The notes under the pieces are model-generated. The model saw only the letters and a program-made list of their open reading frames with translations. It was not told the origin of the DNA and did not search any database. From IMG/VR virus record IMGVR_UViG_3300042475_001686, positions 53,493 to 117,492 of that record: 64,000 nucleotides of DNA; one strand, 5' to 3'. This stretch comes from a virus. Shown piece after piece: positions 1-64,000 of the stretch (positions are counted from its first letter, which is position 1; each line of letters starts with the position of its first letter). The translations under genes were made by a program, and so were the position numbers.

Positions 1-245
1 GCATTTGCTCTACCAAAACCTACACCTAAAGGAATTGGACTAAGTATTTCTGTATAAAATATTTGATCATTTTTAGTCATAAACTCATCATCAAGCAAAG
101 AATTTTTTTTGTCAAGTATATTATTAAATACTCCAAAATATATTTCGGATGGATTTTTTGCTGCCGATAATGCACTCTGTATTGTTTGTTTTATAAATTT
201 TTCTTCACATGCAGCAATTGGTATAAATATAGATTTTGTATTCAT
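1..245 (-). CDS. GlcNAc-transferase family (Gnt1/Skp1-GlcNAc transferase-like) glycosyltransferase, N-terminal part; runs off the left edge
   Basis: Manual translation from ATG at 245: MNTKSIFIPIAACEEKFIKQTIQSALSAAKNPSEIYFGVFNN...LGVGFGRANA. Resembles the 'IFISIASYRD...TI.SA...A..P..L.FGV' N-terminus of this family. Not in the ORF track. Confidence 0.6.
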   Translation of the reverse strand, partial: MNTKSIFIPIAACEEKFIKQTIQSALSAAKNPSEIYFGVFNNILDKKNSLLDDEFMTKNDQIFYTEILSPIPLGVGFGRAN

Positions 246-253
246 ATAATTTT

Positions 254-262
254 ATTATAGCA
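254..262 (-). promoter_or_regulatory. Extended -10 promoter TGCTATAAT, 8 nt upstream of ATG 245
   Basis: Plus strand reads attatagca at 254-262. Confidence 0.65.
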
Positions 263-263
263 T

Positions 264-297
264 AAAAAATGGAGATGCTAAATTAATAACACCTCCA
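264..297 (-). terminator. Rho-independent terminator after the holin
   Basis: Minus strand GGAGGTGTTA-loop-TAGCATCTCC hairpin followed by ATTTTTT. Confidence 0.6.
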
Positions 298-321
298 AAT
301 TTTATTTATATTCTATCTAAA

Positions 322-597
322 TTAATTAGACTTCTTTGCTGGTGCTTTCTTTTTTGAAGCAACCTTCTTTTCTAATTTCTTAAGTTCTGTATCAACTACA
401 GTTGCTACCAAACCAAATGTTGGATCCTTCTTGTCGATTGCTCTAATTGCTGGTCCTGCTACTGCAATTAAACCTGCCAACAAAAGACCTTCTACTCCAA
501 GATCTGAACCTGGTGCTGTGTATGCTGCACCAACTGCTACGACATACGATCTAGCATAAGACTTTAGAATATCTTTATGTTTCTTTGTTAGTTTCAT
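322..597 (-). CDS. Putative holin
   Basis: 91 aa, two hydrophobic segments, '...SYARSYVVAV...PAIRAIDKKDPTFG' pattern like actinophage holins, basic C-terminal tail, SD GGAGG. Confidence 0.6.
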   Translation of the reverse strand: MKLTKKHKDILKSYARSYVVAVGAAYTAPGSDLGVEGLLLAGLIAVAGPAIRAIDKKDPTFGLVATVVDTELKKLEKKVASKKKAPAKKSN

Positions 598-606
598 TTT
601 TTCCTC

Positions 607-765
607 CTAGGATATGAATCTACTTATGGCATCGTAACCGAGCCATAAACCAATTATACCAGCAACTCCAGCAAACACTGGTGGGGCTGGAACTGGTAGT
701 TTGAATGCTGCAAAAACCACACCACAGCCAAAGCCTGTAAGTATTGAAAATATAATCTCTTTCAT
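607..765 (-). CDS. XapX/DUF1427-family small membrane protein (52 aa)
   Basis: Manual translation MKEIIFSILTGFGCGVVFAAFKLPVPAPPVFAGVAGIIGLWLGYDAISRFIS; 'LPVPAPP..AG..GI.G...G' signature; ATGA overlap with upstream stop. Confidence 0.8.
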   Translation of the reverse strand: MKEIIFSILTGFGCGVVFAAFKLPVPAPPVFAGVAGIIGLWLGYDAISRFIS

Positions 766-953
766 AATTCATTCTCCTTTATTTTATCTAATGGTGTTGG
801 TAATGTTATTAATGTGCCACATTCCCTACAACTACCGTCTAAAAAATATAGCCCTATTTCGTAGTCTGTGGGGTCAAACTGAACAACTGCATTAAAATAT
901 ACGCAACCACATTCTGGACATTTGCATGTAGGTATACCTCTTGCATTAATCAT
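762..953 (-). CDS. Small zinc-ribbon protein (63 aa)
   Basis: Start reset to ATG 953 (MINARGIPTCKCPECG...CRECG); two CxxC pairs. Confidence 0.7.
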   Translation of the reverse strand: MINARGIPTCKCPECGCVYFNAVVQFDPTDYEIGLYFLDGSCRECGTLITLPTPLDKIKENEL

Positions 954-1329
954 TTGGTACGTCCTTCGGATATATTTCCTGTAATTTGTCAAATGCTTTT
1001 CTAAATCTATGAATAGACAGATCACTTGGATTTTCTAAATCATACTCAATCTCTGCTTTGTACTCTAATAATGCAATATGAACATCTTCAATATATTTAT
1101 ATGCGATATCACGAGTCTCATTTAAAAATGCAAGTAAATGTTCTTTTTCTATAGACTCATTATTATTGTTAAATCTTGCACTAACATATTCTATATCTCT
1201 AATTGACTGATCTATTGCAACAATAAGTTGTGTATTAAGATTTTTTAATCTTATAATCATTACTGATAAAGAAACTACAATTATGAATACTACTAAAAAA
1301 ATAATAAACTCAAGCATTTCGATCCTCAT
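946..1329 (-). CDS. Hypothetical protein with N-terminal membrane anchor
   Basis: N-terminal hydrophobic helix followed by coiled-coil-like region. Confidence 0.6.
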   Translation of the reverse strand: MRIEMLEFIIFLVVFIIVVSLSVMIIRLKNLNTQLIVAIDQSIRDIEYVSARFNNNNESIEKEHLLAFLNETRDIAYKYIEDVHIALLEYKAEIEYDLENPSDLSIHRFRKAFDKLQEIYPKDVPND

Positions 1330-1795
1330 GAGTTACCCAGTAATACTTACATGTAGAGCAGCATGGCTGATTATATAAACTATGCTTGGCATAACTAAAC
1401 TTAGAATAGTACATGGGGTCTTTATCAAATAGACTTGCTTTATGTGTAGTAACTACACGCATTAATTTATTATTGTCAGTCCAGAACGACGGTCTATTAT
1501 TTCCCCACTGATTCCAGCACTGATCTTTAAGTCTATTAAGATTAGCCTCGTTATTTTCTGTTTTGATGCCACGATACTTTGCTTCTATAATCATAGCCTG
1601 TACATATGTCCATAGACCACGCTCATAACCTTTCCACATAAGAACAGCAGGATGATTACGCCAGCCACCAGTAGGAGACTTGCCAGACAGTACGTTAAGT
1701 ATCTGATAACATTCAAGTATCTGTTTATTAAGACGTTTGCTATCAAGCATACGGGCAGCCGTTACTGGGTTAGCAGATGGTAAAAATGTTTGCAT
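1310..1795 (-). CDS. Pyrimidine-dimer DNA glycosylase / T4 endonuclease V-like (MSMEG_6728-like) protein
   Basis: Start reset to ATG 1795: MQTFLP...LDSKRLNKQILE..QIL...GWRNHPAVLMWKGYE...H...L..KDP.YY. Confidence 0.85.
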   Translation of the reverse strand: MQTFLPSANPVTAARMLDSKRLNKQILECYQILNVLSGKSPTGGWRNHPAVLMWKGYERGLWTYVQAMIIEAKYRGIKTENNEANLNRLKDQCWNQWGNNRPSFWTDNNKLMRVVTTHKASLFDKDPMYYSKFSYAKHSLYNQPCCSTCKYYWVTHEDRNA

Positions 1796-1803
1796 TATTC
1801 TCC

Positions 1804-2088
1804 TTATAGCCAATACTTTAGTATAGCAGTTAAAGCAAGAATTGTCCAGAGGATGTTGAACCAAATAATTGTGGGCAATGTCTTGACAGTTGATGACCAG
1901 ATTAATGCTAAACTAGTTATTAAAGCAATTATATAAAGCCACCAAATCTGTGTATTGAATAAAAGCCCTGGAATAATAATTGCTGCCTTGGTCATAAATG
2001 CAAAGAACTCAACAGTATTAGGTTTATTCCAATACTCTTTATGCCCCATAGTTTTTAAAGCGTTTATCCATTCTGTTTTAAAGTTCAT
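1804..2088 (-). CDS. Small multi-pass membrane protein
   Basis: 94 aa, about three hydrophobic helices. Confidence 0.65.
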   Translation of the reverse strand: MNFKTEWINALKTMGHKEYWNKPNTVEFFAFMTKAAIIIPGLLFNTQIWWLYIIALITSLALIWSSTVKTLPTIIWFNILWTILALTAILKYWL

Positions 2089-3629
2089 TTTAGTGAGTCC
2101 AAAAACTTTCTATGATCAGTACACTCTGAAACCTTATAGTTCTGATAATTAACAAAATAGTCATACATCTCTAATCCAGCCTTATAATCTTTTGATAGTT
2201 CTAAGTAATTTTTTGCTATGCTCTTGTTTATTGTATTTTGTTCCGCTCCAATTTGGAACCAACTAGCACTAGCCCATGCTTTCCCTACATCAGACTTTGC
2301 TGGCAATCTATGTTGCCATACATTAATTTTTTCTTTAAGTCTTGCTGGAGCATTTTCATAAGAAAATTTTTCCCAGAACTTAGTATCTTTTCTTAAAGTC
2401 ATATAATGAAAATAAATAAAGTCAGATATGTCATCGTTCATCTCTAACATAGTTTTATTGAATTCATCTCTTCTTGCCTGGGAGTTATCAAAAAGCCATG
2501 CTGGATTATTAAAAATGTTTGTAAGTTCTGTAACACTTACCCAGATAGAAGTTGCTTCCAAAGGCTCAATAAAGTTAGCAGCAAGACCTACTGCGATGCA
2601 GTTATTTATCCATAACTCCTCATAAGATCCAGCACTAAACCTAAATCCACCCTTATCTTTTCTTGGATACTTTGGCTCATATCCTAAAAATTCTTCTATT
2701 TCTTTTACTGCTTCTTCTTCTGATATTAAAGAAGAGTCATATACATACCCGCATCCAAATCTATCCTGTAATGGAATCTTCCATATCCAACCATATTTCA
2801 TTGCTATTGCCTCTGTGTACGGTGGTATATCTTCTGTCATTTCAATAAAAAATGGAACAGCAGAGTCTTCTGGCAAAAAGTCTTTATAACTTTTCCATTT
2901 TGCATTAAAGACTTTTCCTATAATTAATCTATGAAAACCACTACAATCAAAAATAAAATCACAATAAATCTTTTCATTATTTTCTAATGTTAAACTTTCT
3001 ACATTATTATTTTCATCTAAAGATACATTAATAATTGTTCCTTCAATAAGTTTAATTCCACGAATCAGTCCTATTTCTTTTAACTTATTTGCAAGTTTAA
3101 CGGCATTAAAGTGAATTGATATAGCACCTATCTGATTATATTTGTTAATGCCTTCTTTTTCTTGGGAAAATCCAAATGACTGTTTTGTATCTTTAAGAAT
3201 AAAAGGAACCTTATTATTTTCTGAAACTTTTTCCATAAAATTGATTTCTTTAAGACTATCATTTTTTGATAATCCTGCTACCATAAAAGAACTAGTAGAT
3301 AGATATGGTTCAGATGCTGGCTCAAAACCTAAAGACCTATCAGACAAAGCAAATGCATGATAAAAAAATTCATTATCATTATTCCAATTAGTAAATTTAA
3401 TTCCATTTTTGATAGTTGCATCACAGTGTAAAATTAATTCTGATAATGGAATTTCTAAATGATTTAAAAAATCTGTTAAGAATGGTGTAGATCCCTCTCC
3501 AGCACCTAAAATTCCTATATCGTTTGATTCTATAACTGTTACTTCTAAGTCTGGGTATGATCTTTTGGCTTTGAGTGCTGTTAACCAGCCAGCAGTGCCT
3601 CCACCTACTACAACTACCTTTTTAATCAT
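2085..3629 (-). CDS. Tryptophan halogenase family flavoprotein
   Basis: GGGTAGW FAD motif, GAGEGSTP, TIKNGIKF, FDCSGF, GWIWKIPLQDRFGCGYVY, FIEPLEATSI. Confidence 0.9.
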   Translation of the reverse strand: MIKKVVVVGGGTAGWLTALKAKRSYPDLEVTVIESNDIGILGAGEGSTPFLTDFLNHLEIPLSELILHCDATIKNGIKFTNWNNDNEFFYHAFALSDRSLGFEPASEPYLSTSSFMVAGLSKNDSLKEINFMEKVSENNKVPFILKDTKQSFGFSQEKEGINKYNQIGAISIHFNAVKLANKLKEIGLIRGIKLIEGTIINVSLDENNNVESLTLENNEKIYCDFIFDCSGFHRLIIGKVFNAKWKSYKDFLPEDSAVPFFIEMTEDIPPYTEAIAMKYGWIWKIPLQDRFGCGYVYDSSLISEEEAVKEIEEFLGYEPKYPRKDKGGFRFSAGSYEELWINNCIAVGLAANFIEPLEATSIWVSVTELTNIFNNPAWLFDNSQARRDEFNKTMLEMNDDISDFIYFHYMTLRKDTKFWEKFSYENAPARLKEKINVWQHRLPAKSDVGKAWASASWFQIGAEQNTINKSIAKNYLELSKDYKAGLEMYDYFVNYQNYKVSECTDHRKFLDSLK

Positions 3630-3871
3630 TGTTCCTTGCCACCTTCACGAACTAATAAAACTATTGCCCCATTGTCTTCCAAGGCCTTCTTAACCCTTAC
3701 CATATATTCTACAGCACGTCTTTTGTCTTCGTCTGGAAGACGCATAAAAAGATCTTCCTTAGCCTTTACGGTAATAAAATGTTCATTATCTATCAACTCT
3801 AAATGAAATCCTTTAGGAGCAAAATTGTCAAGAGATCTAAAGGCTCTACGCATAACATCTGTATACATCAA
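3626..3871 (-). CDS. Hypothetical protein
   Basis: 81 aa ORF with overlapping start/stop coupling to neighbours. Confidence 0.65.
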   Translation of the reverse strand: MMYTDVMRRAFRSLDNFAPKGFHLELIDNEHFITVKAKEDLFMRLPDEDKRRAVEYMVRVKKALEDNGAIVLLVREGGKEQ

Positions 3872-4167
3872 AGCATTTCCTCTGGTTGCTTTCTAGCAGT
3901 AGTAATAATTGCTTTTGTGCCTTCCCATCTTACACGACCCCTGCAACCGACATTATACTTTGTGTCTCCTTCATATTGTGAAGAAACAGCATAGGCATAC
4001 CCATGCAACTCAAAATCACTGGCCAAAGTTTGATTGCCATTTATAAATATTCTCCACACCATAGGATCTTCTGGACCAGCCTTTGTGTTAAATCTTAAAA
4101 TAATATCATCATAAGGCCTAAGCCATCTATCCTTAACTATGGCCCAAATATAATTTATTTTGTTCAT
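3868..4167 (-). CDS. Hypothetical protein
   Basis: 99 aa ORF with ATGA coupling. Confidence 0.6.
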   Translation of the reverse strand: MNKINYIWAIVKDRWLRPYDDIILRFNTKAGPEDPMVWRIFINGNQTLASDFELHGYAYAVSSQYEGDTKYNVGCRGRVRWEGTKAIITTARKQPEEML

Positions 4168-4925
4168 AACCCCATCTCTTTTCTTTTTTGTGTAGCAGAG
4201 ATAGCCTGAATATCTGCAGGTAATTCAACCTGTTCAATCTTATACCCTACATCACGACCATAAACAATATTAGTAATGTTTGGCAATCTTAGAACCATTG
4301 CCCTATCCATAAATTCATCTTTAGCGATATACTCTTTTACCTGATCAAATTTAAGAGGATCTTTGTCACTTGTATTATATGTATTACGAACACCAAGTAG
4401 TACCTGATTTGTACGCTTACCTGCTTCAACATATAAAGCGTGATGCCCTTCATGCCATGGCTGGTATCTACCAAGCATTAAAGTTGTAGGTGCAGACCAA
4501 TCATGTAATTTAAACTGTTTAATTATCTCAGTTGCTTTTTCATTTGCATTCCATTCATGACTAATAAAGGCCATATCAAAATCTTCAAGCACTTCAAACA
4601 TTTTGTTAGTGTCCTCGTATCTACCTTCTTCGATTGTCTCCATGTATATTAGTATGTCTGGTCTACCGAAGGCAGATCTTGTTTCTTTTGTAGGGCAAAC
4701 AAAATCTACGATAACTGGAGCAACACCCTGTCTGGCAATAAGTCTTGCCATTTCTCCCATACGTCTTGCCTGCTCAACCCTATCCTCATGACTAAACCCA
4801 AGATCAGAGTTTACTGTGGATCTTACCTCATCAGCATTGAGATGAATTGCATTAATACGTTCTTTAAGTGCTTTTGCTAATTCAGTTTTACCAGATCCAG
4901 GCAAACCTATGATTTGTATAATCAT
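4164..4925 (-). CDS. cysC: Adenylyl-sulfate kinase-like P-loop domain fused to HxGH nucleotidyltransferase domain
   Basis: GLPGSGKT, LNADEVR..VNSDLGFSHEDRVEQARR, VDFVCPT; C-terminal LGRYQPWHEGH and ISATQKR. Confidence 0.8.
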   Translation of the reverse strand: MIIQIIGLPGSGKTELAKALKERINAIHLNADEVRSTVNSDLGFSHEDRVEQARRMGEMARLIARQGVAPVIVDFVCPTKETRSAFGRPDILIYMETIEEGRYEDTNKMFEVLEDFDMAFISHEWNANEKATEIIKQFKLHDWSAPTTLMLGRYQPWHEGHHALYVEAGKRTNQVLLGVRNTYNTSDKDPLKFDQVKEYIAKDEFMDRAMVLRLPNITNIVYGRDVGYKIEQVELPADIQAISATQKRKEMGL

Positions 4926-5098
4926 AATATATCTTCCTCTATTTCATCCAGGGATCTACTATCATGATTCTTGCATACTGGCCTAATAGCATAGCCATCA
5001 GCAATAATATTAATAGCAAAACCGTCACAATAATAACACTTAGACATAATATCTTTATTCTTTTGTCTTAAGAAGTCTAAGTATTGTTTGTTGTTCAT
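4922..5098 (-). CDS. Small Cys/His protein (58 aa)
   Basis: Manual translation MNNKQYLDFLRQKNKDIMSKCYYCDGFA...VCKNHDS...; ATGA overlaps at both ends. Confidence 0.65.
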   Translation of the reverse strand: MNNKQYLDFLRQKNKDIMSKCYYCDGFAINIIADGYAIRPVCKNHDSRSLDEIEEDIL

Positions 5099-5388
5099 TT
5101 TTGATCCTCATCAAGCGTTAAATTCTTCCATGTATTACCCCAGTCAGATTCTGTCTTATGGCTGTTAAACTCTTTAGATATGGCTCCAGATTCTAAATAA
5201 ATACCGCCCCATACTCCATACTCTTTGCTTGATACACCTACAGCAAAACAAGTTTTAACAACTGGACATTGCATACATAGCGCATCAATTGCTGGTCTTA
5301 ATAACTCATCCTCTTCATATTTATCAAAGAATAAGTTAGTATCATAATCCAAGCAAGTCGCTGCGTCTTTCCATTTAAGTTTGTGCAT
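5095..5388 (-). CDS. whiB: WhiB-family Fe-S transcription factor
   Basis: W...A.C...DTNLFF...C..CPV...C......EYGVWGG (four Cys plus GVWGG); start reset to ATG 5388. Confidence 0.92.
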   Translation of the reverse strand: MHKLKWKDAATCLDYDTNLFFDKYEEDELLRPAIDALCMQCPVVKTCFAVGVSSKEYGVWGGIYLESGAISKEFNSHKTESDWGNTWKNLTLDEDQK

Positions 5389-5599
5389 ATCCAGGAACAA
5401 ACCTTTCTGGAATATCCCAACCATTTCTATCAGGCTCAAACCTTTTAGTCATATACCAACCGTTTTTAATAAACATCCCATACTTTGATGTTTTAGCCTT
5501 ATCAGACTTATACTTACTGACAACAGTCCAGCCATCCCAAAACAAAGAACTGTTACTTGCTACGATTGATTCCATTTCTTCTAACGATGTTACTTTCAT
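5375..5599 (-). CDS. Hypothetical protein
   Basis: 74 aa ORF with SD AGGAG. Confidence 0.65.
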   Translation of the reverse strand: MKVTSLEEMESIVASNSSLFWDGWTVVSKYKSDKAKTSKYGMFIKNGWYMTKRFEPDRNGWDIPERFVPGYAQT

Positions 5600-5606
5600 T
5601 ATTCTC

Positions 5607-5960
5607 CTAGTATTGAAAGATTCCTACTTCGACATTATTTAATTGTGCTTGTGCAACTAACTTTGATGCGCTTTCATTTGGTTTTGATAAATATACAAAA
5701 TAATTAATATCTAATATATTTTCTGATAACCAAGATGGAGCAACCTTAAACATCTTAATTTTCTTGCCACGAGACTTCATGCCCTTCTCAGAAACATTTA
5801 CAAATTCCATAACCATTTTATTAATGTTTGCTGGACCAGCAGTGTATATATAGAAGTACTCGTCTTCGGCAGGCATGCTTGATAGAGCAACGCCCATGGC
5901 ACGAAGAAAAACTTGGTAGTCACTAAAACTACTAGTTCCCTGCACCCCAACGATCATCAA
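5607..5960 (-). CDS. SLOG/YspA-like Rossmannoid protein
   Basis: IVGVQGTSSFSDYQVF resembles 'IIAGSR.F.DY'; C-terminal 'A....vEV'. Confidence 0.5.
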   Translation of the reverse strand: MMIVGVQGTSSFSDYQVFLRAMGVALSSMPAEDEYFYIYTAGPANINKMVMEFVNVSEKGMKSRGKKIKMFKVAPSWLSENILDINYFVYLSKPNESASKLVAQAQLNNVEVGIFQY

Positions 5961-6354
5961 AAGCCTCTTCTCTTAATCTATCTATGATGAATATCATCTT
6001 ATCTAATTGTACCTTATTCATAGTCATTGTGTCAACTACTCTGGTAGTTTCCTTATCAACATTTCCATGGCTCATATCGGCCATATAAAAGGTATTGTCT
6101 TTAATCCAATATGCCTGGTCATCCATTATAATAACCTTAATATTAATATTTTTATCATGTCTATTAGATTGGCTATCTCTTTTTTTAGTTTTAACCAAAT
6201 TAAAACTTTGTGCTGCACCAACCATAGTATGCCTTGTGCTTTGAGAAGATCTGGCAAGTTTTATATTTTCTTTTAGCACATCATACCGATATTGAATTTG
6301 TATAAATAAAAATACAAAAACGAAGGCAGATAAAAATCCTATAATATATTCCAT
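5932..6354 (-). CDS. Hypothetical membrane-anchored protein
   Basis: N-terminal TM helix; TATAAT at 6370-6375 upstream. Confidence 0.65.
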   Translation of the reverse strand: MEYIIGFLSAFVFVFLFIQIQYRYDVLKENIKLARSSQSTRHTMVGAAQSFNLVKTKKRDSQSNRHDKNINIKVIIMDDQAYWIKDNTFYMADMSHGNVDKETTRVVDTMTMNKVQLDKMIFIIDRLREEAFDDRWGAGN

Positions 6355-6375
6355 AGAATCACCAGGATAATTATA

Positions 6376-6690
6376 CTACTCTCTTATAAGGTTTCTTTTA
6401 ATCTCCTGAAGAGTATATTTTTCGTCTTCATCTAGTTTAGACAGAAATACTGGATGAAATGCTTTTTTGGTTAGCCTAACTATTGGATTCTCGGATGTAA
6501 TATCCATGTCAATCATATCCAACTCCCATAGCCTTGTAACATGTGAATTAAACATATTATTTACTTCTCTGTGAAGAGTTGGGCTAACATCCTTAAGTTT
6601 GTCAGTAAAACTATATAGCATTTCTCCTGTTTCAGGATCAATTCCTGCTACCTCTACGGCACCGCTTAAAATTAAATCTTCTATCTCCAT
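6376..6690 (-). CDS. Hypothetical protein, paralog of 6692-6916
   Basis: IEDLILSGAVEVAGIDPETGEMLYSFTDKLKDVSP. Confidence 0.7.
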   Translation of the reverse strand: MEIEDLILSGAVEVAGIDPETGEMLYSFTDKLKDVSPTLHREVNNMFNSHVTRLWELDMIDMDITSENPIVRLTKKAFHPVFLSKLDEDEKYTLQEIKRNLIRE

Positions 6691-6691
6691 G

Positions 6692-6916
6692 TTAATTCCT
6701 TATTCTCCAAGTCATTGACTTTGGTCCTATTTTATTAAGAACAAACAGATGATGCTTAAATTGATCTTCTAAGTCCTGATAAAGTTCAGGGTAAATTTCT
6801 TTAAGTTTATCTGTTATATTATAGTAAGTTTCACCAGTTTCGAGATTTATATCTGCTATCTCAATACCGCCCTGTAAAACTAAATGCTCTATTAAAGCAT
6901 CAGTCTTAGCGTCCAT
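6692..6916 (-). CDS. Hypothetical protein, paralog of 6376-6690
   Basis: IEHLVLQGGIEIADINLETGETYYNITDKLKEIYP. Confidence 0.7.
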   Translation of the reverse strand: MDAKTDALIEHLVLQGGIEIADINLETGETYYNITDKLKEIYPELYQDLEDQFKHHLFVLNKIGPKSMTWRIRN

Positions 6917-7333
6917 TTATTTTGCTTTCTTTTTTGCGATTTCCCTTTGCTGGGCAAGAGCAGCAAAATCTTTTACCTTGGTATCTCCAAGATAGCCCCA
7001 AGCATAACCATCTTCAATCATACGGTCATTAATAGAAATCGTATCACCGTCAACATATAGCCAGCCTAAAATGCGACCATATTTTTCAGAAGAGTCTGGC
7101 TTTTCTGTTTTTATAACTACAAGTTTGGCATCTTTTAGTTTAGACTTTAAGTATTCTTTTGCTTCAATCCCAAGACTTTTTTCAAACTTATCCGTGGTCC
7201 GTGATTCTGGAGTGTCAATACCAGCAAGGCGTACTCGTTGGGAGAAGGAAACATTGAAACCAAGATCAATGTCCACGTCAATAGTGTCTCCATCTACTAC
7301 CCCCGTTACCTTTTTTACTCTATACTCGTACAT
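6917..7333 (-). CDS. Thermonuclease (staphylococcal nuclease-like)
   Basis: VVDGDTIDV, RVRLAGIDTPES, KYGRILG, N..MIEDGYA. Confidence 0.92.
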   Translation of the reverse strand: MYEYRVKKVTGVVDGDTIDVDIDLGFNVSFSQRVRLAGIDTPESRTTDKFEKSLGIEAKEYLKSKLKDAKLVVIKTEKPDSSEKYGRILGWLYVDGDTISINDRMIEDGYAWGYLGDTKVKDFAALAQQREIAKKKAK

Positions 7334-7581
7334 TAGTTTTCGCTCCCTACTAATCGGTTCTCCACAAGTCGTTCTCTTTCATCAATAACTTCTAATGCAA
7401 ACTTCATCATATTATCATACCCAATTGCATTATCCATTGCCTTATTGTAGTGATGACCACAAAACAAAAGAGAAGATCCTGACTTACCAATTACCTTCAC
7501 ATATGCTTGGGCAGAGCAACGATCACAACGATCTGTTGCGTCTAGAAGCCATACCTTTTCTTCTGGTTTGTTCTTCAACAT
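7333..7581 (-). CDS. Actinobacterial-type small Cys/His protein
   Basis: DRCDRCSAQAYV...LLFCGHH...IDER; start uncertain (ATG 7581 or 7590). Confidence 0.7.
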   Translation of the reverse strand: MLKNKPEEKVWLLDATDRCDRCSAQAYVKVIGKSGSSLLFCGHHYNKAMDNAIGYDNMMKFALEVIDERERLVENRLVGSEN

Positions 7582-7591
7582 ACTAAACATA

Positions 7592-7777
7592 TTATACCCT
7601 TCTATTATCAGTTGTATAGAATCCAGAGCCATTGAATGTGACTCCTACATTAGAGTATACACGAACTAAAGGCTTATTGCAAGTATCGCAGTCATACCCT
7701 GGATCATTATCAGACATTGATCTAATCTTTGTATATCTTATGGCACAAGACATACAGTCATATTCATATGATGGCAC
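7592..7777 (-). CDS. FmdB-family zinc-ribbon protein
   Basis: GTG start at 7777: MPSYEYDCMSC...CDTC...RVYSNVGVTFNGSGFYTTD. Confidence 0.88.
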   Translation of the reverse strand: MPSYEYDCMSCAIRYTKIRSMSDNDPGYDCDTCNKPLVRVYSNVGVTFNGSGFYTTDNRRV

Positions 7778-7878
7778 TACTTTTTCTTTCGCAACTGCCA
7801 AACAGGTATCCCACGAGGGGCGGTACTAAGTTCATAGCCAAGGACTTTCGCTACAAATCTTATAATTTTTATACGCAT
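7777..7878 (-). CDS. Small basic peptide (33 aa)
   Basis: Manual translation MRIKIIRFVAKVLGYELSTAPRGIPVWQLRKKK; fills the gap exactly with 1-nt overlaps at both ends. Confidence 0.55.
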   Translation of the reverse strand: MRIKIIRFVAKVLGYELSTAPRGIPVWQLRKKK

Positions 7879-8096
7879 TATTTTACCTTCCTTCCAAACC
7901 TAGCCCATACTCTTTCATGCAAATAAAAAAATGTCATCTCTAATGAAAGATACATAAGTCCATATAGACCAACATACTCCCACTCTGCTTCTCCAGTAAA
8001 ATATTTTAATACAAAGTAGATTATGCCAGCAACAAATGTAAAATGTACAAATGGCCAACTAATAGTTTTTAATAAACTTTTCTTTTTTGACTCCAT
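7878..8096 (-). CDS. DUF2061-like membrane protein
   Basis: MES.KKSLLKTISW...FFYLHERVW signature. Confidence 0.8.
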   Translation of the reverse strand: MESKKKSLLKTISWPFVHFTFVAGIIYFVLKYFTGEAEWEYVGLYGLMYLSLEMTFFYLHERVWARFGRKVK

Positions 8097-8138
8097 GGTA
8101 TTTCTCCTTTATCTTATTATATCATCTTTGAAATTAGA

Positions 8139-9608
8139 TTATTGTTTGGTAACAACAATCTTATCAAAACTACCCTGCTTAATAACCTCAATGGTTAATC
8201 CACCAAAACTTACTTTATCACCTTCATAAAGTAAAACATCTAAACTAGAATTTGACAAACTTCCATTGCATATTGTTGTTTCCATGTTATTTCTATTATT
8301 AGGAATAACAGGAACCAAAAAATCTTGACCATGTCCCAGGGTTAAATCTAAAACATAGACTAACACGCCATCCCTTGGTTTTTTTGTAGTGCAAGAAAAT
8401 TTATTAACTCTTCTTGATTCAACAATTAAGGCCTTTGTTTCTGACAGTGGAAGTATTGCTAATTTAATTCCAGAGTCTTGGCTACTAAGTGGGACCAAGT
8501 CTATTTCTACTTTAGTTATAGACTTAGAGTCTTTACAGTATACCTTTTCATCGGACATCCATCTTATCAAAAATTGAAGCCAGCCACTTAATTCTCTGGT
8601 ACTCCCGTCTTGGTTTCCCATAACATCCCAATCCCAAAAAGGAGAATACCCTGTATTTCCTCCGACATGTGGAAGTCCTATCGAATGTCCAAACTCATGT
8701 ACCCAATAATTCCAAAGTGACTTATTATCTTTCGTTTGATACTTACCAGCAATTGAAAATGATGATATACGTCCTTCGTTTGTTATATAGTCTTTAACGT
8801 GTTGCTCCCAAGGAAAGCCATTCTCTCCTTCGTTGGCAATATTTTGATTTGCAGGTAGTATGAAAATGACAGTCTGAATATTAGTAAAATCAAATGTTGG
8901 ATCTGCAGTGGCCATTGCAGTTCTAAAAAATTTAACTCCACCAGGTGTGCTATTGACTCCTTTGGTCAAAGTATAATCTGTAGATACGCCAGGTAAAGTT
9001 ATCCATTTATCTGATACTACCCATTCGACTTTAAACTTTCCCTCGCTGGTATTATAAAACCATTCAGATAACAGATTCATTTGTATATCCATGCTAGATC
9101 TAAAGTTCTTTTCTCCTGGCATATCTGAGAAATCCACGGGGATGAATGCCCATTTTACAGTTCCAGTTTTTTGGGTTAGAGGTTGTAAATTAGGAAAACC
9201 AGCCCAAGTGAAACCTCTTCTTTGGCTTGACTCTATTAACTTACAACGTTCAATGCTATCACCCGCTACAGATGGTGGTGCATATTGAACTGTAGTTTTA
9301 GTTGGTGTCGGTGTCGGAGTCGGAGTCGGTGTTGGTGTTGGAGTTGGTGTTGGAGTTGGTGTTACAGTAGGTCTTGGGGTAGGACTAACGCTTGGAACTG
9401 GTATTGGTGTAACAGTTTTTTTAACTGCCCACCTATAAAATCTACCATCTTTTAGACAAATACGATTGTTCTCAATCTTATTTACCTTTGATTTTGGGCA
9501 GGCTGCTCTGGTAATTGTATATTCACTTACATTATTTTGTGCAACTGGAGTTGGAGTTGGAGCAATTAATGATGCTATAGTTACCGCAGAAACGCATACA
9601 ACGCACAT
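8139..9608 (-). CDS. Secreted M6-like (immune inhibitor A-type) metalloprotease with Pro/Thr linker
   Basis: IPVDFSD, HEFGHSIGLPH zinc motif, WDVMG Met-turn, VESRR, GVLVY; PT-repeat stalk. Confidence 0.8.
   Translation of the reverse strand: MCVVCVSAVTIASLIAPTPTPVAQNNVSEYTITRAACPKSKVNKIENNRICLKDGRFYRWAVKKTVTPIPVPSVSPTPRPTVTPTPTPTPTPTPTPTPTPTPTKTTVQYAPPSVAGDSIERCKLIESSQRRGFTWAGFPNLQPLTQKTGTVKWAFIPVDFSDMPGEKNFRSSMDIQMNLLSEWFYNTSEGKFKVEWVVSDKWITLPGVSTDYTLTKGVNSTPGGVKFFRTAMATADPTFDFTNIQTVIFILPANQNIANEGENGFPWEQHVKDYITNEGRISSFSIAGKYQTKDNKSLWNYWVHEFGHSIGLPHVGGNTGYSPFWDWDVMGNQDGSTRELSGWLQFLIRWMSDEKVYCKDSKSITKVEIDLVPLSSQDSGIKLAILPLSETKALIVESRRVNKFSCTTKKPRDGVLVYVLDLTLGHGQDFLVPVIPNNRNNMETTICNGSLSNSSLDVLLYEGDKVSFGGLTIEVIKQGSFDKIVVTKQ
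9300..9365 (-). repeat. Coding hexamer tandem repeat encoding (TP)n
   Basis: gttggtgtcggtgtcggagtcggagtcggtgttggtgttggagttggt... Confidence 0.85.
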
Positions 9609-9609
9609 T

Positions 9610-9813
9610 TTAAATAAATATCCTTACTACATGTTCGCATGGGTCGCCTCCTGCTTCCCATTCTTCTACTTCTTCTTCACTCATATACTGATAACCACCG
9701 TCATGGGTGTGGCAATATGGATCACTAATCCAGCCTCTTTCAATGCCGTTTTGTAACCAAATACCAAACTCTTGTTCCTCTACAGACAAGCCATCTTCAT
9801 TCATATGATTCAT
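9610..9813 (-). CDS. Hypothetical acidic Cys/His protein
   Basis: WLQNGIERGWISDPYCHTHDG...GGDPCEHVVR; TATACT 6 nt upstream. Confidence 0.7.
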   Translation of the reverse strand: MNHMNEDGLSVEEQEFGIWLQNGIERGWISDPYCHTHDGGYQYMSEEEVEEWEAGGDPCEHVVRIFI

Positions 9814-9828
9814 ATATTTAGTATATAC

Positions 9829-10362
9829 CTAAATGCTTAGAATGTCAATAGGGCCTTTACAAGATGTTGAATGATTTATAGCAGCATTGACTGCAAGTAC
9901 CGCCCTTTTCCTTGCGTCTTTTTGTTTTTGTGTTGAGTATAATGAACCAAGTGCTAAATCTCCACCAGATCCCATTGCTAAATAGTCTTGTTCATATTGT
10001 GTTAGTGACATATCTGCTGCATTATGTTCATATATTTTTCCACGTACACAAATAATCATGCCGAAATCTGATGATGTTGATGTATCAACCCACCAACCTT
10101 CATAAAAATTACGTAATGCTTTTAGGAATTTGCTATACATAAACTTATCAATACTGCCACGACCTTCAAATGCTGGAGGTACAAATAAATGTCTTATTCT
10201 ATCTCCATCCATAGATCCAGCATACCCAAACATGTATCCTTCTTTTTTCCATATCTTAGGACTAGAAGATACATTAACTGTATTTTCATCTGAGATAGCA
10301 CGATCACCAGCCATCCATATTTTATTATTTACTTTATCACGAACGACTGCTATGCAAGTCAT
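9829..10362 (-). CDS. Ntn-hydrolase (HslV/proteasome beta-like) protease
   Basis: N-terminal MTCI (Thr nucleophile), MAGD, K, AMGSGG..ALGSL. Confidence 0.8.
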   Translation of the reverse strand: MTCIAVVRDKVNNKIWMAGDRAISDENTVNVSSSPKIWKKEGYMFGYAGSMDGDRIRHLFVPPAFEGRGSIDKFMYSKFLKALRNFYEGWWVDTSTSSDFGMIICVRGKIYEHNAADMSLTQYEQDYLAMGSGGDLALGSLYSTQKQKDARKRAVLAVNAAINHSTSCKGPIDILSI

Positions 10363-10418
10363 TTAAATACCCTTCTATGTTTAGAATTTAGTATAGCATT
10401 GAACTAAAAATATGTCAA

Positions 10419-11012
10419 TTAGTTGACAGTTTGTCCACATTCTGGACATGTTTTAGGTTTCTTAGCAGTCTTATTAGGCTTTGTAGGTTCATCAGATTTC
10501 TTTACTGCTGCACCGCCAAACTTTGGGCGACCAAAGCCTACTATTGAAATCAAAACATTTTTCTTATTTTTCTTATAGGCACGAAGTTGTTTGCAAACTT
10601 CTCCGCCATTTCTTTGGCTGCCCTTCTTATTGCTTGAAGTATTTCCCTCAATGCACCAGACTGTACCATCGCCGTTGTCTTCAATAACAATACCGACATG
10701 TGAAATACGGTCTACGCCATCTGATGGGAAATCAAAATAGGCAATGTCACCTGGCTCTGGATCAGCAATATCTGCATCAATCCATGCTCCTGCCTTTTTA
10801 AATGCTGCTGCACCACCTGGAGTATAAACAGTATTAGGAACTTTTACGCCTGCTTCATTTGCACACCACATAACAAATGAACCGCACCATGGTTGGAAGT
10901 TAGCCTTGGTAAACTTACCGTACTTGGTTTCATTATCTTTTGGACCTTCAATAGTTCCAACTTCGCCTTTGGCTACTTCAATTAATTTTTCTGCTGTTCC
11001 CATTTCTGCCAT
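10419..11012 (-). CDS. Endolysin, CHAP-domain amidase/peptidase
   Basis: PWCGSFVMW, PGDIAYFD, SHVGIV, IEGNTS, IVGFGRP. Confidence 0.88.
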   Translation of the reverse strand: MAEMGTAEKLIEVAKGEVGTIEGPKDNETKYGKFTKANFQPWCGSFVMWCANEAGVKVPNTVYTPGGAAAFKKAGAWIDADIADPEPGDIAYFDFPSDGVDRISHVGIVIEDNGDGTVWCIEGNTSSNKKGSQRNGGEVCKQLRAYKKNKKNVLISIVGFGRPKFGGAAVKKSDEPTKPNKTAKKPKTCPECGQTVN

Positions 11013-11014
11013 GA

Positions 11015-11458
11015 TTAATCCTTATCCCACTCTGTATCAACTGGTTGTTCTTCTGGCATTTCGCCGTCTGGTTTCTTTGCAAGTCTTGCTCTTACTTCGT
11101 CAAGTTCTGCGTCAAGTTTATCTTCTGCCATTTTAATTTCAGATTCTAACTTTTTATCTGCCTGAGTATTCTTAGCATCCATTTCTTTATTAGATAGTTG
11201 TGCGGCCATTATATCCTTTGCACCAGACTGTCCAATTAATAAACCTGCCAATGTTCCTGTTATAAATGTTGCAACTGAACCAAGAACATTGAAGAACATC
11301 TTATCATTTTCTGACTGTGCTCCTATTGGCTGAGTTACAAATATCAGAGCATATAAAATACCTAATGCTGTAAATAATAAAATTGCTCCCAATGTACAAC
11401 CAAGAATAAACTTAAGTCGTGCATCAAGATCTTGTGGTGTTAATCTTTGCTTGCTCAT
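11015..11458 (-). CDS. Two-TM membrane protein with C-terminal coiled coil
   Basis: Two hydrophobic helices; adjacent to the endolysin. Confidence 0.7.
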   Translation of the reverse strand: MSKQRLTPQDLDARLKFILGCTLGAILLFTALGILYALIFVTQPIGAQSENDKMFFNVLGSVATFITGTLAGLLIGQSGAKDIMAAQLSNKEMDAKNTQADKKLESEIKMAEDKLDAELDEVRARLAKKPDGEMPEEQPVDTEWDKD

Positions 11459-11661
11459 TTATTGCCTTTCGTTTTCTGATACTCATCCCAAGCATCTTGT
11501 CCAATTATATCTCTTGTGCATGTGCCAGATGTCTCGCAAACAGGAGGGTTGCATTCTTTAGCATCCCAATTTGCTGGATCCTGACAAGGATAGCGATAGT
11601 GACCGTCATACCCGCAGCCACTAAGACCTAATACAAGTATACACGATAGTAAAATCTTCAT
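11455..11661 (-). CDS. Small Cys-rich lipoprotein
   Basis: Lipobox LSGC after hydrophobic stretch; four further Cys (RYPCQDPANW...C.PP.C...GTC). Confidence 0.75.
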   Translation of the reverse strand: MKILLSCILVLGLSGCGYDGHYRYPCQDPANWDAKECNPPVCETSGTCTRDIIGQDAWDEYQKTKGNK

Positions 11662-11678
11662 GTCTATATTATACCAAG

Positions 11679-11888
11679 TTATTCTTTCTCTTCACGAAGC
11701 GGGATGGTGATAAGCCATAGGGCTATTGATATTAATGTGGCTACCCCCACGACCTGCTGGGCGGTACCTGTAAGGGTAAGCCAAGCAATAAAGAAGCCAA
11801 GGATGGTAAATACTTGGGCTATACTCTCAATAATAGCAGCCTTAAACCACTTAAAGAGTCCTTTAACTACCTTCTTAATCATGTTCAT
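11679..11888 (-). CDS. Small two-TM membrane protein
   Basis: Hydrophobic 69 aa ORF. Confidence 0.7.
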   Translation of the reverse strand: MNMIKKVVKGLFKWFKAAIIESIAQVFTILGFFIAWLTLTGTAQQVVGVATLISIALWLITIPLREEKE

Positions 11889-11889
11889 A

Positions 11890-13533
11890 TTATAACCTCC
11901 TTAGTGACATAACTGAACTAACTATATTTCCTACCAAAATAACAGGGATCACAACCTCTTGAACTTTTTCTCTCTGATCATCTGTCATATCTTTACCCCA
12001 TTCTGAAGGGCTAAATACTTTTTCAAAATCTATATCTGTCAATACGCCAAGCGGATCTGCTAAGAATGCCTCTGTTTGTATTTCTGTTACAGCATCTGCT
12101 AATGTATATGGCATGGGAGCATCTTCATTTTGTGCTGCCTTTTCAGCAAATTGAACTACGGCTGCTGCTACTGCAGGATTTTCTTTTGCTACCTCTGCAA
12201 TAAGAGCAACCTCTTCTGCCTTAATGCCAAGATCTTCTGCAAATTCTTTCTTTTCTTCTGGATTCAATTCAGTTAAAAAGTTTGATACTGCTGCCATTAA
12301 TTTAGAATCATTAACACTAATTAGTTTATTTAACTTCTTAAGTTCCTTGTCCGAAATAGGACTGCTATCCGTGTTATCATTATCTGGTGCTACTACAGGA
12401 TCTTCGTCAACAGGTTGCTCAGGTTCAGGCTCTGGAGTTGGATCTGTATCCGTTGGCTGAGGTGAAGGCTCTTCTGAAGGCTCTGGAGTTGGATCAGTCT
12501 CTTCGTTCCCCTCATCTGTGGTATCAGGGTTTGGAGAAGGAGTGGGGTCTTCTGGTTCAGTTTGCTCGTCATCATCAGGGAATCTTGGATCCTCTGGAGT
12601 AATTATTTCTGGATCAACCTCAACATCAGGTTCAGGTAAATCTGGTTCATTTGTAGACTCAGGACTTGGGTCTGGAGTTGGCTCAATGTCCAAAGGTAGT
12701 TCTGGATCTGGTTCACTAAATTCTTCACCGTTTATGGAAGCAATAAGATTATTTAAATCTGATATTTCTTCAGCCAACTGAACTGCCTCTGCTACCTGCT
12801 CTTGCTGTTCTTCAGGCGTTATAGGGGCTTCTGTGGGCGTTGGAGAGGGTTCTGGAGACGGCTGCTGAGTAGGTGTAGGAGAAGGCTCTGGAATAGGTTC
12901 TGCCTGCAATGTAGGGGCAGGTGCATTAGGAGAAACCTGTGTGGCACCCCAGGCCTCAAGAGAAACAATATCTCCATTATGAAGCCTTACCCCTGTTCTA
13001 AGATTTTGATATTCAGGACCTTGATAACTATAGGACACCGCTAAACCGCCAGTATTAGTAATAGCCACTAAGATATTTACTGTACTTGGTTGTGCCCCAT
13101 AGTTACCGAATGGGACCATATTTAGATTTAATTGAAATCCGCCCTCTGAATAATATATATCCAAACCAGATGTATTGCTTACTCCTGGAAACCAGTCCAT
13201 TGAATATAAGGAGATAGATGGTGTAGATGGATAGGTATGAAATGTACCGTCAGGTTGTCCAAATGTAATTACTGAGTTAGTTGTAGCGTAAATGTTTTCA
13301 TATTGTACCCCGTCAAAAGTCACGGTAGTTGCGATTGGTATTTGATAAGATATGTCGTCACCTGAGCAAGTATCCATATGATGCACTGTAGGTTCGGCAT
13401 CGCCTTCATATGCTGCTGCTATGGTTTGTGATTGTATAAAGTTTACGCAGGTTGCGTTAGCGTTTTCTGGAAGCCATAAGTTGAATCCGAAGGCTAATAA
13501 AGTTGCTGTTAATATTCTGGTTAATCTTTTAAT
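11890..13533 (-). CDS. Secreted Pro/Glu-rich protein with C-terminal membrane anchor; probable ATT start
   Basis: Frame stays open upstream of the track start (13386) to ATT 13533, adding (M)KRLTRILTATLLAFGFNLWLPENANA signal peptide; long PEP/TP stalk; C-terminal VVIPVILVGNIVSSVMSLRRL. Confidence 0.75.
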   Translation of the reverse strand: MKRLTRILTATLLAFGFNLWLPENANATCVNFIQSQTIAAAYEGDAEPTVHHMDTCSGDDISYQIPIATTVTFDGVQYENIYATTNSVITFGQPDGTFHTYPSTPSISLYSMDWFPGVSNTSGLDIYYSEGGFQLNLNMVPFGNYGAQPSTVNILVAITNTGGLAVSYSYQGPEYQNLRTGVRLHNGDIVSLEAWGATQVSPNAPAPTLQAEPIPEPSPTPTQQPSPEPSPTPTEAPITPEEQQEQVAEAVQLAEEISDLNNLIASINGEEFSEPDPELPLDIEPTPDPSPESTNEPDLPEPDVEVDPEIITPEDPRFPDDDEQTEPEDPTPSPNPDTTDEGNEETDPTPEPSEEPSPQPTDTDPTPEPEPEQPVDEDPVVAPDNDNTDSSPISDKELKKLNKLISVNDSKLMAAVSNFLTELNPEEKKEFAEDLGIKAEEVALIAEVAKENPAVAAAVVQFAEKAAQNEDAPMPYTLADAVTEIQTEAFLADPLGVLTDIDFEKVFSPSEWGKDMTDDQREKVQEVVIPVILVGNIVSSVMSLRRL

Positions 13534-13581
13534 TGTCCTTTCTTCCTCCAGATTTAATAAGACTATTATAGCATTTTATTT

Positions 13582-13613
13582 AAAAAGAAAAGGGAGCCAG
13601 TTTCCTGACTCCC
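13582..13613 (-). terminator. Rho-independent terminator
   Basis: Minus strand GGGAGTCAG-GAAA-CTGGCTCCC followed by TTTTCTTTTT. Confidence 0.85.
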
Positions 13614-13632
13614 AAATCTTTTAATTTGTTAA

Positions 13633-14793
13633 TTACTTAACAAGAGTAACCTTTGCCTTTGGATTCTTTGCGTTCCACTTCTTGGCAAGATCATTGAATG
13701 CCTTCTTCATTGCAGCGATAGCAGCAGTATTCTCTGCCTTTACCTTTGCTAGTTCAGCATCAGAAGCAACCTTTGCAGCAGCGAGTGCATCTGCAACAGC
13801 CTTATCTGCAGCAACCTTAGCGGTTACAGCATCAGCCTTCAACTTAGCAATTTCAGCAGCAGCAGTGATAGCAGCAGCATCAGCAGCAGCCTTAGCAGCA
13901 ACTGCATCAGAAGCAGCCTTTGCTACAGCAGCAGCGAGTGCAGCATCTGCAGTCACCTTATCAGCAGCACGAGCAGCCTTTTCTGCAGCGAGTGCAGCGT
14001 TAGCAGTAGCAAGTGCTCCAGCAAGATCAGATACTGTTACGATTGCAGTCTGAGAAGTTGTTGCCAACTTAATTGTTGGAACAGATGTTGGGGCAACAAT
14101 AGATGCTCCAACAGCAACGGTTCCAGCAGTTGCAGGAAGTGAGATCTCTGATGTGTAACGACCTGTTACAAGAGCATCAGCAGTTACTGTTCCAGCAGTT
14201 GCGCCACCAAGAGTGGTAACAGTTACTGTATCAGCAACAGCGTTGCCGAAAATATCTGCTACATCAAGAGTTGCAGTTACCTTGCCAGAAATATTTCCTG
14301 AAGCAGGGATTGACATCTTAAGATCGTATGCAGGACCTGCAACACCCTTAAGATAGATTGTTGTTGCTGCACCAGTTACAGAAATTGTAACAGCAGAAGC
14401 AGCAGTACTTGTTGTATATGCATATACAGTCGCTGTTGTTGAAGCAGGCGTTACTGTAATTGATGATGATCCAGCAGATGCATTTACTGTTGAACCAATT
14501 GCAGATACGAGGCGTGTGTTAGCACCTACTGCAGTAAATGTTACTGGTGTTCCAGCAACTACTGTAGCGGTGATAAGAAGTGCTTCGTTGTTTGTTGCAG
14601 TTGTGGTATCTGCAACGCTTACTACGTTGTCAGAAGGAACCTTTACTGTGAATGGTGAGGCTGCTGTACCAGAACCAGATACTTCAGTTGTTACGTCTAC
14701 TGAAACGGTATTGGCACTTGCAGGTGTCACTACGAGTGTGCTCGATGCCAAGGCTGCAACCATGACAAGGGCGATCTTCTTAAATGAATTCAT
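13633..14793 (-). CDS. Secreted Ala/Thr/Val-rich surface (S-layer-like) protein
   Basis: Start ATG 14793 with SD AAGGAG; signal peptide MNSFKKIALVMVAALASSTLVVTPASA; beta-rich body; Ala-rich coiled-coil C-terminus; biased codon use. Confidence 0.7.
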   Translation of the reverse strand: MNSFKKIALVMVAALASSTLVVTPASANTVSVDVTTEVSGSGTAASPFTVKVPSDNVVSVADTTTATNNEALLITATVVAGTPVTFTAVGANTRLVSAIGSTVNASAGSSSITVTPASTTATVYAYTTSTAASAVTISVTGAATTIYLKGVAGPAYDLKMSIPASGNISGKVTATLDVADIFGNAVADTVTVTTLGGATAGTVTADALVTGRYTSEISLPATAGTVAVGASIVAPTSVPTIKLATTSQTAIVTVSDLAGALATANAALAAEKAARAADKVTADAALAAAVAKAASDAVAAKAAADAAAITAAAEIAKLKADAVTAKVAADKAVADALAAAKVASDAELAKVKAENTAAIAAMKKAFNDLAKKWNAKNPKAKVTLVK

Positions 14794-14821
14794 TTTTCTC
14801 CTTTTATTATTCATTTTGTTT

Positions 14822-16606
14822 TTATATTGTTTTTAATCTATCCAAATAGTCTTGAATCTCTTCTATTTGACTAGGTTTATATTGTATCACGTTCTCAGGG
14901 AGCGTGTCAACTCTACGAGGCTGTCCACGGAAGGTATGGATGTCTACTTCAAGGTTTTGGTCCCTTGGTGTATAGGATATCGCACCAAAGATAGAACCGC
15001 AAACTGCGTCTGCAAGGTCTTTAGATTTTTTGCGAGGGTGGTCTACCTTATCATTTTTCATAATCTTAAGTTCTGTTAATTCTTCGAACAAGAGTTCAAC
15101 AGCAGGCATTACCAATCTTTGCTCATATACAAGCATTGCCATATCTTCATAATGCTTTTTTGCTACAGATACTGTCTCCGTTCTAATGCCTACCGCCTGT
15201 AATTCATTTTGAATATCAAATGACTGCCATCGGTCAAACGTGACTAGCCCTATGTTAAAACCAAGTCTACGTAAATTTTGTATCCATTGTTTTACCTCAG
15301 ATAGGTTTACTGGACCCTCTACCTTTGGCTCCCACCATGCTACGGCATCAACAACAACTATAGGAGATATTTGTTCGTAATCCTTAATGACCTGAACATT
15401 TACCCATTTCTCAACGTGTGCAATTGCTACAGCACACTTGTCATGCTTTTGTGCAAGGTCAGCATGAACATAATAAACTTTATCTGGGTCTGGCTTAAAG
15501 TTTTCTTCAAATCTTCTGAATTGATCCAGAGGATTTCTAATCGTCATACAAGCACGAACCTTATCTGCTTGCTTAAAAAATGCGTCAGAGGCATAAGTAG
15601 GAACACAGGCAAAACGCATCATAGCATCTCCAAGATCTGTCATAAAAGCAATCTTAAAATCATCTATTTTACGAGTAGGATTGACTTCCCATGTCGGACG
15701 CTTGAGTGCAAACACTCCAGGATATTTATATGACTTAATGTGATCTTCATCCCAGGATATCTCAAACCAATTATCTTTATCATCTTCTGGTAACAGTGGA
15801 TTAATTATAAACTTATGATTCTTTGATACAACTTCTTTGTCAGCAATTACTGCTTCATACCGCTCAGAAATAAAGTCTCCGTTATAACGTGGGAATGAAA
15901 GAAGAACCACCTTGCCAAGATCGGGGAAACGAGAGTCTACAGAACCACGGAACGCTTTATAGATATTATCAGCAGTCTTTCCTTGTTCATTTCCTGTTGC
16001 AACCTCAGAAGCAAAACCAGAAATCTCATCAAGAACTGCAAGCAAAAGATTTAAACCCTCATGAGACTCACGCTCAGAGTGTCCAGAATAAACTGTAATA
16101 GATTTATCAAAACCGATTGAGTCTACCTTTGCCTCATACTTGCCAGCAAACCAAGGCGACTTTTCAATCTTAGTTTTAAAGCCTTTAAAGAAAACATTCT
16201 TAGCCTGTTGTGCGTTAATAGCAACGTTGATAAGATCTATTGCATCTCCACTTGGTTTTCCGAAATATCTTGCAGGGTCTTTGAGACATAATAACTTATA
16301 TACAATATAAGCACAAGCAACAGTAGAGGTAAAGTCCTTCCCACTGCCCTTCCCAAGTTGAAGAATAATTTCGTTCTTTGTGTATTTTTCATAATATCTT
16401 GCACCTTCCTCTTCGCCCATAATATTCTGAAGATCTTCTTTACGATAAATCTGACTCATAGCCTCAACAATGTCATATTGAATTGTCGACAGTCCTGGCT
16501 GCCCTAAATAATCTGGGGACTCAACAAAAGTTTTTGCATCTACTGGAGTTTCTTCAAAATGATTATCTTTTAATGCCTCAAGAAAATCATCAAACATCAT
16601 GGACAA
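14822..16606 (-). CDS. terL: Terminase large subunit
   Basis: LGKGSGKD Walker A, LDEISGF Walker B, HADLA and FDRWQS RNase H-like nuclease motifs, DHP...SKDLADA. Confidence 0.9.
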   Translation of the reverse strand: MSMMFDDFLEALKDNHFEETPVDAKTFVESPDYLGQPGLSTIQYDIVEAMSQIYRKEDLQNIMGEEEGARYYEKYTKNEIILQLGKGSGKDFTSTVACAYIVYKLLCLKDPARYFGKPSGDAIDLINVAINAQQAKNVFFKGFKTKIEKSPWFAGKYEAKVDSIGFDKSITVYSGHSERESHEGLNLLLAVLDEISGFASEVATGNEQGKTADNIYKAFRGSVDSRFPDLGKVVLLSFPRYNGDFISERYEAVIADKEVVSKNHKFIINPLLPEDDKDNWFEISWDEDHIKSYKYPGVFALKRPTWEVNPTRKIDDFKIAFMTDLGDAMMRFACVPTYASDAFFKQADKVRACMTIRNPLDQFRRFEENFKPDPDKVYYVHADLAQKHDKCAVAIAHVEKWVNVQVIKDYEQISPIVVVDAVAWWEPKVEGPVNLSEVKQWIQNLRRLGFNIGLVTFDRWQSFDIQNELQAVGIRTETVSVAKKHYEDMAMLVYEQRLVMPAVELLFEELTELKIMKNDKVDHPRKKSKDLADAVCGSIFGAISYTPRDQNLEVDIHTFRGQPRRVDTLPENVIQYKPSQIEEIQDYLDRLKTI

Positions 16607-17123
16607 TTGTAATCACTTCATCTTTCTTGGCAACTTCTGAAAGTCTACGCATAATCTCATCACGAATCTGTGGGTATTCTGAAGCAATGTCACGAAGGAT
16701 AGCCATCAAAACATCTTGTTTCTTTTCTATCTGTAACATTTCTTCTGCCAGTTCTTTATTTTCTAACAAGCCTGCTTTCTGCAACATATCAATTCTTTTT
16801 GACTCAATATCCATAACAAGTTTAATTGCTTGTGTTTTTGCTCCAAGGTTATTTGTCAGAGATGCCTCATCAATTACCTCATAAGACTTTGCAATTAATT
16901 TATTATAATGTGTATCCGCAACTGCGAGAGCCTCTTTTGCACGAGCACGAATAGCATCATTGGCTGATGCCATTACTTTCCACTCATTTATGTGTTGAAC
17001 TACACGAGTTCTTGGAATAGCAAGATCTTTTGAAATTTTTGTTGCATCATTACCTTTTAGGTATTCTCCTACAACTGTATTAATTTCGTCAAGATGCTTA
17101 ATTAAATCTTCTTCAGTCGACAA
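16590..17123 (-). CDS. Probable terminase small subunit
   Basis: N-terminal HTH-like segment plus helical body directly upstream of terL. Confidence 0.6.
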   Translation of the reverse strand: MSTEEDLIKHLDEINTVVGEYLKGNDATKISKDLAIPRTRVVQHINEWKVMASANDAIRARAKEALAVADTHYNKLIAKSYEVIDEASLTNNLGAKTQAIKLVMDIESKRIDMLQKAGLLENKELAEEMLQIEKKQDVLMAILRDIASEYPQIRDEIMRRLSEVAKKDEVITIVHDV

Positions 17124-17475
17124 GTCCGTAGTCCTCCTGATATCCTAACTCTTTTGCTTTTGCTATTTTAAGCAAAACAAGATAACCAATTAAATCATCA
17201 ATATCGTTATCGCCAACATATGATGTACCACGCATTATTCTGCTTAACTTATCATCAATCCTAACATGCAACTGTTCTCTTGCGTCCGCCTTACTAAAAA
17301 TACGAACAGGCTCTAATGCTGAATTTCCATATGCTATATTTTTCTTAATTAGCATGTGTGCTATTTCATGGCATGACTCCCATATTTCTTTACCAGCAGA
17401 TGTGCCTGCTGTTAATAGGTATAGATCTTCACACTTAAAACGACTCATGTCATTAAATACTGGATTCAAACTCAT
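17113..17475 (-). CDS. Nucleotide-modification-associated domain (DUF1599/Nmad1-like) protein
   Basis: KKNIAYGNS...RIDDKLSRI...DDLIGYLVL. Confidence 0.75.
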   Translation of the reverse strand: MSLNPVFNDMSRFKCEDLYLLTAGTSAGKEIWESCHEIAHMLIKKNIAYGNSALEPVRIFSKADAREQLHVRIDDKLSRIMRGTSYVGDNDIDDLIGYLVLLKIAKAKELGYQEDYGLVD

Positions 17476-17627
17476 CTCTTTGACTTCCTTAATCCAAATT
17501 TAGCAAGGTATACATAAACAGTTTCCACACTTACCCCACATTCTTTTGCTATGTCTTCTGGAGATTTTTTATCAATATGATATCTCTTTTTTAGCCATAG
17601 TTCATTTGTATATAGTTTAGCACCCAT
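17472..17627 (-). CDS. Small HTH DNA-binding protein (51 aa)
   Basis: Manual translation MGAKLYTNELWLKKRYHIDKKSPEDIAKECGVSVETVYVYLAKFGLRKSKR. Confidence 0.8.
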   Translation of the reverse strand: MGAKLYTNELWLKKRYHIDKKSPEDIAKECGVSVETVYVYLAKFGLRKSKR

Positions 17628-17629
17628 GA

Positions 17630-18244
17630 CTACTCCTTGTCAACCCCAATAGCCTTATCCCAGTTATTTATTGACCAATGACCTATGCCACAGGCATCTG
17701 CTACATCATTATCATCAATCTTTTTACTATAAATAACATCTAATAATCTTATTGTTCTTTGTTTACGAAATTCTCTTTCATATGCTTTATACCAGGAATC
17801 TGATTTCCCTGGATTAGAAGATCTTATCTTAATTTGTTCTTCCTTGGTTAATCTTTTATTACCAAGGTAGTTCTGCCATGTTATAGGTGATACCTTTCCT
17901 ATTACTTTAATTCCAGCCAATCCTGCTCCACCAAGTATGCCCCCTTGAATTAAGGCAAGATCTGCTGCAGTCTTTGGACTATTCATAAAGACAGTATGCT
18001 CAATAACAACAGCCTCTACTAAATTATAATAATCAAATAATGCTTTAGATTTTTTACAGGCATCTGTTATTTTTTCATAGATGTCTCTGCCTTCAAAAGT
18101 TATTTTGCCATAACAATCTAAATTTTTATATGAATAAATTGCAAAAGCAAGATTATTAGTGCTTGCATCTATTGAACAAATTACACCAGGAACTTTAGAT
18201 GGCATGTCAAATGAGTATCTATCTGCTTCTTTTGCTTTTGTCAT
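17630..18244 (-). CDS. RuvC-like Holliday junction resolvase
   Basis: SIDAST, VVIEH, SPITWQ, DNDVADACGIG. Confidence 0.75.
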   Translation of the reverse strand: MTKAKEADRYSFDMPSKVPGVICSIDASTNNLAFAIYSYKNLDCYGKITFEGRDIYEKITDACKKSKALFDYYNLVEAVVIEHTVFMNSPKTAADLALIQGGILGGAGLAGIKVIGKVSPITWQNYLGNKRLTKEEQIKIRSSNPGKSDSWYKAYEREFRKQRTIRLLDVIYSKKIDDNDVADACGIGHWSINNWDKAIGVDKE

Positions 18245-18515
18245 TTGACAATCCCTTTACTTGTTTTAGTGCTTTCTTAACATCACTTGGATTAATTACA
18301 CATTTGTTGCACAGTGGTTCGTCATTATATATAGATAACTTTTCTCCACATTGCTTACAAAGCCTATTCTTTCCCTTGCGTTTTTGTCGCCTGGTCTGAA
18401 TATATCTTTGTGCAATTTTTTCTTTAGTGGCTTGCTCTCTACATTTTTCTGAACAATATATCTGATAAGATATTTCTGATTCAAAAGTGTGATCGCACCA
18501 TCTACAACTTTTCAT
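18219..18515 (-). CDS. Cys-rich zinc-binding protein
   Basis: CRWC...YCSEKC...CKQC...CNKC. Confidence 0.7.
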   Translation of the reverse strand: MKSCRWCDHTFESEISYQIYCSEKCREQATKEKIAQRYIQTRRQKRKGKNRLCKQCGEKLSIYNDEPLCNKCVINPSDVKKALKQVKGLSNDKSKRSR

Positions 18516-19362
18516 CTTCTAGCAACTCCAGAGGTTTAATTTTAATTACCCCTGTCTCTGCTTCAGCGCATGCCTTTTGAATTGGACAAACCTTACAAAT
18601 CTTTGAATTTGATCTATATGGTTTTTCTGGTAACTGCCTGTCTTCCCAAGACTTGCGAACTACCTTCATCCAATCAAATGCCTGGTCTACCCACCGACGG
18701 TAATGATCGTTTACTGTTACTGGCAAAGTTAATAACTGATGATTGTTTTTATTTTCATATATCATTACTCCCTTGCCAATTTTCCAAATTTTCATATACA
18801 TTAACAATTGCATTAGATGAGCCTTCTTTGCTTTACCTCTCATCTTTTTGTATTCAAAGTCGTCATTTCCTACAGTTTTAATTTCACCTATAATTCTCTC
18901 ACCATTATGATTTAGCATAACATCACCATAACCATCGAATGGAGGATTTTCTACTCTAGCACGGAACTCAAGTGAAGGATGTGTTTGCTTTTCATACTTT
19001 CGATCTATAGGATCCCACTCCATGTCTTCATCCAATAGCCCAGCATTTTTAATTGCTTCTTGAATTCTATTATGTCCATAAGTTCCGTTAGTTCTGTTAG
19101 CAACTCCGTATGCATCTGAATTATCATAATGTACGGCTCCATCAAAAGCCAGGTACCAATATCTTGGACATTCACCTGCACCATAGGTTAGACCAGAAGC
19201 AGAGAAGTTTTGTTTTTTAGTAAACTTTGGCTTAGTCTTAGTCATATATCCAGACTCTATTTTTTCTATAAGCCCTTCAATAAATGATGCGTCTTCTACT
19301 ACAGAATGCTTTTCGGCTTCTTGATTTTTTACCATTACTTGTTTTAATAAATTTTTTGCCAT
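18502..19362 (-). CDS. cas4: Cas4-like PD-(D/E)XK exonuclease
   Basis: CPRYW, GT.GH, GYGD, GEIKT, QL..Y, C-terminal CKVCP...C Fe-S ligands. Confidence 0.85.
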   Translation of the reverse strand: MAKNLLKQVMVKNQEAEKHSVVEDASFIEGLIEKIESGYMTKTKPKFTKKQNFSASGLTYGAGECPRYWYLAFDGAVHYDNSDAYGVANRTNGTYGHNRIQEAIKNAGLLDEDMEWDPIDRKYEKQTHPSLEFRARVENPPFDGYGDVMLNHNGERIIGEIKTVGNDDFEYKKMRGKAKKAHLMQLLMYMKIWKIGKGVMIYENKNNHQLLTLPVTVNDHYRRWVDQAFDWMKVVRKSWEDRQLPEKPYRSNSKICKVCPIQKACAEAETGVIKIKPLELLEDEKL

Positions 19363-19396
19363 TATATTCCTTTGTTTAAGTTAATTATATCAGATA

Positions 19397-19717
19397 TCAT
19401 CGAGTTATGTATTTGAGAGCAGACACAAGATTATTAATAGACTCTGCTGCTGTATAGTAAATATTTTTCTTTCCTCTGTCTGACTTGTCCACATTAGCCA
19501 TCCATGTTGCCTTAAAAGCCATCTTGGCTGCTATAGCCTGTAGCCTTACTATCTCAACTGTAGCCACATTCATTGGTACATCTGGCTTTAGTATTAATTT
19601 TGCTATAAAGGTAAGAGCAGTGGTTAACTCTTCATCCTCCATATAGTCTGCTATTTCTGACAAACCATTAATCATCTCTATTGTTGTTTTATTACTATGC
19701 TGATCTGTTGTGTTCAT
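19397..19717 (-). CDS. Hypothetical helical protein
   Basis: 106 aa ORF in the replication block. Confidence 0.65.
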   Translation of the reverse strand: MNTTDQHSNKTTIEMINGLSEIADYMEDEELTTALTFIAKLILKPDVPMNVATVEIVRLQAIAAKMAFKATWMANVDKSDRGKKNIYYTAAESINNLVSALKYITR

Positions 19718-19994
19718 TTTTCACCATCTGTTCTAGTAGTTCTAACTCTATTATAGCAAGTCTAGTTTTCTTACTGCCCTCGCCAAGCACCACTACAATG
19801 GCTGGGTCATTTCCATTTCTAATAGCATCCGTAGTTGCCTTTGCCCAAACATCCTGATTTAGCGTAAAAGATTTTGAGTTCTCCTTAAAATCTACCGTAA
19901 AATTTTCCCAAGTGGCATCGCCTTTCTTTGTATTTCTACCAGAATTTTTATGCTGCTTTGCACCTATTCTTTTACTCTCGCTCTTTTCACTCAT
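19695..19994 (-). CDS. PD-(D/E)XK Holliday junction resolvase-like protein
   Basis: Start reset to ATG 19994: MSEKSESKRIGAKQHKNSGR..KGDA.....VDFKE..KSFTL. Confidence 0.65.
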   Translation of the reverse strand: MSEKSESKRIGAKQHKNSGRNTKKGDATWENFTVDFKENSKSFTLNQDVWAKATTDAIRNGNDPAIVVVLGEGSKKTRLAIIELELLEQMVKNEHNRSA

Positions 19995-20163
19995 ACTTTT
20001 TAACCTTTTTATATCCAACTTTAAATAACTGAACTTCGGATAAATGTTTATCAGAACACATCCAAGATGCCATTCCAGTTGATGAATAGATTCTAATAGT
20101 TTTGACTTCTTTTTTACAAGACCTACAAGGAAATTTTCCTTCATAGATTGAATACTTATCCAC
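19987..20163 (-). CDS. Small zinc-binding protein (58 aa)
   Basis: Manual translation from GTG 20163: MDKYSIYEGKFPCRSCKKEV...WMCSDKHLSEV... Confidence 0.6.
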   Translation of the reverse strand: MDKYSIYEGKFPCRSCKKEVKTIRIYSSTGMASWMCSDKHLSEVQLFKVGYKKVKKYE

Positions 20164-21169
20164 TAATTTTAGCCTTAATCATTTCTTGTAGATCAAGATC
20201 CTCTCTTACTCTATTAACAAATCCTTCTCTACCTTGCACCTTAGAGCCATCTGGCAACAAATACCACGCTCCTGTACGTTCTACAATTCCAACTAATTCA
20301 GCAGTGTCAACAAGATCAGCGACCCCATCAATGCCCAGGTTATCGCCTCTAAAATAGAAATCATATTCACCAGACTGAAAAGCAGCACTGGTTTTAGAAA
20401 ACTGTAGTTCCCATCTAACCTTTCTACCAACCTTTTCTTCAATAGCCTTGTCACCAACATATATTTTTCCTTTCAATGCTTGATTATCTGATTCAGACGA
20501 AAACAACTTAACAACAGTAGAAGAATAAAATTTAGTAGCCTGTCCACCTGTTGGTTGTTGGCTTGTGTACATTGCGTTAATATTATTTCTAGATTGTGAT
20601 ATTAGAATTAATAGTGTTGGCTTTACTTTGTTATTTGCATAATTAAGCATCTTCCAAGCGTTGCTAAAATCTCGTGACTCTGCGCCAATCTGTTTTGTAT
20701 TTTCTAGTTGTTTTAATTCTGTAGAATCTTTTTCAAAATAAATAGCAGGCAATAAAGATGTAATAGAATCAACAACAATAATATCTACACCAGCCTCTAT
20801 AAGATTAACACCTACGTCTACCATTTCATTAATAGTTCTGGCTTGAGAGACAATCAACTTTGATGTATCTACTCCTAATTTTTCTGCCCATGTTTTATCA
20901 TATGACATTTCAGCGTCGATCCAAGCACAAATTTTTCCTTCTGCCTGCGCTAATGCAATTGTCTGCAAGCATAAAGATGACTTAGCAGATGACTTTGATC
21001 CCCAAATTAATACCTGACGACCATAAGGCAACCCACCATTTAGAGCACGATTAAGTCCGTAACTTGGTGTTGCTGCGTATTCAGTCTTTGGCACCTCATC
21101 TCCTACCAAGATATTCTTTCTTAACTTAGGATTAAGTTGTGCTAATACATCTTCAACGCTAACCGACAT
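20156..21169 (-). CDS. recA: RecA-like recombinase
   Basis: GGLPYGRQVLIWGSKSSAKS, WIDAE, VVDSI, ISQSR, GAWY. Confidence 0.9.
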   Translation of the reverse strand: MSVSVEDVLAQLNPKLRKNILVGDEVPKTEYAATPSYGLNRALNGGLPYGRQVLIWGSKSSAKSSLCLQTIALAQAEGKICAWIDAEMSYDKTWAEKLGVDTSKLIVSQARTINEMVDVGVNLIEAGVDIIVVDSITSLLPAIYFEKDSTELKQLENTKQIGAESRDFSNAWKMLNYANNKVKPTLLILISQSRNNINAMYTSQQPTGGQATKFYSSTVVKLFSSESDNQALKGKIYVGDKAIEEKVGRKVRWELQFSKTSAAFQSGEYDFYFRGDNLGIDGVADLVDTAELVGIVERTGAWYLLPDGSKVQGREGFVNRVREDLDLQEMIKAKISG

Positions 21170-24100
21170 TTACATCCTCCAATATTACGGTTCCATCTTT
21201 GGTTTTACCAAACTCAAATTTATATGCATGGCCTTCTTCAATTTTCATATATGCTTTTGCAAAGGCTGTTGGAAATACAGTTACAGAATGCAGTTCTCTT
21301 GACGTATCTGCTAAAGTTAAAGATGCCATCTTTTTCCCTGCTTTCGTTATCCTTGGTTTAAATGATACCACAAATAACTCTTCATCCTTATAAGGCAACA
21401 TCCTGTAATTTAAAAACTTAACTAATGCTGCATCAGAATTTTTAATTTCATCTACAGGAACAGCAGACACAATTCTATTATCAGAACAGAGTGCAATATA
21501 ACTTCGTCCAGCCTCAATTGTAGTTTGTTCTTCATCAAACACTCCTATACTTCCAGTTTTATCTAATATTTCTACACGACTCCAACCCTTACCACGCTTT
21601 ATACCCTTTACCATTCCCATAAGAATGAAGGATCCTTTTTCCTCAAAGTCTTCTACTGGATTAATAAAAGCATGAAAGTGTGATGGAACTGTTTGAGTAA
21701 ATTCAGGCAATCCTAAATACTCATAAAGATTTTCACGAATCTCATTATCATTTCTTGGATTATCTGGAAATGTAGCAGCACCAATAATTCTTAGTGCTTC
21801 TAATGCTCTGCTGTTGACTCCATTACCTTTCGTAAATGTAAAGGTTTTAACTTCTTCGAAAGACTTAAAAGGTCGTGCCGATATATATCGTTCTGCAATC
21901 TTATCAGAGATAAACTTGATCCCCGACAATCCAAACCGAATACCCTTACCCTCAATTTTAAAATCAATATCCGAATCGTTAATATGAGGTAGTTTAATGC
22001 TAATACCCATTCTCTTCGCTTCAATAAGATATTCAGTTCTCGCATCTTTGTCCCTTTCATTTTTAAGTAGTGAGTACATAAACTCAATTGGATAGTGATA
22101 CTTTAGCCATGCCGTCCAATACGAGAGCGTAGAATAAGCAACCGCATGAGACTTGTTGAACGAATAACCCGCATGCGCCTCAAAGTCATGCCATAAATCA
22201 CGAGCCTGATTAGGACTAATAAACTTAGAAGCACCATCAACAAAACGATCACGAAACGCATCAAACTCTCTAGCATCTTTCTTTTTACCAATGATCTTAC
22301 GAACCTTATCAGCCTCAGACCAAGACATACCTCCAAGTTGAACACAGGCCTGCATGACCTGCTCTTGGTATAGGATACACCCATATGTTTCTTCTGTGAA
22401 TGGTTTCATTGTTTGATGTAAATAATTTACTGCTTGTCTACCGTGCTTTCTTTCAATATAGTCTTTTCCAATCGTATTCATTGCACCTGGACGTACAAGA
22501 GCATTTGAAGCAGACAATTCTGCTAGATTTTTTACACCCATCTTTATAAGAAGATTTGTATATGGGGTTGCTTCACACTGAAACACACCTTTGGTGTAGC
22601 CTTCAGAAAGCATCTGGTATACCTTTTGATCACCCATATCTATCTTAAGTAAATCAATATCTGTGCCTTCTCGCTCTTTAATTATCTTAATTGTGTCATT
22701 AATAACACTTAGTGTTTTAAGTCCGAGTGCGTCGATCTTGATGAGGCCAATTTTTTCAGCCTCTTCCATGTCAACTGCCACAACAGGAATGCGCTCATCA
22801 GAACCAGGGGAATTACGTGTCTCCATCGGTGCGTACCTAAAAATAGGATTTTTGCTAGTGACAACACCAGCAGCGTGAATACCAGTACCTCTAATACGAC
22901 CACGAAGTTGTTCTCCATATTGCTCCACCTCTGGATATTTCTCTCTAAACCATGCAGTAGTTTTTGATGTGCAGTACTCATCCCAAGTATCCACTAACTT
23001 CAAAACTTTATTAACATCTACTAACGGAATATTTAATGCACGAGCAACATCTCGCACAACACCCTTATCTTTAAATTCTAGAAATGTTGCAATAGATGCA
23101 ACATGTTTATACTGCCTAACGAGATAATCTTTAACTTCATCACGACGAGAATCTTGAATGTCTGTATCAATATCTGGAAAGTCATTACGCTCAGGATTAA
23201 TAAAGCGGAAAAATAAAAGCCCATGCTTTAATGGATCTATGTCTGTAATTCCAAGGGCATAACAAAGCAATGATCCAGCAGAAGAACCACGACCTGGACC
23301 TACCATGATTCCTTCTTTCTTTGCCCAGGAAATCATACTCTGAACAACAAGGAAATATGGACCAAACTTTTTATCCTGAATAACAGTTAACTCTTCTTCA
23401 AGCCTATCAAGATATTCTTGATTTTTATCGAGACCTTTTTCTGCCAAACCAGTCATAGCCAATTCTTTTAATTGTTTGTCTGGATTCTTATATTGAACTG
23501 GAAGTAGATTAAGGTTATCCTGAATATCATAGTCTTCAATCTTATTAGCAAGATCTATAGTATTTTCATAAATATCTGTTCTCCATACCGCCTGCTTTTC
23601 CATAGCAGCCTGAATCTCTTCATATGAAAGAAGATGAATATCAAACTTATTAAATGACATCTGTCTATCTGCACCGTATAAATAATCTAAACGCTTCATA
23701 AGGTCGCCTTGTTTTTTTGACTTCTCGTATGTAGCATCCTTTTGAATCTTATTAGAATACGTATTTAAGATTAACTTTAACTCTTGTATTTCTTTTTGTG
23801 AAGAATCTACATGGTGGCAATCTGGGGTTACAATTGGCTTAACCTTAAACTCATCAGCAAGCATCAATATTGTTCTATTGATTGACTCATCATTGTGTGG
23901 CATAACCTCTAGATAATAGTCATCACCAAACTGTTCTTTAAACCACTTAATATATTTCTTTGCCATACCAAGTTCACCAAGTTCAATTGACTTAGCAATA
24001 ATACCGCTTGGGCATGCAGAAGAAACTATGATTCCTTCTTTATATTTTGCAAGAACTTCAAAGTCAATTCTTGGCTTTTTATAATATCCTTCTGTCCACG

Positions 24101-24437
24101 CAATCTCATTTAATTTATTTAAATTTTCTAAACCAACCTTGTTCTTGGCTAGAAGAATTATATGATTATAAACCATGTCTAGTGGAGTAGTGCGATCTGC
24201 TTTATCTCTTTGGTCAAAGCGATCTTCACACATATAACCTTCTATGCCAAGAATAGGCTTGATACCACTTGCTTTAGCAACACGATACATTTCTCTGTGG
24301 CCAGAAAGGGAGCCATGGTCTGTAATCGCAATCGCAGGCATACCCAGTTTGCTTGCTCGATCTACATATTCAGATGGCAACCCAATACCATCGAATAAAG
24401 AGAAGTGGGTATGTAAGTGTAGTGGTACGTAATTCAT
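21159..24437 (-). CDS. dnaE: DNA polymerase III alpha subunit
   Basis: HLHTHFSLFDG PHP domain, GPGRGSSAGS, PDIDTD, KIDALGL, YSFNKSHAVAY; no intein apparent. Confidence 0.96.
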   Translation of the reverse strand: MNYVPLHLHTHFSLFDGIGLPSEYVDRASKLGMPAIAITDHGSLSGHREMYRVAKASGIKPILGIEGYMCEDRFDQRDKADRTTPLDMVYNHIILLAKNKVGLENLNKLNEIAWTEGYYKKPRIDFEVLAKYKEGIIVSSACPSGIIAKSIELGELGMAKKYIKWFKEQFGDDYYLEVMPHNDESINRTILMLADEFKVKPIVTPDCHHVDSSQKEIQELKLILNTYSNKIQKDATYEKSKKQGDLMKRLDYLYGADRQMSFNKFDIHLLSYEEIQAAMEKQAVWRTDIYENTIDLANKIEDYDIQDNLNLLPVQYKNPDKQLKELAMTGLAEKGLDKNQEYLDRLEEELTVIQDKKFGPYFLVVQSMISWAKKEGIMVGPGRGSSAGSLLCYALGITDIDPLKHGLLFFRFINPERNDFPDIDTDIQDSRRDEVKDYLVRQYKHVASIATFLEFKDKGVVRDVARALNIPLVDVNKVLKLVDTWDEYCTSKTTAWFREKYPEVEQYGEQLRGRIRGTGIHAAGVVTSKNPIFRYAPMETRNSPGSDERIPVVAVDMEEAEKIGLIKIDALGLKTLSVINDTIKIIKEREGTDIDLLKIDMGDQKVYQMLSEGYTKGVFQCEATPYTNLLIKMGVKNLAELSASNALVRPGAMNTIGKDYIERKHGRQAVNYLHQTMKPFTEETYGCILYQEQVMQACVQLGGMSWSEADKVRKIIGKKKDAREFDAFRDRFVDGASKFISPNQARDLWHDFEAHAGYSFNKSHAVAYSTLSYWTAWLKYHYPIEFMYSLLKNERDKDARTEYLIEAKRMGISIKLPHINDSDIDFKIEGKGIRFGLSGIKFISDKIAERYISARPFKSFEEVKTFTFTKGNGVNSRALEALRIIGAATFPDNPRNDNEIRENLYEYLGLPEFTQTVPSHFHAFINPVEDFEEKGSFILMGMVKGIKRGKGWSRVEILDKTGSIGVFDEEQTTIEAGRSYIALCSDNRIVSAVPVDEIKNSDAALVKFLNYRMLPYKDEELFVVSFKPRITKAGKKMASLTLADTSRELHSVTVFPTAFAKAYMKIEEGHAYKFEFGKTKDGTVILEDVNVG

Positions 24438-24440
24438 CTA

Positions 24441-25103
24441 TTACCAGTCGATATTCGTCGCTGATGTAGATGAAGGAGAGTCAAAGCCAAGATAGAATGC
24501 TTCTTGTTCCGCATATGGAACACGACGCAATGCTTTCTCTAGTGCATATGGCTCAATACCTTCCCAATTAAACGGTTCCTTATCTGGAGCCGAAGGAATC
24601 AAAGTGTAAGATGTTTCAGTTCCCTGACCATTACGCTTTAACTTCCATGTTAGATTTGAGATGCTTCCTGTTTCAAGCGCATACTCACGAATAGTATTAA
24701 ACGATGACTGCTTACTAATACCCATTGACCAAATTGCAACATAAGGCTTATCTTCGATGCCATCATCTACCAAAACATTGCAATAGAAACGTAGACGACC
24801 ACGCCATCCACTGTTACCCTTTGGATCCTTGCGGTACATTTCTTCAGCCCAGTCACGGCCTTCTGTGTCCATAGTATCTACAGCCTTACGCTTATAGTCT
24901 TTTGGATTTGTGTGTTCCTTGACGACAAACGCTAAACCACGCTTTTCGCTATAGTTTGCAGAGTCTTCGTCTAGTTCTTCAATAAAACGAATCTTAACTG
25001 CCTGTCCATCAGCCAACTTAAGCCAACGAACCTTTGGGCCGTTCTCATCTGTCTTCTTATCAAGTAAAGCATTTATATTCTTTAGTCCTACTATTTTATT
25101 CAT
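24441..25103 (-). CDS. Single-stranded DNA-binding protein (gp32-like)
   Basis: WLKLADGQAVKIRF, KLKRNGQGTETSYTL; lies between primase and DnaE. Confidence 0.7.
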   Translation of the reverse strand: MNKIVGLKNINALLDKKTDENGPKVRWLKLADGQAVKIRFIEELDEDSANYSEKRGLAFVVKEHTNPKDYKRKAVDTMDTEGRDWAEEMYRKDPKGNSGWRGRLRFYCNVLVDDGIEDKPYVAIWSMGISKQSSFNTIREYALETGSISNLTWKLKRNGQGTETSYTLIPSAPDKEPFNWEGIEPYALEKALRRVPYAEQEAFYLGFDSPSSTSATNIDW

Positions 25104-25121
25104 TATTTCTCCTTGTTTTTT

Positions 25122-26066
25122 CTATTTTAGCATAGACAGTATTGATTTGTCAAACTGATACTCTAGTTTCTTTATTGACGTATCGTCCATATCGCCTATA
25201 TCTTTATATTGTTTATCTAAGTTAATTACAGTAACATTTCCGTCTAATCTTTCGATTATTCGTTCTTTCATGTTACCGCCTGCCTCATCGTTATCAGCAA
25301 TAATTATTATATCACTAAAGTACCTTTGAAGCAAATCTATTTGTTTGGAAGACACATTGGCGCCAAGGGTGGCGACTGCTGGAAATCCAACTTGATCTAA
25401 TCTGATTACATCAAAAGAAGATTCAACCACATAAACCTTTGATGCTGTTTTAACTTTATTTAAATTAAATAATACCTTTGATTTAGGAAGTTTGGGGGTA
25501 TTCTTAAAATCTTTTCCTTCAATAGACCTACCGACAAATCCAACACATAAGCCTTCATTGTTATGCACTGGTATACAAACCATGTCTTGGGTTTCAGAAT
25601 ATCCAAGTTTAAATTTTATTACAGACTCTTTTGTAATCTTTCTCTTAATGAAATATTCTTTTGCTCGTTCTGATGACAATGCCTGTTCATGTAGCCTTTG
25701 GACTACAGATATATCGAACTCTGTCCATTCTTCTTTTTCTACTAACTTAGAATTAACTTCAGATAAAATATCTGTTTCAACTTCCTTGCTTTTGATAAAT
25801 CTAACAGACTCAAAGTATGTTCTATTTGAAAAATGCATGACCAACTCTATTAAGTCTGCAGTCTTTCCACAAGAAAAACAAAAGAATAGTCCTGTATATT
25901 TATTTATTTCTCCAGCAGGTGTTCTATGATTAGAATGAAATGGACAAAATACTATGTATTCGGACTCTGCTTCTTTTTCTACAGTTACGCCAGATCCTGA
26001 GAGTACTCTTTTAACTTGGCTGGCTGTGTATAAATTGGTCTGGTTCCGTCTATCCCTAATATCCAT
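25122..26066 (-). CDS. dnaG: DNA primase
   Basis: CPFH...CFSC zinc finger; TOPRIM VVESSFD, ADNDEAG, KDIGD. Confidence 0.9.
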   Translation of the reverse strand: MDIRDRRNQTNLYTASQVKRVLSGSGVTVEKEAESEYIVFCPFHSNHRTPAGEINKYTGLFFCFSCGKTADLIELVMHFSNRTYFESVRFIKSKEVETDILSEVNSKLVEKEEWTEFDISVVQRLHEQALSSERAKEYFIKRKITKESVIKFKLGYSETQDMVCIPVHNNEGLCVGFVGRSIEGKDFKNTPKLPKSKVLFNLNKVKTASKVYVVESSFDVIRLDQVGFPAVATLGANVSSKQIDLLQRYFSDIIIIADNDEAGGNMKERIIERLDGNVTVINLDKQYKDIGDMDDTSIKKLEYQFDKSILSMLK

Positions 26067-26311
26067 TCTACCTTTTTTCTCCCAACATATATTCCATATA
26101 CGCTTAATGCAAACTCAAAATAGTTTTTTTGTTCATTATATGATAGTGTAAACTCTGGGTTAATGTCAAATCTTGGGGCATACCCAGATAATCGCATCTC
26201 TGATACGAGTAATCTGATGTAGTCTTGCTGCAATCTGTATATGGCTGAATCATCTACTATGATCCCATCCAGACCAAATCGCTTTATAGCCCTGTGTGGA
26301 AATGTCTCCAT
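25985..26311 (-). CDS. Hypothetical protein
   Basis: 108 aa ORF between helicase and primase. Confidence 0.65.
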   Translation of the reverse strand: METFPHRAIKRFGLDGIIVDDSAIYRLQQDYIRLLVSEMRLSGYAPRFDINPEFTLSYNEQKNYFEFALSVYGIYVGRKKVEWILGIDGTRPIYTQPAKLKEYSQDLA

Positions 26312-26319
26312 GGAGCATA

Positions 26320-27546
26320 TTATACTGACTTATCTTCATAATCCTTATACCTATAGTATCCCTTGTCAAAATCGGCTTGAACTAAGAATTCTCCCATAAA
26401 ACCATTACGGTTCTTGCGAAATACGCATTCAATAATATCGCTATTATTTCCTCTACCCAGCGCAAGCACCCAGTCTGCATCATAAGCAATCTGCCTTGAC
26501 CATGCAGTTTGACCAAGGGTTGGCACGGTTTCAAGTTTAGTAACGTCATCAGGTGTAGCAGATGAAATAGCAATAATTGGTACCTCTTCTGCAATAGCCA
26601 TAAGTTTGAGTTCACGAGACAAATTCTTCATACGAATAGTTTCATTATCTGACTTTTGATTAGGAGACATCAATTGTAAATAGTCAACAATAACAAAGTC
26701 TGGTTTATATTGATCAATCTTTCCTCGTAGCACTAATGGAGTAATATCTCCCCCAGTATCGTTAGAGATAATATGAAACTCTGGCTTTCCAGTAACATGC
26801 TTTGTATGCCAAGACTTAAGCATATCCATCTCAACCTGACCAGCACTTAACTTTCTATGAGACCAAACGCCCTCTCCCATAATTGCAAATACACGATTAC
26901 GAACTTCTACCTCAGACATTTCAAGGCTTATGATCATTGGGCTACGACCCTGTTTCCAGGCCTGTACAGCGAAATAGAGAGACAACCACGACTTTCCTAT
27001 GCCTGGATATGCAAGGAAGACTCCTAACTGCCCTGGCATGATTCCAGAAGGAAGGTAGTTATCAAATCCTGGAAGGCCAGTCTTAATTCCTAATGCACCA
27101 GCCTCTTGTTGTTTCTTAAGATTTTCAAAGTATGCAACAGCAGAGTCTAAGTCTGTTACATCAATATCACGAATGGCTGCTGTATTTTTTCTAAGTTCTG
27201 CAGTTTTTGTAATTAAAGATTCTAGCGCATCTAGTCCCTGTCCACCCTGAACATCTGTTGCTGCAGATCTAATAATATCTTTTAAACTATTTGTTAAATA
27301 TTCTGCCTGCAACTCTTCAAGGTGATGCTTGGTTGCGCCAACACCGCTTATGGGTTCAAAGTCTCTAAACTTTTCTACAACTAATTCTGTTGGTGGAACG
27401 GTAGCATTTGCTTCATAATATTTTCTGATAAACTGCCAAACATCTACATGCGTTGTTAGAATATTTTCTATATTAGCCTGGAGCAAAACATGCGCTTGCT
27501 TATCTTGTAGCACGGCTGAGATTAGTTTTGACTCTGTATTATTCAC
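26320..27546 (-). CDS. dnaB: Replicative DnaB-like helicase
   Basis: AYPGIGKS, SLEMS, IVDYLQLM, LSRELK, IAYDADWV, KNRNG. Confidence 0.93.
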   Translation of the reverse strand: MNNTESKLISAVLQDKQAHVLLQANIENILTTHVDVWQFIRKYYEANATVPPTELVVEKFRDFEPISGVGATKHHLEELQAEYLTNSLKDIIRSAATDVQGGQGLDALESLITKTAELRKNTAAIRDIDVTDLDSAVAYFENLKKQQEAGALGIKTGLPGFDNYLPSGIMPGQLGVFLAYPGIGKSWLSLYFAVQAWKQGRSPMIISLEMSEVEVRNRVFAIMGEGVWSHRKLSAGQVEMDMLKSWHTKHVTGKPEFHIISNDTGGDITPLVLRGKIDQYKPDFVIVDYLQLMSPNQKSDNETIRMKNLSRELKLMAIAEEVPIIAISSATPDDVTKLETVPTLGQTAWSRQIAYDADWVLALGRGNNSDIIECVFRKNRNGFMGEFLVQADFDKGYYRYKDYEDKSV

Positions 27547-27847
27547 TCAACCACTCCTTAGCCTTTTTTCTACGTTCTGCTCGTTCTTTTATATCTTTAG
27601 CATACTGTTCTTTTGCTTCCAGTATATCATGTGCCACATAAGCAAAATGATTCCATGTGGGGTTTTCTGTTACATCAAAATAATATTCTAATAAGTCATA
27701 GCAAACTTCAATAGTGTATGACTCTATAAGGGCATCAGCAGACCACTGCTCAATCCACTTATTATACTGTGGCTTCTGTCCTAGTTTAAACTTATAGTGT
27801 TTATCAAACCTACTCAACAGAGCCAGTCGCTTCTGTTTGTCTGTCAC
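27539..27847 (-). CDS. Hypothetical protein upstream of helicase
   Basis: 102 aa ORF overlapping the dnaB start. Confidence 0.65.
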   Translation of the reverse strand: MTDKQKRLALLSRFDKHYKFKLGQKPQYNKWIEQWSADALIESYTIEVCYDLLEYYFDVTENPTWNHFAYVAHDILEAKEQYAKDIKERAERRKKAKEWLSE

Positions 27848-27848
27848 A

Positions 27849-28055
27849 CTAATTGCTTTCTTCTAGTTCAACCTTTGCTTCTGAGATTTTTGCTGCTAGT
27901 TTATCTTCAACAAACTTATACACACGCTCAAATGCTTGATCTGTATTCTCAGCATCACGCTTTGAGTCTACAACACCAAGATCTATCCTTAGTGACTGAA
28001 AGTTTCCAAGATTTAATGTGTATCCAAGTGTTACTGATACTTTAGTGTCTTCCAT
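27849..28055 (-). CDS. Hypothetical protein
   Basis: Start reset to ATG 28055: MEDTKVSVTLGYTLNLGNFQSLRIDLG. Confidence 0.7.
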   Translation of the reverse strand: MEDTKVSVTLGYTLNLGNFQSLRIDLGVVDSKRDAENTDQAFERVYKFVEDKLAAKISEAKVELEESN

Positions 28056-28069
28056 TTCATACCCTTCTA

Positions 28070-28612
28070 TTATATTGATTCTGACCAAATTGGTATAAAT
28101 CTACCATCTTCAGTCTTCGTATATGTAAGTATACCATCTCCCATTCGTCTCGTCAACTCAGCCTTTGTGGGAGTAATATCGTTTGTTATTAAATTATCTT
28201 TTCTTGGCCTACCAATATGATACGTAGCCAGTATATCACGTATCTCTTTTACTTGCGACTCAGCGTAGTATGATCTTACTTGCCATCCACGTGCCCCGCC
28301 TTTTTGAGATCCAGTAGGGAATGGAATAACACCACGCTTCATTAGTGAAGGCATATACTTTTTATGTCTATTAACAAGATCAGCAGTTTCTCCTACAGTA
28401 TATGCTCGTTCTCTTTTAGTTTTAAAATCACTAATCAAACAACTTTCTAATCTATCTTTTGTTATATTATATATTGACATAATGCCATTAGATCTGTTAT
28501 AATGCACAATCCTAACAAGGTCATTATTTAAAAACCATACCTTTTTATTTCCTGGTATTACAGGAGCGACATTGTATTCTTCGCTCGTTCTATTTCCTTT
28601 GCGAGTAGCCAT
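28070..28612 (-). CDS. MerR-like HTH DNA-binding protein
   Basis: AYTVGETADLVNRH......KRGVIP......R.YY. Confidence 0.6.
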   Translation of the reverse strand: MATRKGNRTSEEYNVAPVIPGNKKVWFLNNDLVRIVHYNRSNGIMSIYNITKDRLESCLISDFKTKRERAYTVGETADLVNRHKKYMPSLMKRGVIPFPTGSQKGGARGWQVRSYYAESQVKEIRDILATYHIGRPRKDNLITNDITPTKAELTRRMGDGILTYTKTEDGRFIPIWSESI

Positions 28613-28749
28613 CTACCTTCCTCCGAATCAGACGGCGGATGAAAAAACTTTCTTGATCCACACATTAAACAATAAATTTCTAAATGAGAAACAGAGTTGT
28701 AAATTCTGTCTATCATCATTTTTCTTGAACATTTTTTGCATGTTATCAT
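28558..28749 (-). CDS. Small zinc-ribbon protein
   Basis: CKKC...YCLMCG. Confidence 0.7.
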   Translation of the reverse strand: MITCKKCSRKMMIDRIYNSVSHLEIYCLMCGSRKFFHPPSDSEEGRWLLAKEIERAKNTMSLL

Positions 28750-29192
28750 TAATTAGGTATACCAACAATAATTAAATTAACACCTATGGAGACCTCTCCA
28801 GGTGAGTTGAAGTTAACTACTCCATCTACTCTTGATGTCGTAGGCTCTTTTAAAACAACTGTTACATTTTTACCAGCCTCTGTTGCACCTATATTAATTG
28901 GTGTGGCAGTAACAATTGGTGGATATTTAAATTCTGGTTTAAATTGATAAGAAAAAGATTGCTGACTTCCTACGCTTTGATTGCTGCTTTTAACAACATC
29001 AACGTATCCCGCAATTATTCTTGTCTCTGATATTTTTGCACTTTGTGACTGAAATTTTGGAACATCTACTGTAACATATTTATATATAGCAGGTGAAACT
29101 TGAACAGATAAATCATTGATAGCACGAACTATTTGATCTATATAAGATACATCTATTGGTTGCCCTGGTTCTGGTGATGGTATTTTTGCCAT
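28749..29192 (-). CDS. Minor tail / tail-fibre tip-like protein
   Basis: F..EFKYPPIVTATP...V.LIIVG beta-sandwich pattern at the end of the tail module. Confidence 0.55.
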   Translation of the reverse strand: MAKIPSPEPGQPIDVSYIDQIVRAINDLSVQVSPAIYKYVTVDVPKFQSQSAKISETRIIAGYVDVVKSSNQSVGSQQSFSYQFKPEFKYPPIVTATPINIGATEAGKNVTVVLKEPTTSRVDGVVNFNSPGEVSIGVNLIIVGIPN

Positions 29193-29208
29193 TATTCCTC
29201 CTGTCTAA

Positions 29209-29703
29209 TTATATCAGACTACCCTCGTTTTCAAATAATGTTGCAGACACAAATCTTTGTAGTGGTATAGTCTTGACCTGAACCGCAACCTTAACGTATG
29301 TTTTTGATGTAGGATACACGATAGAATAATTAGTGCTTGTTGTTGCAGCATAATACTGCCAATCTGGATCGCCGTTTTCGTCTAAATCATTATTCCACCA
29401 AACATAGATATGGTATTCTGAAACATTGTTTTGTGGTTGCCAAACTAGGTTTATAATTTTATCATTTGTGTTTACTATCATGCTGTTTAAAATTTCTTGT
29501 GCTGTATCTTGAGCGTTAATCTTGTATGCTGGAGACCAATGTGATGTTCTATTTTTATCCTCTGATATAAATCTATATCTTAGTATATATTTATTTATCT
29601 CTAATAAATCACCATTTTCGTCTATAAATTTTTTGCCTAAAAATCCTGGAAGTTCAGACTTTGGAATTATAATCTTTTTTATACCTTGATCTGGCGTACT
29701 CAT
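29209..29703 (-). CDS. Minor tail protein (Fn3-like)
   Basis: RYRFISEDKNRTSHWSP; position in the tail module. Confidence 0.55.
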   Translation of the reverse strand: MSTPDQGIKKIIIPKSELPGFLGKKFIDENGDLLEINKYILRYRFISEDKNRTSHWSPAYKINAQDTAQEILNSMIVNTNDKIINLVWQPQNNVSEYHIYVWWNNDLDENGDPDWQYYAATTSTNYSIVYPTSKTYVKVAVQVKTIPLQRFVSATLFENEGSLI

Positions 29704-30821
29704 TATTGCACATCCATGGCAAACCTAAATTCAATATAATTACTTGTATTTGCTGCCTTAACAATAGTTTCTGCATTTGTATTTTTTAATACAGTATAGC
29801 CAGTAAGTCCATATATTGGATTAGTGGTTGATACATTTTCAAATCTTACTGCGTCTAAGCCTACATAAAAATCTTCAGAAGGCGATCCATTTTTTATTAC
29901 GGAAGAATATATTTTAATAATACTTACATTGTTCCATGTAAAACCAGTGCTCTTATATAATTCTTGTAATTGTTTTGTAATTACATAATATCTTTGATTT
30001 GCAAAATCATAATCATCATCAGACATTACAATTTCAAATCTAGCCCATTCTCCAACACCAGCAGTATCGCTTTCTCCAAACTCTAATAATATTCTTACCT
30101 CATCTGGGACAATAGATGGATCTGGATCTTTATTGATAATACTAAATGCTAGTTTAATTTCATCGGTAGGAGCATTTTGATTAAAATCTAATGCTGTTCC
30201 TAGTAAGTGTATGTGATTTGATCCAGCATTAATAGATAGATGTTCTCCAGATAATTCTAAGTCTGAAATATCTCCTCTAAGCATAACTATATTATTATAA
30301 AACCTTGCTCTTTCATATCTTGAAATTCTGTCTGTATTAGTAAATAATCTATTGTCAGAGTTAGTCTGAAATGCTTCATAGGTTTGATTAATAACGTTAT
30401 CTTGATTAATGCCGTCCAGTGGTTCGTAAACTACTGGCAATTCTGTTGCAGATGTTTGATTATGATATTCCCAGTTTTCGTTTACAGTAAAAGCAAAAAG
30501 GGATCTGCTGTCGTATGCTCCAGCCGATGGATTGGCGCCTGCAGAATATATTCCTACTTCTGAAATTTCATATCTTTCGTCTGTAGGAAGTTCTGCTGTT
30601 AAAACAATCTTATTTACTCCGCCTTCATTAACATATCCTCTTGAAGTAATTGGTACTCTAAACATTTCAAAGTCTAAAGATTTTTTTGAGGAATAATCTC
30701 CAAAAGGCTGATTGCTTGCCAGTGGCTTTGATCCACAACCAATTGCTATATATGAGGCATAGGCGGGAGCCTGACCTATCAAATACTTGGCTAATATGCC
30801 TTTTCCTATGTTAGTAATCAT
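29703..30821 (-). CDS. Minor tail protein
   Basis: MITNIGK...YIAIGCG...L.FEMFRVPI...EISEVG, typical of tail collar/baseplate-like N-termini. Confidence 0.65.
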   Translation of the reverse strand: MITNIGKGILAKYLIGQAPAYASYIAIGCGSKPLASNQPFGDYSSKKSLDFEMFRVPITSRGYVNEGGVNKIVLTAELPTDERYEISEVGIYSAGANPSAGAYDSRSLFAFTVNENWEYHNQTSATELPVVYEPLDGINQDNVINQTYEAFQTNSDNRLFTNTDRISRYERARFYNNIVMLRGDISDLELSGEHLSINAGSNHIHLLGTALDFNQNAPTDEIKLAFSIINKDPDPSIVPDEVRILLEFGESDTAGVGEWARFEIVMSDDDYDFANQRYYVITKQLQELYKSTGFTWNNVSIIKIYSSVIKNGSPSEDFYVGLDAVRFENVSTTNPIYGLTGYTVLKNTNAETIVKAANTSNYIEFRFAMDVQ

Positions 30822-30823
30822 AA

Positions 30824-31318
30824 TTACACCTCATATATTGTATCATCTAATACAACCCCGTCAGAAATTATAGAAACTTCAACCTGCTCATCCCTAGCCA
30901 TATTTACGACATTAATAACCAGATTGCCAGTTTCTGCCTCTATATATACTATTGAGCAGTCTGGTCCAGTACCACATATAGGAACTTTGCTCGAAAAGTT
31001 AATTGGGAATTTTTTAAAATAGTTAAAATCTGTATCTTGTAGTGCTAAAATATTTTGTGGGTTATACTGAAAGTATAAGTTGGTTAAATTTTTAATAGGT
31101 TGATAAGTCACATTCTGACCATTAATAATGTCGGATCTTAATATATTTATTAATTCTTGTCCACCTATGTTTTCAAATATTAGGTCTGTCATTATTTCTA
31201 TTGGCGTTGACTCATCGTCAAATAGAATAATATCTGGTGTAGCACTTTTGACATCTGAAGTTTTTGGTTTCGGGGTTGGGCTGGATGAAGGAAGATTGGG
31301 TGTGCTACTAGTAGTCAT
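30824..31318 (-). CDS. Minor tail protein
   Basis: Position; start set at ATG 31318. Confidence 0.55.
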   Translation of the reverse strand: MTTSSTPNLPSSSPTPKPKTSDVKSATPDIILFDDESTPIEIMTDLIFENIGGQELINILRSDIINGQNVTYQPIKNLTNLYFQYNPQNILALQDTDFNYFKKFPINFSSKVPICGTGPDCSIVYIEAETGNLVINVVNMARDEQVEVSIISDGVVLDDTIYEV

Positions 31319-31319
31319 A

Positions 31320-34300
31320 TTAAACCTCACTCATATAAATAGTCATCTCTGGGCCATCATTGTTTTTATTGTACTCTATGTGATATACAACAAACTTAGT
31401 ATCCTCAGATGCTATTATATCAGTTCCACTATTATCTTTATATGATATGTTTACTAAGTCTCCTAATTGAATAGTTGCATTAGCAAATATTTTTACCCCG
31501 ACATTTTTTCTTGGTCTTAAAATTTTATTAATAACCCAACTCATTAATTCGTTTGCATCATCGTTAGATTGAACATAGACTGGGTCTAGTGAAAATTCTT
31601 TTTTGCCGTAGGTGAGCCTACTAGTTTTTATTTTGTCATAGTCTATTGCAGCCTTTAAAGGAGAAACTATTGTTCCATCTTTTCCAATAACTGGATCTGA
31701 GAAGTTAGCATTTTTAGCAAAATAAGAATCAACGGTAAGTTGATTGTTAGATTCTTGAGTAAAGGCTATGCCTTGTATTCTAAGATAGTTACCGCTTGTT
31801 TCGTCAAGATTGATTGAGGTATCTGTTGCATTGAATATTAAAAATTCTGCCCCGTAAGATCCTGCTTTAAAACCAGATACCGTGTAACCTTTTATTCTAT
31901 TAAAGGTAGGAGACAGTTGTGCATATATTGCTGGGTAGGCCTTATCATATTTAACTTTTAGATACGCTGCCTCTCTCATAATAGTTCCGAACTCATCAAA
32001 ATAAATATTAAATGATGGTGGTTGACCAGTATTTATTCCTGATAAGTATGTTGACTGCACCATTCCAGACATAGCATATTTTCTAAATGATTCGTTTGCA
32101 TCAATATGCTCATCGCCAAATGCTGATGCGACTGGAGTCTCTAAAGAAAAAGATGTATTTTGGCTATAGTTATTAGCAAGTGCATATACATTTTCAAACA
32201 TACACTTTGAACCACCACGCACAAATAATGCAATGTTATTGTATACTGGCAATGGTCTTGGATCATCTACAATCTTAACCAGGTTATTATTAATGTATAA
32301 ATAAAATCTTCTTACGGAGCCAATGTCCTGATACTCTACAGCAAGATCATACACAGTTGGATTTTGCTCTCCCATCATTCTTGCCTGTCCAGTAAACTTA
32401 CCATCATCAATGATAATGTTGCTTAGTCCACCCCATAACTTTATTGGAACTGCTTTTCCATTTGAATCAGTTTTAACTTTATAAAAAATTACGTTATGTA
32501 TATTGTCTACATCAGAAGAATATTCGCTTACATTTTTTTCTGTTAGTGCAACAATTTCAAAATAATATCCTACATTTGTATCTGGATTTATCATAACCGC
32601 TATTCCTCCAGACCCTCCAGAAATATTTAATTGCTGGTTTGGCTGTGTTCCAGATAATACATAATATGAAACTGCGTTAACTGGTGTTTGTTCCTTTGTG
32701 TCTCCTATTTCTACCTTTCCGATAATACGCATTCTTGTACCAAAATGCTTGTATTTATTATCCAAAGACTTGTATTGATACGAAACAAAGTCTAACGCTG
32801 GTTCTGTTTGGCTGAAAGATGGCCCAGTCATAACCAGTGCTGACGACTGAACTGATCCTGCCTGTGTTGATCTATTTGTATTATTTTCAGATTCATTTAA
32901 ATATGAATAAGATAAAAAGTTTTTAATTACTCCAGTTCTTGTATTTAGTTTTGCTTTTGCTGGATCTGGAGAACCAGGTATTGTTACAGACAAATCTTCC
33001 TCTAATATTTCTTGCTGCGTGTAAACATCTCCAGGGCGCAAACCAAATAACTTATAACTAAGCATATTAAATCCACGAACATAGGTATCATTTTTCCAAT
33101 ATGTATTTAAACCAGCATCATGGGAGACAATGTTAGTACCAAACTGACCACGACCATGTCTTGCAACGTCTCCATTTTTCATAACCGTTATACCATTAAT
33201 AACCTCGTACTTTGGTTCAGCATAAATTCTTACAAGACCAGTTGGATATATCTTTCCATTGAAGGTAAGTTTAGACATGTAATCTTGATATTCTTGATTA
33301 CTGCTAATCCATACATTTCCTATTGCCCCGACAGTTTCTGTAGTATATGAGAACTTGCCATCTGATTCTTCTCTTAAAATATTTTTTTGTGCACCTGGAA
33401 TGCTATATTGAACTGCATCAAACTTAATTATTTCTCCGTTGGCATAAAAATATCCATTATATCTTCCCAACCAATAAACAGCCTCTCCTAAATCAATTAC
33501 GTTGTTTGTTAATCTATTCCCAACCACAGATGGTGGTTGATTTGACAAATTAGAGTTAAGTGGTATTGCAGATAAGTTGTACGCAGATTGATTAGATACC
33601 TCGTTATTTATAGATCTAACATTTTGATCTCCAGTTATTTCCCATAGCAAGGCTGGCTTATATATCCAATTTTTTGCAGCAACTTCATTATCAATCATAG
33701 ACGCTTGCTTTATACTTCCATAAGATCTTTGTATGTATCTTGTGTTATAGTTAATAACTCCATCATTATAAATGTTTCTTTCTTCTGATGAAATATCTAT
33801 AATGTTTGATATTTTTTCTTGAGTACTTACATTTTCTTTAGGACCAACCTTAACTAAATCATTTGATCCGTATAAAGTAGTATCAACCTGTCTTTCATCA
33901 TTTGAAGGTAGCATATAGTTTTTACTCATCATTACAAAATTATTGTACTCATCAAAAAACATTGCGGTTTGAGTAGATATTGCTAAATCATTTAATATTT
34001 CTGCTACAGTTTTATCTGGTGGAATAAAGAAAAATGGAATCATTAATTCTTTTTCATTTTCTATTCTTTTAAATACATAATTAGAAAATCCAACTGAATC
34101 CAATAGTAATGATATGGCATAACTAAGAGAAACATTTGTTACTAACATTTCTGGTGCTTTAATTGATTCAAAATAAAAATATAAATCTCTAAGATTAATG
34201 TCAACTTTTTTATCAGAATGTGAAATTGCTGGGAACCCTTCTGAGTACATAGTTTTAATAGGAACAAAATAATCATAGCCATTTACATTAACAGTAATAT

Positions 34301-35717
34301 CATAAAACTTTATCTGTATATTGTTTGATATATAATTTTTTATAATGCTTTCTGTATTGTTTTCGTTAAATGAATTATCGTAATCAAAAATATTTAATGT
34401 ACCATTAGAGGCCAGTAGTTGACCGACTGGGAGTCCGCTTGTTCCTAAGTCTGACGCTGTCTTAGATACATTGAAGGCTACAACCTTATCTGTAATGTCT
34501 GCACTAAGTCTTGGCGATAGTTCAATTAAGTCAAAAGTAGAATTTACTTTGTTCATTGTATCAATTACTATTCTTAGTCCCTTTATAAACTCAAACTCTC
34601 TATAAATATCTCTACCGTCAGAGGTTGAAGTAAACTTAACTGGGCTAACAAAATCAGTTACAAAATTTGTAAGTCTATCTACAGTTTCTTCTTCTAAAGA
34701 CCAACCGTACTCTGGTATAAAAATTTCCCATTGATTATTAAACCAAATATGGTACTCGCCTAAATCTTGAGGATTTGGTTTAATTAAATATGCATATCCA
34801 TTAACAGATTTTTCTGGTTTAAAAGAAACATCTGAGTACTCTTCAGCCCTAACAAATACATCACGATATTTATCAGGAACCTTTAACCCGTAAGATAGTT
34901 CAACATATCCATCACTACTAATTATTGGGAAGCCACTTCTTCTTGTTGTTCCTGAGTTAAAGTTAATTATATCTACCCAATTATTTCCCTGCAAAGACTG
35001 AATCTTCCATTTTACGGGAGTAGTTTTATTAGCATCTCCGTACAAAGGATCTGAAAAAGAGCCAGAGGAGTTTGAGAACGGACCCAAGTCTACGGAGCCT
35101 ACATTTGTTTGCATTTTAATAACTATTCTATTTGCAGGAACTGGATTGTCATAAACAACAAATGGGGCAGCATCATCTATAAAATGTTGACCATTAACAA
35201 AATTATTAGCAATACCACGAAGTGTTCCTTGATCTGATCTAAACGATGTCCAGTATTTAAAGTTATCATTCTTATCAGCCATATAGTACCTTGGTCTATT
35301 TGCCATGTTAATATTTGAGTGATGTATTTTTCTTCCTGGAAAATATACTGCTTTATTAATTCCTGATCTTGGTCTAAACTTTTTAAAACAATCCTCAAGA
35401 GAATATAGCATTGATGACTTTTTATTTTCTGCTAATAGGAACCATGGCTCTTCGTTATCTTCAGGACTAATTCCACCGTCAACAACTATATCTGAATTTG
35501 TTGCTCCCGTATAAAAGTTTCCAATGTCATTAACGTCAAAAGTGTTTGGCAATAGTTTGTATTTTTCGGAATTTTCTGCAATTGGTCTATATCTATAATT
35601 TCCAATTCTAAAAATATTATTAGCAATATTCATATTCCACTCTGCTATTACTGCAGACTGTGTTCTAACAGTTGGAGATGTTTCTAAAAATAATTTTAGG
35701 TCTTTATTCTGAAACAT
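31320..35717 (-). CDS. Large minor tail (hub/central tail-tip) protein
   Basis: About 1465 aa second gene after the tape measure; AMFFDEYNNF and C-terminal IQLGDLVNI; start ATG 35717. Confidence 0.7.
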   Translation of the reverse strand: MFQNKDLKLFLETSPTVRTQSAVIAEWNMNIANNIFRIGNYRYRPIAENSEKYKLLPNTFDVNDIGNFYTGATNSDIVVDGGISPEDNEEPWFLLAENKKSSMLYSLEDCFKKFRPRSGINKAVYFPGRKIHHSNINMANRPRYYMADKNDNFKYWTSFRSDQGTLRGIANNFVNGQHFIDDAAPFVVYDNPVPANRIVIKMQTNVGSVDLGPFSNSSGSFSDPLYGDANKTTPVKWKIQSLQGNNWVDIINFNSGTTRRSGFPIISSDGYVELSYGLKVPDKYRDVFVRAEEYSDVSFKPEKSVNGYAYLIKPNPQDLGEYHIWFNNQWEIFIPEYGWSLEEETVDRLTNFVTDFVSPVKFTSTSDGRDIYREFEFIKGLRIVIDTMNKVNSTFDLIELSPRLSADITDKVVAFNVSKTASDLGTSGLPVGQLLASNGTLNIFDYDNSFNENNTESIIKNYISNNIQIKFYDITVNVNGYDYFVPIKTMYSEGFPAISHSDKKVDINLRDLYFYFESIKAPEMLVTNVSLSYAISLLLDSVGFSNYVFKRIENEKELMIPFFFIPPDKTVAEILNDLAISTQTAMFFDEYNNFVMMSKNYMLPSNDERQVDTTLYGSNDLVKVGPKENVSTQEKISNIIDISSEERNIYNDGVINYNTRYIQRSYGSIKQASMIDNEVAAKNWIYKPALLWEITGDQNVRSINNEVSNQSAYNLSAIPLNSNLSNQPPSVVGNRLTNNVIDLGEAVYWLGRYNGYFYANGEIIKFDAVQYSIPGAQKNILREESDGKFSYTTETVGAIGNVWISSNQEYQDYMSKLTFNGKIYPTGLVRIYAEPKYEVINGITVMKNGDVARHGRGQFGTNIVSHDAGLNTYWKNDTYVRGFNMLSYKLFGLRPGDVYTQQEILEEDLSVTIPGSPDPAKAKLNTRTGVIKNFLSYSYLNESENNTNRSTQAGSVQSSALVMTGPSFSQTEPALDFVSYQYKSLDNKYKHFGTRMRIIGKVEIGDTKEQTPVNAVSYYVLSGTQPNQQLNISGGSGGIAVMINPDTNVGYYFEIVALTEKNVSEYSSDVDNIHNVIFYKVKTDSNGKAVPIKLWGGLSNIIIDDGKFTGQARMMGEQNPTVYDLAVEYQDIGSVRRFYLYINNNLVKIVDDPRPLPVYNNIALFVRGGSKCMFENVYALANNYSQNTSFSLETPVASAFGDEHIDANESFRKYAMSGMVQSTYLSGINTGQPPSFNIYFDEFGTIMREAAYLKVKYDKAYPAIYAQLSPTFNRIKGYTVSGFKAGSYGAEFLIFNATDTSINLDETSGNYLRIQGIAFTQESNNQLTVDSYFAKNANFSDPVIGKDGTIVSPLKAAIDYDKIKTSRLTYGKKEFSLDPVYVQSNDDANELMSWVINKILRPRKNVGVKIFANATIQLGDLVNISYKDNSGTDIIASEDTKFVVYHIEYNKNNDGPEMTIYMSEV

Positions 35718-36358
35718 TATACCTCTTCCAAAGTAACCGAAATATTCCAAAAGTCAAAATTACTATTTCCACGTTTTACAACGTTATAACTAAAATCAGC
35801 AAAATACATTTGTACTAATTGATTATATTGTGGAAGGTGTGCATAAGCATCATTATCTTTTCCAAAATTAGAATACTTATCATAAGCAAGATAGACCCAA
35901 AATGGACCTTGGTGATTTTCATACCAATCTAAAATTTCTACACCGCCTGCGCCACCATCGCTTGTGTACTCTAAATTATTTTGTCCGCCATGCGGGGACT
36001 TACCAGTTGTAGGATTAAACTCTGGAACTGTAAAGTATGATCTTGAGGGAAGCATATCCCATGAAGTTGATAGAGTTAGTTTATCGGCAATGTGATAAGA
36101 TCTCATTCTTCCGTTAATCATTCTTTCTCTTGTTTCAATTCTTTTAATATTAAAATCTAATGGACCTCTATTATCATCAGACAATATTAAAAATTGATTA
36201 TAAACAGATTCGTCTGTTTCTGAACCTGGATCTTGGCCTACCTCTAATCCATTTGGAATATACAAACCAGAAATTAATGTGCCAGAGTTCTCAGACCATA
36301 GCATTGCCTGTGGTCTACCATATTTTTTTCTACCTGTCATGTATGATGATGTTGACAT
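35717..36358 (-). CDS. Distal tail-like protein
   Basis: Immediately downstream of the tape measure; ends FWNISVTLEEV. Confidence 0.65.
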   Translation of the reverse strand: MSTSSYMTGRKKYGRPQAMLWSENSGTLISGLYIPNGLEVGQDPGSETDESVYNQFLILSDDNRGPLDFNIKRIETRERMINGRMRSYHIADKLTLSTSWDMLPSRSYFTVPEFNPTTGKSPHGGQNNLEYTSDGGAGGVEILDWYENHQGPFWVYLAYDKYSNFGKDNDAYAHLPQYNQLVQMYFADFSYNVVKRGNSNFDFWNISVTLEEV

Positions 36359-39300
36359 TATATTCTGGCTCCTCTAAGTCTCTTTGAATCTACCTGCTTA
36401 ATGTGACTCATTACTGCCCGTGCAATTTCATCAGGGTTTGCATCAGACTTAACATTTACACTAATACTATAATTATACACTGAGTCTCCAACTGAGTCTC
36501 CATTGTTTATTGCCTTCATCTTATCTACACCATAATTTTCAACTGCGTAACGACTCATCACAAACTCACCTGGAGTTAGCATTGCTGGAACTATGTCTGT
36601 TCCAAGTGATAATCCGCCCTTTGCAAAATATTTAGTTGGAATTAATCCTCCAGAACTTCTAAATGCCATTCCGCCATAAGGATTAATCCAAGCCCCTGCT
36701 CTTGCTGCTCTTTCTTCCGCTTCTCTTTCTGCTGCTGCTTTTTCTGCTGCTGCTTTTGCTTCTGCTGCTGCTTTTGCGGCTGCTGCATCTGCTTCAGCCT
36801 TTAATCTTGCTTCTTCTCTTAATCTTGCTTCTGCTGCAGAATCAGTAGTAGATCCTGTATTTCCTGTATTTACAGTACCACCTTTAACCCATCCTCTATT
36901 GTCGTCCCATTCATAATCTCCAACTGGTTTAGGTGGTTTTGTCCATCCGCCTTTACCGTCTGAGATCCAGGCAGCGCCAGGTTGTTTTTGGTTATTAGTA
37001 TTAGTATTACCAGTGTTGGTATTAGTATTGCCAGTGTTAGTGCTGGAACTACTTGAACTACTAGAACTGCTTGAACTGCTAGAGCCACCAAGATCTATAG
37101 TTGTTATATATCTTGTAATGTTTTCTGTAATATTTCTTATTTCATTAATTATGGTTTCTGTTTCTACACTATCTGGAATTGCATTTATAGTTGCTAAAAT
37201 TGATGTCCATGAAGTATCTGATGCTGATGCTGCTGCTGCAGCACCTTCCATTGCTAAAGCATAGGCTTCTGCTAAACCTTCTATTGCCTCTAACTTTATA
37301 ACCATATTTTCATAATCTTCTAAAGTCATGCCAGCACTGTCATCGATGTCTTCTGCTGCATCAACTATACTTTGTAGATATTGTTCCTGTTGGAATAAAT
37401 TATCTTCTTGATCTTGATATTTCTTTACTATTTTTTCTTGTTCGGCAAGATTTGCTTTTGCTGCAGTAACTTGTGCCTGAGCAGCAGTAACTCCTTTTTC
37501 AGCCTCAAGTACAGAAGCCTTAGCAGCAGCAAGTTCGGCCTCTGCTGCTATTTTTATCTTTTCAATTGCTGCAGCACGGCCTTCTTCAATCTTAGCAATA
37601 TTTGCTTTAATAGTTTCGATTTGTTTTTCTAATTCTAGTCTTGCAGGATCATTTTCTAATTTATAAATTGCCTGACTAATCTGGAACTGTCTTTCAGAAA
37701 TTTGTTCTCTGGTCATTCCAGTTTCTGCGCCACGCAAAGAATTAAGTTCATTCTTTCTGGCTTGTTCAAGAGATGACATCTGAGCATTTGCCATTCTTTC
37801 TTGTTCTGATGCTCTCATTTCCTGTGCTGCTCTTGCTGCTGCTGCTATATCACCTTGAGATAATGCATCTGCTAAACCTAATTGCTGCTGTTGTGAGGCA
37901 GCAATATCTTGATTAATTTCGTTTACTTTTTGCAATGCTTCTAATTGTTTATCATATTTTTCATTAATTGATTCAGCCTGATAATCCATTATTGCAAGAT
38001 CATTATTTAATTTATCAGATTCCTTATTTAATTTATCAACTTCATCTTGATATTTAATCTTAATTTGTTTTTCAATTGAATCTATCTTATCTTCTTCTGC
38101 TTTTATTAGGTTGTCTATTCTCTTATTTTCATTATCAATTGCTTTTTCTAAATTATCTTGAGCGGCATCTAAACGATCTTGGGCAGCAGATAAAGCATCT
38201 TCAGCAGAAGATAAAGCATCTTGAGCAGCATTTACATTGCCTTGTAACTGACTTGCTCTTTGTTGTGCTAACCCTAATGTTTGAGCATTGGCTGCTCTTT
38301 GTTTTTGAATTGATGCAAGTGTTTGTCCTGCTCCGATTTGAGGAATTGCAAGACCAGCAGCCTTATATCTTTCTGCCACAGTAGCCATTGCTTGCTGCCC
38401 AATATTTTGTCCACCAACCTGTTTTCCAGTTTTTTTATCTGTTCTTATTGCTGTTGTAATTCCTGGTAATTCTGAAAGAGTCATATTAGAGTATGCAAGT
38501 TTTCTGGCTTTCATAACCTTTTGTGCTGCTTCAAAACCTGTTCTTGCTTGTTCTGCAGGACTTGATGTAGCAAAATCTATTGCAACTTGTAGTTTTGAAT
38601 TTGCTTTTATTGCATTAAGTCCATCTACTATTTCTTTTAATCTATCCCTAGCATCTGCAGCGCCAGACTCATAATCTTGCATTGCAGCAATTGCTGCTGA
38701 AAGTTGTTCTGGATCTTTTATAATATCTAACATTGCACCCTTTGACAATGTTATTCCTTCCTTTGACATCTTTTGGAAGAATTCTAAAACCTTTGGAACC
38801 TGTTTAATGTTTGCAGCCTGTTCTAGCGCCTGAGAGCCTTTTGAAATAAGACCATTAATTCTCTCTCTTATAACTACCTGATTGTTAAGTGCAGCATTTG
38901 TTTTTAAATCTTGCTCTGTAATTTTTCCATTTGCAATTGCAGAAGTAGTATATTCATCTTGTAAAATTCTTTCAATAGCAGTAGCACTATATCCAAGGGC
39001 AACTAACTTTCTTCTTGTTACTTCTTGCTCATTAAGAATTGCTAAAGACTTACCAGCAGCAGTATTAAACTCTCCAATAATAGCAGCATCAAAAGCCTTT
39101 GACATTGTTTTTGCATTATCAGCAAGAACAACATCTCCAACCTTTGCACCCTTTGGTAATAGTTTTTTACCCTTTGGATCAAATGGATCTACGACTCTTC
39201 CTTTATTTTTACCTCTTTTTATTTTGGTAGTCGCAGTCTTCATAAACTTGGCTTGTTCTGCTGGATCTAAATTCATTAACCAGTCAGCGAACTGCCTACT

Positions 39301-42300
39301 AGCGCCAATCTTTTCTAGTTGTTGCTGAATGCCTTGATACTTATTTGCTATTGATTGAAGGTTGCCTGATGCTAAGGCTTTGTTTAATTCTTTTATACCG
39401 CCAGAAGCGTCGATTGCAGCGTTACGAACATTTTTTAATCTTGCAAGAATAAATGCATATGGATCTTCTTTCTTACCGCCACCATCGCTAGGACCTTTAT
39501 ACTTTCCGCCATCTTTAGTATAGATTTTTCCATCTTCGCCAACATAAGTTTTTGCTGCTTCTGATGCAACTGTTGTAGCGTCACTTGCAGCAAGTTTGCT
39601 TGATTCTGCATTATATGTTAACTCTCCAACAGCCTTTGCTGCAGTTCCAGTTAAACCTTTTGTTGCTGCCTTTGCTTTTTCTGCAGCAATTTTTCTTGCC
39701 CATTCTATTTTTGCTTCTGGGCTTGCGAATATAAGATCATATACAGTTTTATATTTTGAAATTGCTTCTTTCTTTGCAACGTCTGGAAGTGCATCCCAAT
39801 CTTTCCACTGAGACATTAATGTTTGCATGCTGCTCTTATTGATTCCAGCAATACCCATTTCTGTTATTTTTGCAATTGCCTCTTTAGTTATTGGAGTTGG
39901 TACTTGCTCTATCTTGTCTAAATCATTTGCAAGTTTCTCTAATCCTTCTATACCTTGAGCCTTTATAAAGGCCTCCATGTTAATTTCTTTACCATCCATA
40001 ACTGAAAGTTGTGCAAGTGCTTTGCCTATCTTATCAAATTGTGCTGGATCTTTACTTATAACATCTGCAGACATTTGCATAGCAAGTTCTTTATTATCAA
40101 AATCAGTAAAGAATTCCATCATCTCTACAGTTTTTTGTGGGCCATGAACTTCCATGCCCATATTTAATGTGTTGTAAAGATCTCCTTCTTTGCCTTCAAA
40201 CATCTTCAAGAATGAATTAAATTGATCTGGGTTAGCAAATCCTTGTCCCATTAATACGTTTGCAACAACTTCGAGTTCTTGAGCCTGCCCCATGCTCTTG
40301 AATCCTCTACTAGCAAAATTAGTACTACCGCTTACACCTGCAAGTTTTTGTTGTACAACCTTTGTCATTCCTGGAAAATCAGTTTTGTATCTTTCTTGTA
40401 CAGATGATTTTAATGCATCAAAGTATGCATCTTCTTCAGCATCTCCACCAAAAATTGCAGCACGTGTATTTTGAATATTTTCTCTAAATGTTTTAATCTC
40501 TGATTGAATTTGATCATTAACCTTTTTATTCATTTGAGAAACATCTGTTATCATTTGAGAATCTAATTCTGCAATCTTGGACTTTAGTTCTAATTGTTTT
40601 TCAAGATTAGTTGTTTGTGCTAATTGTTTTTCTAATAACTGTATTTGCTTTTTATATTGCCATTCTGTAGCGTCTGCCTGTGCCTGTGCTAACTGTACAT
40701 TATTAACACTTAATGCTGCAAGCCTTGCTGCAGAATCTCTTCCGCCACCAGCACTTAATGCTTGTAATTCTGACTTTGTTCTTTCGCCTGCTTGTTGAAT
40801 TATTTTCATTCTAACTGCAAGAGGATCTTTTGTTAAATCTTCCCCATTGGCGCCTATAATGCTATCAAGATTGCCTAAAATATTTACTGTATATTTTCTG
40901 CTTCCTAACTTAACTCCGATTTGTTCTGCAATGCTTGCTGCTTGCTCTGGAGTCAATACTCCATCTGAAATATATGAGGCTAACTGCAAACCAAAACTTT
41001 TAGCAGCATCCCTGGAGCCAAAGTCTTCCATATTTTTAACAAAGCCTTCAGCCATCTTTTTACCAACATCTGATTGTAAAAATGTATCTCCAAACCTTGA
41101 TCCAGCACGTCTTACATCGTTATAATCATTGAATGAACCCTTAGATCTTACTTCCTGCATTGCACGTGATGCGCCAACCTTGTTTGTTATAGCGCCAATT
41201 TCTTCCATCTTTGTTGTAGTAGCAGAAACTGAATTTACATATTCCGCCTGCTTTTTTGCTGCATTTTCAAAATGTTTGTTCAATGCAAACAAACCAGTTC
41301 CGACGGCTATTGCTGCTGTAGTTACCAAACCAATAGGACCCATGCCAGCAAACATAGGAGCCATACCAGCAACCGCAGAAGCACCCATAAGCCCCATGCC
41401 CATTCCAGTATTTCCAGACATCATAGCAGCCATACCAGCCGTTCCTAGGGCCATTGAGGCACCACCAGAGAATCTTCCTACCTTCTCTTGACGCATTGCT
41501 TTAGCATTATTCTTTTCTTGTTTAGCAAGTTCTTTTGCGCTTAATTGTCTTGTCTGTCTGTTCTTTAATTCTTCTCGCTCTATTTGACTTTTTCTTCTAG
41601 CATTAGCGTTATTGACTTCTTCTTGTACCTTTATTTTTCTATATCTTCTTAAAGCGTCGTCAATTTGTTGTTTAGTATATCTATTTTGTTGCTGTAGCAA
41701 TCTTTGCTGATCTTGCATCGCCTTTGTAATACGACCTCTTGCAGCCTTACTTAATGTTGGATCTCCAGCATCTCTTCCTGTCATAACAAAGCCACGTCCA
41801 AGACGTCTTACTTGAGTTCCTGTCGCTACTCTATTTGTTGATGTTTCTGTTGCAACTCTTCTATCAGTTGACTTTCCAGTATCTGCAACTGCTCCTGCTG
41901 GCTTTGGACTAGTATTAGCAGTGGTAAGTTTTGTTATTGCTCCTGTTTTAGTATCAACCATGTATTCTTTATTAGGATTTACTAAAACATTTGTTCCTTT
42001 TGTAGCCCCGCTTGCCAAATTAAATTGTGGTCTCCATTGATTGTAGTATCCTGTACCAAGTCTTCCATCAATTAATTCTGCTACTGCTCTAGACTGTCTT
42101 ACTTCTCCTAGTTTAGGAAATGCCTTTGGCTTAGTTGTTTGGCTCTTTAGAAAATCTTCAGAAATAATATCAAGTTGTGCTGCTGCTCTAACTAACTTAA
42201 CTTCAGATGTGTTGGTCGGATGATTTTGACCAGACATATAGGTTGCTGAGTTTCTAAATTCTTTAATTTGATCTGGAGTTAATCTTAAAGCATTATTGTT

Positions 42301-45300
42301 TTTATCATTCCAATCTAATATGTTGGTTGCTCTTTTACCAGCATTCATATAATTATTTAATAATCTTACGTCAAATAGTGCAGTTCCTTTAAGCCATTTT
42401 GCAGCACCTCTTCCTGACTCTCCTGTTTTTGCTATGTGGGATAGTTCTGGTCTTAATGCTTGAGCAATTTGTTTTTCTGTATATCCTAAAGATCTCATAG
42501 ATTCTTTTACTGATTTTAATGGATCTACTTTACCCTGTACAGCATTTGCTGCTTTAAACTGTTTTTCTTGTTCGTCTAATGTTTTATACAGTAATGAGTT
42601 TGTCGGAATAGCCTGTCTCCATCCACCACTTTGCTTTCCTGTTGGACTCATGTCGAATCTTAACTTAGAAAGATTCATCTTTTTAGGATTAGAAAATGCT
42701 CCACCCTTTTCAATTGCACCTAATCTATAAAGAACTCTCTTCTTAACCTCATCATATGTCTTTCCAGCAGTTAAAGCATTAGCGCCAGAGTCTATAGATT
42801 TCTTATCATAATAAAGTCCATCTTTGTATACTAATTCATTATCAATATACTTTAACATTTCATGCTGTGTTATATTAGATGGCGTAATACCTTTTTTATT
42901 TAATAGTTTACTAACCAACTCATATTGCTTTGGATTAGATGTTTTTAATTTTTCAATTTCTTCTAAAGCATCTTTTCCTAATCTTTTAACAATTGTATCT
43001 ATTTGACTTCTTGACTTAGGATCATTTTTTAATTCATCAAAAGTTCCTAAAGCAAATTTTTCATAACTAGATAGTTTTGCTCTTCCCTTTTGTGGATCAT
43101 TTCCTTCTTCAAAACCTGGGACCTTGTCTTGGAACATTGCAGTAATAAGGCCACGATACTTCTCTGATTTATCTGCAGGAATAATCGCTTCTCCTGGAGA
43201 AACAAATGCTGGAATTATATCTCCAGCACCCTTTGGTCCAGGAACACTTATAATACCATCTTCAAATCCTACTCTACCCTTTGGAAGTTTAGATACTGCA
43301 CCTGCTGCACCACGAACTCCTCCTGCAAATAACGCAGGATTTTGTGCAGCCATATTTCGCATTTGTGTTGTTATTTGTCCATACGCTGCTGCTAATTGCA
43401 TTGCTGCAGTACGCTCAATATTAAATACTTCTGTTAGCCTAGTATGAGTATTATGAAGTGCCTGACTTGCTGCCTGTTGCTCTAACTGCTCTTGTGTTAC
43501 ATAGTTAAAGCCAGCACCTAAAATATTTGTTTGTCCATTTAACTTAGCAACTCCACCTCTTATTGTTGCAAAAAGTTTAATAAGATTTGCTAAACCATTT
43601 GCTAACAAACCAAATGTCATCAAAAGAATTGGACCAAGACCAGCAACTACTCCAACAATTATTGCTATTACTTTTTTTGTTTGATCTCCCAAACCATTAA
43701 ATTTTTCAAATAACTTACCAAAAAATTGTACTATTGGTGTGACTGCTTCAAGAAATGCCTTTCCTAATGGCATGATGTCTTGCTTAAATTGTTCTACTGC
43801 AGCCTGAAACTTTACACCTACAGCATCTTCTACCTTCTTCATTTCTCGTTCTGATAGAACTGCTAACTCTTCAACTGATGCCCCTGCTAAATCAAATGCT
43901 CTTGCTGCCTGAGTTCCATCCTTGGATACATTTTGAAATAAGGTAGACAAACGAGCAAACTGGAATTTTCCAAATAATTGTTCGATGGCACGTGCACGGT
44001 TAAGTGGATCTAAGGTATCAAGTGCTTTTGCAAAACCAACTACTGTAGCCTTAACATCACCTTTATTTGCTTCAACAATTCCTTTGATATTAATTCCCAT
44101 TTCGCCAAGCATCTTGCTTGCTTTTTCTGTTGGGTTAATTAATGAAGCAAGACCAGACTTAAGTGCGTTAGCACCTTCTGATGCATTAATACCGCCTTCC
44201 TTCATGGCAGTCAAGAAGAATGCAAGATCTTCTACGTTACCGCCTAGTTGCTTAACAACTGGTGCTGCTTTTGGAATTGCAATAGTTAAATCTTCAATAG
44301 ATAAAACAGTTTGGTTTTCAACTGCGTTTAGAAAGTTAATTTTTTCTGCTAACTGCTCACTAGATAATCCAAATGCGTTCTGTAATGATATGGTTGTTTC
44401 AAGTGCCTGCTGTTGCTCTACTTGTCCTAGCACTGCTAACTTTGTTGCAGTTTCAACTTGTCTAGTTAAATCTTCACCCTGAAAACCTGCTGCTGCAGCC
44501 GTTGCAGCCATCTCTACTGTATCTTTTACTGCAACTCCATATTTAGTAAATTCTTCTGCAAGTTTTCTTATATTGGCTATTGCGCTTTCTACTTCAGCAT
44601 CATTAGTAAAGGCATCTCCATATACACGTCTAAACTTTAATGTAGCCTGTTCTAACTCTCTAAATGCCTTTGATGCATACCCGCCAAGCATGCCTAGTGG
44701 TATTGTTAAACCAACCATCAACTGGCGTCCAGCCCATTGAGTATTCTTACCAAAGTTTAGAAGTTGTGTAGATCCCTGCTTTAATAATTGATTTAGGAAC
44801 TGTTGTCTTTGTGCTGCATATTGGATACGTGTACCAAGTTCTGTAAATTGTCCATTTGTCATCATCAATGTACGTGGCATAATACGCATAGCATCAATAA
44901 AGCCACCCTGCGCTTTAGCCATCTGTATATACTGTGCTTGTAGTGATTTTACTCTATCTCTACGAGCACGGTTAATAATTTCACGTTCTTGTGCAAAAGC
45001 CTTGCCTAATGTTTTTGTATTGGCTGTTGCAGCAGCCATGCTATATCGATAATATTCTTTAAGGGATAGTTTATTTTTTTCTAAGGCAGTTGTAAATGCC
45101 ATAGTGCTGGACGCAACTTTTGCTTGACTGACAGCAAACTTTCCTGTTGCCCCTACGGCTTGTGCTAATTGAGCGTTTAAACCTTTTTGTGCATTTGCAG
45201 CAGCCAGGTTGCCTTCAGCAAGTGATTGATGAAACTTGCTGAGGCCTGCCTGTAGTCTGCGTAATTGTGCTAAAGCGTCGGCAGTATTAAAATTAATATT

Positions 45301-45324
45301 AATATTAGAGTTTACATCTGCCAA
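36358..45324 (-). CDS. Tape measure protein (2988 aa)
   Basis: TP901-like TMP core (AVENQT..SIEDL..AIPKAAPV..QLGG...GINASEGANALKSGLA), long Ala-rich helical and coiled-coil regions, follows the tail chaperones. Confidence 0.93.
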   Translation of the reverse strand: MADVNSNININFNTADALAQLRRLQAGLSKFHQSLAEGNLAAANAQKGLNAQLAQAVGATGKFAVSQAKVASSTMAFTTALEKNKLSLKEYYRYSMAAATANTKTLGKAFAQEREIINRARRDRVKSLQAQYIQMAKAQGGFIDAMRIMPRTLMMTNGQFTELGTRIQYAAQRQQFLNQLLKQGSTQLLNFGKNTQWAGRQLMVGLTIPLGMLGGYASKAFRELEQATLKFRRVYGDAFTNDAEVESAIANIRKLAEEFTKYGVAVKDTVEMAATAAAAGFQGEDLTRQVETATKLAVLGQVEQQQALETTISLQNAFGLSSEQLAEKINFLNAVENQTVLSIEDLTIAIPKAAPVVKQLGGNVEDLAFFLTAMKEGGINASEGANALKSGLASLINPTEKASKMLGEMGINIKGIVEANKGDVKATVVGFAKALDTLDPLNRARAIEQLFGKFQFARLSTLFQNVSKDGTQAARAFDLAGASVEELAVLSEREMKKVEDAVGVKFQAAVEQFKQDIMPLGKAFLEAVTPIVQFFGKLFEKFNGLGDQTKKVIAIIVGVVAGLGPILLMTFGLLANGLANLIKLFATIRGGVAKLNGQTNILGAGFNYVTQEQLEQQAASQALHNTHTRLTEVFNIERTAAMQLAAAYGQITTQMRNMAAQNPALFAGGVRGAAGAVSKLPKGRVGFEDGIISVPGPKGAGDIIPAFVSPGEAIIPADKSEKYRGLITAMFQDKVPGFEEGNDPQKGRAKLSSYEKFALGTFDELKNDPKSRSQIDTIVKRLGKDALEEIEKLKTSNPKQYELVSKLLNKKGITPSNITQHEMLKYIDNELVYKDGLYYDKKSIDSGANALTAGKTYDEVKKRVLYRLGAIEKGGAFSNPKKMNLSKLRFDMSPTGKQSGGWRQAIPTNSLLYKTLDEQEKQFKAANAVQGKVDPLKSVKESMRSLGYTEKQIAQALRPELSHIAKTGESGRGAAKWLKGTALFDVRLLNNYMNAGKRATNILDWNDKNNNALRLTPDQIKEFRNSATYMSGQNHPTNTSEVKLVRAAAQLDIISEDFLKSQTTKPKAFPKLGEVRQSRAVAELIDGRLGTGYYNQWRPQFNLASGATKGTNVLVNPNKEYMVDTKTGAITKLTTANTSPKPAGAVADTGKSTDRRVATETSTNRVATGTQVRRLGRGFVMTGRDAGDPTLSKAARGRITKAMQDQQRLLQQQNRYTKQQIDDALRRYRKIKVQEEVNNANARRKSQIEREELKNRQTRQLSAKELAKQEKNNAKAMRQEKVGRFSGGASMALGTAGMAAMMSGNTGMGMGLMGASAVAGMAPMFAGMGPIGLVTTAAIAVGTGLFALNKHFENAAKKQAEYVNSVSATTTKMEEIGAITNKVGASRAMQEVRSKGSFNDYNDVRRAGSRFGDTFLQSDVGKKMAEGFVKNMEDFGSRDAAKSFGLQLASYISDGVLTPEQAASIAEQIGVKLGSRKYTVNILGNLDSIIGANGEDLTKDPLAVRMKIIQQAGERTKSELQALSAGGGRDSAARLAALSVNNVQLAQAQADATEWQYKKQIQLLEKQLAQTTNLEKQLELKSKIAELDSQMITDVSQMNKKVNDQIQSEIKTFRENIQNTRAAIFGGDAEEDAYFDALKSSVQERYKTDFPGMTKVVQQKLAGVSGSTNFASRGFKSMGQAQELEVVANVLMGQGFANPDQFNSFLKMFEGKEGDLYNTLNMGMEVHGPQKTVEMMEFFTDFDNKELAMQMSADVISKDPAQFDKIGKALAQLSVMDGKEINMEAFIKAQGIEGLEKLANDLDKIEQVPTPITKEAIAKITEMGIAGINKSSMQTLMSQWKDWDALPDVAKKEAISKYKTVYDLIFASPEAKIEWARKIAAEKAKAATKGLTGTAAKAVGELTYNAESSKLAASDATTVASEAAKTYVGEDGKIYTKDGGKYKGPSDGGGKKEDPYAFILARLKNVRNAAIDASGGIKELNKALASGNLQSIANKYQGIQQQLEKIGASRQFADWLMNLDPAEQAKFMKTATTKIKRGKNKGRVVDPFDPKGKKLLPKGAKVGDVVLADNAKTMSKAFDAAIIGEFNTAAGKSLAILNEQEVTRRKLVALGYSATAIERILQDEYTTSAIANGKITEQDLKTNAALNNQVVIRERINGLISKGSQALEQAANIKQVPKVLEFFQKMSKEGITLSKGAMLDIIKDPEQLSAAIAAMQDYESGAADARDRLKEIVDGLNAIKANSKLQVAIDFATSSPAEQARTGFEAAQKVMKARKLAYSNMTLSELPGITTAIRTDKKTGKQVGGQNIGQQAMATVAERYKAAGLAIPQIGAGQTLASIQKQRAANAQTLGLAQQRASQLQGNVNAAQDALSSAEDALSAAQDRLDAAQDNLEKAIDNENKRIDNLIKAEEDKIDSIEKQIKIKYQDEVDKLNKESDKLNNDLAIMDYQAESINEKYDKQLEALQKVNEINQDIAASQQQQLGLADALSQGDIAAAARAAQEMRASEQERMANAQMSSLEQARKNELNSLRGAETGMTREQISERQFQISQAIYKLENDPARLELEKQIETIKANIAKIEEGRAAAIEKIKIAAEAELAAAKASVLEAEKGVTAAQAQVTAAKANLAEQEKIVKKYQDQEDNLFQQEQYLQSIVDAAEDIDDSAGMTLEDYENMVIKLEAIEGLAEAYALAMEGAAAAASASDTSWTSILATINAIPDSVETETIINEIRNITENITRYITTIDLGGSSSSSSSSSSSSSSTNTGNTNTNTGNTNTNNQKQPGAAWISDGKGGWTKPPKPVGDYEWDDNRGWVKGGTVNTGNTGSTTDSAAEARLREEARLKAEADAAAAKAAAEAKAAAEKAAAEREAEERAARAGAWINPYGGMAFRSSGGLIPTKYFAKGGLSLGTDIVPAMLTPGEFVMSRYAVENYGVDKMKAINNGDSVGDSVYNYSISVNVKSDANPDEIARAVMSHIKQVDSKRLRGARI

Positions 45325-45347
45325 TTCCTTCGCACCTCTTTATTTAT

Positions 45348-45674
45348 TTATTTTACTAGACCAGCAACAACTGATGCATCAGCATTTTGGAATCCAGATG
45401 CTGCATCAATTATCTGATAAACTGTAGGAAGATCTAGCAACTCCTCTAGTTGTTCTCTATCGTCTGCCAATTCTGGCTTGTATTGTTTCATTGCAATTTG
45501 AACACAGTCCATAAGGATATCCATAGACTTATCGTTATCTTCAGCAACTGCAGCCAGTTCAGCAAATTTTAGCATGAATGGTCTTAGAAGAGATAACTTT
45601 AAGGCTCTAACTGGAATCTCTGTATTATCAACTAATGTAACTGTTTTTGTATTATCTTTAGGCTTTTCGGCCAT
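45348..45674 (-). CDS. Tail assembly chaperone, short (G-like) copy
   Basis: Directly upstream of the TMP; homologous to the N-terminal half of 45725-46405; SD AAGGAGG. Confidence 0.75.
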   Translation of the reverse strand: MAEKPKDNTKTVTLVDNTEIPVRALKLSLLRPFMLKFAELAAVAEDNDKSMDILMDCVQIAMKQYKPELADDREQLEELLDLPTVYQIIDAASGFQNADASVVAGLVK

Positions 45675-45699
45675 TGTTCCTCCTTAAGGTATTGAATAA

Positions 45700-45708
45700 A
45701 TTATACCA
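45700..45708 (-). promoter_or_regulatory. Extended -10 promoter TGGTATAAT for short chaperone/TMP
   Basis: Plus strand attatacca. Confidence 0.65.
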
Positions 45709-45724
45709 CAAGAAGACTTTATTT

Positions 45725-46405
45725 TTAGGTAAGATTTTCGTACTCAAGACCCATACCAATGCCAAACCCTGCTTTTTGTGCATTCACTCCTTGTAGTGAT
45801 AGTATGTCTTTTGAGTCTGATGCCTTTCCTTTACTGAATACCCTGGCCTTCATCTCTTCCCAGGCATTATTCTTATTGCTTGCCTTATCTAAGTCTACTC
45901 CTTGCATTGCAGCCAAAAACTTTTTCTGAGAATAGTCTAGATCTCTTTTTATTTTTAGTGTTGCTATTATTTCAGGCATTGACATTGAAGATTCTAATTC
46001 TTCATAGTCTTTCCAAATACCCAGCAAAAAAACCTCTGATTCTAATTCAGCAAGATCTAACTCATCCCAGGTAGACCCACTGTCAGTTGCCTGCTGCTTA
46101 ACTGTTTCTTCTGACTTTTCATTAATCTTAATACCAGCAGCAAAATCTAATATTCTATATATAGTTGGCATATCAATATTATCTTCTAGTTCTTGTTGTG
46201 TTTTTATTTGAGGATAATACTGTCTCATGGCTATTACTGTACATTTTGCCAATGCATCTATAGCCTCGTCATCATTTTTAGCAGACTTAACATTTTCAAA
46301 CTCATCTAAAAATAGTTTTAAGAACTTTATTTTTAATGGTGTTATATATATTTCTGTTCCGTCTATTAATTCAACAACAGCACTTTTATATATTTCTGTA
46401 GGCAT
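45725..46405 (-). CDS. Tail assembly chaperone, long (GT-like) copy
   Basis: G-like N-terminal domain plus C-terminal WDELDL..LESEVFLLG.WKDYEELE.SMSMPE domain; between major tail and TMP. Confidence 0.75.
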   Translation of the reverse strand: MPTEIYKSAVVELIDGTEIYITPLKIKFLKLFLDEFENVKSAKNDDEAIDALAKCTVIAMRQYYPQIKTQQELEDNIDMPTIYRILDFAAGIKINEKSEETVKQQATDSGSTWDELDLAELESEVFLLGIWKDYEELESSMSMPEIIATLKIKRDLDYSQKKFLAAMQGVDLDKASNKNNAWEEMKARVFSKGKASDSKDILSLQGVNAQKAGFGIGMGLEYENLT

Positions 46406-46411
46406 TAAACT

Positions 46412-46420
46412 ATTATATCA
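46412..46420 (-). promoter_or_regulatory. Extended -10 promoter TGATATAAT, 6 nt upstream of ATG (leaderless)
   Basis: Plus strand attatatca; no SD possible in the 6-nt spacer. Confidence 0.7.
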
Positions 46421-46452
46421 AACAGAAAAGCCCAACCTTTTGGGCTGGGCTA
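46421..46452 (-). terminator. Rho-independent terminator after major tail gene
   Basis: Minus strand AGCCCAGCC-CAAAA-GGTTGGGCT followed by TTTCTGTTT. Confidence 0.8.
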
Positions 46453-46470
46453 ATCTTATATTAAGTTGTA

Positions 46471-47094
46471 TTATGCTGGGATTGTACGATCTACGATCTT
46501 ACCGTAAGAACCGTTGTCGTTTGGAAGCAAACGGAATGAGACTTCGAACATTGTTGCCTCATCACGCTTTGCACCAACCGTTACGCTCTCGATTGAGAGT
46601 GCACGATATGCAACGTAAACTCTTTCGATTTGATCAGATGCTGCACAGTCACCAGTTCCTGGGCCAACGGCAACCAAACCACGTTCGACTGGGCATTCGC
46701 CGATGTCGCCTGCGGAAAGATTTAATGTTGGATTACCAGATACTGTTGTAAGATTCTCATCCTTGCTTGCGAGAGCAAAAAGAAGATTCTCTAATGTTGA
46801 TTCTGCGAATGTAGTATTTAGGTTTACCTGCATGCCTTGCTTGAACAACTTAGCAACGTCAAGAACCTGGTCTACTGAAACTTCACCGAAATCTGGTTGG
46901 AACTGTAGTTCCAAACCGTTCATAGTGTAACCTACGTTACGGAACCCTTCCTCATCGGAAAGAGTTGTCTTGTAAGAGACACCTGCAGAATATCCTGGAA
47001 GGACTCCTGCTTCTGGTAGAACACCGTCTTCATATGTGAAGAGTGCTGCTGCACCAACGATGATATTATTGCTAGTACCACGTGTATATGCCAT
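46471..47094 (-). CDS. Major tail (tube) protein
   Basis: MAYTRG...NIIVGAA...VGYT.NGLEL...VDQ.LD..KLFK; high-expression codon bias; SD GAGGTG; followed by terminator. Confidence 0.85.
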   Translation of the reverse strand: MAYTRGTSNNIIVGAAALFTYEDGVLPEAGVLPGYSAGVSYKTTLSDEEGFRNVGYTMNGLELQFQPDFGEVSVDQVLDVAKLFKQGMQVNLNTTFAESTLENLLFALASKDENLTTVSGNPTLNLSAGDIGECPVERGLVAVGPGTGDCAASDQIERVYVAYRALSIESVTVGAKRDEATMFEVSFRLLPNDNGSYGKIVDRTIPA

Positions 47095-47165
47095 GTATTT
47101 CACCTCTTTATTTTTCTAGAAATTAAAAGGCGTGTTTCCTCATCGATAATTATACAGCCTTTTTA

Positions 47166-47705
47166 TTAGTTTACTGAGTCGATTATGTCTTGCATTTGAT
47201 GGTAGTCGTAGTCAATAATTATCTTATTACCCGCATAGGTTCGGGCTGTTCCGAAGTCGACTATATCCCTTGCCTCTTCTAATTGGTATATCTTAAAGTT
47301 ATGGAAATAAAACTTGCATTCCATACCCTCAAAAGTCTTGCCCTTAGTCCAAGCATTGAGTTCTTGGGCACTTTCGTCTCCACGATCCATTAGCCTCATT
47401 ACAGCCTCTTGTATTTTAACCATTCTTCTTTGTGGAGTTTCTCCACTTAAATCCCCATTAGCATAAAAATAATACAAAACCTGTTCACATTTAATGTGTG
47501 GGAAAGGTCCACGACGCATTCTAAACATTCTGTCCCAAACAACCATATTGCCGTCTGGAAACTGTTTTGTAAGAGTCTCTAATGTTGATGGACCTGTTGG
47601 GAAAAATGCCTCCATAGTATATCCAGCCAATTCACCAATTCTTTGCTCTAAATATTTATTAATCCACAATACTGGTGTATTTAATACTGATGTTGATTCT
47701 GTCAT
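47166..47705 (-). CDS. Tail terminator-like protein
   Basis: Position directly upstream of the major tail gene. Confidence 0.55.
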   Translation of the reverse strand: MTESTSVLNTPVLWINKYLEQRIGELAGYTMEAFFPTGPSTLETLTKQFPDGNMVVWDRMFRMRRGPFPHIKCEQVLYYFYANGDLSGETPQRRMVKIQEAVMRLMDRGDESAQELNAWTKGKTFEGMECKFYFHNFKIYQLEEARDIVDFGTARTYAGNKIIIDYDYHQMQDIIDSVN

Positions 47706-48376
47706 TTAATTGCCCCCGCATTTGCTACCCACTGATATCCAGCCTTTAATCCTACAGATCTTCCGCCACGTTTTCCTGCGTTTAAATTTTTTGCATAAAC
47801 CTTTGGATACTTAAAGTATTGTCCAAGACCACTTGACTCCAAAAATGATTGTCTAAAATAAACTCCAAAGAAATTAGAGATGACATTTTTAAACTGTCCC
47901 TCTGTTTGTCCTCCAGGATTTTCAACTCTAACTTCTCTTGAGGTAAATATTTCTTGTCCGTCTATTTCAAACCTTAACGCCTGTGCCTTTTTTGGCTTAA
48001 TTGTTACACCAATACCTCTTTCCATAACTTCTGCTTTATTATAAAATGGCACATTAGATCCATTCTTAATTGATGTGGACTGCTTCAGTGATGACTTAAA
48101 TGTTAAACCAATATTGCTAACTGTAAAATCAATATCAAATAATCTTGCCTCTGGGCTTCCAGTTCTATGCCATTCATATACGTGATGCAATAATTCTGGA
48201 GAAACCCTTGCATTGGCATCTATAAACTGTCCTGCTAATTCTGATATCTGTGGTCCTAGTGCTGAATACATAGCCTTCTTGCCTCTGCCAATACCCTCAA
48301 TAAATCCAGTAGAGTAATTAACTATGTTATTCATTTCTCTTTGGAATTGTTTGCTATTTATAATTAACTTTAACAT
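47702..48376 (-). CDS. Neck / tail completion protein
   Basis: Position in the head-tail module; LHHVYEW...ARLF. Confidence 0.55.
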   Translation of the reverse strand: MLKLIINSKQFQREMNNIVNYSTGFIEGIGRGKKAMYSALGPQISELAGQFIDANARVSPELLHHVYEWHRTGSPEARLFDIDFTVSNIGLTFKSSLKQSTSIKNGSNVPFYNKAEVMERGIGVTIKPKKAQALRFEIDGQEIFTSREVRVENPGGQTEGQFKNVISNFFGVYFRQSFLESSGLGQYFKYPKVYAKNLNAGKRGGRSVGLKAGYQWVANAGAIK

Positions 48377-48825
48377 TAGACGTCTACCGCCTGATTCTCA
48401 GATCTACGAATAATTAATTTGTAATATTCTACATTGCCAAATGGACCAGCAAATGGATCCTGTGTTGCTATTTCAAATATAGTTGACTTTCCTGCACGAG
48501 GCCCAGATGTTTCTTTGTATATTTCATTACAATTTTTATCACGAATATTTGTAATAATAACATTTGTAATTGAGTTACGAGCCTCTAAACTAGAAATACG
48601 AATATCAGTTTTTGTACGGCCAAGAAGTATCTTATCTTGAGTAATGTTGATATTTGGAATAACCTCTTCCTTAAAGGCAGTTCCTGCTGGAGCAAAAGAA
48701 CATGCAATCGTTCTATCTAAAATCCAAGTCTTTTTAACTTCTCCGTACACACCTTGTTCAACTATAGGATGATATACATCTGCTTGCATTGGAAATGCGA
48801 AGTCTGGAGTTTCGCATATTACCAT
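48376..48825 (-). CDS. Head-to-tail stopper-like protein
   Basis: Position; Q..YGEVKKTW...I.C pattern. Confidence 0.55.
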   Translation of the reverse strand: MVICETPDFAFPMQADVYHPIVEQGVYGEVKKTWILDRTIACSFAPAGTAFKEEVIPNINITQDKILLGRTKTDIRISSLEARNSITNVIITNIRDKNCNEIYKETSGPRAGKSTIFEIATQDPFAGPFGNVEYYKLIIRRSENQAVDV

Positions 48826-49703
48826 TATAGAACCCCGACGAACTCAATCGGCTTACGATACTTATCAAGTATTTTATCTACTAATAAATTACCTGTGCCT
48901 TCAAACACAGCCTTATCAAATTGAATTCTAAATTGATCAGTATTATATGAACCAATATATCTCTTATAATAATCTAATTTACCGCAATCAATATCGTGAA
49001 CCAGTAACTCTGTTGCTCTAACTATATCTGATGGAACCTTATGATATCCAAATTCTAACTCTATCTTATAATCCCATCCCTTTGGAAAACCTCTATCTGA
49101 GAATAAAAAATCTAAATAGTCTGTAGGGGACCCAGGGTAAAAGATTGGCTTTGACTCATTACGATTAATTAAGTCTGGGTATTTTGTAGTAATAGCAGAC
49201 CCGTCAGAAGTTATCTCAAATACAAAAGTAGAGTTTTCTTCATCATCTGCATCATAGACCAAAACATTATTTTCATAAACTTTTAAAATCTTTTTTGCAT
49301 CTGTCCAGATAGGGATATAATCTAATCCCAAACCTGTTGTCTCAATTACTTTCTTTTTATAATAAAATTCTATATCGCAAACCGAATCAATTATTGCTCT
49401 TGCTAATTCTTCATTTTTTCTATATGCATCTATCTCTGTAGCGGTAGTTCCATGTTTGTTTGGATCTACATATGGACGTACTACATCTACATATGTGTCT
49501 TCTCCGTCTACCGTGATTTTATATTGGGTATCATATTTTGAAGAAAGTGGAATAGTTACTTTTTTTGAAGCACTTGAAGTTGCTATGCCAATTACTTCTG
49601 AAGAGTCCGCCATATCAACAATCGTATAGTTATATACCACACTTGCTGAAGAAACATCAAGTGTAACACTTAAGTTATATGGCGGAACTCTTAGAATTTC
49701 CAT
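48825..49703 (-). CDS. Head-to-tail adaptor-like protein
   Basis: ARAIIDS.C...F, FGY..VPSDIVRAT..L, TGNL.VD.IL..Y. Confidence 0.65.
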   Translation of the reverse strand: MEILRVPPYNLSVTLDVSSASVVYNYTIVDMADSSEVIGIATSSASKKVTIPLSSKYDTQYKITVDGEDTYVDVVRPYVDPNKHGTTATEIDAYRKNEELARAIIDSVCDIEFYYKKKVIETTGLGLDYIPIWTDAKKILKVYENNVLVYDADDEENSTFVFEITSDGSAITTKYPDLINRNESKPIFYPGSPTDYLDFLFSDRGFPKGWDYKIELEFGYHKVPSDIVRATELLVHDIDCGKLDYYKRYIGSYNTDQFRIQFDKAVFEGTGNLLVDKILDKYRKPIEFVGVL

Positions 49704-50204
49704 TTAGCGACCAAACTCCCTGGCTACTTCTTCTGGTGTAGCAAGTCTAACGTGATTACGAGTTAGCCATTTTTCTGATTGTTCTGGCGTAACAATATTA
49801 TATCCACGATAAACCTTGCCAACTCCATTCCAACTTACATTCTTTGTAGAATGAATAGCGACAGTCTTATTTGACTTCTTTGGAGCAGCAGGTGCTGCAC
49901 CTCTTGTTGGACGTGGGGTTTCTGCGACTCCGATTACACCATTTACAATAGAACCTACAGCCTGCACTGTATCACTTGCAGATCTATTTAAATCATTTGT
50001 AGTGATAGCATCAGAAGATTCTGATACTTCAGAAACTGATGCTTCAATATTATTTTCAGCAGCAACTTCTTCTACTCTTGTTTCAACTACTGGTTCTTCA
50101 GCAACTGGTGCTTCAGCAACTGGTGCTTCAATAGGGGCCTGTTCAGCAACAATATTTTCTACTGATGCCTCATTGTTTTCGTTGTTAAGATTATTTTCTT
50201 CCAT
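49704..50204 (-). CDS. Hypothetical protein with acidic low-complexity N-terminus
   Basis: 166 aa directly downstream of the major capsid gene; ends RLATPEEVAREFGR. Confidence 0.65.
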   Translation of the reverse strand: MEENNLNNENNEASVENIVAEQAPIEAPVAEAPVAEEPVVETRVEEVAAENNIEASVSEVSESSDAITTNDLNRSASDTVQAVGSIVNGVIGVAETPRPTRGAAPAAPKKSNKTVAIHSTKNVSWNGVGKVYRGYNIVTPEQSEKWLTRNHVRLATPEEVAREFGR

Positions 50205-50239
50205 TATTTTACCTCCTATGTGACTATTATAACAGAATA

Positions 50240-50284
50240 ATAAAAAGTTAAGAGGGGGAGGAGAACTAGCCCCTGCCCCCTCTC
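50240..50284 (-). terminator. Rho-independent terminator after major capsid gene
   Basis: Minus strand GAGAGGGGGCAGGGG-loop-CTCCTCCCCCTCT followed by TAACTTTTT. Confidence 0.75.
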
Positions 50285-50303
50285 AAAGGTTACTGTTTAC
50301 AGA

Positions 50304-51443
50304 TTATGCATCTGCAGCAGCATCTGCCCATGCAATAGCGTCTTCTTCTTCCCATTGAATACCAAAGCGAACGAATACAGTATATTCAATTGTATCCTTC
50401 TTCGCTACATATTCACGGTTAACGACGATATCACGCTGGAAGCCCCATACACGGTTCTGTGGGAACGTCAGATCAATATAATTGTCTGGGTAGTAAGGAA
50501 CTTCTTGGACATCAATTCCGAGGACACGAGTTGTACGTGCTCCACCGAATGTCTGGCCTTGACCATCAAGGTATGATTGTGTATTTGCATACGTATTACC
50601 ATTCTTACCAAGTGCTTCAGCAATTGCATCTGAAAGAGTACCGTTGTTCTTAACGATACCTGCGAATGCATCTGTACCTGCGTAGAACTTAAGATTATTC
50701 TTAAGTGCACGGTACTTGCGTGGCATAGCGAGAATGATATCCTGCATTACTGCAGGTGTCCAAGCATTGTCAGCAACTGTTACGGCTGCTTCATGCGAGT
50801 CACCATTATCCTTGTGCTTCTTGATGAAGCCAGGCATAATGGAAAGGAATGGTGCTGTTGCACCATCACCGTTGATTGCAAGATCTTCAATGTCATTAGC
50901 AAATGCATTTGTCATCAAGCGAACGAGATGATCTTCTAATGCACCACCCTCGACATTGTCTTCTAGTGCTTCAGCAGATACTTCCCAATCAAGACGAATC
51001 TTCTTGGTTGTAAGTTCTACCTTTGAGAATGTAGCACCAGTGTTCTTGTAATCGCCAACTGCTTGTGCAGCAGCACGAATTACACGCTCACCGACGTTGA
51101 TCTTCTCTAATTCCATGGTGTTTGCTCTCATCGTCACACGACGACCATCTTGAGCGAGAACTGTAGCATCCCAAACATAATCGATAAAACGACGTGCTTG
51201 TTCAGGGCGTAGGATTCCGCTTGCAGCATCACCCGAAGGGTTTACGGCATTAGGACCAGTAGTAACACCAAGGTTAGCGTTAGGAATGTTTCCTAGTGCG
51301 CCACCATCTGTGTAGTTGCCAGGGATGTTTGATCCTGCGTCAGAACCTGATGCGAATGCACCCTGTCCTTGATATAAACCTGGTGTTGTTCCACCGAGTT
51401 CGCCTGATTCTCCTGGCTGGTTTTTCTTAATTTCTTCCGACAT
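50304..51443 (-). CDS. Major capsid protein (HK97 fold)
   Basis: Start ATG 51443 with SD GGAGGT; GILRPEQARRFID, KKIRLDWEVS.E.LEDN.EG, FANDIEDLAINGD; strong codon bias. Confidence 0.9.
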   Translation of the reverse strand: MSEEIKKNQPGESGELGGTTPGLYQGQGAFASGSDAGSNIPGNYTDGGALGNIPNANLGVTTGPNAVNPSGDAASGILRPEQARRFIDYVWDATVLAQDGRRVTMRANTMELEKINVGERVIRAAAQAVGDYKNTGATFSKVELTTKKIRLDWEVSAEALEDNVEGGALEDHLVRLMTNAFANDIEDLAINGDGATAPFLSIMPGFIKKHKDNGDSHEAAVTVADNAWTPAVMQDIILAMPRKYRALKNNLKFYAGTDAFAGIVKNNGTLSDAIAEALGKNGNTYANTQSYLDGQGQTFGGARTTRVLGIDVQEVPYYPDNYIDLTFPQNRVWGFQRDIVVNREYVAKKDTIEYTVFVRFGIQWEEEDAIAWADAAADA

Positions 51444-51468
51444 ATTGTCACCTCCTAAGTGATTTTGC

Positions 51469-52800
51469 TTAATTAAATAAGTCGGCTGTTTTGAGGAAAC
51501 GTCCGCCCCATAGGGATTTTTCAACCATTTCTGGTTGTTCCTGTACGATCTCGCCTAGATCGCCAGACTTTCGGAAAGCAGTGTCTGCTTCTACTGCGTC
51601 TACTCTCTTTCCAAACTTATCTACTTGCTCAACTGTTGCAGCAATGTCTTTGGCGACTGCATCAAGTGAACTCTTTACTGCTGCTGTATCAACTTTTGAA
51701 GACTTAAGCATTTCTACTTCTGCCTGCAAAGATTTTACAGTTTGAACTAAATCGCTAAAGGCTGATGTAATTGTATTCTTGATTTCAGCAACTGCTTCAA
51801 CAATTGCTTCATCTGATTTAGATACCTCTGTAGCAACTTCTGCTGCTGGTGCCTCAACTGATTCCTCAGCCTTAGCAACCTCTTCTGCTGGAGTCTCTTC
51901 AGACTTCTCAACAGTTTCTTCAGCCACTGCAGTCTCTTCAGACTTTTCAGTAACTTCTGCGACAGGAGTTTCAACTACTGCATCTGCCTCTGGAGCGATC
52001 TCTTCTGACTTTGTAACTTCGACTTCTTCAGTCTTTGTTTTCTTTGCCATAGGATTATCCTCCTTCGTAATCTTAGCATCAATGCCTTTAGCACTATCTA
52101 CTAAGAATTTGACTATATCCATTTTTTCGTTGTCTTCTTTTTCAACGAAACCTATATTCTTCATTTCATTTCCTGTAACTGGACTTGTTACTGATTCTTG
52201 ATCTGACATCATTACTAAACCAGATTCCTCATCATAAAAAACATTTTCCAATGTAACATCTTGACCCTTAACAATTTCAACACCATCAACTTTTTCAACA
52301 TGCATAATGTTTGCAAATTGATTTGCTGGAGAGTCTACTAGAGATAACTCTACTAGGTCATAATCTTTAATAATTCTAATTGTGGAATCTGACTTCTCAT
52401 CATAACCGTCATCCCACTTATTCATACGGCCACCAATTGAAAACCCTGTCAATGTACCGTCCAAAACTTTTTCCCATGTATCTTGTGCACCTTTTGAAAC
52501 ATATGCAGACACAAAAACACCAGAATAAAACTTTTTAGATTCTGGATCAAAATATCTATCTTCTTTAAAGTTTACCATTTTGCCAACAGCAAGTGGCTGA
52601 TGCATTTCACGAATGTTTCCACGAAACTTTGAAAATGCTTTCATTGATGCTTCGGCTGTAACTATATCGCCTTGTTTATCAATGTTATCAAGGGATGCAA
52701 AACCAGAGACAATACGTCTCTCCTTGTCAACCTTCGCAAATGGAAGGGAAAGTCTTACTGAGTCGCCAGTGGTGTCCCAATGGGCTTTAGATATAGTCAT
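51469..52800 (-). CDS. Prohead protease / scaffold
   Basis: RIVSGFAS..NID.QGD, IREMH, GFSIGG, ELSLVDSPAN; acidic 'EKSEE' scaffold C-terminus; start ATG 52800. Confidence 0.88.
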   Translation of the reverse strand: MTISKAHWDTTGDSVRLSLPFAKVDKERRIVSGFASLDNIDKQGDIVTAEASMKAFSKFRGNIREMHQPLAVGKMVNFKEDRYFDPESKKFYSGVFVSAYVSKGAQDTWEKVLDGTLTGFSIGGRMNKWDDGYDEKSDSTIRIIKDYDLVELSLVDSPANQFANIMHVEKVDGVEIVKGQDVTLENVFYDEESGLVMMSDQESVTSPVTGNEMKNIGFVEKEDNEKMDIVKFLVDSAKGIDAKITKEDNPMAKKTKTEEVEVTKSEEIAPEADAVVETPVAEVTEKSEETAVAEETVEKSEETPAEEVAKAEESVEAPAAEVATEVSKSDEAIVEAVAEIKNTITSAFSDLVQTVKSLQAEVEMLKSSKVDTAAVKSSLDAVAKDIAATVEQVDKFGKRVDAVEADTAFRKSGDLGEIVQEQPEMVEKSLWGGRFLKTADLFN

Positions 52801-52810
52801 ACTAGAATAT

Positions 52811-52816
52811 ATTATA
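52811..52816 (-). promoter_or_regulatory. -10 element TATAAT of the protease/capsid operon
   Basis: Plus strand attata, 10 nt upstream of ATG 52800. Confidence 0.6.
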
Positions 52817-52823
52817 GAGCCTT

Positions 52824-52866
52824 TTTTACACAAATGTTAATAAACTGTGAATAACTATGTGGAAAA
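52824..52866. promoter_or_regulatory. Cluster of four DnaA-box-like 9-mers
   Basis: TTTTACACA 52824-52832 (+); TTATTAACA 52835-52843 (-), TTATTCACA 52846-52854 (-), TTTTCCACA 52858-52866 (-); three match TTWTNCACA exactly. Confidence 0.7.
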
Positions 52867-54465
52867 CTATTGAGAAGATCTACCTTCACCCTTTGGGTTT
52901 CTACCACTAATTGTGGCAGCCCCATCAGATTGATTATTTACCCTCTCTGAATCCCTTGCCCTATCAGCATTATCATTTGCTGCTTGCTCAGGCTTAGGAT
53001 TAAATGGCTCATCTCCTCCTTCCCGTTGAGGAAGACCAAGCACTGATCTTGCTTCGTTTGGAAGCATGACCTGAGTCTTGACATATCTTTCCAGAATTTG
53101 AGATTGTGCGATTTCATCAGTCAGGGTTAGTTCCTTGAATTTAAGCACTAGTACGTCCGTCTTTTCTTTAACTATCTTATTGATTATTTTTTCAAGTTCT
53201 CTTTGTGCTGGGCGAGAAACTTGCTCTTTAAATGTACGGTCCTGTGCAAGTGCTGCAGCAATAGATCCAGAGTCTCCTCCGCCTAACTTTGAAAGAGGAA
53301 CCTGATGTGCAATTAAAATATCATCACGATTTTGTTTTCTATATTCTTTAAATGAACCTTCTTGAACGCCGTCTTCAATAGGCTCCATTTTAAATTCAAC
53401 TTTATTGCTATCTGTATCTCCTGGAAGAGGAATGTATAGAGTTCTATGGGATTGACCCTTAAGGCTTGTCTGTAAAAATCTAAACATCTTATCTTCGGCA
53501 TCTGCTGAAAGACGAGCACCCTTTAGTGTCACAACATAACGAGGGACAGCCTTATTGCTAAAGTAGTCGATGTTATATTGTGACGCTAACTGGTCTCCAT
53601 GGAGCGAGTTTATTGCCGACATTATATCTGGTACACCATAAAAAGTATTTAAAGGCGAGTACTGTTTAAAGTGTATGATTTCATTAGGCCTTGGATCTGA
53701 AGTTACTGGATTAGCATTCTTCGCACCAAAGTTCCTAAAATAAACAACCTTGCTTCCTATAATTTGAACATAGCCATCACGTAATCTGCGTACACGCATT
53801 GTAGTTGCTGGAATATGCCCTATGTAACCAATTTCTCCACGTGTTGTACGACCAACCTCTAGGTATCCATTGCCTACTGCCTGAACATCTGTATAAACCT
53901 TCATCATTGTTGTAGTAAATGAATCATCATCATTTAATGACTCAAGCCATTCATGCATTTCAATCTTGGCACGTTCAATTCTATTTCTTGCTCTTGCAAC
54001 TTGATCTCTGTCTTTATTTGATTCAAGTCTTAACATGGTGCTTGAGGAAACCTCAAAGTCATAGCCAAGTCCAACAATGTTCTCTACCTTTGCATCAATC
54101 GCTGCGTGATTTGCAAATGATGTATCGTAATAGTTAGCAAGTTCATAAACGTTCCATGGTGGTGTGATGACATCAAAAAGCCCATAGCCGTTTCTATATA
54201 CTGTACCAGGGTTAATCTCTTTTGACTTAGCATCTCCTAAACCATGCTGCTCTGCTCTTGCACTATCTAAATATCCTTGTGTTGGATTATTGTCTGCCTT
54301 GTCTATAAGACGAGATGTGCGTCGTTTAAAGTTATTATCCAAACCAGAGTATGACTTTAATTCTGTCCAAGATTTACTAAATGGATCTACAGCCTTAAAA
54401 GAATCAGATTGATCTACGACATTGTCTATGCTTGCTCTTAAAACATATTCTTTTTCTTCAGACAT
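52867..54465 (-). CDS. Portal protein
   Basis: GNGYLEV.R...G, HIPATTMR, NEIIHFK, YGVPD, YFSNKAVP, AHQVP, PNEAR..LGLP..EGGD. Confidence 0.92.
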   Translation of the reverse strand: MSEEKEYVLRASIDNVVDQSDSFKAVDPFSKSWTELKSYSGLDNNFKRRTSRLIDKADNNPTQGYLDSARAEQHGLGDAKSKEINPGTVYRNGYGLFDVITPPWNVYELANYYDTSFANHAAIDAKVENIVGLGYDFEVSSSTMLRLESNKDRDQVARARNRIERAKIEMHEWLESLNDDDSFTTTMMKVYTDVQAVGNGYLEVGRTTRGEIGYIGHIPATTMRVRRLRDGYVQIIGSKVVYFRNFGAKNANPVTSDPRPNEIIHFKQYSPLNTFYGVPDIMSAINSLHGDQLASQYNIDYFSNKAVPRYVVTLKGARLSADAEDKMFRFLQTSLKGQSHRTLYIPLPGDTDSNKVEFKMEPIEDGVQEGSFKEYRKQNRDDILIAHQVPLSKLGGGDSGSIAAALAQDRTFKEQVSRPAQRELEKIINKIVKEKTDVLVLKFKELTLTDEIAQSQILERYVKTQVMLPNEARSVLGLPQREGGDEPFNPKPEQAANDNADRARDSERVNNQSDGAATISGRNPKGEGRSSQ

Positions 54466-54833
54466 TAGTCATCAGCCCCGTATTTCTTTATAGTTTGCTG
54501 TGCAGCATGAACTGCACCAAGATCGTTTAGGTTGGGGATTAAGCCTTCTGACATTCTTTGCTTTTGCTCTGCATACTCTTCGTCAGAAATTCTACTTAGT
54601 CCCGCAAAAAATACCGCTTCGCCATCTGGCTCACCGTAATGTGAAGCAGCATTTCTAAGTTCTGCTAATTTTGATAGGTCCCCACGCATAGACGGTATAT
54701 TTAAAATGTTACCCTGTCCATCTGTAAACCACTTTCCATTTGATTTTTTCCAGACATATACGCCCCAGTCATACTGTTTATCGATGACAGTTATCTTTGA
54801 CTTACCAAGTTGTCCAGGTTTATTGTTTTTCAT
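54465..54833 (-). CDS. Hypothetical protein upstream of portal
   Basis: ATG 54833 lies 7 nt downstream of TGGTATACT. Confidence 0.65.
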   Translation of the reverse strand: MKNNKPGQLGKSKITVIDKQYDWGVYVWKKSNGKWFTDGQGNILNIPSMRGDLSKLAELRNAASHYGEPDGEAVFFAGLSRISDEEYAEQKQRMSEGLIPNLNDLGAVHAAQQTIKKYGADD

Positions 54834-54851
54834 TACCACCAGTATACCATA

Positions 54852-57800
54852 TTATACTGCGTTAGAGACTTTGGACTGCCACTCTATATCTTTAAACATG
54901 GTATATTCGTAGTCCTTGAAACTAAGTGGCCTATCGTCATCAATAATTATCTTGTTAGTTCCAGTGTACGCTTTATATAGGTCTGAAGGATTAACTCCAT
55001 AATAACTAATTGAGGATTGGACCAAGACGCCCTGCCATAAATAATAATCATTCCAGTATTCCCAGTCGTACAATCCATCAACGGCAAACTTTACCCTGGC
55101 CCATGGCCTCTTAGCAACGCTTTGTATTTCTTGTAGGCTGGTTGTTTGATAATAAGAAAGACTGTCAAAAATAATTGGACCATTAATCATAATAGAACCA
55201 GCGTATGATTTAAAGTTTAATACGCTTGGGAATCCAATTCCTATCATAGCCCATTCGCCGACATTTAAAACTGGCTCTTTAACAATATTGCCATTAATAT
55301 AAAATGATATTCCATTGTATAAAGATCCAGTGTTTGCATCAATTGCATAGATCTTTGCCCGTTTACCAGTTGGATGATTAGCGACCATATAAAACTTTAT
55401 AGTGTTTCCCTTGGCATTAATTTGCATTATTTGTGTTGGGGCGTATGGGAAAAAGTCTGAGTTAAATCTAAACAAAGACTGCATAGCCATTACTTCATAG
55501 TCTTCTGACTTATTTGCATTTACTGGAATAGCAACTCCACGATTGATTAGTGGATCGTGGTCTCCACGTATTTCTAATCCAGAATGTCTTGTTAAATATA
55601 AATATGGAGATGATCCTTTATAAATGCTAACTGGATTTTTTGCTTTATAATTATAATAGTATCCAGTATTGACATACGGATAAACCTCAGTGCCAAATCT
55701 TGTACCTATATTGTTTACAGTATTGTAGTTAAATGCCTGTGATGCTAATTGCAAACTTTTAACTCTAATTGGTTTATGGCTAATTCCATCTACCTCAAAC
55801 TCTAGATGAACTACAATTGCTAAATCATTAAAGTCTGCTCCACGTGGTGGATAGATTAAAACATTATCCACAACTTCATATCTTGTGTTTATCCAGTCAC
55901 TGCCTGGAGTAATTACACCATTTTTAGGAACATCTTCTGTTTTAACAAAAAATCCATTTGAAGCATTTGCCCCAGTTTCAAGATATTCAAAAGTAATATA
56001 ACTTTTTAATATTGCTCCAGTTGTATCATATGAATATGTCTTTACAGATTTTTCTGCCAAATCTTGATAATTAACATATCCTGTGTATAGATAATTATCT
56101 AAAGACTCATAAGTTCTTTGTTGTGGGTATGAATATTCAGAACTTAACTCAGAATATTTCCATCCATCTGGATCTACAACTTCTGTTTCTTTAAACTTTA
56201 CTGGGGCTGGATAGTTTAAATTAAACTGAATAAAGTCTAGGCCAAATTTAGAATTGCCATATTCATCTGTGATATATTGACCAAAGTATGATAGTGGTAT
56301 ATAGTCTTTCCACGAACCCTTAACGTCTATATCTAAAGAAAAACTATTAAAATAATTTTTTGGCACAATGCCTAGGCTTGGAACATGATCTTTTAAGGTA
56401 GAAGAAATAAATGAAGATGGCGAAAAAGAAAAGTTTTCTAATAAAGGAGTACTCTCATCTAATTGATCTTCATTAAGTTGTGTTTGACCAATGTAATAAT
56501 TCCAAAAATCTTGATCTGCATCTCCTCCGTCGTATTCAACATAAGAACTATAAAGATTAAATATGTTTTCATAATCTTTTGGAACGCCGATCTCGTTAAA
56601 TAAGTTGCTAATTTCTTTTATATTTTTTTCAGAGCATAATCCTATTTTATATATCTTACCCGTAAAAGTTTTTGTAAACTCTTTATTACCGCCAATGTAC
56701 ATCTTTAGTGCACCTTGATTATTAAAAAATGATAATATATTATTTCCAAAGTAATTTCTAAATGTTTCTATTTCAATTCCTACAGCAAAAACACTGTCTT
56801 CTAAAATTGAAAATGCTTCATATAACACCTGCTCTGGATTTGTTTGATATTTAAAAACATACTTAATGTTATCATTAACACACTCTATTGAAAAATAATT
56901 TGAGTCTTGGTCTTCAAGTCTTATTAAAACCTGACTTCCAGAATAATTAGTTGGCTTTTCAAATAATCCATAAAATGCATATAGAGGGTTTCCAGGTAAA
57001 AGAATGTTATCGAAATAAAGATAAGAACTTACACTATTCCAGGTTGTATTTGGTTTAAGTGTTAAAAACAAACTGTCTTCGGTCTGAATTAAACTACAGT
57101 CTGATAGCATTTCAGATTGTCCCTTTGAAGAGTTATTAGTAATAATAACTGGATTAGAGAATGTTGGAGTAGTTAAATAGTTTTCCTCAACAACAATATT
57201 GTCTAATGATGCTTGTGACCATGACCCTAGATCTGGATAGTTATAGTTTTTTGTGTAATCGGCAAAAGAATAATCAAATACTACAGAGTTACCGCCGTAT
57301 GAAGCATTTAAGTTTTCTGGATATTGAACTCCTTGACCGTATACAAATCTTCTTTTTGCAACTAACAGTGGTACTAAATAACCATACAGCGCTACGCAAT
57401 CTATCTCAATTGGCTGGATATTTTCATAAGCATAAAATCCTATCCACTCATTACTTTTTCCTGACTCATCTGTAGCGCTTGGTAGAGATATCGTACTATC
57501 GTTAATTGAAATTGAAATAATCTCTTCCCCGTTTAAAAGAACTGTTGATAAGTTTTTAGAATATCTCCAATGGATAAGCATTGGCCTTTCCCAATGTCCG
57601 ACATAGTACGAAGAGTGTTGCTGATTAATATTTAAAACTAAAAATGAGCCATCTAAATAAATACCATCTGTTGAAGATATTGGCCCAACAATTCTTTTTG
57701 GTTCATTAGAAGAACTATTAGTCCTTAACCAAAACTCTAACGTAAAGTCTTTATGCTTTCCGCTATCTGACATCATTCCGTTTGAAGGAACTATTAACGA

Positions 57801-58601
57801 CGGCAAGTTATTGTTTGCGTATAGTTTAGTTACACCTTTTGATCCAAACACCATAGGCATTCCAAAGTTTTTTGCCATTAAGGAATTATTGTTCACAAAA
57901 TAATATCCACTATTTTCTGATAAGCCGTAAGCCTTTGCTTCAATAACTTTTGATGTAGTTAAAGATATGTTTGTTGGCAAGTTTATTGTTTCAACGCCCA
58001 GGGATGTGGATTGAAATTCTTCAGCCCACTGACCAAATGTTATTCCATTTATATAGAATATATAATCTGTTAAAGTTTCTGATTGACCCAAATAATTTAT
58101 TTTAATTACTAACTTTATTGGCTGACTTGTTTCTTCTGGACTAAAAGTTTCAGATAAAAAATACCAACGATTTGCTAGTGAGGCATCATATGATTTTAAC
58201 ACATCTATGTATTGCTCTTGTGCATCATCATAATATCTGTATCCAATTTCAACGCTAATTGCATATGGGCTTAATGTATAAAAATATGATCCAATACAAA
58301 AAGTTTTCAACACATTATTTAATTCATTTGAGTTAACTATGTCTGGGCTAACCATAGTAACAGAAAATATTCCTTCTCCTACAGAAGATGGAATTATTTT
58401 ATTTATTACACTGTTTGGAAAAGGTGCGTCTGCTAACTCTTCCGTTGCCTGTGAGGTTAAATTATCTAATGACCACAGGCTTGTCTCTCTTTGTGTTTCA
58501 GAAATTATAGATACATAATCAGCCTGATCATCTAAAGCCCACAAAAACTGTGGTTGCTCTGCAAATATTTTTTCTGCATATAGGTTAGATGGGTTAGACA
58601 T
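54852..58601 (-). CDS. Large virion protein with LamG/concanavalin A-like domains
   Basis: 1249 aa; N-terminal YAEKIFAEQP..LWALDD, FTLEFWLR, LLNGEE, DCVALY. Confidence 0.65.
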   Translation of the reverse strand: MSNPSNLYAEKIFAEQPQFLWALDDQADYVSIISETQRETSLWSLDNLTSQATEELADAPFPNSVINKIIPSSVGEGIFSVTMVSPDIVNSNELNNVLKTFCIGSYFYTLSPYAISVEIGYRYYDDAQEQYIDVLKSYDASLANRWYFLSETFSPEETSQPIKLVIKINYLGQSETLTDYIFYINGITFGQWAEEFQSTSLGVETINLPTNISLTTSKVIEAKAYGLSENSGYYFVNNNSLMAKNFGMPMVFGSKGVTKLYANNNLPSLIVPSNGMMSDSGKHKDFTLEFWLRTNSSSNEPKRIVGPISSTDGIYLDGSFLVLNINQQHSSYYVGHWERPMLIHWRYSKNLSTVLLNGEEIISISINDSTISLPSATDESGKSNEWIGFYAYENIQPIEIDCVALYGYLVPLLVAKRRFVYGQGVQYPENLNASYGGNSVVFDYSFADYTKNYNYPDLGSWSQASLDNIVVEENYLTTPTFSNPVIITNNSSKGQSEMLSDCSLIQTEDSLFLTLKPNTTWNSVSSYLYFDNILLPGNPLYAFYGLFEKPTNYSGSQVLIRLEDQDSNYFSIECVNDNIKYVFKYQTNPEQVLYEAFSILEDSVFAVGIEIETFRNYFGNNILSFFNNQGALKMYIGGNKEFTKTFTGKIYKIGLCSEKNIKEISNLFNEIGVPKDYENIFNLYSSYVEYDGGDADQDFWNYYIGQTQLNEDQLDESTPLLENFSFSPSSFISSTLKDHVPSLGIVPKNYFNSFSLDIDVKGSWKDYIPLSYFGQYITDEYGNSKFGLDFIQFNLNYPAPVKFKETEVVDPDGWKYSELSSEYSYPQQRTYESLDNYLYTGYVNYQDLAEKSVKTYSYDTTGAILKSYITFEYLETGANASNGFFVKTEDVPKNGVITPGSDWINTRYEVVDNVLIYPPRGADFNDLAIVVHLEFEVDGISHKPIRVKSLQLASQAFNYNTVNNIGTRFGTEVYPYVNTGYYYNYKAKNPVSIYKGSSPYLYLTRHSGLEIRGDHDPLINRGVAIPVNANKSEDYEVMAMQSLFRFNSDFFPYAPTQIMQINAKGNTIKFYMVANHPTGKRAKIYAIDANTGSLYNGISFYINGNIVKEPVLNVGEWAMIGIGFPSVLNFKSYAGSIMINGPIIFDSLSYYQTTSLQEIQSVAKRPWARVKFAVDGLYDWEYWNDYYLWQGVLVQSSISYYGVNPSDLYKAYTGTNKIIIDDDRPLSFKDYEYTMFKDIEWQSKVSNAV

Positions 58602-58621
58602 TATGAGTCTATTTTATCATA

Positions 58622-60655
58622 CTACGAAGATATTTTTATCTCACAAGCATCAGTAGTACAGTACATCTCTCCCTGTGCTTCTAGATTTTCAGCCCCGTCA
58701 TAAATAGCAGACCAATCGATCTTTTTAATCTGACCAATATATGAGTTATATTCTTCTTCGGTAATTTCAGTATATGGCTGTTGCGGATATACCTTATTTC
58801 CCATAGGTAAGAATGAAACTGCTTTTAACTGTCCCTCGTACATATGAAGTGCAGGCGCAATATGCTTTGTTTCAGTATCTTTGTCAAATGAAAGCGTTAC
58901 AGACACGCCGTTATCAGACCAATATTTCTGAGCAGTAGCAGCAAGCGCAATCTTCTCAAATAATGTTACTTCTTTTTCAGATCTTGCGTGACCAGAATGT
59001 ACTGGGAAATATACGACAGTTGTATTCGCAGATACAAGGTCAGCCTCCATCTTATATCCAGCAGCCTTGAACAAGTGAATCATTGGGTCGGTATTCCCAA
59101 AACGAATTGCTCTCAAGAAATAGTTTCCGCCAGGCGCCCAGTGAACTCCAGGCGTTGCGCCAGAAAGAATTGATACAGACCCTGATGGTTTAACAGTTGT
59201 GACTCTAATGGAATCACGAACGCATAGCCATTCAGAATAGGAATGATCATATTTACGAATAGTCTCATATCCTTCGTCCATCCATTCACGCACAACAGGC
59301 AAACCAAATTTGTCTGAGAATGAGGCAATACCAGTCAATGATGTACCAATACGACGATTACGCTGCATAATACCGTTTGTCTGTTGCCAGTGTGTTGGTA
59401 TCAGCGTTACCGTCTTGCCATAGAGGTAAGCAAACTTAAGGGTGCGGAGGAAGTCTTCCTTAGATTCATGACGATTTAAGTGTACCTCAACCAAGGTACA
59501 TAGTTCGTATGATTCCAATGGCTGCTCTGCACAAGGATTGAATCCCATTACACGATAATCCTTGCCATCCGCAGGATCCTTAAGTCTGCCATAGTTTCTG
59601 GCAACATCAAGCCAAATGAATCCTGGCTCTCCGTTGCTTGCGATTAGGTCTACGTAGTCTTCGTACTTTGTACCTACCGTCGCAGAAATCGAGTTGTTTG
59701 ACATCCATGCCCAACCTGGGTTTTCTGGATCAAATGAATTTCTTTCTGGAAAAACCTCAGAACTCTTAAGATTCATAAAGTCTTCATCCTGAGCATTACC
59801 TAAAGCCAAAGTTGCAGATCGTCTAACATTTCCTGATACCACACAGGTACCAATAAGATTAACGATATCTACTATTGCTCTTGAGTCTAGGGTTTCTCCT
59901 GCTCTACCGCCGATTACAGCCCTTATCTGCTTGTGCAACTGGATAAGTGGTGCAGGACCGCTTGCAGTGCCTCCAAAGCCCTTGATAGGCGCTCCTAGGG
60001 GGCGAATAAGGTCATAGTTAAACTCTTGAATATACATGTTAGGCTTTAAAAATGAATTAATTAATAATCTAACAGATTCTACCCAACCTTCACGAGTATC
60101 TGGAATTTCATAAACCTGTGGTGGTTCTGTAGGACTATAAATGGTTAAATGCTTATCTGCTCCAACAGTATCAAACCCTACACCAACACCCATCATAAGT
60201 GCATCCATAACCCAGGCAAATAATGTTCCTGGATCATTTCTATCTATGTCTTTTGTAGATACCATAGCGCAGTTTTGTAATGCTGCTGAGTTTTTCTTTT
60301 CCATTGTAAGTGCCGTGCCAAAAGACCACAAACCTCGTCCTGGTGGCGTCCACTTTAATTCAAATAAACGTTGGTAGGCCTCTTTAGCCGAAGCCTGTGC
60401 CTTATAGTCATTCCATGGTAGTCTGTTCTCTTTTGCATGGTTCTTTTGAGCCGAATACATACCCTCGATTACTCGACGACAAACCTCATACCATCTTTCT
60501 TTAGTTCCATCCTCTTTCATACGGGAGTAGGTACGAATAAACGTAATCTCTCCCAATGAATTACCACCAGCATCTGTGAATCCAAATGGTGGTTCTTTTG
60601 ATTTATAATCATTTATAAACTCTTCGGACAAACGAAAACTAAAAAAATCAGACAT
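58622..60655 (-). CDS. nrdJ: Class II (adenosylcobalamin-dependent) ribonucleotide reductase
   Basis: RTYSR, PPGRGLW, LQNC, GNVRRSA, NPCAEQ, TTVKPSGSVS, C-terminal CTTDAC. Confidence 0.93.
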   Translation of the reverse strand: MSDFFSFRLSEEFINDYKSKEPPFGFTDAGGNSLGEITFIRTYSRMKEDGTKERWYEVCRRVIEGMYSAQKNHAKENRLPWNDYKAQASAKEAYQRLFELKWTPPGRGLWSFGTALTMEKKNSAALQNCAMVSTKDIDRNDPGTLFAWVMDALMMGVGVGFDTVGADKHLTIYSPTEPPQVYEIPDTREGWVESVRLLINSFLKPNMYIQEFNYDLIRPLGAPIKGFGGTASGPAPLIQLHKQIRAVIGGRAGETLDSRAIVDIVNLIGTCVVSGNVRRSATLALGNAQDEDFMNLKSSEVFPERNSFDPENPGWAWMSNNSISATVGTKYEDYVDLIASNGEPGFIWLDVARNYGRLKDPADGKDYRVMGFNPCAEQPLESYELCTLVEVHLNRHESKEDFLRTLKFAYLYGKTVTLIPTHWQQTNGIMQRNRRIGTSLTGIASFSDKFGLPVVREWMDEGYETIRKYDHSYSEWLCVRDSIRVTTVKPSGSVSILSGATPGVHWAPGGNYFLRAIRFGNTDPMIHLFKAAGYKMEADLVSANTTVVYFPVHSGHARSEKEVTLFEKIALAATAQKYWSDNGVSVTLSFDKDTETKHIAPALHMYEGQLKAVSFLPMGNKVYPQQPYTEITEEEYNSYIGQIKKIDWSAIYDGAENLEAQGEMYCTTDACEIKISS

Positions 60656-60688
60656 GTATTTCTCCTAATTGAAAACTGTAGTTACCTA

Positions 60689-60697
60689 AGTATATCA
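60689..60697 (-). promoter_or_regulatory. Extended -10 promoter TGATATACT for nrdJ
   Basis: Plus strand agtatatca; SD AGGAG downstream. Confidence 0.6.
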
Positions 60698-60749
60698 GAG
60701 TTTTGAAAAAACAAAAACTCTATATGTATTATTTAGGGTTAATCTTTAA

Positions 60750-61469
60750 CTAACGATACTCTTTTAATTGCCTAAACTGTCTCTTGTAAGAATCAAAGAA
60801 TAAAGTTTTTAATTTGTTCTTTGTATCATCTTGTTCTTTAATATCCTTTTCATCACCAAAAGCCATTTGCCAACTTTCTCTCTTAAAAGGTATTACTTGA
60901 ACTATTGGAGTTCCAGCAGGAATCAAGCCTTCCATTTTTGGATCTTTTAATACAAAAGGAAAGTTTACAGGAGTAGAATAAGTATCAGTATCAACAACTC
61001 CAGGGAAAGCAACAAATGGAGTCTCTCTATGGACTGGAGGAATAAACAAACAAGAGTAACCAGGCTCTGTTTTTATTGACCAAACATTATTCCATTTTGG
61101 ATATTGAATTTCATGACCAGCGCCGTTTGGATGCTCTGGTAATTGTGCCTTCTGATGAAAAGAGATAACGTTGTGTCCTGGGGTTTGAAAAAATGGATGT
61201 TTATCGCCAGTTACCTTACCGTATTCTAATCTTTGAGAAACAAACACATCGCAATATGTATAAATAATATATCCACTAGTTATAGCATCAAATATAGGCA
61301 TACACTTCTTTGCTGTTCCTGGTGATTCGTTCTGAGCATTTGGTTCTTTTTTCCCGCCCATATACGACCCCATATCCTTATACCAGTCTGGTACTAATTC
61401 GGACGCTGGGGTTGGCCTATAATCTTCTGGAATACCAGTGACATTAGTGAATGTAATAATTTTTTTCAT
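60750..61469 (-). CDS. Conserved phage protein (DUF6065-like)
   Basis: PDWYK, KKCMP..DA.TSGY, W.IKT.PGYSCLF, PGVVDTD, IPAGTP.VQVIPFKRESW. Confidence 0.6.
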   Translation of the reverse strand: MKKIITFTNVTGIPEDYRPTPASELVPDWYKDMGSYMGGKKEPNAQNESPGTAKKCMPIFDAITSGYIIYTYCDVFVSQRLEYGKVTGDKHPFFQTPGHNVISFHQKAQLPEHPNGAGHEIQYPKWNNVWSIKTEPGYSCLFIPPVHRETPFVAFPGVVDTDTYSTPVNFPFVLKDPKMEGLIPAGTPIVQVIPFKRESWQMAFGDEKDIKEQDDTKNKLKTLFFDSYKRQFRQLKEYR

Positions 61470-61481
61470 TTGAATGTTCTC

Positions 61482-62096
61482 CTATAAAGTTGACCAATAT
61501 AAATATTTTCTATAATCACCGTGCTGTATTACCTTTGGATCAACCCACCAGTCTTCATGATAAGATCTATGAACCAACGAATAGCCAAATGAATCTAGAA
61601 TTTCTCTTTGTGCATTTCTAATAGACTCGTTTTTCCAATACATATTAGCATCATGCTCAAATGTTATTAAAGTAAATCTATAAGTATTTAATGGAACAGC
61701 CAATAGTCCATGTAATGTCCAATGACTATTTCCAACTGGTCTTCCTTCCATATCATATCCAGCATCTATATCTAACTGTAGAAAATCAATCTGCTTTGGA
61801 AAATTATTTTTTTCAAAATAATCAACATAATTGAAAGATAGAGCATCGCCCATACATGGGTTTTTTCTATTTTCATTAAACTCTTCTCTCATAGAATCAA
61901 CTATTTCAAATGACACACCTTGCCAGTCATATTCTTTTTCTAATAAGTAAGTATTGTTTCCATTACTATAATGTGCTGCGCCCAACTCAACATAATATCC
62001 ATTCTTCTTTTTGTTTAAAATTCCAAGAATGAACTGCTCTTGCTCTGTCATTTGATGAGAGTTAAAGTCCTCATTTGTAAATCCAATATTTGTCAT
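61482..62096 (-). CDS. FkbM/Methyltransf_21-like SAM-dependent methyltransferase
   Basis: GYYVELGA....GNNTYLLE...W.G...E, IDFLQLDID, ITFEHD, EDWWV. Confidence 0.8.
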   Translation of the reverse strand: MTNIGFTNEDFNSHQMTEQEQFILGILNKKKNGYYVELGAAHYSNGNNTYLLEKEYDWQGVSFEIVDSMREEFNENRKNPCMGDALSFNYVDYFEKNNFPKQIDFLQLDIDAGYDMEGRPVGNSHWTLHGLLAVPLNTYRFTLITFEHDANMYWKNESIRNAQREILDSFGYSLVHRSYHEDWWVDPKVIQHGDYRKYLYWSTL

Positions 62097-62659
62097 TTAA
62101 ATAAATCTCCTTTTAGTCTTGTTGGTTGCTGCTCTGTTCCATGTATAAAAACAGTTGTGAAGTATCTAATTCTATCATCTAAAACTGGTAATGATCCATG
62201 AACTATATGGCCTCCGTGAATATATAAACTGTTTGTTTTTGGTTTAACCTTAATATTTATTTCTGGGTAGTCTAATTCACCACCGAGGTAGTCATCGTTG
62301 TAATATAGGCAGAACCCATAGCCTATGTAGTATGGCAAATCTGGAATCCATTGATCAGCATGATGCTTTATAAAGTCTCCCTTTTTATATCTTTGTAAAT
62401 GTGTTGAGTGAGGAAAGTAAGAGTATGATTCCATTAGATTTTCTAGAGAATCTCTGATAGAGTCAAATACGCTAGGATGCTTAAAATATAAACTTTTGCC
62501 AAACCAAAAATCTGAGATGTTCTGCTCTATTCTAGCCTCTTCATCAAACCAAAGTTCTTCTGGAGTATTATTAATTATATCTAAAACCTCAGACATCTGA
62601 TCTTCAGTTAAAAAATCATTTACCTCATATAGGTCATCATATAATTTATTAATCTTCAT
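62093..62659 (-). CDS. 2OG-Fe(II) oxygenase (prolyl 4-hydroxylase-like)
   Basis: HAD, YYNDDYLGGEL, HG..PV....RY. Confidence 0.85.
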   Translation of the reverse strand: MKINKLYDDLYEVNDFLTEDQMSEVLDIINNTPEELWFDEEARIEQNISDFWFGKSLYFKHPSVFDSIRDSLENLMESYSYFPHSTHLQRYKKGDFIKHHADQWIPDLPYYIGYGFCLYYNDDYLGGELDYPEINIKVKPKTNSLYIHGGHIVHGSLPVLDDRIRYFTTVFIHGTEQQPTRLKGDLFK

Positions 62660-62664
62660 TTTAT

Positions 62665-63333
62665 TTACATATATTTACTATTAAATATATGACTTACCTC
62701 CAAGTGATTTATATTCATATGTTTTGGAAGTGACCCAACCCATCTTATTGTTTCTGCCATATCTTCTGCTGTTAAAGCATTTTCTTTTTTTTCTAACTGT
62801 GTATCTATTGTACCAGGACAAATCTCTGTAACCTTAATTCCATACTCTGGAAACTCCATTCTCATTGTATCTATTAGGGCCATCTCTCCTCTTTTAGCAT
62901 TACTATAATTACCCCCGCCTCTAAATGGAACCTTTCCACAAAGAGAAGTTATAAATATAATAGTGGCTGATTCTGATTTTTTCATAGACGGAATAAATAA
63001 TTGTGATAAATACATTGGTCCAGAAACATTTATATCATATGCTCTTCTAAAATTATCCATTGTTTCATTAATAATAAAGGTTGGTCCAGAACCTCCGCCA
63101 GCATTATTTACTAATAGGTCTACGGTAATATCCTTATACTTTTCATAAAAGTTTTTAATTTCAGATTCGTTTGTAATGTCTAATCTATATAATTCTAAAT
63201 TAACATTATTTAATTCTGACAGTTTGGCTAGATCTCTTGATACAGCAATAACCTTGTAGTCATTTTCTAATAAAAGTTTTACTGTTGCCAGGCCTACACC
63301 TTTGCTGGCTCCTGTAACTATTGCAGTCTTCAT
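62665..63333 (-). CDS. Short-chain dehydrogenase/reductase (YdfG-like)
   Basis: TGASKGVG, LVNNAG, YSNAK, ICPG. Confidence 0.9.
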   Translation of the reverse strand: MKTAIVTGASKGVGLATVKLLLENDYKVIAVSRDLAKLSELNNVNLELYRLDITNESEIKNFYEKYKDITVDLLVNNAGGGSGPTFIINETMDNFRRAYDINVSGPMYLSQLFIPSMKKSESATIIFITSLCGKVPFRGGGNYSNAKRGEMALIDTMRMEFPEYGIKVTEICPGTIDTQLEKKENALTAEDMAETIRWVGSLPKHMNINHLEVSHIFNSKYM

Positions 63334-64000
63334 GGCTGAATCTCACCTTTTTCAAGTTTATCATAATATTCTTCGAACCCTATAAATTTTGGAATATTAT
63401 TAATAATTTGTTGGTTCTCTCCCCTATACGTAAACTTTAATCTTTTCTCTTCCATCTGTTCCCAAACCTCTTTACCATATTTATCTTGAAACTCCAACCA
63501 CTTTGGATGTGCATCTTGATTATATCTCCAGTAGGTTCTGATCATATACTTATCTCCACTGGTTACTGTTCTTACCCCGTGGTAATGTGGATGACCAGAT
63601 AAAAATACTACAACGTCTCCAGCACTTGGTTTATACGAATAATCTTCTTGAACTACCTGCAAACTTTCATCTTCTATAAATCTAAACTCAACTTCTCCAC
63701 CTTCATAGTTATCGTTTAAGTAAAAGACTGCAGTAACGCCAAACTTTACTCCTGGCTGATAAGTCTTTTCTCTTTGAAAGTCTGTATGATGATGCATAAT
63801 ATATCCAAAATCATGATTTGGATTTGGTATATACTTTGCAATATTCCAACCCTGATAAATCCAATTACTTAATGATATATTATTTTCTTCAAGGTAAAGT
63901 TTTGTAGTTTCATAAAATAAAGAGTCTATTCTTTTTCTAACCAAATTTTCTTCATTATTTACAGGATAAAGTTCGTTAAATTTGTCATCCCATTCCTGTT
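63330..64000 (-). CDS. 2OG-Fe(II) oxygenase (prolyl 4-hydroxylase-like), 5' end outside window
   Basis: HTD, YLNDNYEGGE, HGV..V.SG.KY; frame is open to the window edge. Confidence 0.85.
   Translation of the reverse strand, partial: QEWDDKFNELYPVNNEENLVRKRIDSLFYETTKLYLEENNISLSNWIYQGWNIAKYIPNPNHDFGYIMHHHTDFQREKTYQPGVKFGVTAVFYLNDNYEGGEVEFRFIEDESLQVVQEDYSYKPSAGDVVVFLSGHPHYHGVRTVTSGDKYMIRTYWRYNQDAHPKWLEFQDKYGKEVWEQMEEKRLKFTYRGENQQIINNIPKFIGFEEYYDKLEKGEIQP

Follow-up and report, generated by a model that had tools for sequence, protein, structure and literature searches.

Probable tail assembly chaperones of a freshwater siphophage clade encoded as a G-T fusion and a separate G gene, likely in place of a programmed frameshift

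Organization of the chaperone locus

The window analysed here, a stretch of 64,000 nucleotides from the IMG/VR record IMGVR_UViG_3300042475_001686, carries a long and a short gene directly between the genes for the major tail protein and the tape measure protein (Table 1), and this order is kept in 85 related loci. The major tail protein was identified by its match to phrog_2175 (1.7e-32) and a weak match to phrog_885, 'major tail protein', among the PHROG profiles, as well as by being 46% identical to what is annotated as the major tail protein in Streptomyces phage EGole; the product of the tape measure gene was recognised by Pfam family PhageMin_Tail (PF10145, 8e-29). A first-pass annotation of this DNA had given the positions and features of the genes rightly but had left their strand unstated; all genes here lie on the minus strand. 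Searching the genome, which is a single metagenome-derived record, revealed no further copy of either of the two chaperone domains (G and T) described below, and a frameshift by which translation of the short gene would run on into that of the tape measure protein was ruled out, as the 23-nt gap between them holds stop codons in all three frames.

Table 1. Features of the locus, with positions counted along the window
Feature	Position	Strand	Remarks
Major tail protein gene	46471..47103	-	210 aa, GTG start; ORF list
Intrinsic-terminator-like hairpin, then TTTTCTGTTT	46429..46451	-	3' of major tail gene
Extended -10 box TGATATAAT	46412..46420	-	6 nt 5' of the long-gene ATG at 46405; putative leaderless promoter
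Long gene, whole	45725..46405	-	226 aa
Long gene, G (N-terminal chaperone) domain	46121..46405	-	residues 1-95; G HMM, phrog_10504
Long gene, linker, T domain and stop codon	45725..46120	-	residues 96-226; same frame as G; T HMM
TGGTATAAT box in long-short spacer	45700..45708	-	putative short-gene promoter
Shine-Dalgarno AAGGAGG of short gene	45679..45685	-	4 bases 5' of the ATG at 45674
Short gene, G-only paralogue	45348..45674	-	108 aa
Tape measure protein gene	36358..45324	-	2988 aa, TTG start; 23 nt past short gene

Homology and domain identity of the two proteins

The lambda proteins gpG and gpGT reportedly arise by a -1 frameshift that is said to be conserved among long-tailed phages (Xu, Hendrix and Duda 2004, Mol Cell 16:11, as cited in later papers). 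At the locus described here, two separate homologous genes had been claimed from the letters, which is borne out by the ORF list and by BLASTP, the short protein aligning with its residues 12-96 on residues 11-93 of the long protein (33/85 identities, 39%; E 1e-19), so that the homologous part comprises the first ~95 residues of both; the peptide strings cited in support of that claim are present in the translations. When compared to the PHROG profiles, residues 1-102 of the long protein match positions 1-102 of the 114 of phrog_10504 (4.1e-20) and its residues 130-221 match positions 1-83 of the 86 of phrog_10474 (2.7e-15), and residues 10-104 of the short protein match phrog_10504 at 2.5e-13. 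Both profiles, corresponding to the G part (phrog_10504) and the T part (phrog_10474), carry the PHROG label 'unknown function'.

A tblastn search with the long gene yielded matches in 130 phage records, of which 127 are Streptomyces and 3 Rhodococcus, and in all 40 rows listed the match comes in two pieces that cover a 'tail assembly chaperone' CDS and the CDS next to it. For EGole the second piece was located in the -1 frame, which is open from 3288 and overlaps the G stop at 3345, and it is this -1-frame ORF of the BE-cluster phages that the T domain of the long gene matches, with the shared motif WDELxL...FLLGIWK. The comparison with the frameshifted chaperones of large Streptomyces siphophages, as advised in the first-pass annotation, hence identified the long gene as the equivalent of their G plus T; it corresponds likewise to G plus T of a freshwater sister clade. 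Its continuation in frame into an extra domain was likewise found as described, the length being ~130 residues (97-226) where ~115 aa had been given, and this C-terminal extension is homologous to T, matching both the -1-frame T ORF and a PHROG of its own, phrog_10474. The short protein gave no tblastn match among cultured phages.

Within Pfam no chaperone family was returned for the window's two proteins at E<=1, and among 61 relatives no Phage_TAC match reached the curated gathering threshold; below it, one match to Phage_TAC_19 at 0.0088 (16.6 bits versus a cut-off of 27) and one to Phage_TAC_7 at 0.048 were obtained. Also below threshold, PF12322, 'T4 bacteriophage base plate protein' (T4_baseplate), which we take to be the family that holds the T4 chaperones, was matched by 10 of the 61 G-type proteins (best E 4.9e-4, 20.3 bits versus a cut-off of 24.5), and the seven of these matches given in the per-protein table all belong to frameshift-type G proteins of the sister clade, the window protein being absent among them. 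Comparing the G profile with PDB sequences returned nothing meaningful, the best hit (E 0.034) being a designed protein. Homologues at E<=0.001 number 6515, with the close ones among the matches listed being 192-246 aa long, and a search for related loci with the T-only protein P0137 led to no confirmed locus.

Predicted structures and complex

AlphaFold models of the long and the short protein were obtained with pLDDT values of 81 and 77, respectively, the C-terminal 55 residues of the long model being poorly predicted (pLDDT ~55). Compared against 48,161 PDB chains, both models ranked the same two structures first and second, i.e., 3klu_A (long model: Z 5.6, rmsd 3.9, 84 aligned residues; short model: Z 5.7, rmsd 4.3, 86 aligned) and 2ob9_B (long model: Z 4.3, rmsd 5.8, 86 aligned; short model: Z 4.9, rmsd 6.1, 88 aligned), with all Z values being low and lying in a range that the search tool rates as common. 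Of these structures, 2ob9_B is the HK97 tail assembly chaperone, and 3klu is YqbN, presumably a tail assembly chaperone of this kind. Foldseek found no PDB match at E<=0.001, and among the matches within BFVD are some labelled as tail assembly chaperone as well as N15 GT, the latter match being weak (E 8.4e-3). For the T domain and the major tail protein, a complex was predicted with a score of 0.50 versus 0.00 for the best control (contact agreement between runs at least 32%, partner pLDDT at least 44), which is weak support. In the benchmark, 116 of the 157 solved complexes attained this mark, as did 2 of the 215 mismatched pairs; however, those attaining it with a score of 0.60 or under comprised only 18 of the 157 and both mismatches that passed.

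Conservation of the arrangement and loss of the slip site

Mapping 168 loci with the G and T HMMs revealed G followed by T in the -1 frame in 80 loci and a G-T fusion followed by a second G in 85 loci. Within the window's clade, the survey of relatives for the duplication, which had been put forward together with the original observation, identified G and T fused in one frame with a second G behind them in 85 of 86 loci, the remaining locus ending at a contig end. These comprise 79 of 80 related IMG/VR loci at 68-100% identity (the exception being cut by the contig end) and six more distant loci, with the fused architecture being present in independent contigs down to 46-48% identity. Because the arrangement recurs in this manner, it is not an assembly error, and the two-gene chaperone arrangement is real. 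Measured against the frame of the first G, the second one uses each of the three frames (35/25/25 among the 85 loci), and, as revealed by alignment with frameshift-type G proteins, it ends where canonical G ends, i.e., 9-11 residues past the point that corresponds to the slip site.

Of the 80 split loci, 78 possess a heptamer of the X XXY YYZ type in frame (CCCAAAC in 73, CCCAAAT in 3 and AAATTTA in 2), the typical slip site of the sister clade being C CCA AAC with an overlapping -1 frame. Among the genes of the fused clade (65 unique long, 59 unique short) a heptamer of this type is shared by at most 25% of the sequences, nor is a -1 programmed frameshift near the end of G seen in the window and its 85 relatives, in which G and T share one frame. 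A T7 run within the window's T domain (GTT TTT TTG) was considered as a hidden slip site and rejected, as its nucleotides are not conserved; the EVFLLG peptide is retained in relatives but written with GTA TTT TTG, TTC CTT and other codons.

Phylogeny and selection

In the G tree, the fused G proteins form a monophyletic clade (98/95) as do the short G proteins (95/93), and the two are sisters (100/97), which points to their origin from one duplication; the phylogeny of the two copies that had been called for thus places each copy as a clade beside the other. For T, a branch with SH-aLRT 94 holds the fused domains together on one side. AU tests rejected a grouping of short G with frameshift-type G (p 0.023) and did not reject such a grouping for fused G (p 0.072), whereby the tree is to be read as one of few columns, in which long branches meet (those leading to the two G copies measure 0.93 and 0.56) and the root, placed at the BE phages, was assumed. 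All three parts are under purifying selection, the median dN/dS being 0.18 for fused G, 0.12 for T and 0.18 for short G.

Start signals, promoters and terminator

The long gene is preceded by a TGnTAnnnT box in 84 of 84 loci, at a distance to the start of 6 nt (76 loci), 7 nt (1) or 8 nt (7), and a Shine-Dalgarno-like 4-mer within the last 20 nt before the start was found in 0 of 84. Since it always comes without a Shine-Dalgarno sequence and its start lies 6-8 nt past a TGnTATAAT box, the long gene is probably leaderless, consistent with the apparently leaderless promoter TGATATAAT that had been noticed in the window and is present there. The strong Shine-Dalgarno sequence that had been ascribed to the short gene was located as well, and an AGGAGG within 18 nt of the start is kept in 84 of 84 loci. 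Less uniform is the promoter that the first-pass annotation had assigned to the short gene itself: a corresponding box, TGGTATAAT, stands in the window, but its strict form, TGnTA[TC]A[AC]T, was found in only 61 of 85 loci, the 24 others having a spacer of only 27-29 nt. The conserved difference between the two genes is therefore one of initiation strength and not of a separate promoter. Neither TGnTATAAT box was flagged by the promoter scan, since the scan requires a -35 hexamer, and the promoter calls thus rest on conservation.

Ahead of the long gene, the putative terminator of the major tail gene was recognised as earlier proposed, a hairpin of 9 pairs (6 G-C) followed by a T-run being seen, with which the terminator scan agrees. 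Relatives possess a hairpin of differing sequence at the same place, with outer pairs changed on both sides; consensus folding recovered only 4 pairs because the loop lengths differ.

Leaderless starts in actinobacteria are not necessarily weak. As the 24 RNA runs are kept as contigs with small shares (0.07-0.19), starts, strands and levels are not readable from them. In four runs that were examined, contigs cover the major tail gene, and one run holds a 268-nt contig that matches the short gene exactly over 45400-45667; a contig over the long gene occurs in 0 of the 4 runs, the lack of one being no sign of low expression.

Comparison with known systems

As with lambda G and GT, the genes at this locus lie between those for the major tail and the tape measure proteins and yield a short and a long product with a common N-terminal domain, and in the sister clade as well as in the BE-cluster phages the T ORF likewise lies in the -1 frame. 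In lambda-type pairs G greatly exceeds GT in amount, and the virion contains neither. The window's clade differs in lacking the frameshift, G and T forming one open frame with a diverged second G downstream. At the level of sequence the lambda proteins find no match here, the sole link being the weak fold-level match to N15 GT (E 8.4e-3).

The closest cultured relatives are the Streptomyces phages of the BE cluster (Stanwilliamsviridae; EGole, Stanimal), to which the long protein is 36% and the major tail protein 46% identical. They share the gene order, and their major tail gene is separated from G by a terminator and a TGATATAAT promoter, but their G and T lie in different frames with an overlap of 58-64 nt, a second G is lacking, the G start is preceded by a leader that contains a Shine-Dalgarno sequence, and the GenBank records list G and T as CDSs of their own. 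A canonical heptamer was found in 0 of 2 BE-cluster loci.

For some T4-like phages, short and long chaperone genes operating without a frameshift are described in the literature (Vladimirov, Gautam and Davidson 2022, Virology 566:9, via PMC10885494 and PMC12846349). According to these descriptions, the T4-like pair resembles the present one in consisting of separate short and long genes with a common N-terminal part, and frameshift-free short and long chaperone genes are thus, as far as this precedent is described, not unprecedented as a principle. It differs in that those phages have contractile tails and other hosts, whereas the present pair occurs in a clade of siphophages next to a sister clade with a canonical slip site, and here the long gene comes first and has a leaderless-type start. 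Between the proteins of T4 and those studied here, the only matches are the sub-threshold ones to PF12322, confined to sister-clade G proteins. Microbacterium phages of Cluster EA are described in a further report (PMC7302621) as having chaperone ORFs without an evident frameshift, though by that description these are two ORFs rather than two copies of G of which one is joined to T. Literature searches for further siphophage examples, or for a chaperone gene with a leaderless start, returned nothing beyond the papers cited.

Proposed explanation and alternatives

We consider it likely that the two genes represent siphophage tail assembly chaperones written as separate genes, with a G-T fusion and a copy of G replacing the -1 frameshift, a reading carried by the observed homology, the architecture and its conservation, the purifying selection and the loss of the slip site. 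The long gene would accordingly be a lasting fusion of G and T in one frame, the counterpart of lambda gpGT (TAC-NC), and the short gene a diverged G copy without T, the counterpart of gpG (TAC-N), that stops at the canonical end of G. The arrangement probably originated in the ancestor of the freshwater clade by one duplication of G and a change that fused the frames of G and T, whereupon fusion and second G together would have replaced the programmed frameshift still used by the sister clade. By analogy with lambda, G is expected to coat the tape measure protein, with the T domain recruiting the major tail protein. The excess of G over GT may now be set by initiation, the long gene lacking a Shine-Dalgarno sequence and the short gene having a strong one together with, in most relatives, a putative additional promoter. 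Judging from the start signals, we lean slightly towards the stricter version, in which the clade, one of abundant freshwater phages, would have given up a recoding signal that is otherwise near-universal in favour of two ordinary genes whose ratio is fixed by start-site design alone, i.e., a leaderless start for rare GT and a strong Shine-Dalgarno sequence for abundant G.

An alternative that we judge unlikely is that the two paralogues divide their work otherwise than by a G/GT ratio, for instance with G domains that bind different stretches of the unusually long tape measure protein, whereby the long protein would serve in both of the classical roles, with the short protein as an additional specialist. 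Such a division would fit the low identity of the two G copies (only 39%, with branches of 0.93 and 0.56), the selection acting on both and the length of the tape measure protein, which has 2988 aa here versus 2105 aa in EGole, as derived from the CDS coordinates. The short protein, however, ends exactly at the canonical G end and its gene keeps an arrangement of promoter, leader and Shine-Dalgarno sequence like that of sister-clade G, which is the pattern expected of a like-for-like replacement of G.

More doubtful still, and in our view quite improbable, is the idea that the long gene by itself gives two products by an unrecognised route, be it a non-canonical shift, early termination, internal initiation or proteolysis, with the short gene being accessory. 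The T domain of the window does hold the slippery-looking GTT TTT TTG, and in the BE-cluster phages shifting seems to take place although a canonical heptamer is lacking (0/2 loci), from which it follows that non-canonical sites may exist in the family; against this, the T-run is not conserved, an in-frame heptamer shared by more than 25% of the sequences is lacking, and the separately encoded G is under purifying selection in 85 loci, which makes a second source of G unnecessary. That an error of sequencing or assembly produced the in-frame fusion, or that the short gene is a decaying remnant, is an explanation of negligible probability: although the genome is a single metagenome-derived record, no support for it was found, and it is refuted by conservation across relatives, given the same architecture in 85 independent contigs (to 46-48% identity), the 6515 homologues at E<=0.001, whose close members among the matches listed are 192-246 aa long, and the dN/dS of 0.18 for the short gene.

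Implications

The G/GT frameshift is among the most conserved viral recoding events, and its usual explanation is that it fixes the ratio of the two chaperone forms. Here, two sister clades of uncultured freshwater phages, with dozens of sequenced members on each side, differ in exactly this point, i.e., frameshift versus two genes. The frameshift thereby appears replaceable in a siphophage lineage, the replacement being stable over deep divergence (to ~46% identity), and the comparison suggests unequal initiation as the property that had to be rebuilt. If the ratio is indeed fixed by the start sites, the frameshift would not be mechanistically required for tail assembly, for example by delivering both forms from one message in cis, and the fused and the frameshifting sister clades would constitute a matched natural pair for asking why the frameshift is so persistently kept. 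Gene callers and frameshift predictors will mislabel a locus of this type, and the two families phrog_10504 and phrog_10474 can now be named.

Gene arrangement and domain composition

Every gene in this portion of the window is carried by the minus strand, with portal, protease and capsid genes lying upstream of the major tail gene and two genes, here termed long and short, separating the latter from the tape measure gene. The two were claimed by the first-pass annotation to be homologous, and this was borne out, as BLASTP aligned the short protein to the first 93 residues of the long protein with 33/85 identities (E 1e-19). Using PHROGs, residues 1-102 of the long protein were assigned to phrog_10504 (4e-20) and residues 130-221 to phrog_10474 (2.7e-15), the short protein matching phrog_10504 only (2.5e-13); a Pfam search of both proteins returned no match reaching threshold.

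Genes of the putative tail chaperone locus (window coordinates)
Feature	Coordinates	Strand	Product length	Remarks
Major tail protein gene	46471..47103	minus	210 aa	
Long gene	45725..46405	minus	226 aa	
Short gene	45348..45674	minus	108 aa	
Tape measure gene	36358..45324	minus	2988 aa	TTG start; Pfam PhageMin_Tail, E 8e-29

A tblastn search of cultured phages with the long protein matched 130 records, of which 127 are Streptomyces and 3 Rhodococcus phages, with identity under 60% throughout, and 40/40 rows among the matches listed consist of two pieces, which lie over a CDS annotated as 'tail assembly chaperone' and the next CDS. For the Streptomyces BE-cluster phage EGole, the first piece coincides with the annotated ORF of G, the N-terminal chaperone part, while the second lies in the -1 frame; this frame opens 58 nt ahead of the G stop codon and reads ...SWDELNLTQLEAELFLLGIWKNFEE..., a motif that recurs in frame in the window's long protein (STWDELDLAELESEVFLLGIWKDYEE). 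Whether the long gene equals the G+T fusion of large Streptomyces siphophages, T being the C-terminal extension, had earlier been proposed as a check, and the two-piece match with T in the -1 frame agrees with such an equivalence, so that the long gene reads as G plus T within one frame. For the short protein no match was found among cultured phages. In an alignment that includes G proteins of the frameshift type, the short proteins end 9-11 residues past the slip-site position, the C-terminal tail being equal in length in the short protein and canonical G (...DDPNLLAAAVLAGQN versus ...NADASVVAGLVK), and the long proteins run on past this position, via a linker, into the T domain. On this alignment the short gene appears to be a like-for-like G.

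Probable chaperone identity and predicted fold

The products of both genes are assigned as tail assembly chaperones, an assignment which draws on gene position, homology to annotated chaperones of cultured relatives, the G/T architecture and the predicted fold. The AlphaFold model of the long protein has a pLDDT of 81, being confident across residues 9-170 but not over the final 55, and that of the short protein a pLDDT of 77; in each, a beta-hairpin precedes a set of helices. In separate searches of 48,161 PDB chains the two models shared their best two chains, 3klu_A (YqbN; Z 5.6 with the long and 5.7 with the short model) and 2ob9_B (the tail assembly chaperone of HK97; Z 4.3 and 4.9 in the same order), with Z values low in absolute terms. 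YqbN belongs to a chaperone family. Foldseek identified nothing in the PDB at E<=0.001. Among predicted viral structures three rows reached this level, one of them named 'Tail assembly chaperone', the weaker rows including N15 'Tail assembly protein GT' and several others named chaperones. A predicted complex of the T domain and the major tail protein scored 0.50 (best of 3 controls 0.00), with runs agreeing in at least 32% of contacts and a partner pLDDT of at least 44. This is to be read as weak support: the mark used is reached by 116/157 solved complexes and 2/215 mismatched pairs, and just 18/157 solved complexes, together with both passing mismatches, reach it at 0.60 or under.

PF12322 ('T4 bacteriophage base plate protein') was matched by 10/61 G-type proteins, all below the cut-off, the best with E 4.9e-4 and 20.3 bits as compared to 24.5; among them are the sister-clade G genes L089, L098, L106, L112, L133, L134 and L146, matching over profile positions ~4-65 of 219. 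These matches may reflect a distant link to T4-like chaperones.

Conservation of the arrangement

A large metagenome protein set contains 6515 homologues of the long protein at E<=0.001, and 120 among the matches listed share 71-100% identity and measure 192-246 aa. In 79 of the 80 IMG/VR loci fetched with the long protein (68-100% identity), the short paralogue follows directly downstream and is itself followed by the tape measure gene, the contig of the 80th ending within the long gene. The same fused long plus short arrangement was identified in six distant loci with 46-48% identity to P0123, the query protein of the distant-relative search. A representative library clustered at 50% identity holds few full-length fusions (e.g., 235, 227 and 240 aa at 54, 48 and 50% identity), other matches being G-only (~100-116 aa) or T-only (~85-143 aa). 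Seeding with a T-domain alignment of the distant matches revealed 80 loci of a second freshwater clade, sister to the fused clade of the window.

G and T HMMs were built and mapped onto the stop-to-stop ORFs of 168 loci. In 80 of these T lies downstream of G in the -1 frame (78 from the second clade plus the 2 BE phages), and in 85 G and T share a single ORF that precedes a second G; of the three exceptions, one is cut by its contig end and two belong to the split clade. Relative to the first G, the second lies in frames -1, +1 and 0 in 35, 25 and 25 loci, as expected of an independent gene. Of the two split-clade exceptions, L139 has no G upstream of T by HMM and L165 a 22-residue +1-frame G fragment; both may be assembly errors or real variants.

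Recoding versus separate genes

The -1 frame of the split loci becomes open only 43-88 nt ahead of the G stop codon, and an in-frame X XXY YYZ heptamer lies inside this stretch in 78/80 (C CCA AAC 73, C CCA AAT 3, A AAT TTA 2), whereas no heptamer in frame is common to more than 25% of the 65 unique long or 59 unique short genes of the fused clade. Two candidate slips within the fused clade were considered and rejected: the T-run GTT TTT TTG of the window, since relatives encode the same EVFLLG by other codons, and a shift from the short gene into the tape measure gene, since the 23-nt gap is shut in all three frames. The sister clade would, on these sequences, frameshift canonically, and the clade of the window would do without. 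In EGole and Stanimal, another BE-cluster phage, the T ORF lies in the -1 frame and overlaps the G end by 58-64 nt, and no X XXY YYZ heptamer was found in the overlap (L001 3288-3345 and L002 3300-3363, respectively). In GenBank the region is annotated as two separate CDSs, with the label 'hypothetical protein' often given to the second.

The G/GT frameshift of lambda and its conservation were reportedly described by Xu et al. in 2004. Two genes in place of a frameshift have a precedent in T4-like phages, reported in a 2022 work as cited in PMC10885494, and by that account the two-gene principle is common to T4-like phages and the clade of the window. The two-gene arrangement appears well documented, the principle itself not being new, and the first-pass interpretation is supported overall, with its two-gene finding real. 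Literature searches, for which subscription journals lay mostly outside coverage, uncovered no account of this freshwater clade, nor of any siphophage that combines a duplicated G and a fused G-T, nor of a chaperone gene that is leaderless.

Start signals and the G:GT ratio

Upstream of the long gene every relative shows the same layout, i.e., a hairpin, a T-run, TGnTAnnnT, an A/T-rich spacer and the start codon, in which the hairpin has its own sequence in each relative, with outer pairs changing on both sides. The terminator placed after the major tail gene by the first-pass annotation was also flagged, as hairpin plus T-run, by a terminator scan, and the regulatory strings it had named were recovered with the spacing it had given. 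Across 84 loci, the spacer from TGnTAnnnT to the start is 6, 7 or 8 nt long in 76, 1 and 7 loci, respectively, the start codon is ATG in 77 and GTG in 7, and an SD-like 4-mer was found within the last 20 nt before the long gene in 0/84. The usual distance from a -10 box puts the transcription start at or beside the A of the ATG; with only 6 nt separating the end of the box from the start codon, this would be where transcription begins, and the message of the long gene would be leaderless.

The short gene is preceded by a strong Shine-Dalgarno sequence in 84/84 loci and by a strict TGnTATAAT-type box in 61/85. In 24/85 loci (including L013-L030, L048, L049, L084 and L088) the long-short spacer measures 27-29 nt and the Shine-Dalgarno sequence is kept without the TGGTATAAT box, so that both genes would be co-transcribed there. 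The ratio had been attributed to transcription and initiation strength: since the Shine-Dalgarno contrast is present throughout, the part that holds across the clade would be translation initiation, while an own promoter of the short gene is limited to the loci with the box, adding to the contrast in most members, including the window. The G:GT ratio is probably set by these start signals. Directly after the major tail stop codon and before the terminator lies the motif ACAACTTAATA (window 46459-46469, minus), which is shared by 18 or more of the 20 aligned relatives (at least 90%), while the hairpin next to it varies freely.

Selection and origin of the two copies

Median dN/dS (Nei-Gojobori, 85 loci) was 0.18 for the fused G, 0.12 for T and 0.18 for the short G. 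In a maximum-likelihood tree of 62 G domains and 102 columns, to be read with its few columns, its long branches meeting and the assumed BE-phage root in mind, the fused G (98/95) and the short G (95/93) are each monophyletic and form sisters (100/97) as opposed to the freshwater frameshift-type G (100/98) and the BE phages. By AU test, a grouping of the short G with the frameshift-type G was rejected (p 0.023), while that of the fused G with the frameshift-type G stands without rejection (p 0.072). In a quick tree all fused T domains fall on the same side of one branch (SH-aLRT 94), by which a single fusion event is uncontradicted. With the caveats named for the tree, both G copies appear to be functional and to originate from one duplication. 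The promoter-leader-SD unit before the short gene (tatggtataat ... ccttaaggagga) resembles that before the sister-clade G (tatgctataat ... tccttaaggagga), a likeness which fits a tandem duplication, whereby the downstream copy would have retained the old signals and lost T, and the upstream copy would have lost its leader and had its G and T frames fused.

Further features of the window

The virus record comprises 117,492 bases and is rated 100% complete, the window being its right-hand 64 kb, with a G+C of ~36%. The tape measure protein exceeds that of EGole (2105 aa from CDS coordinates) by ~880 residues and carries a 14-serine run and TGNTNTN-type repeats close to its C-terminal end. Elsewhere in the window DNA polymerase III alpha, a DnaB-like helicase, primase, RecA and a class II ribonucleotide reductase are encoded. 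A 514-aa protein (2085-3629, minus) matches Pfam Trp_halogenase over almost its full length (E 6e-105); an APS-kinase-like P-loop protein (4164-4925) lies near its gene, and two 2OG-Fe(II) oxygenase-like genes and a short-chain dehydrogenase (62093-63944) were reported with this neighbourhood. At window 46476-47121, the major tail gene is covered at 90-99% likeness by contigs of four public RNA libraries from three or four different studies, and one library holds an exact 268-nt RNA contig within the short gene; these matches place relatives of the phage in freshwater and river RNA data sets.
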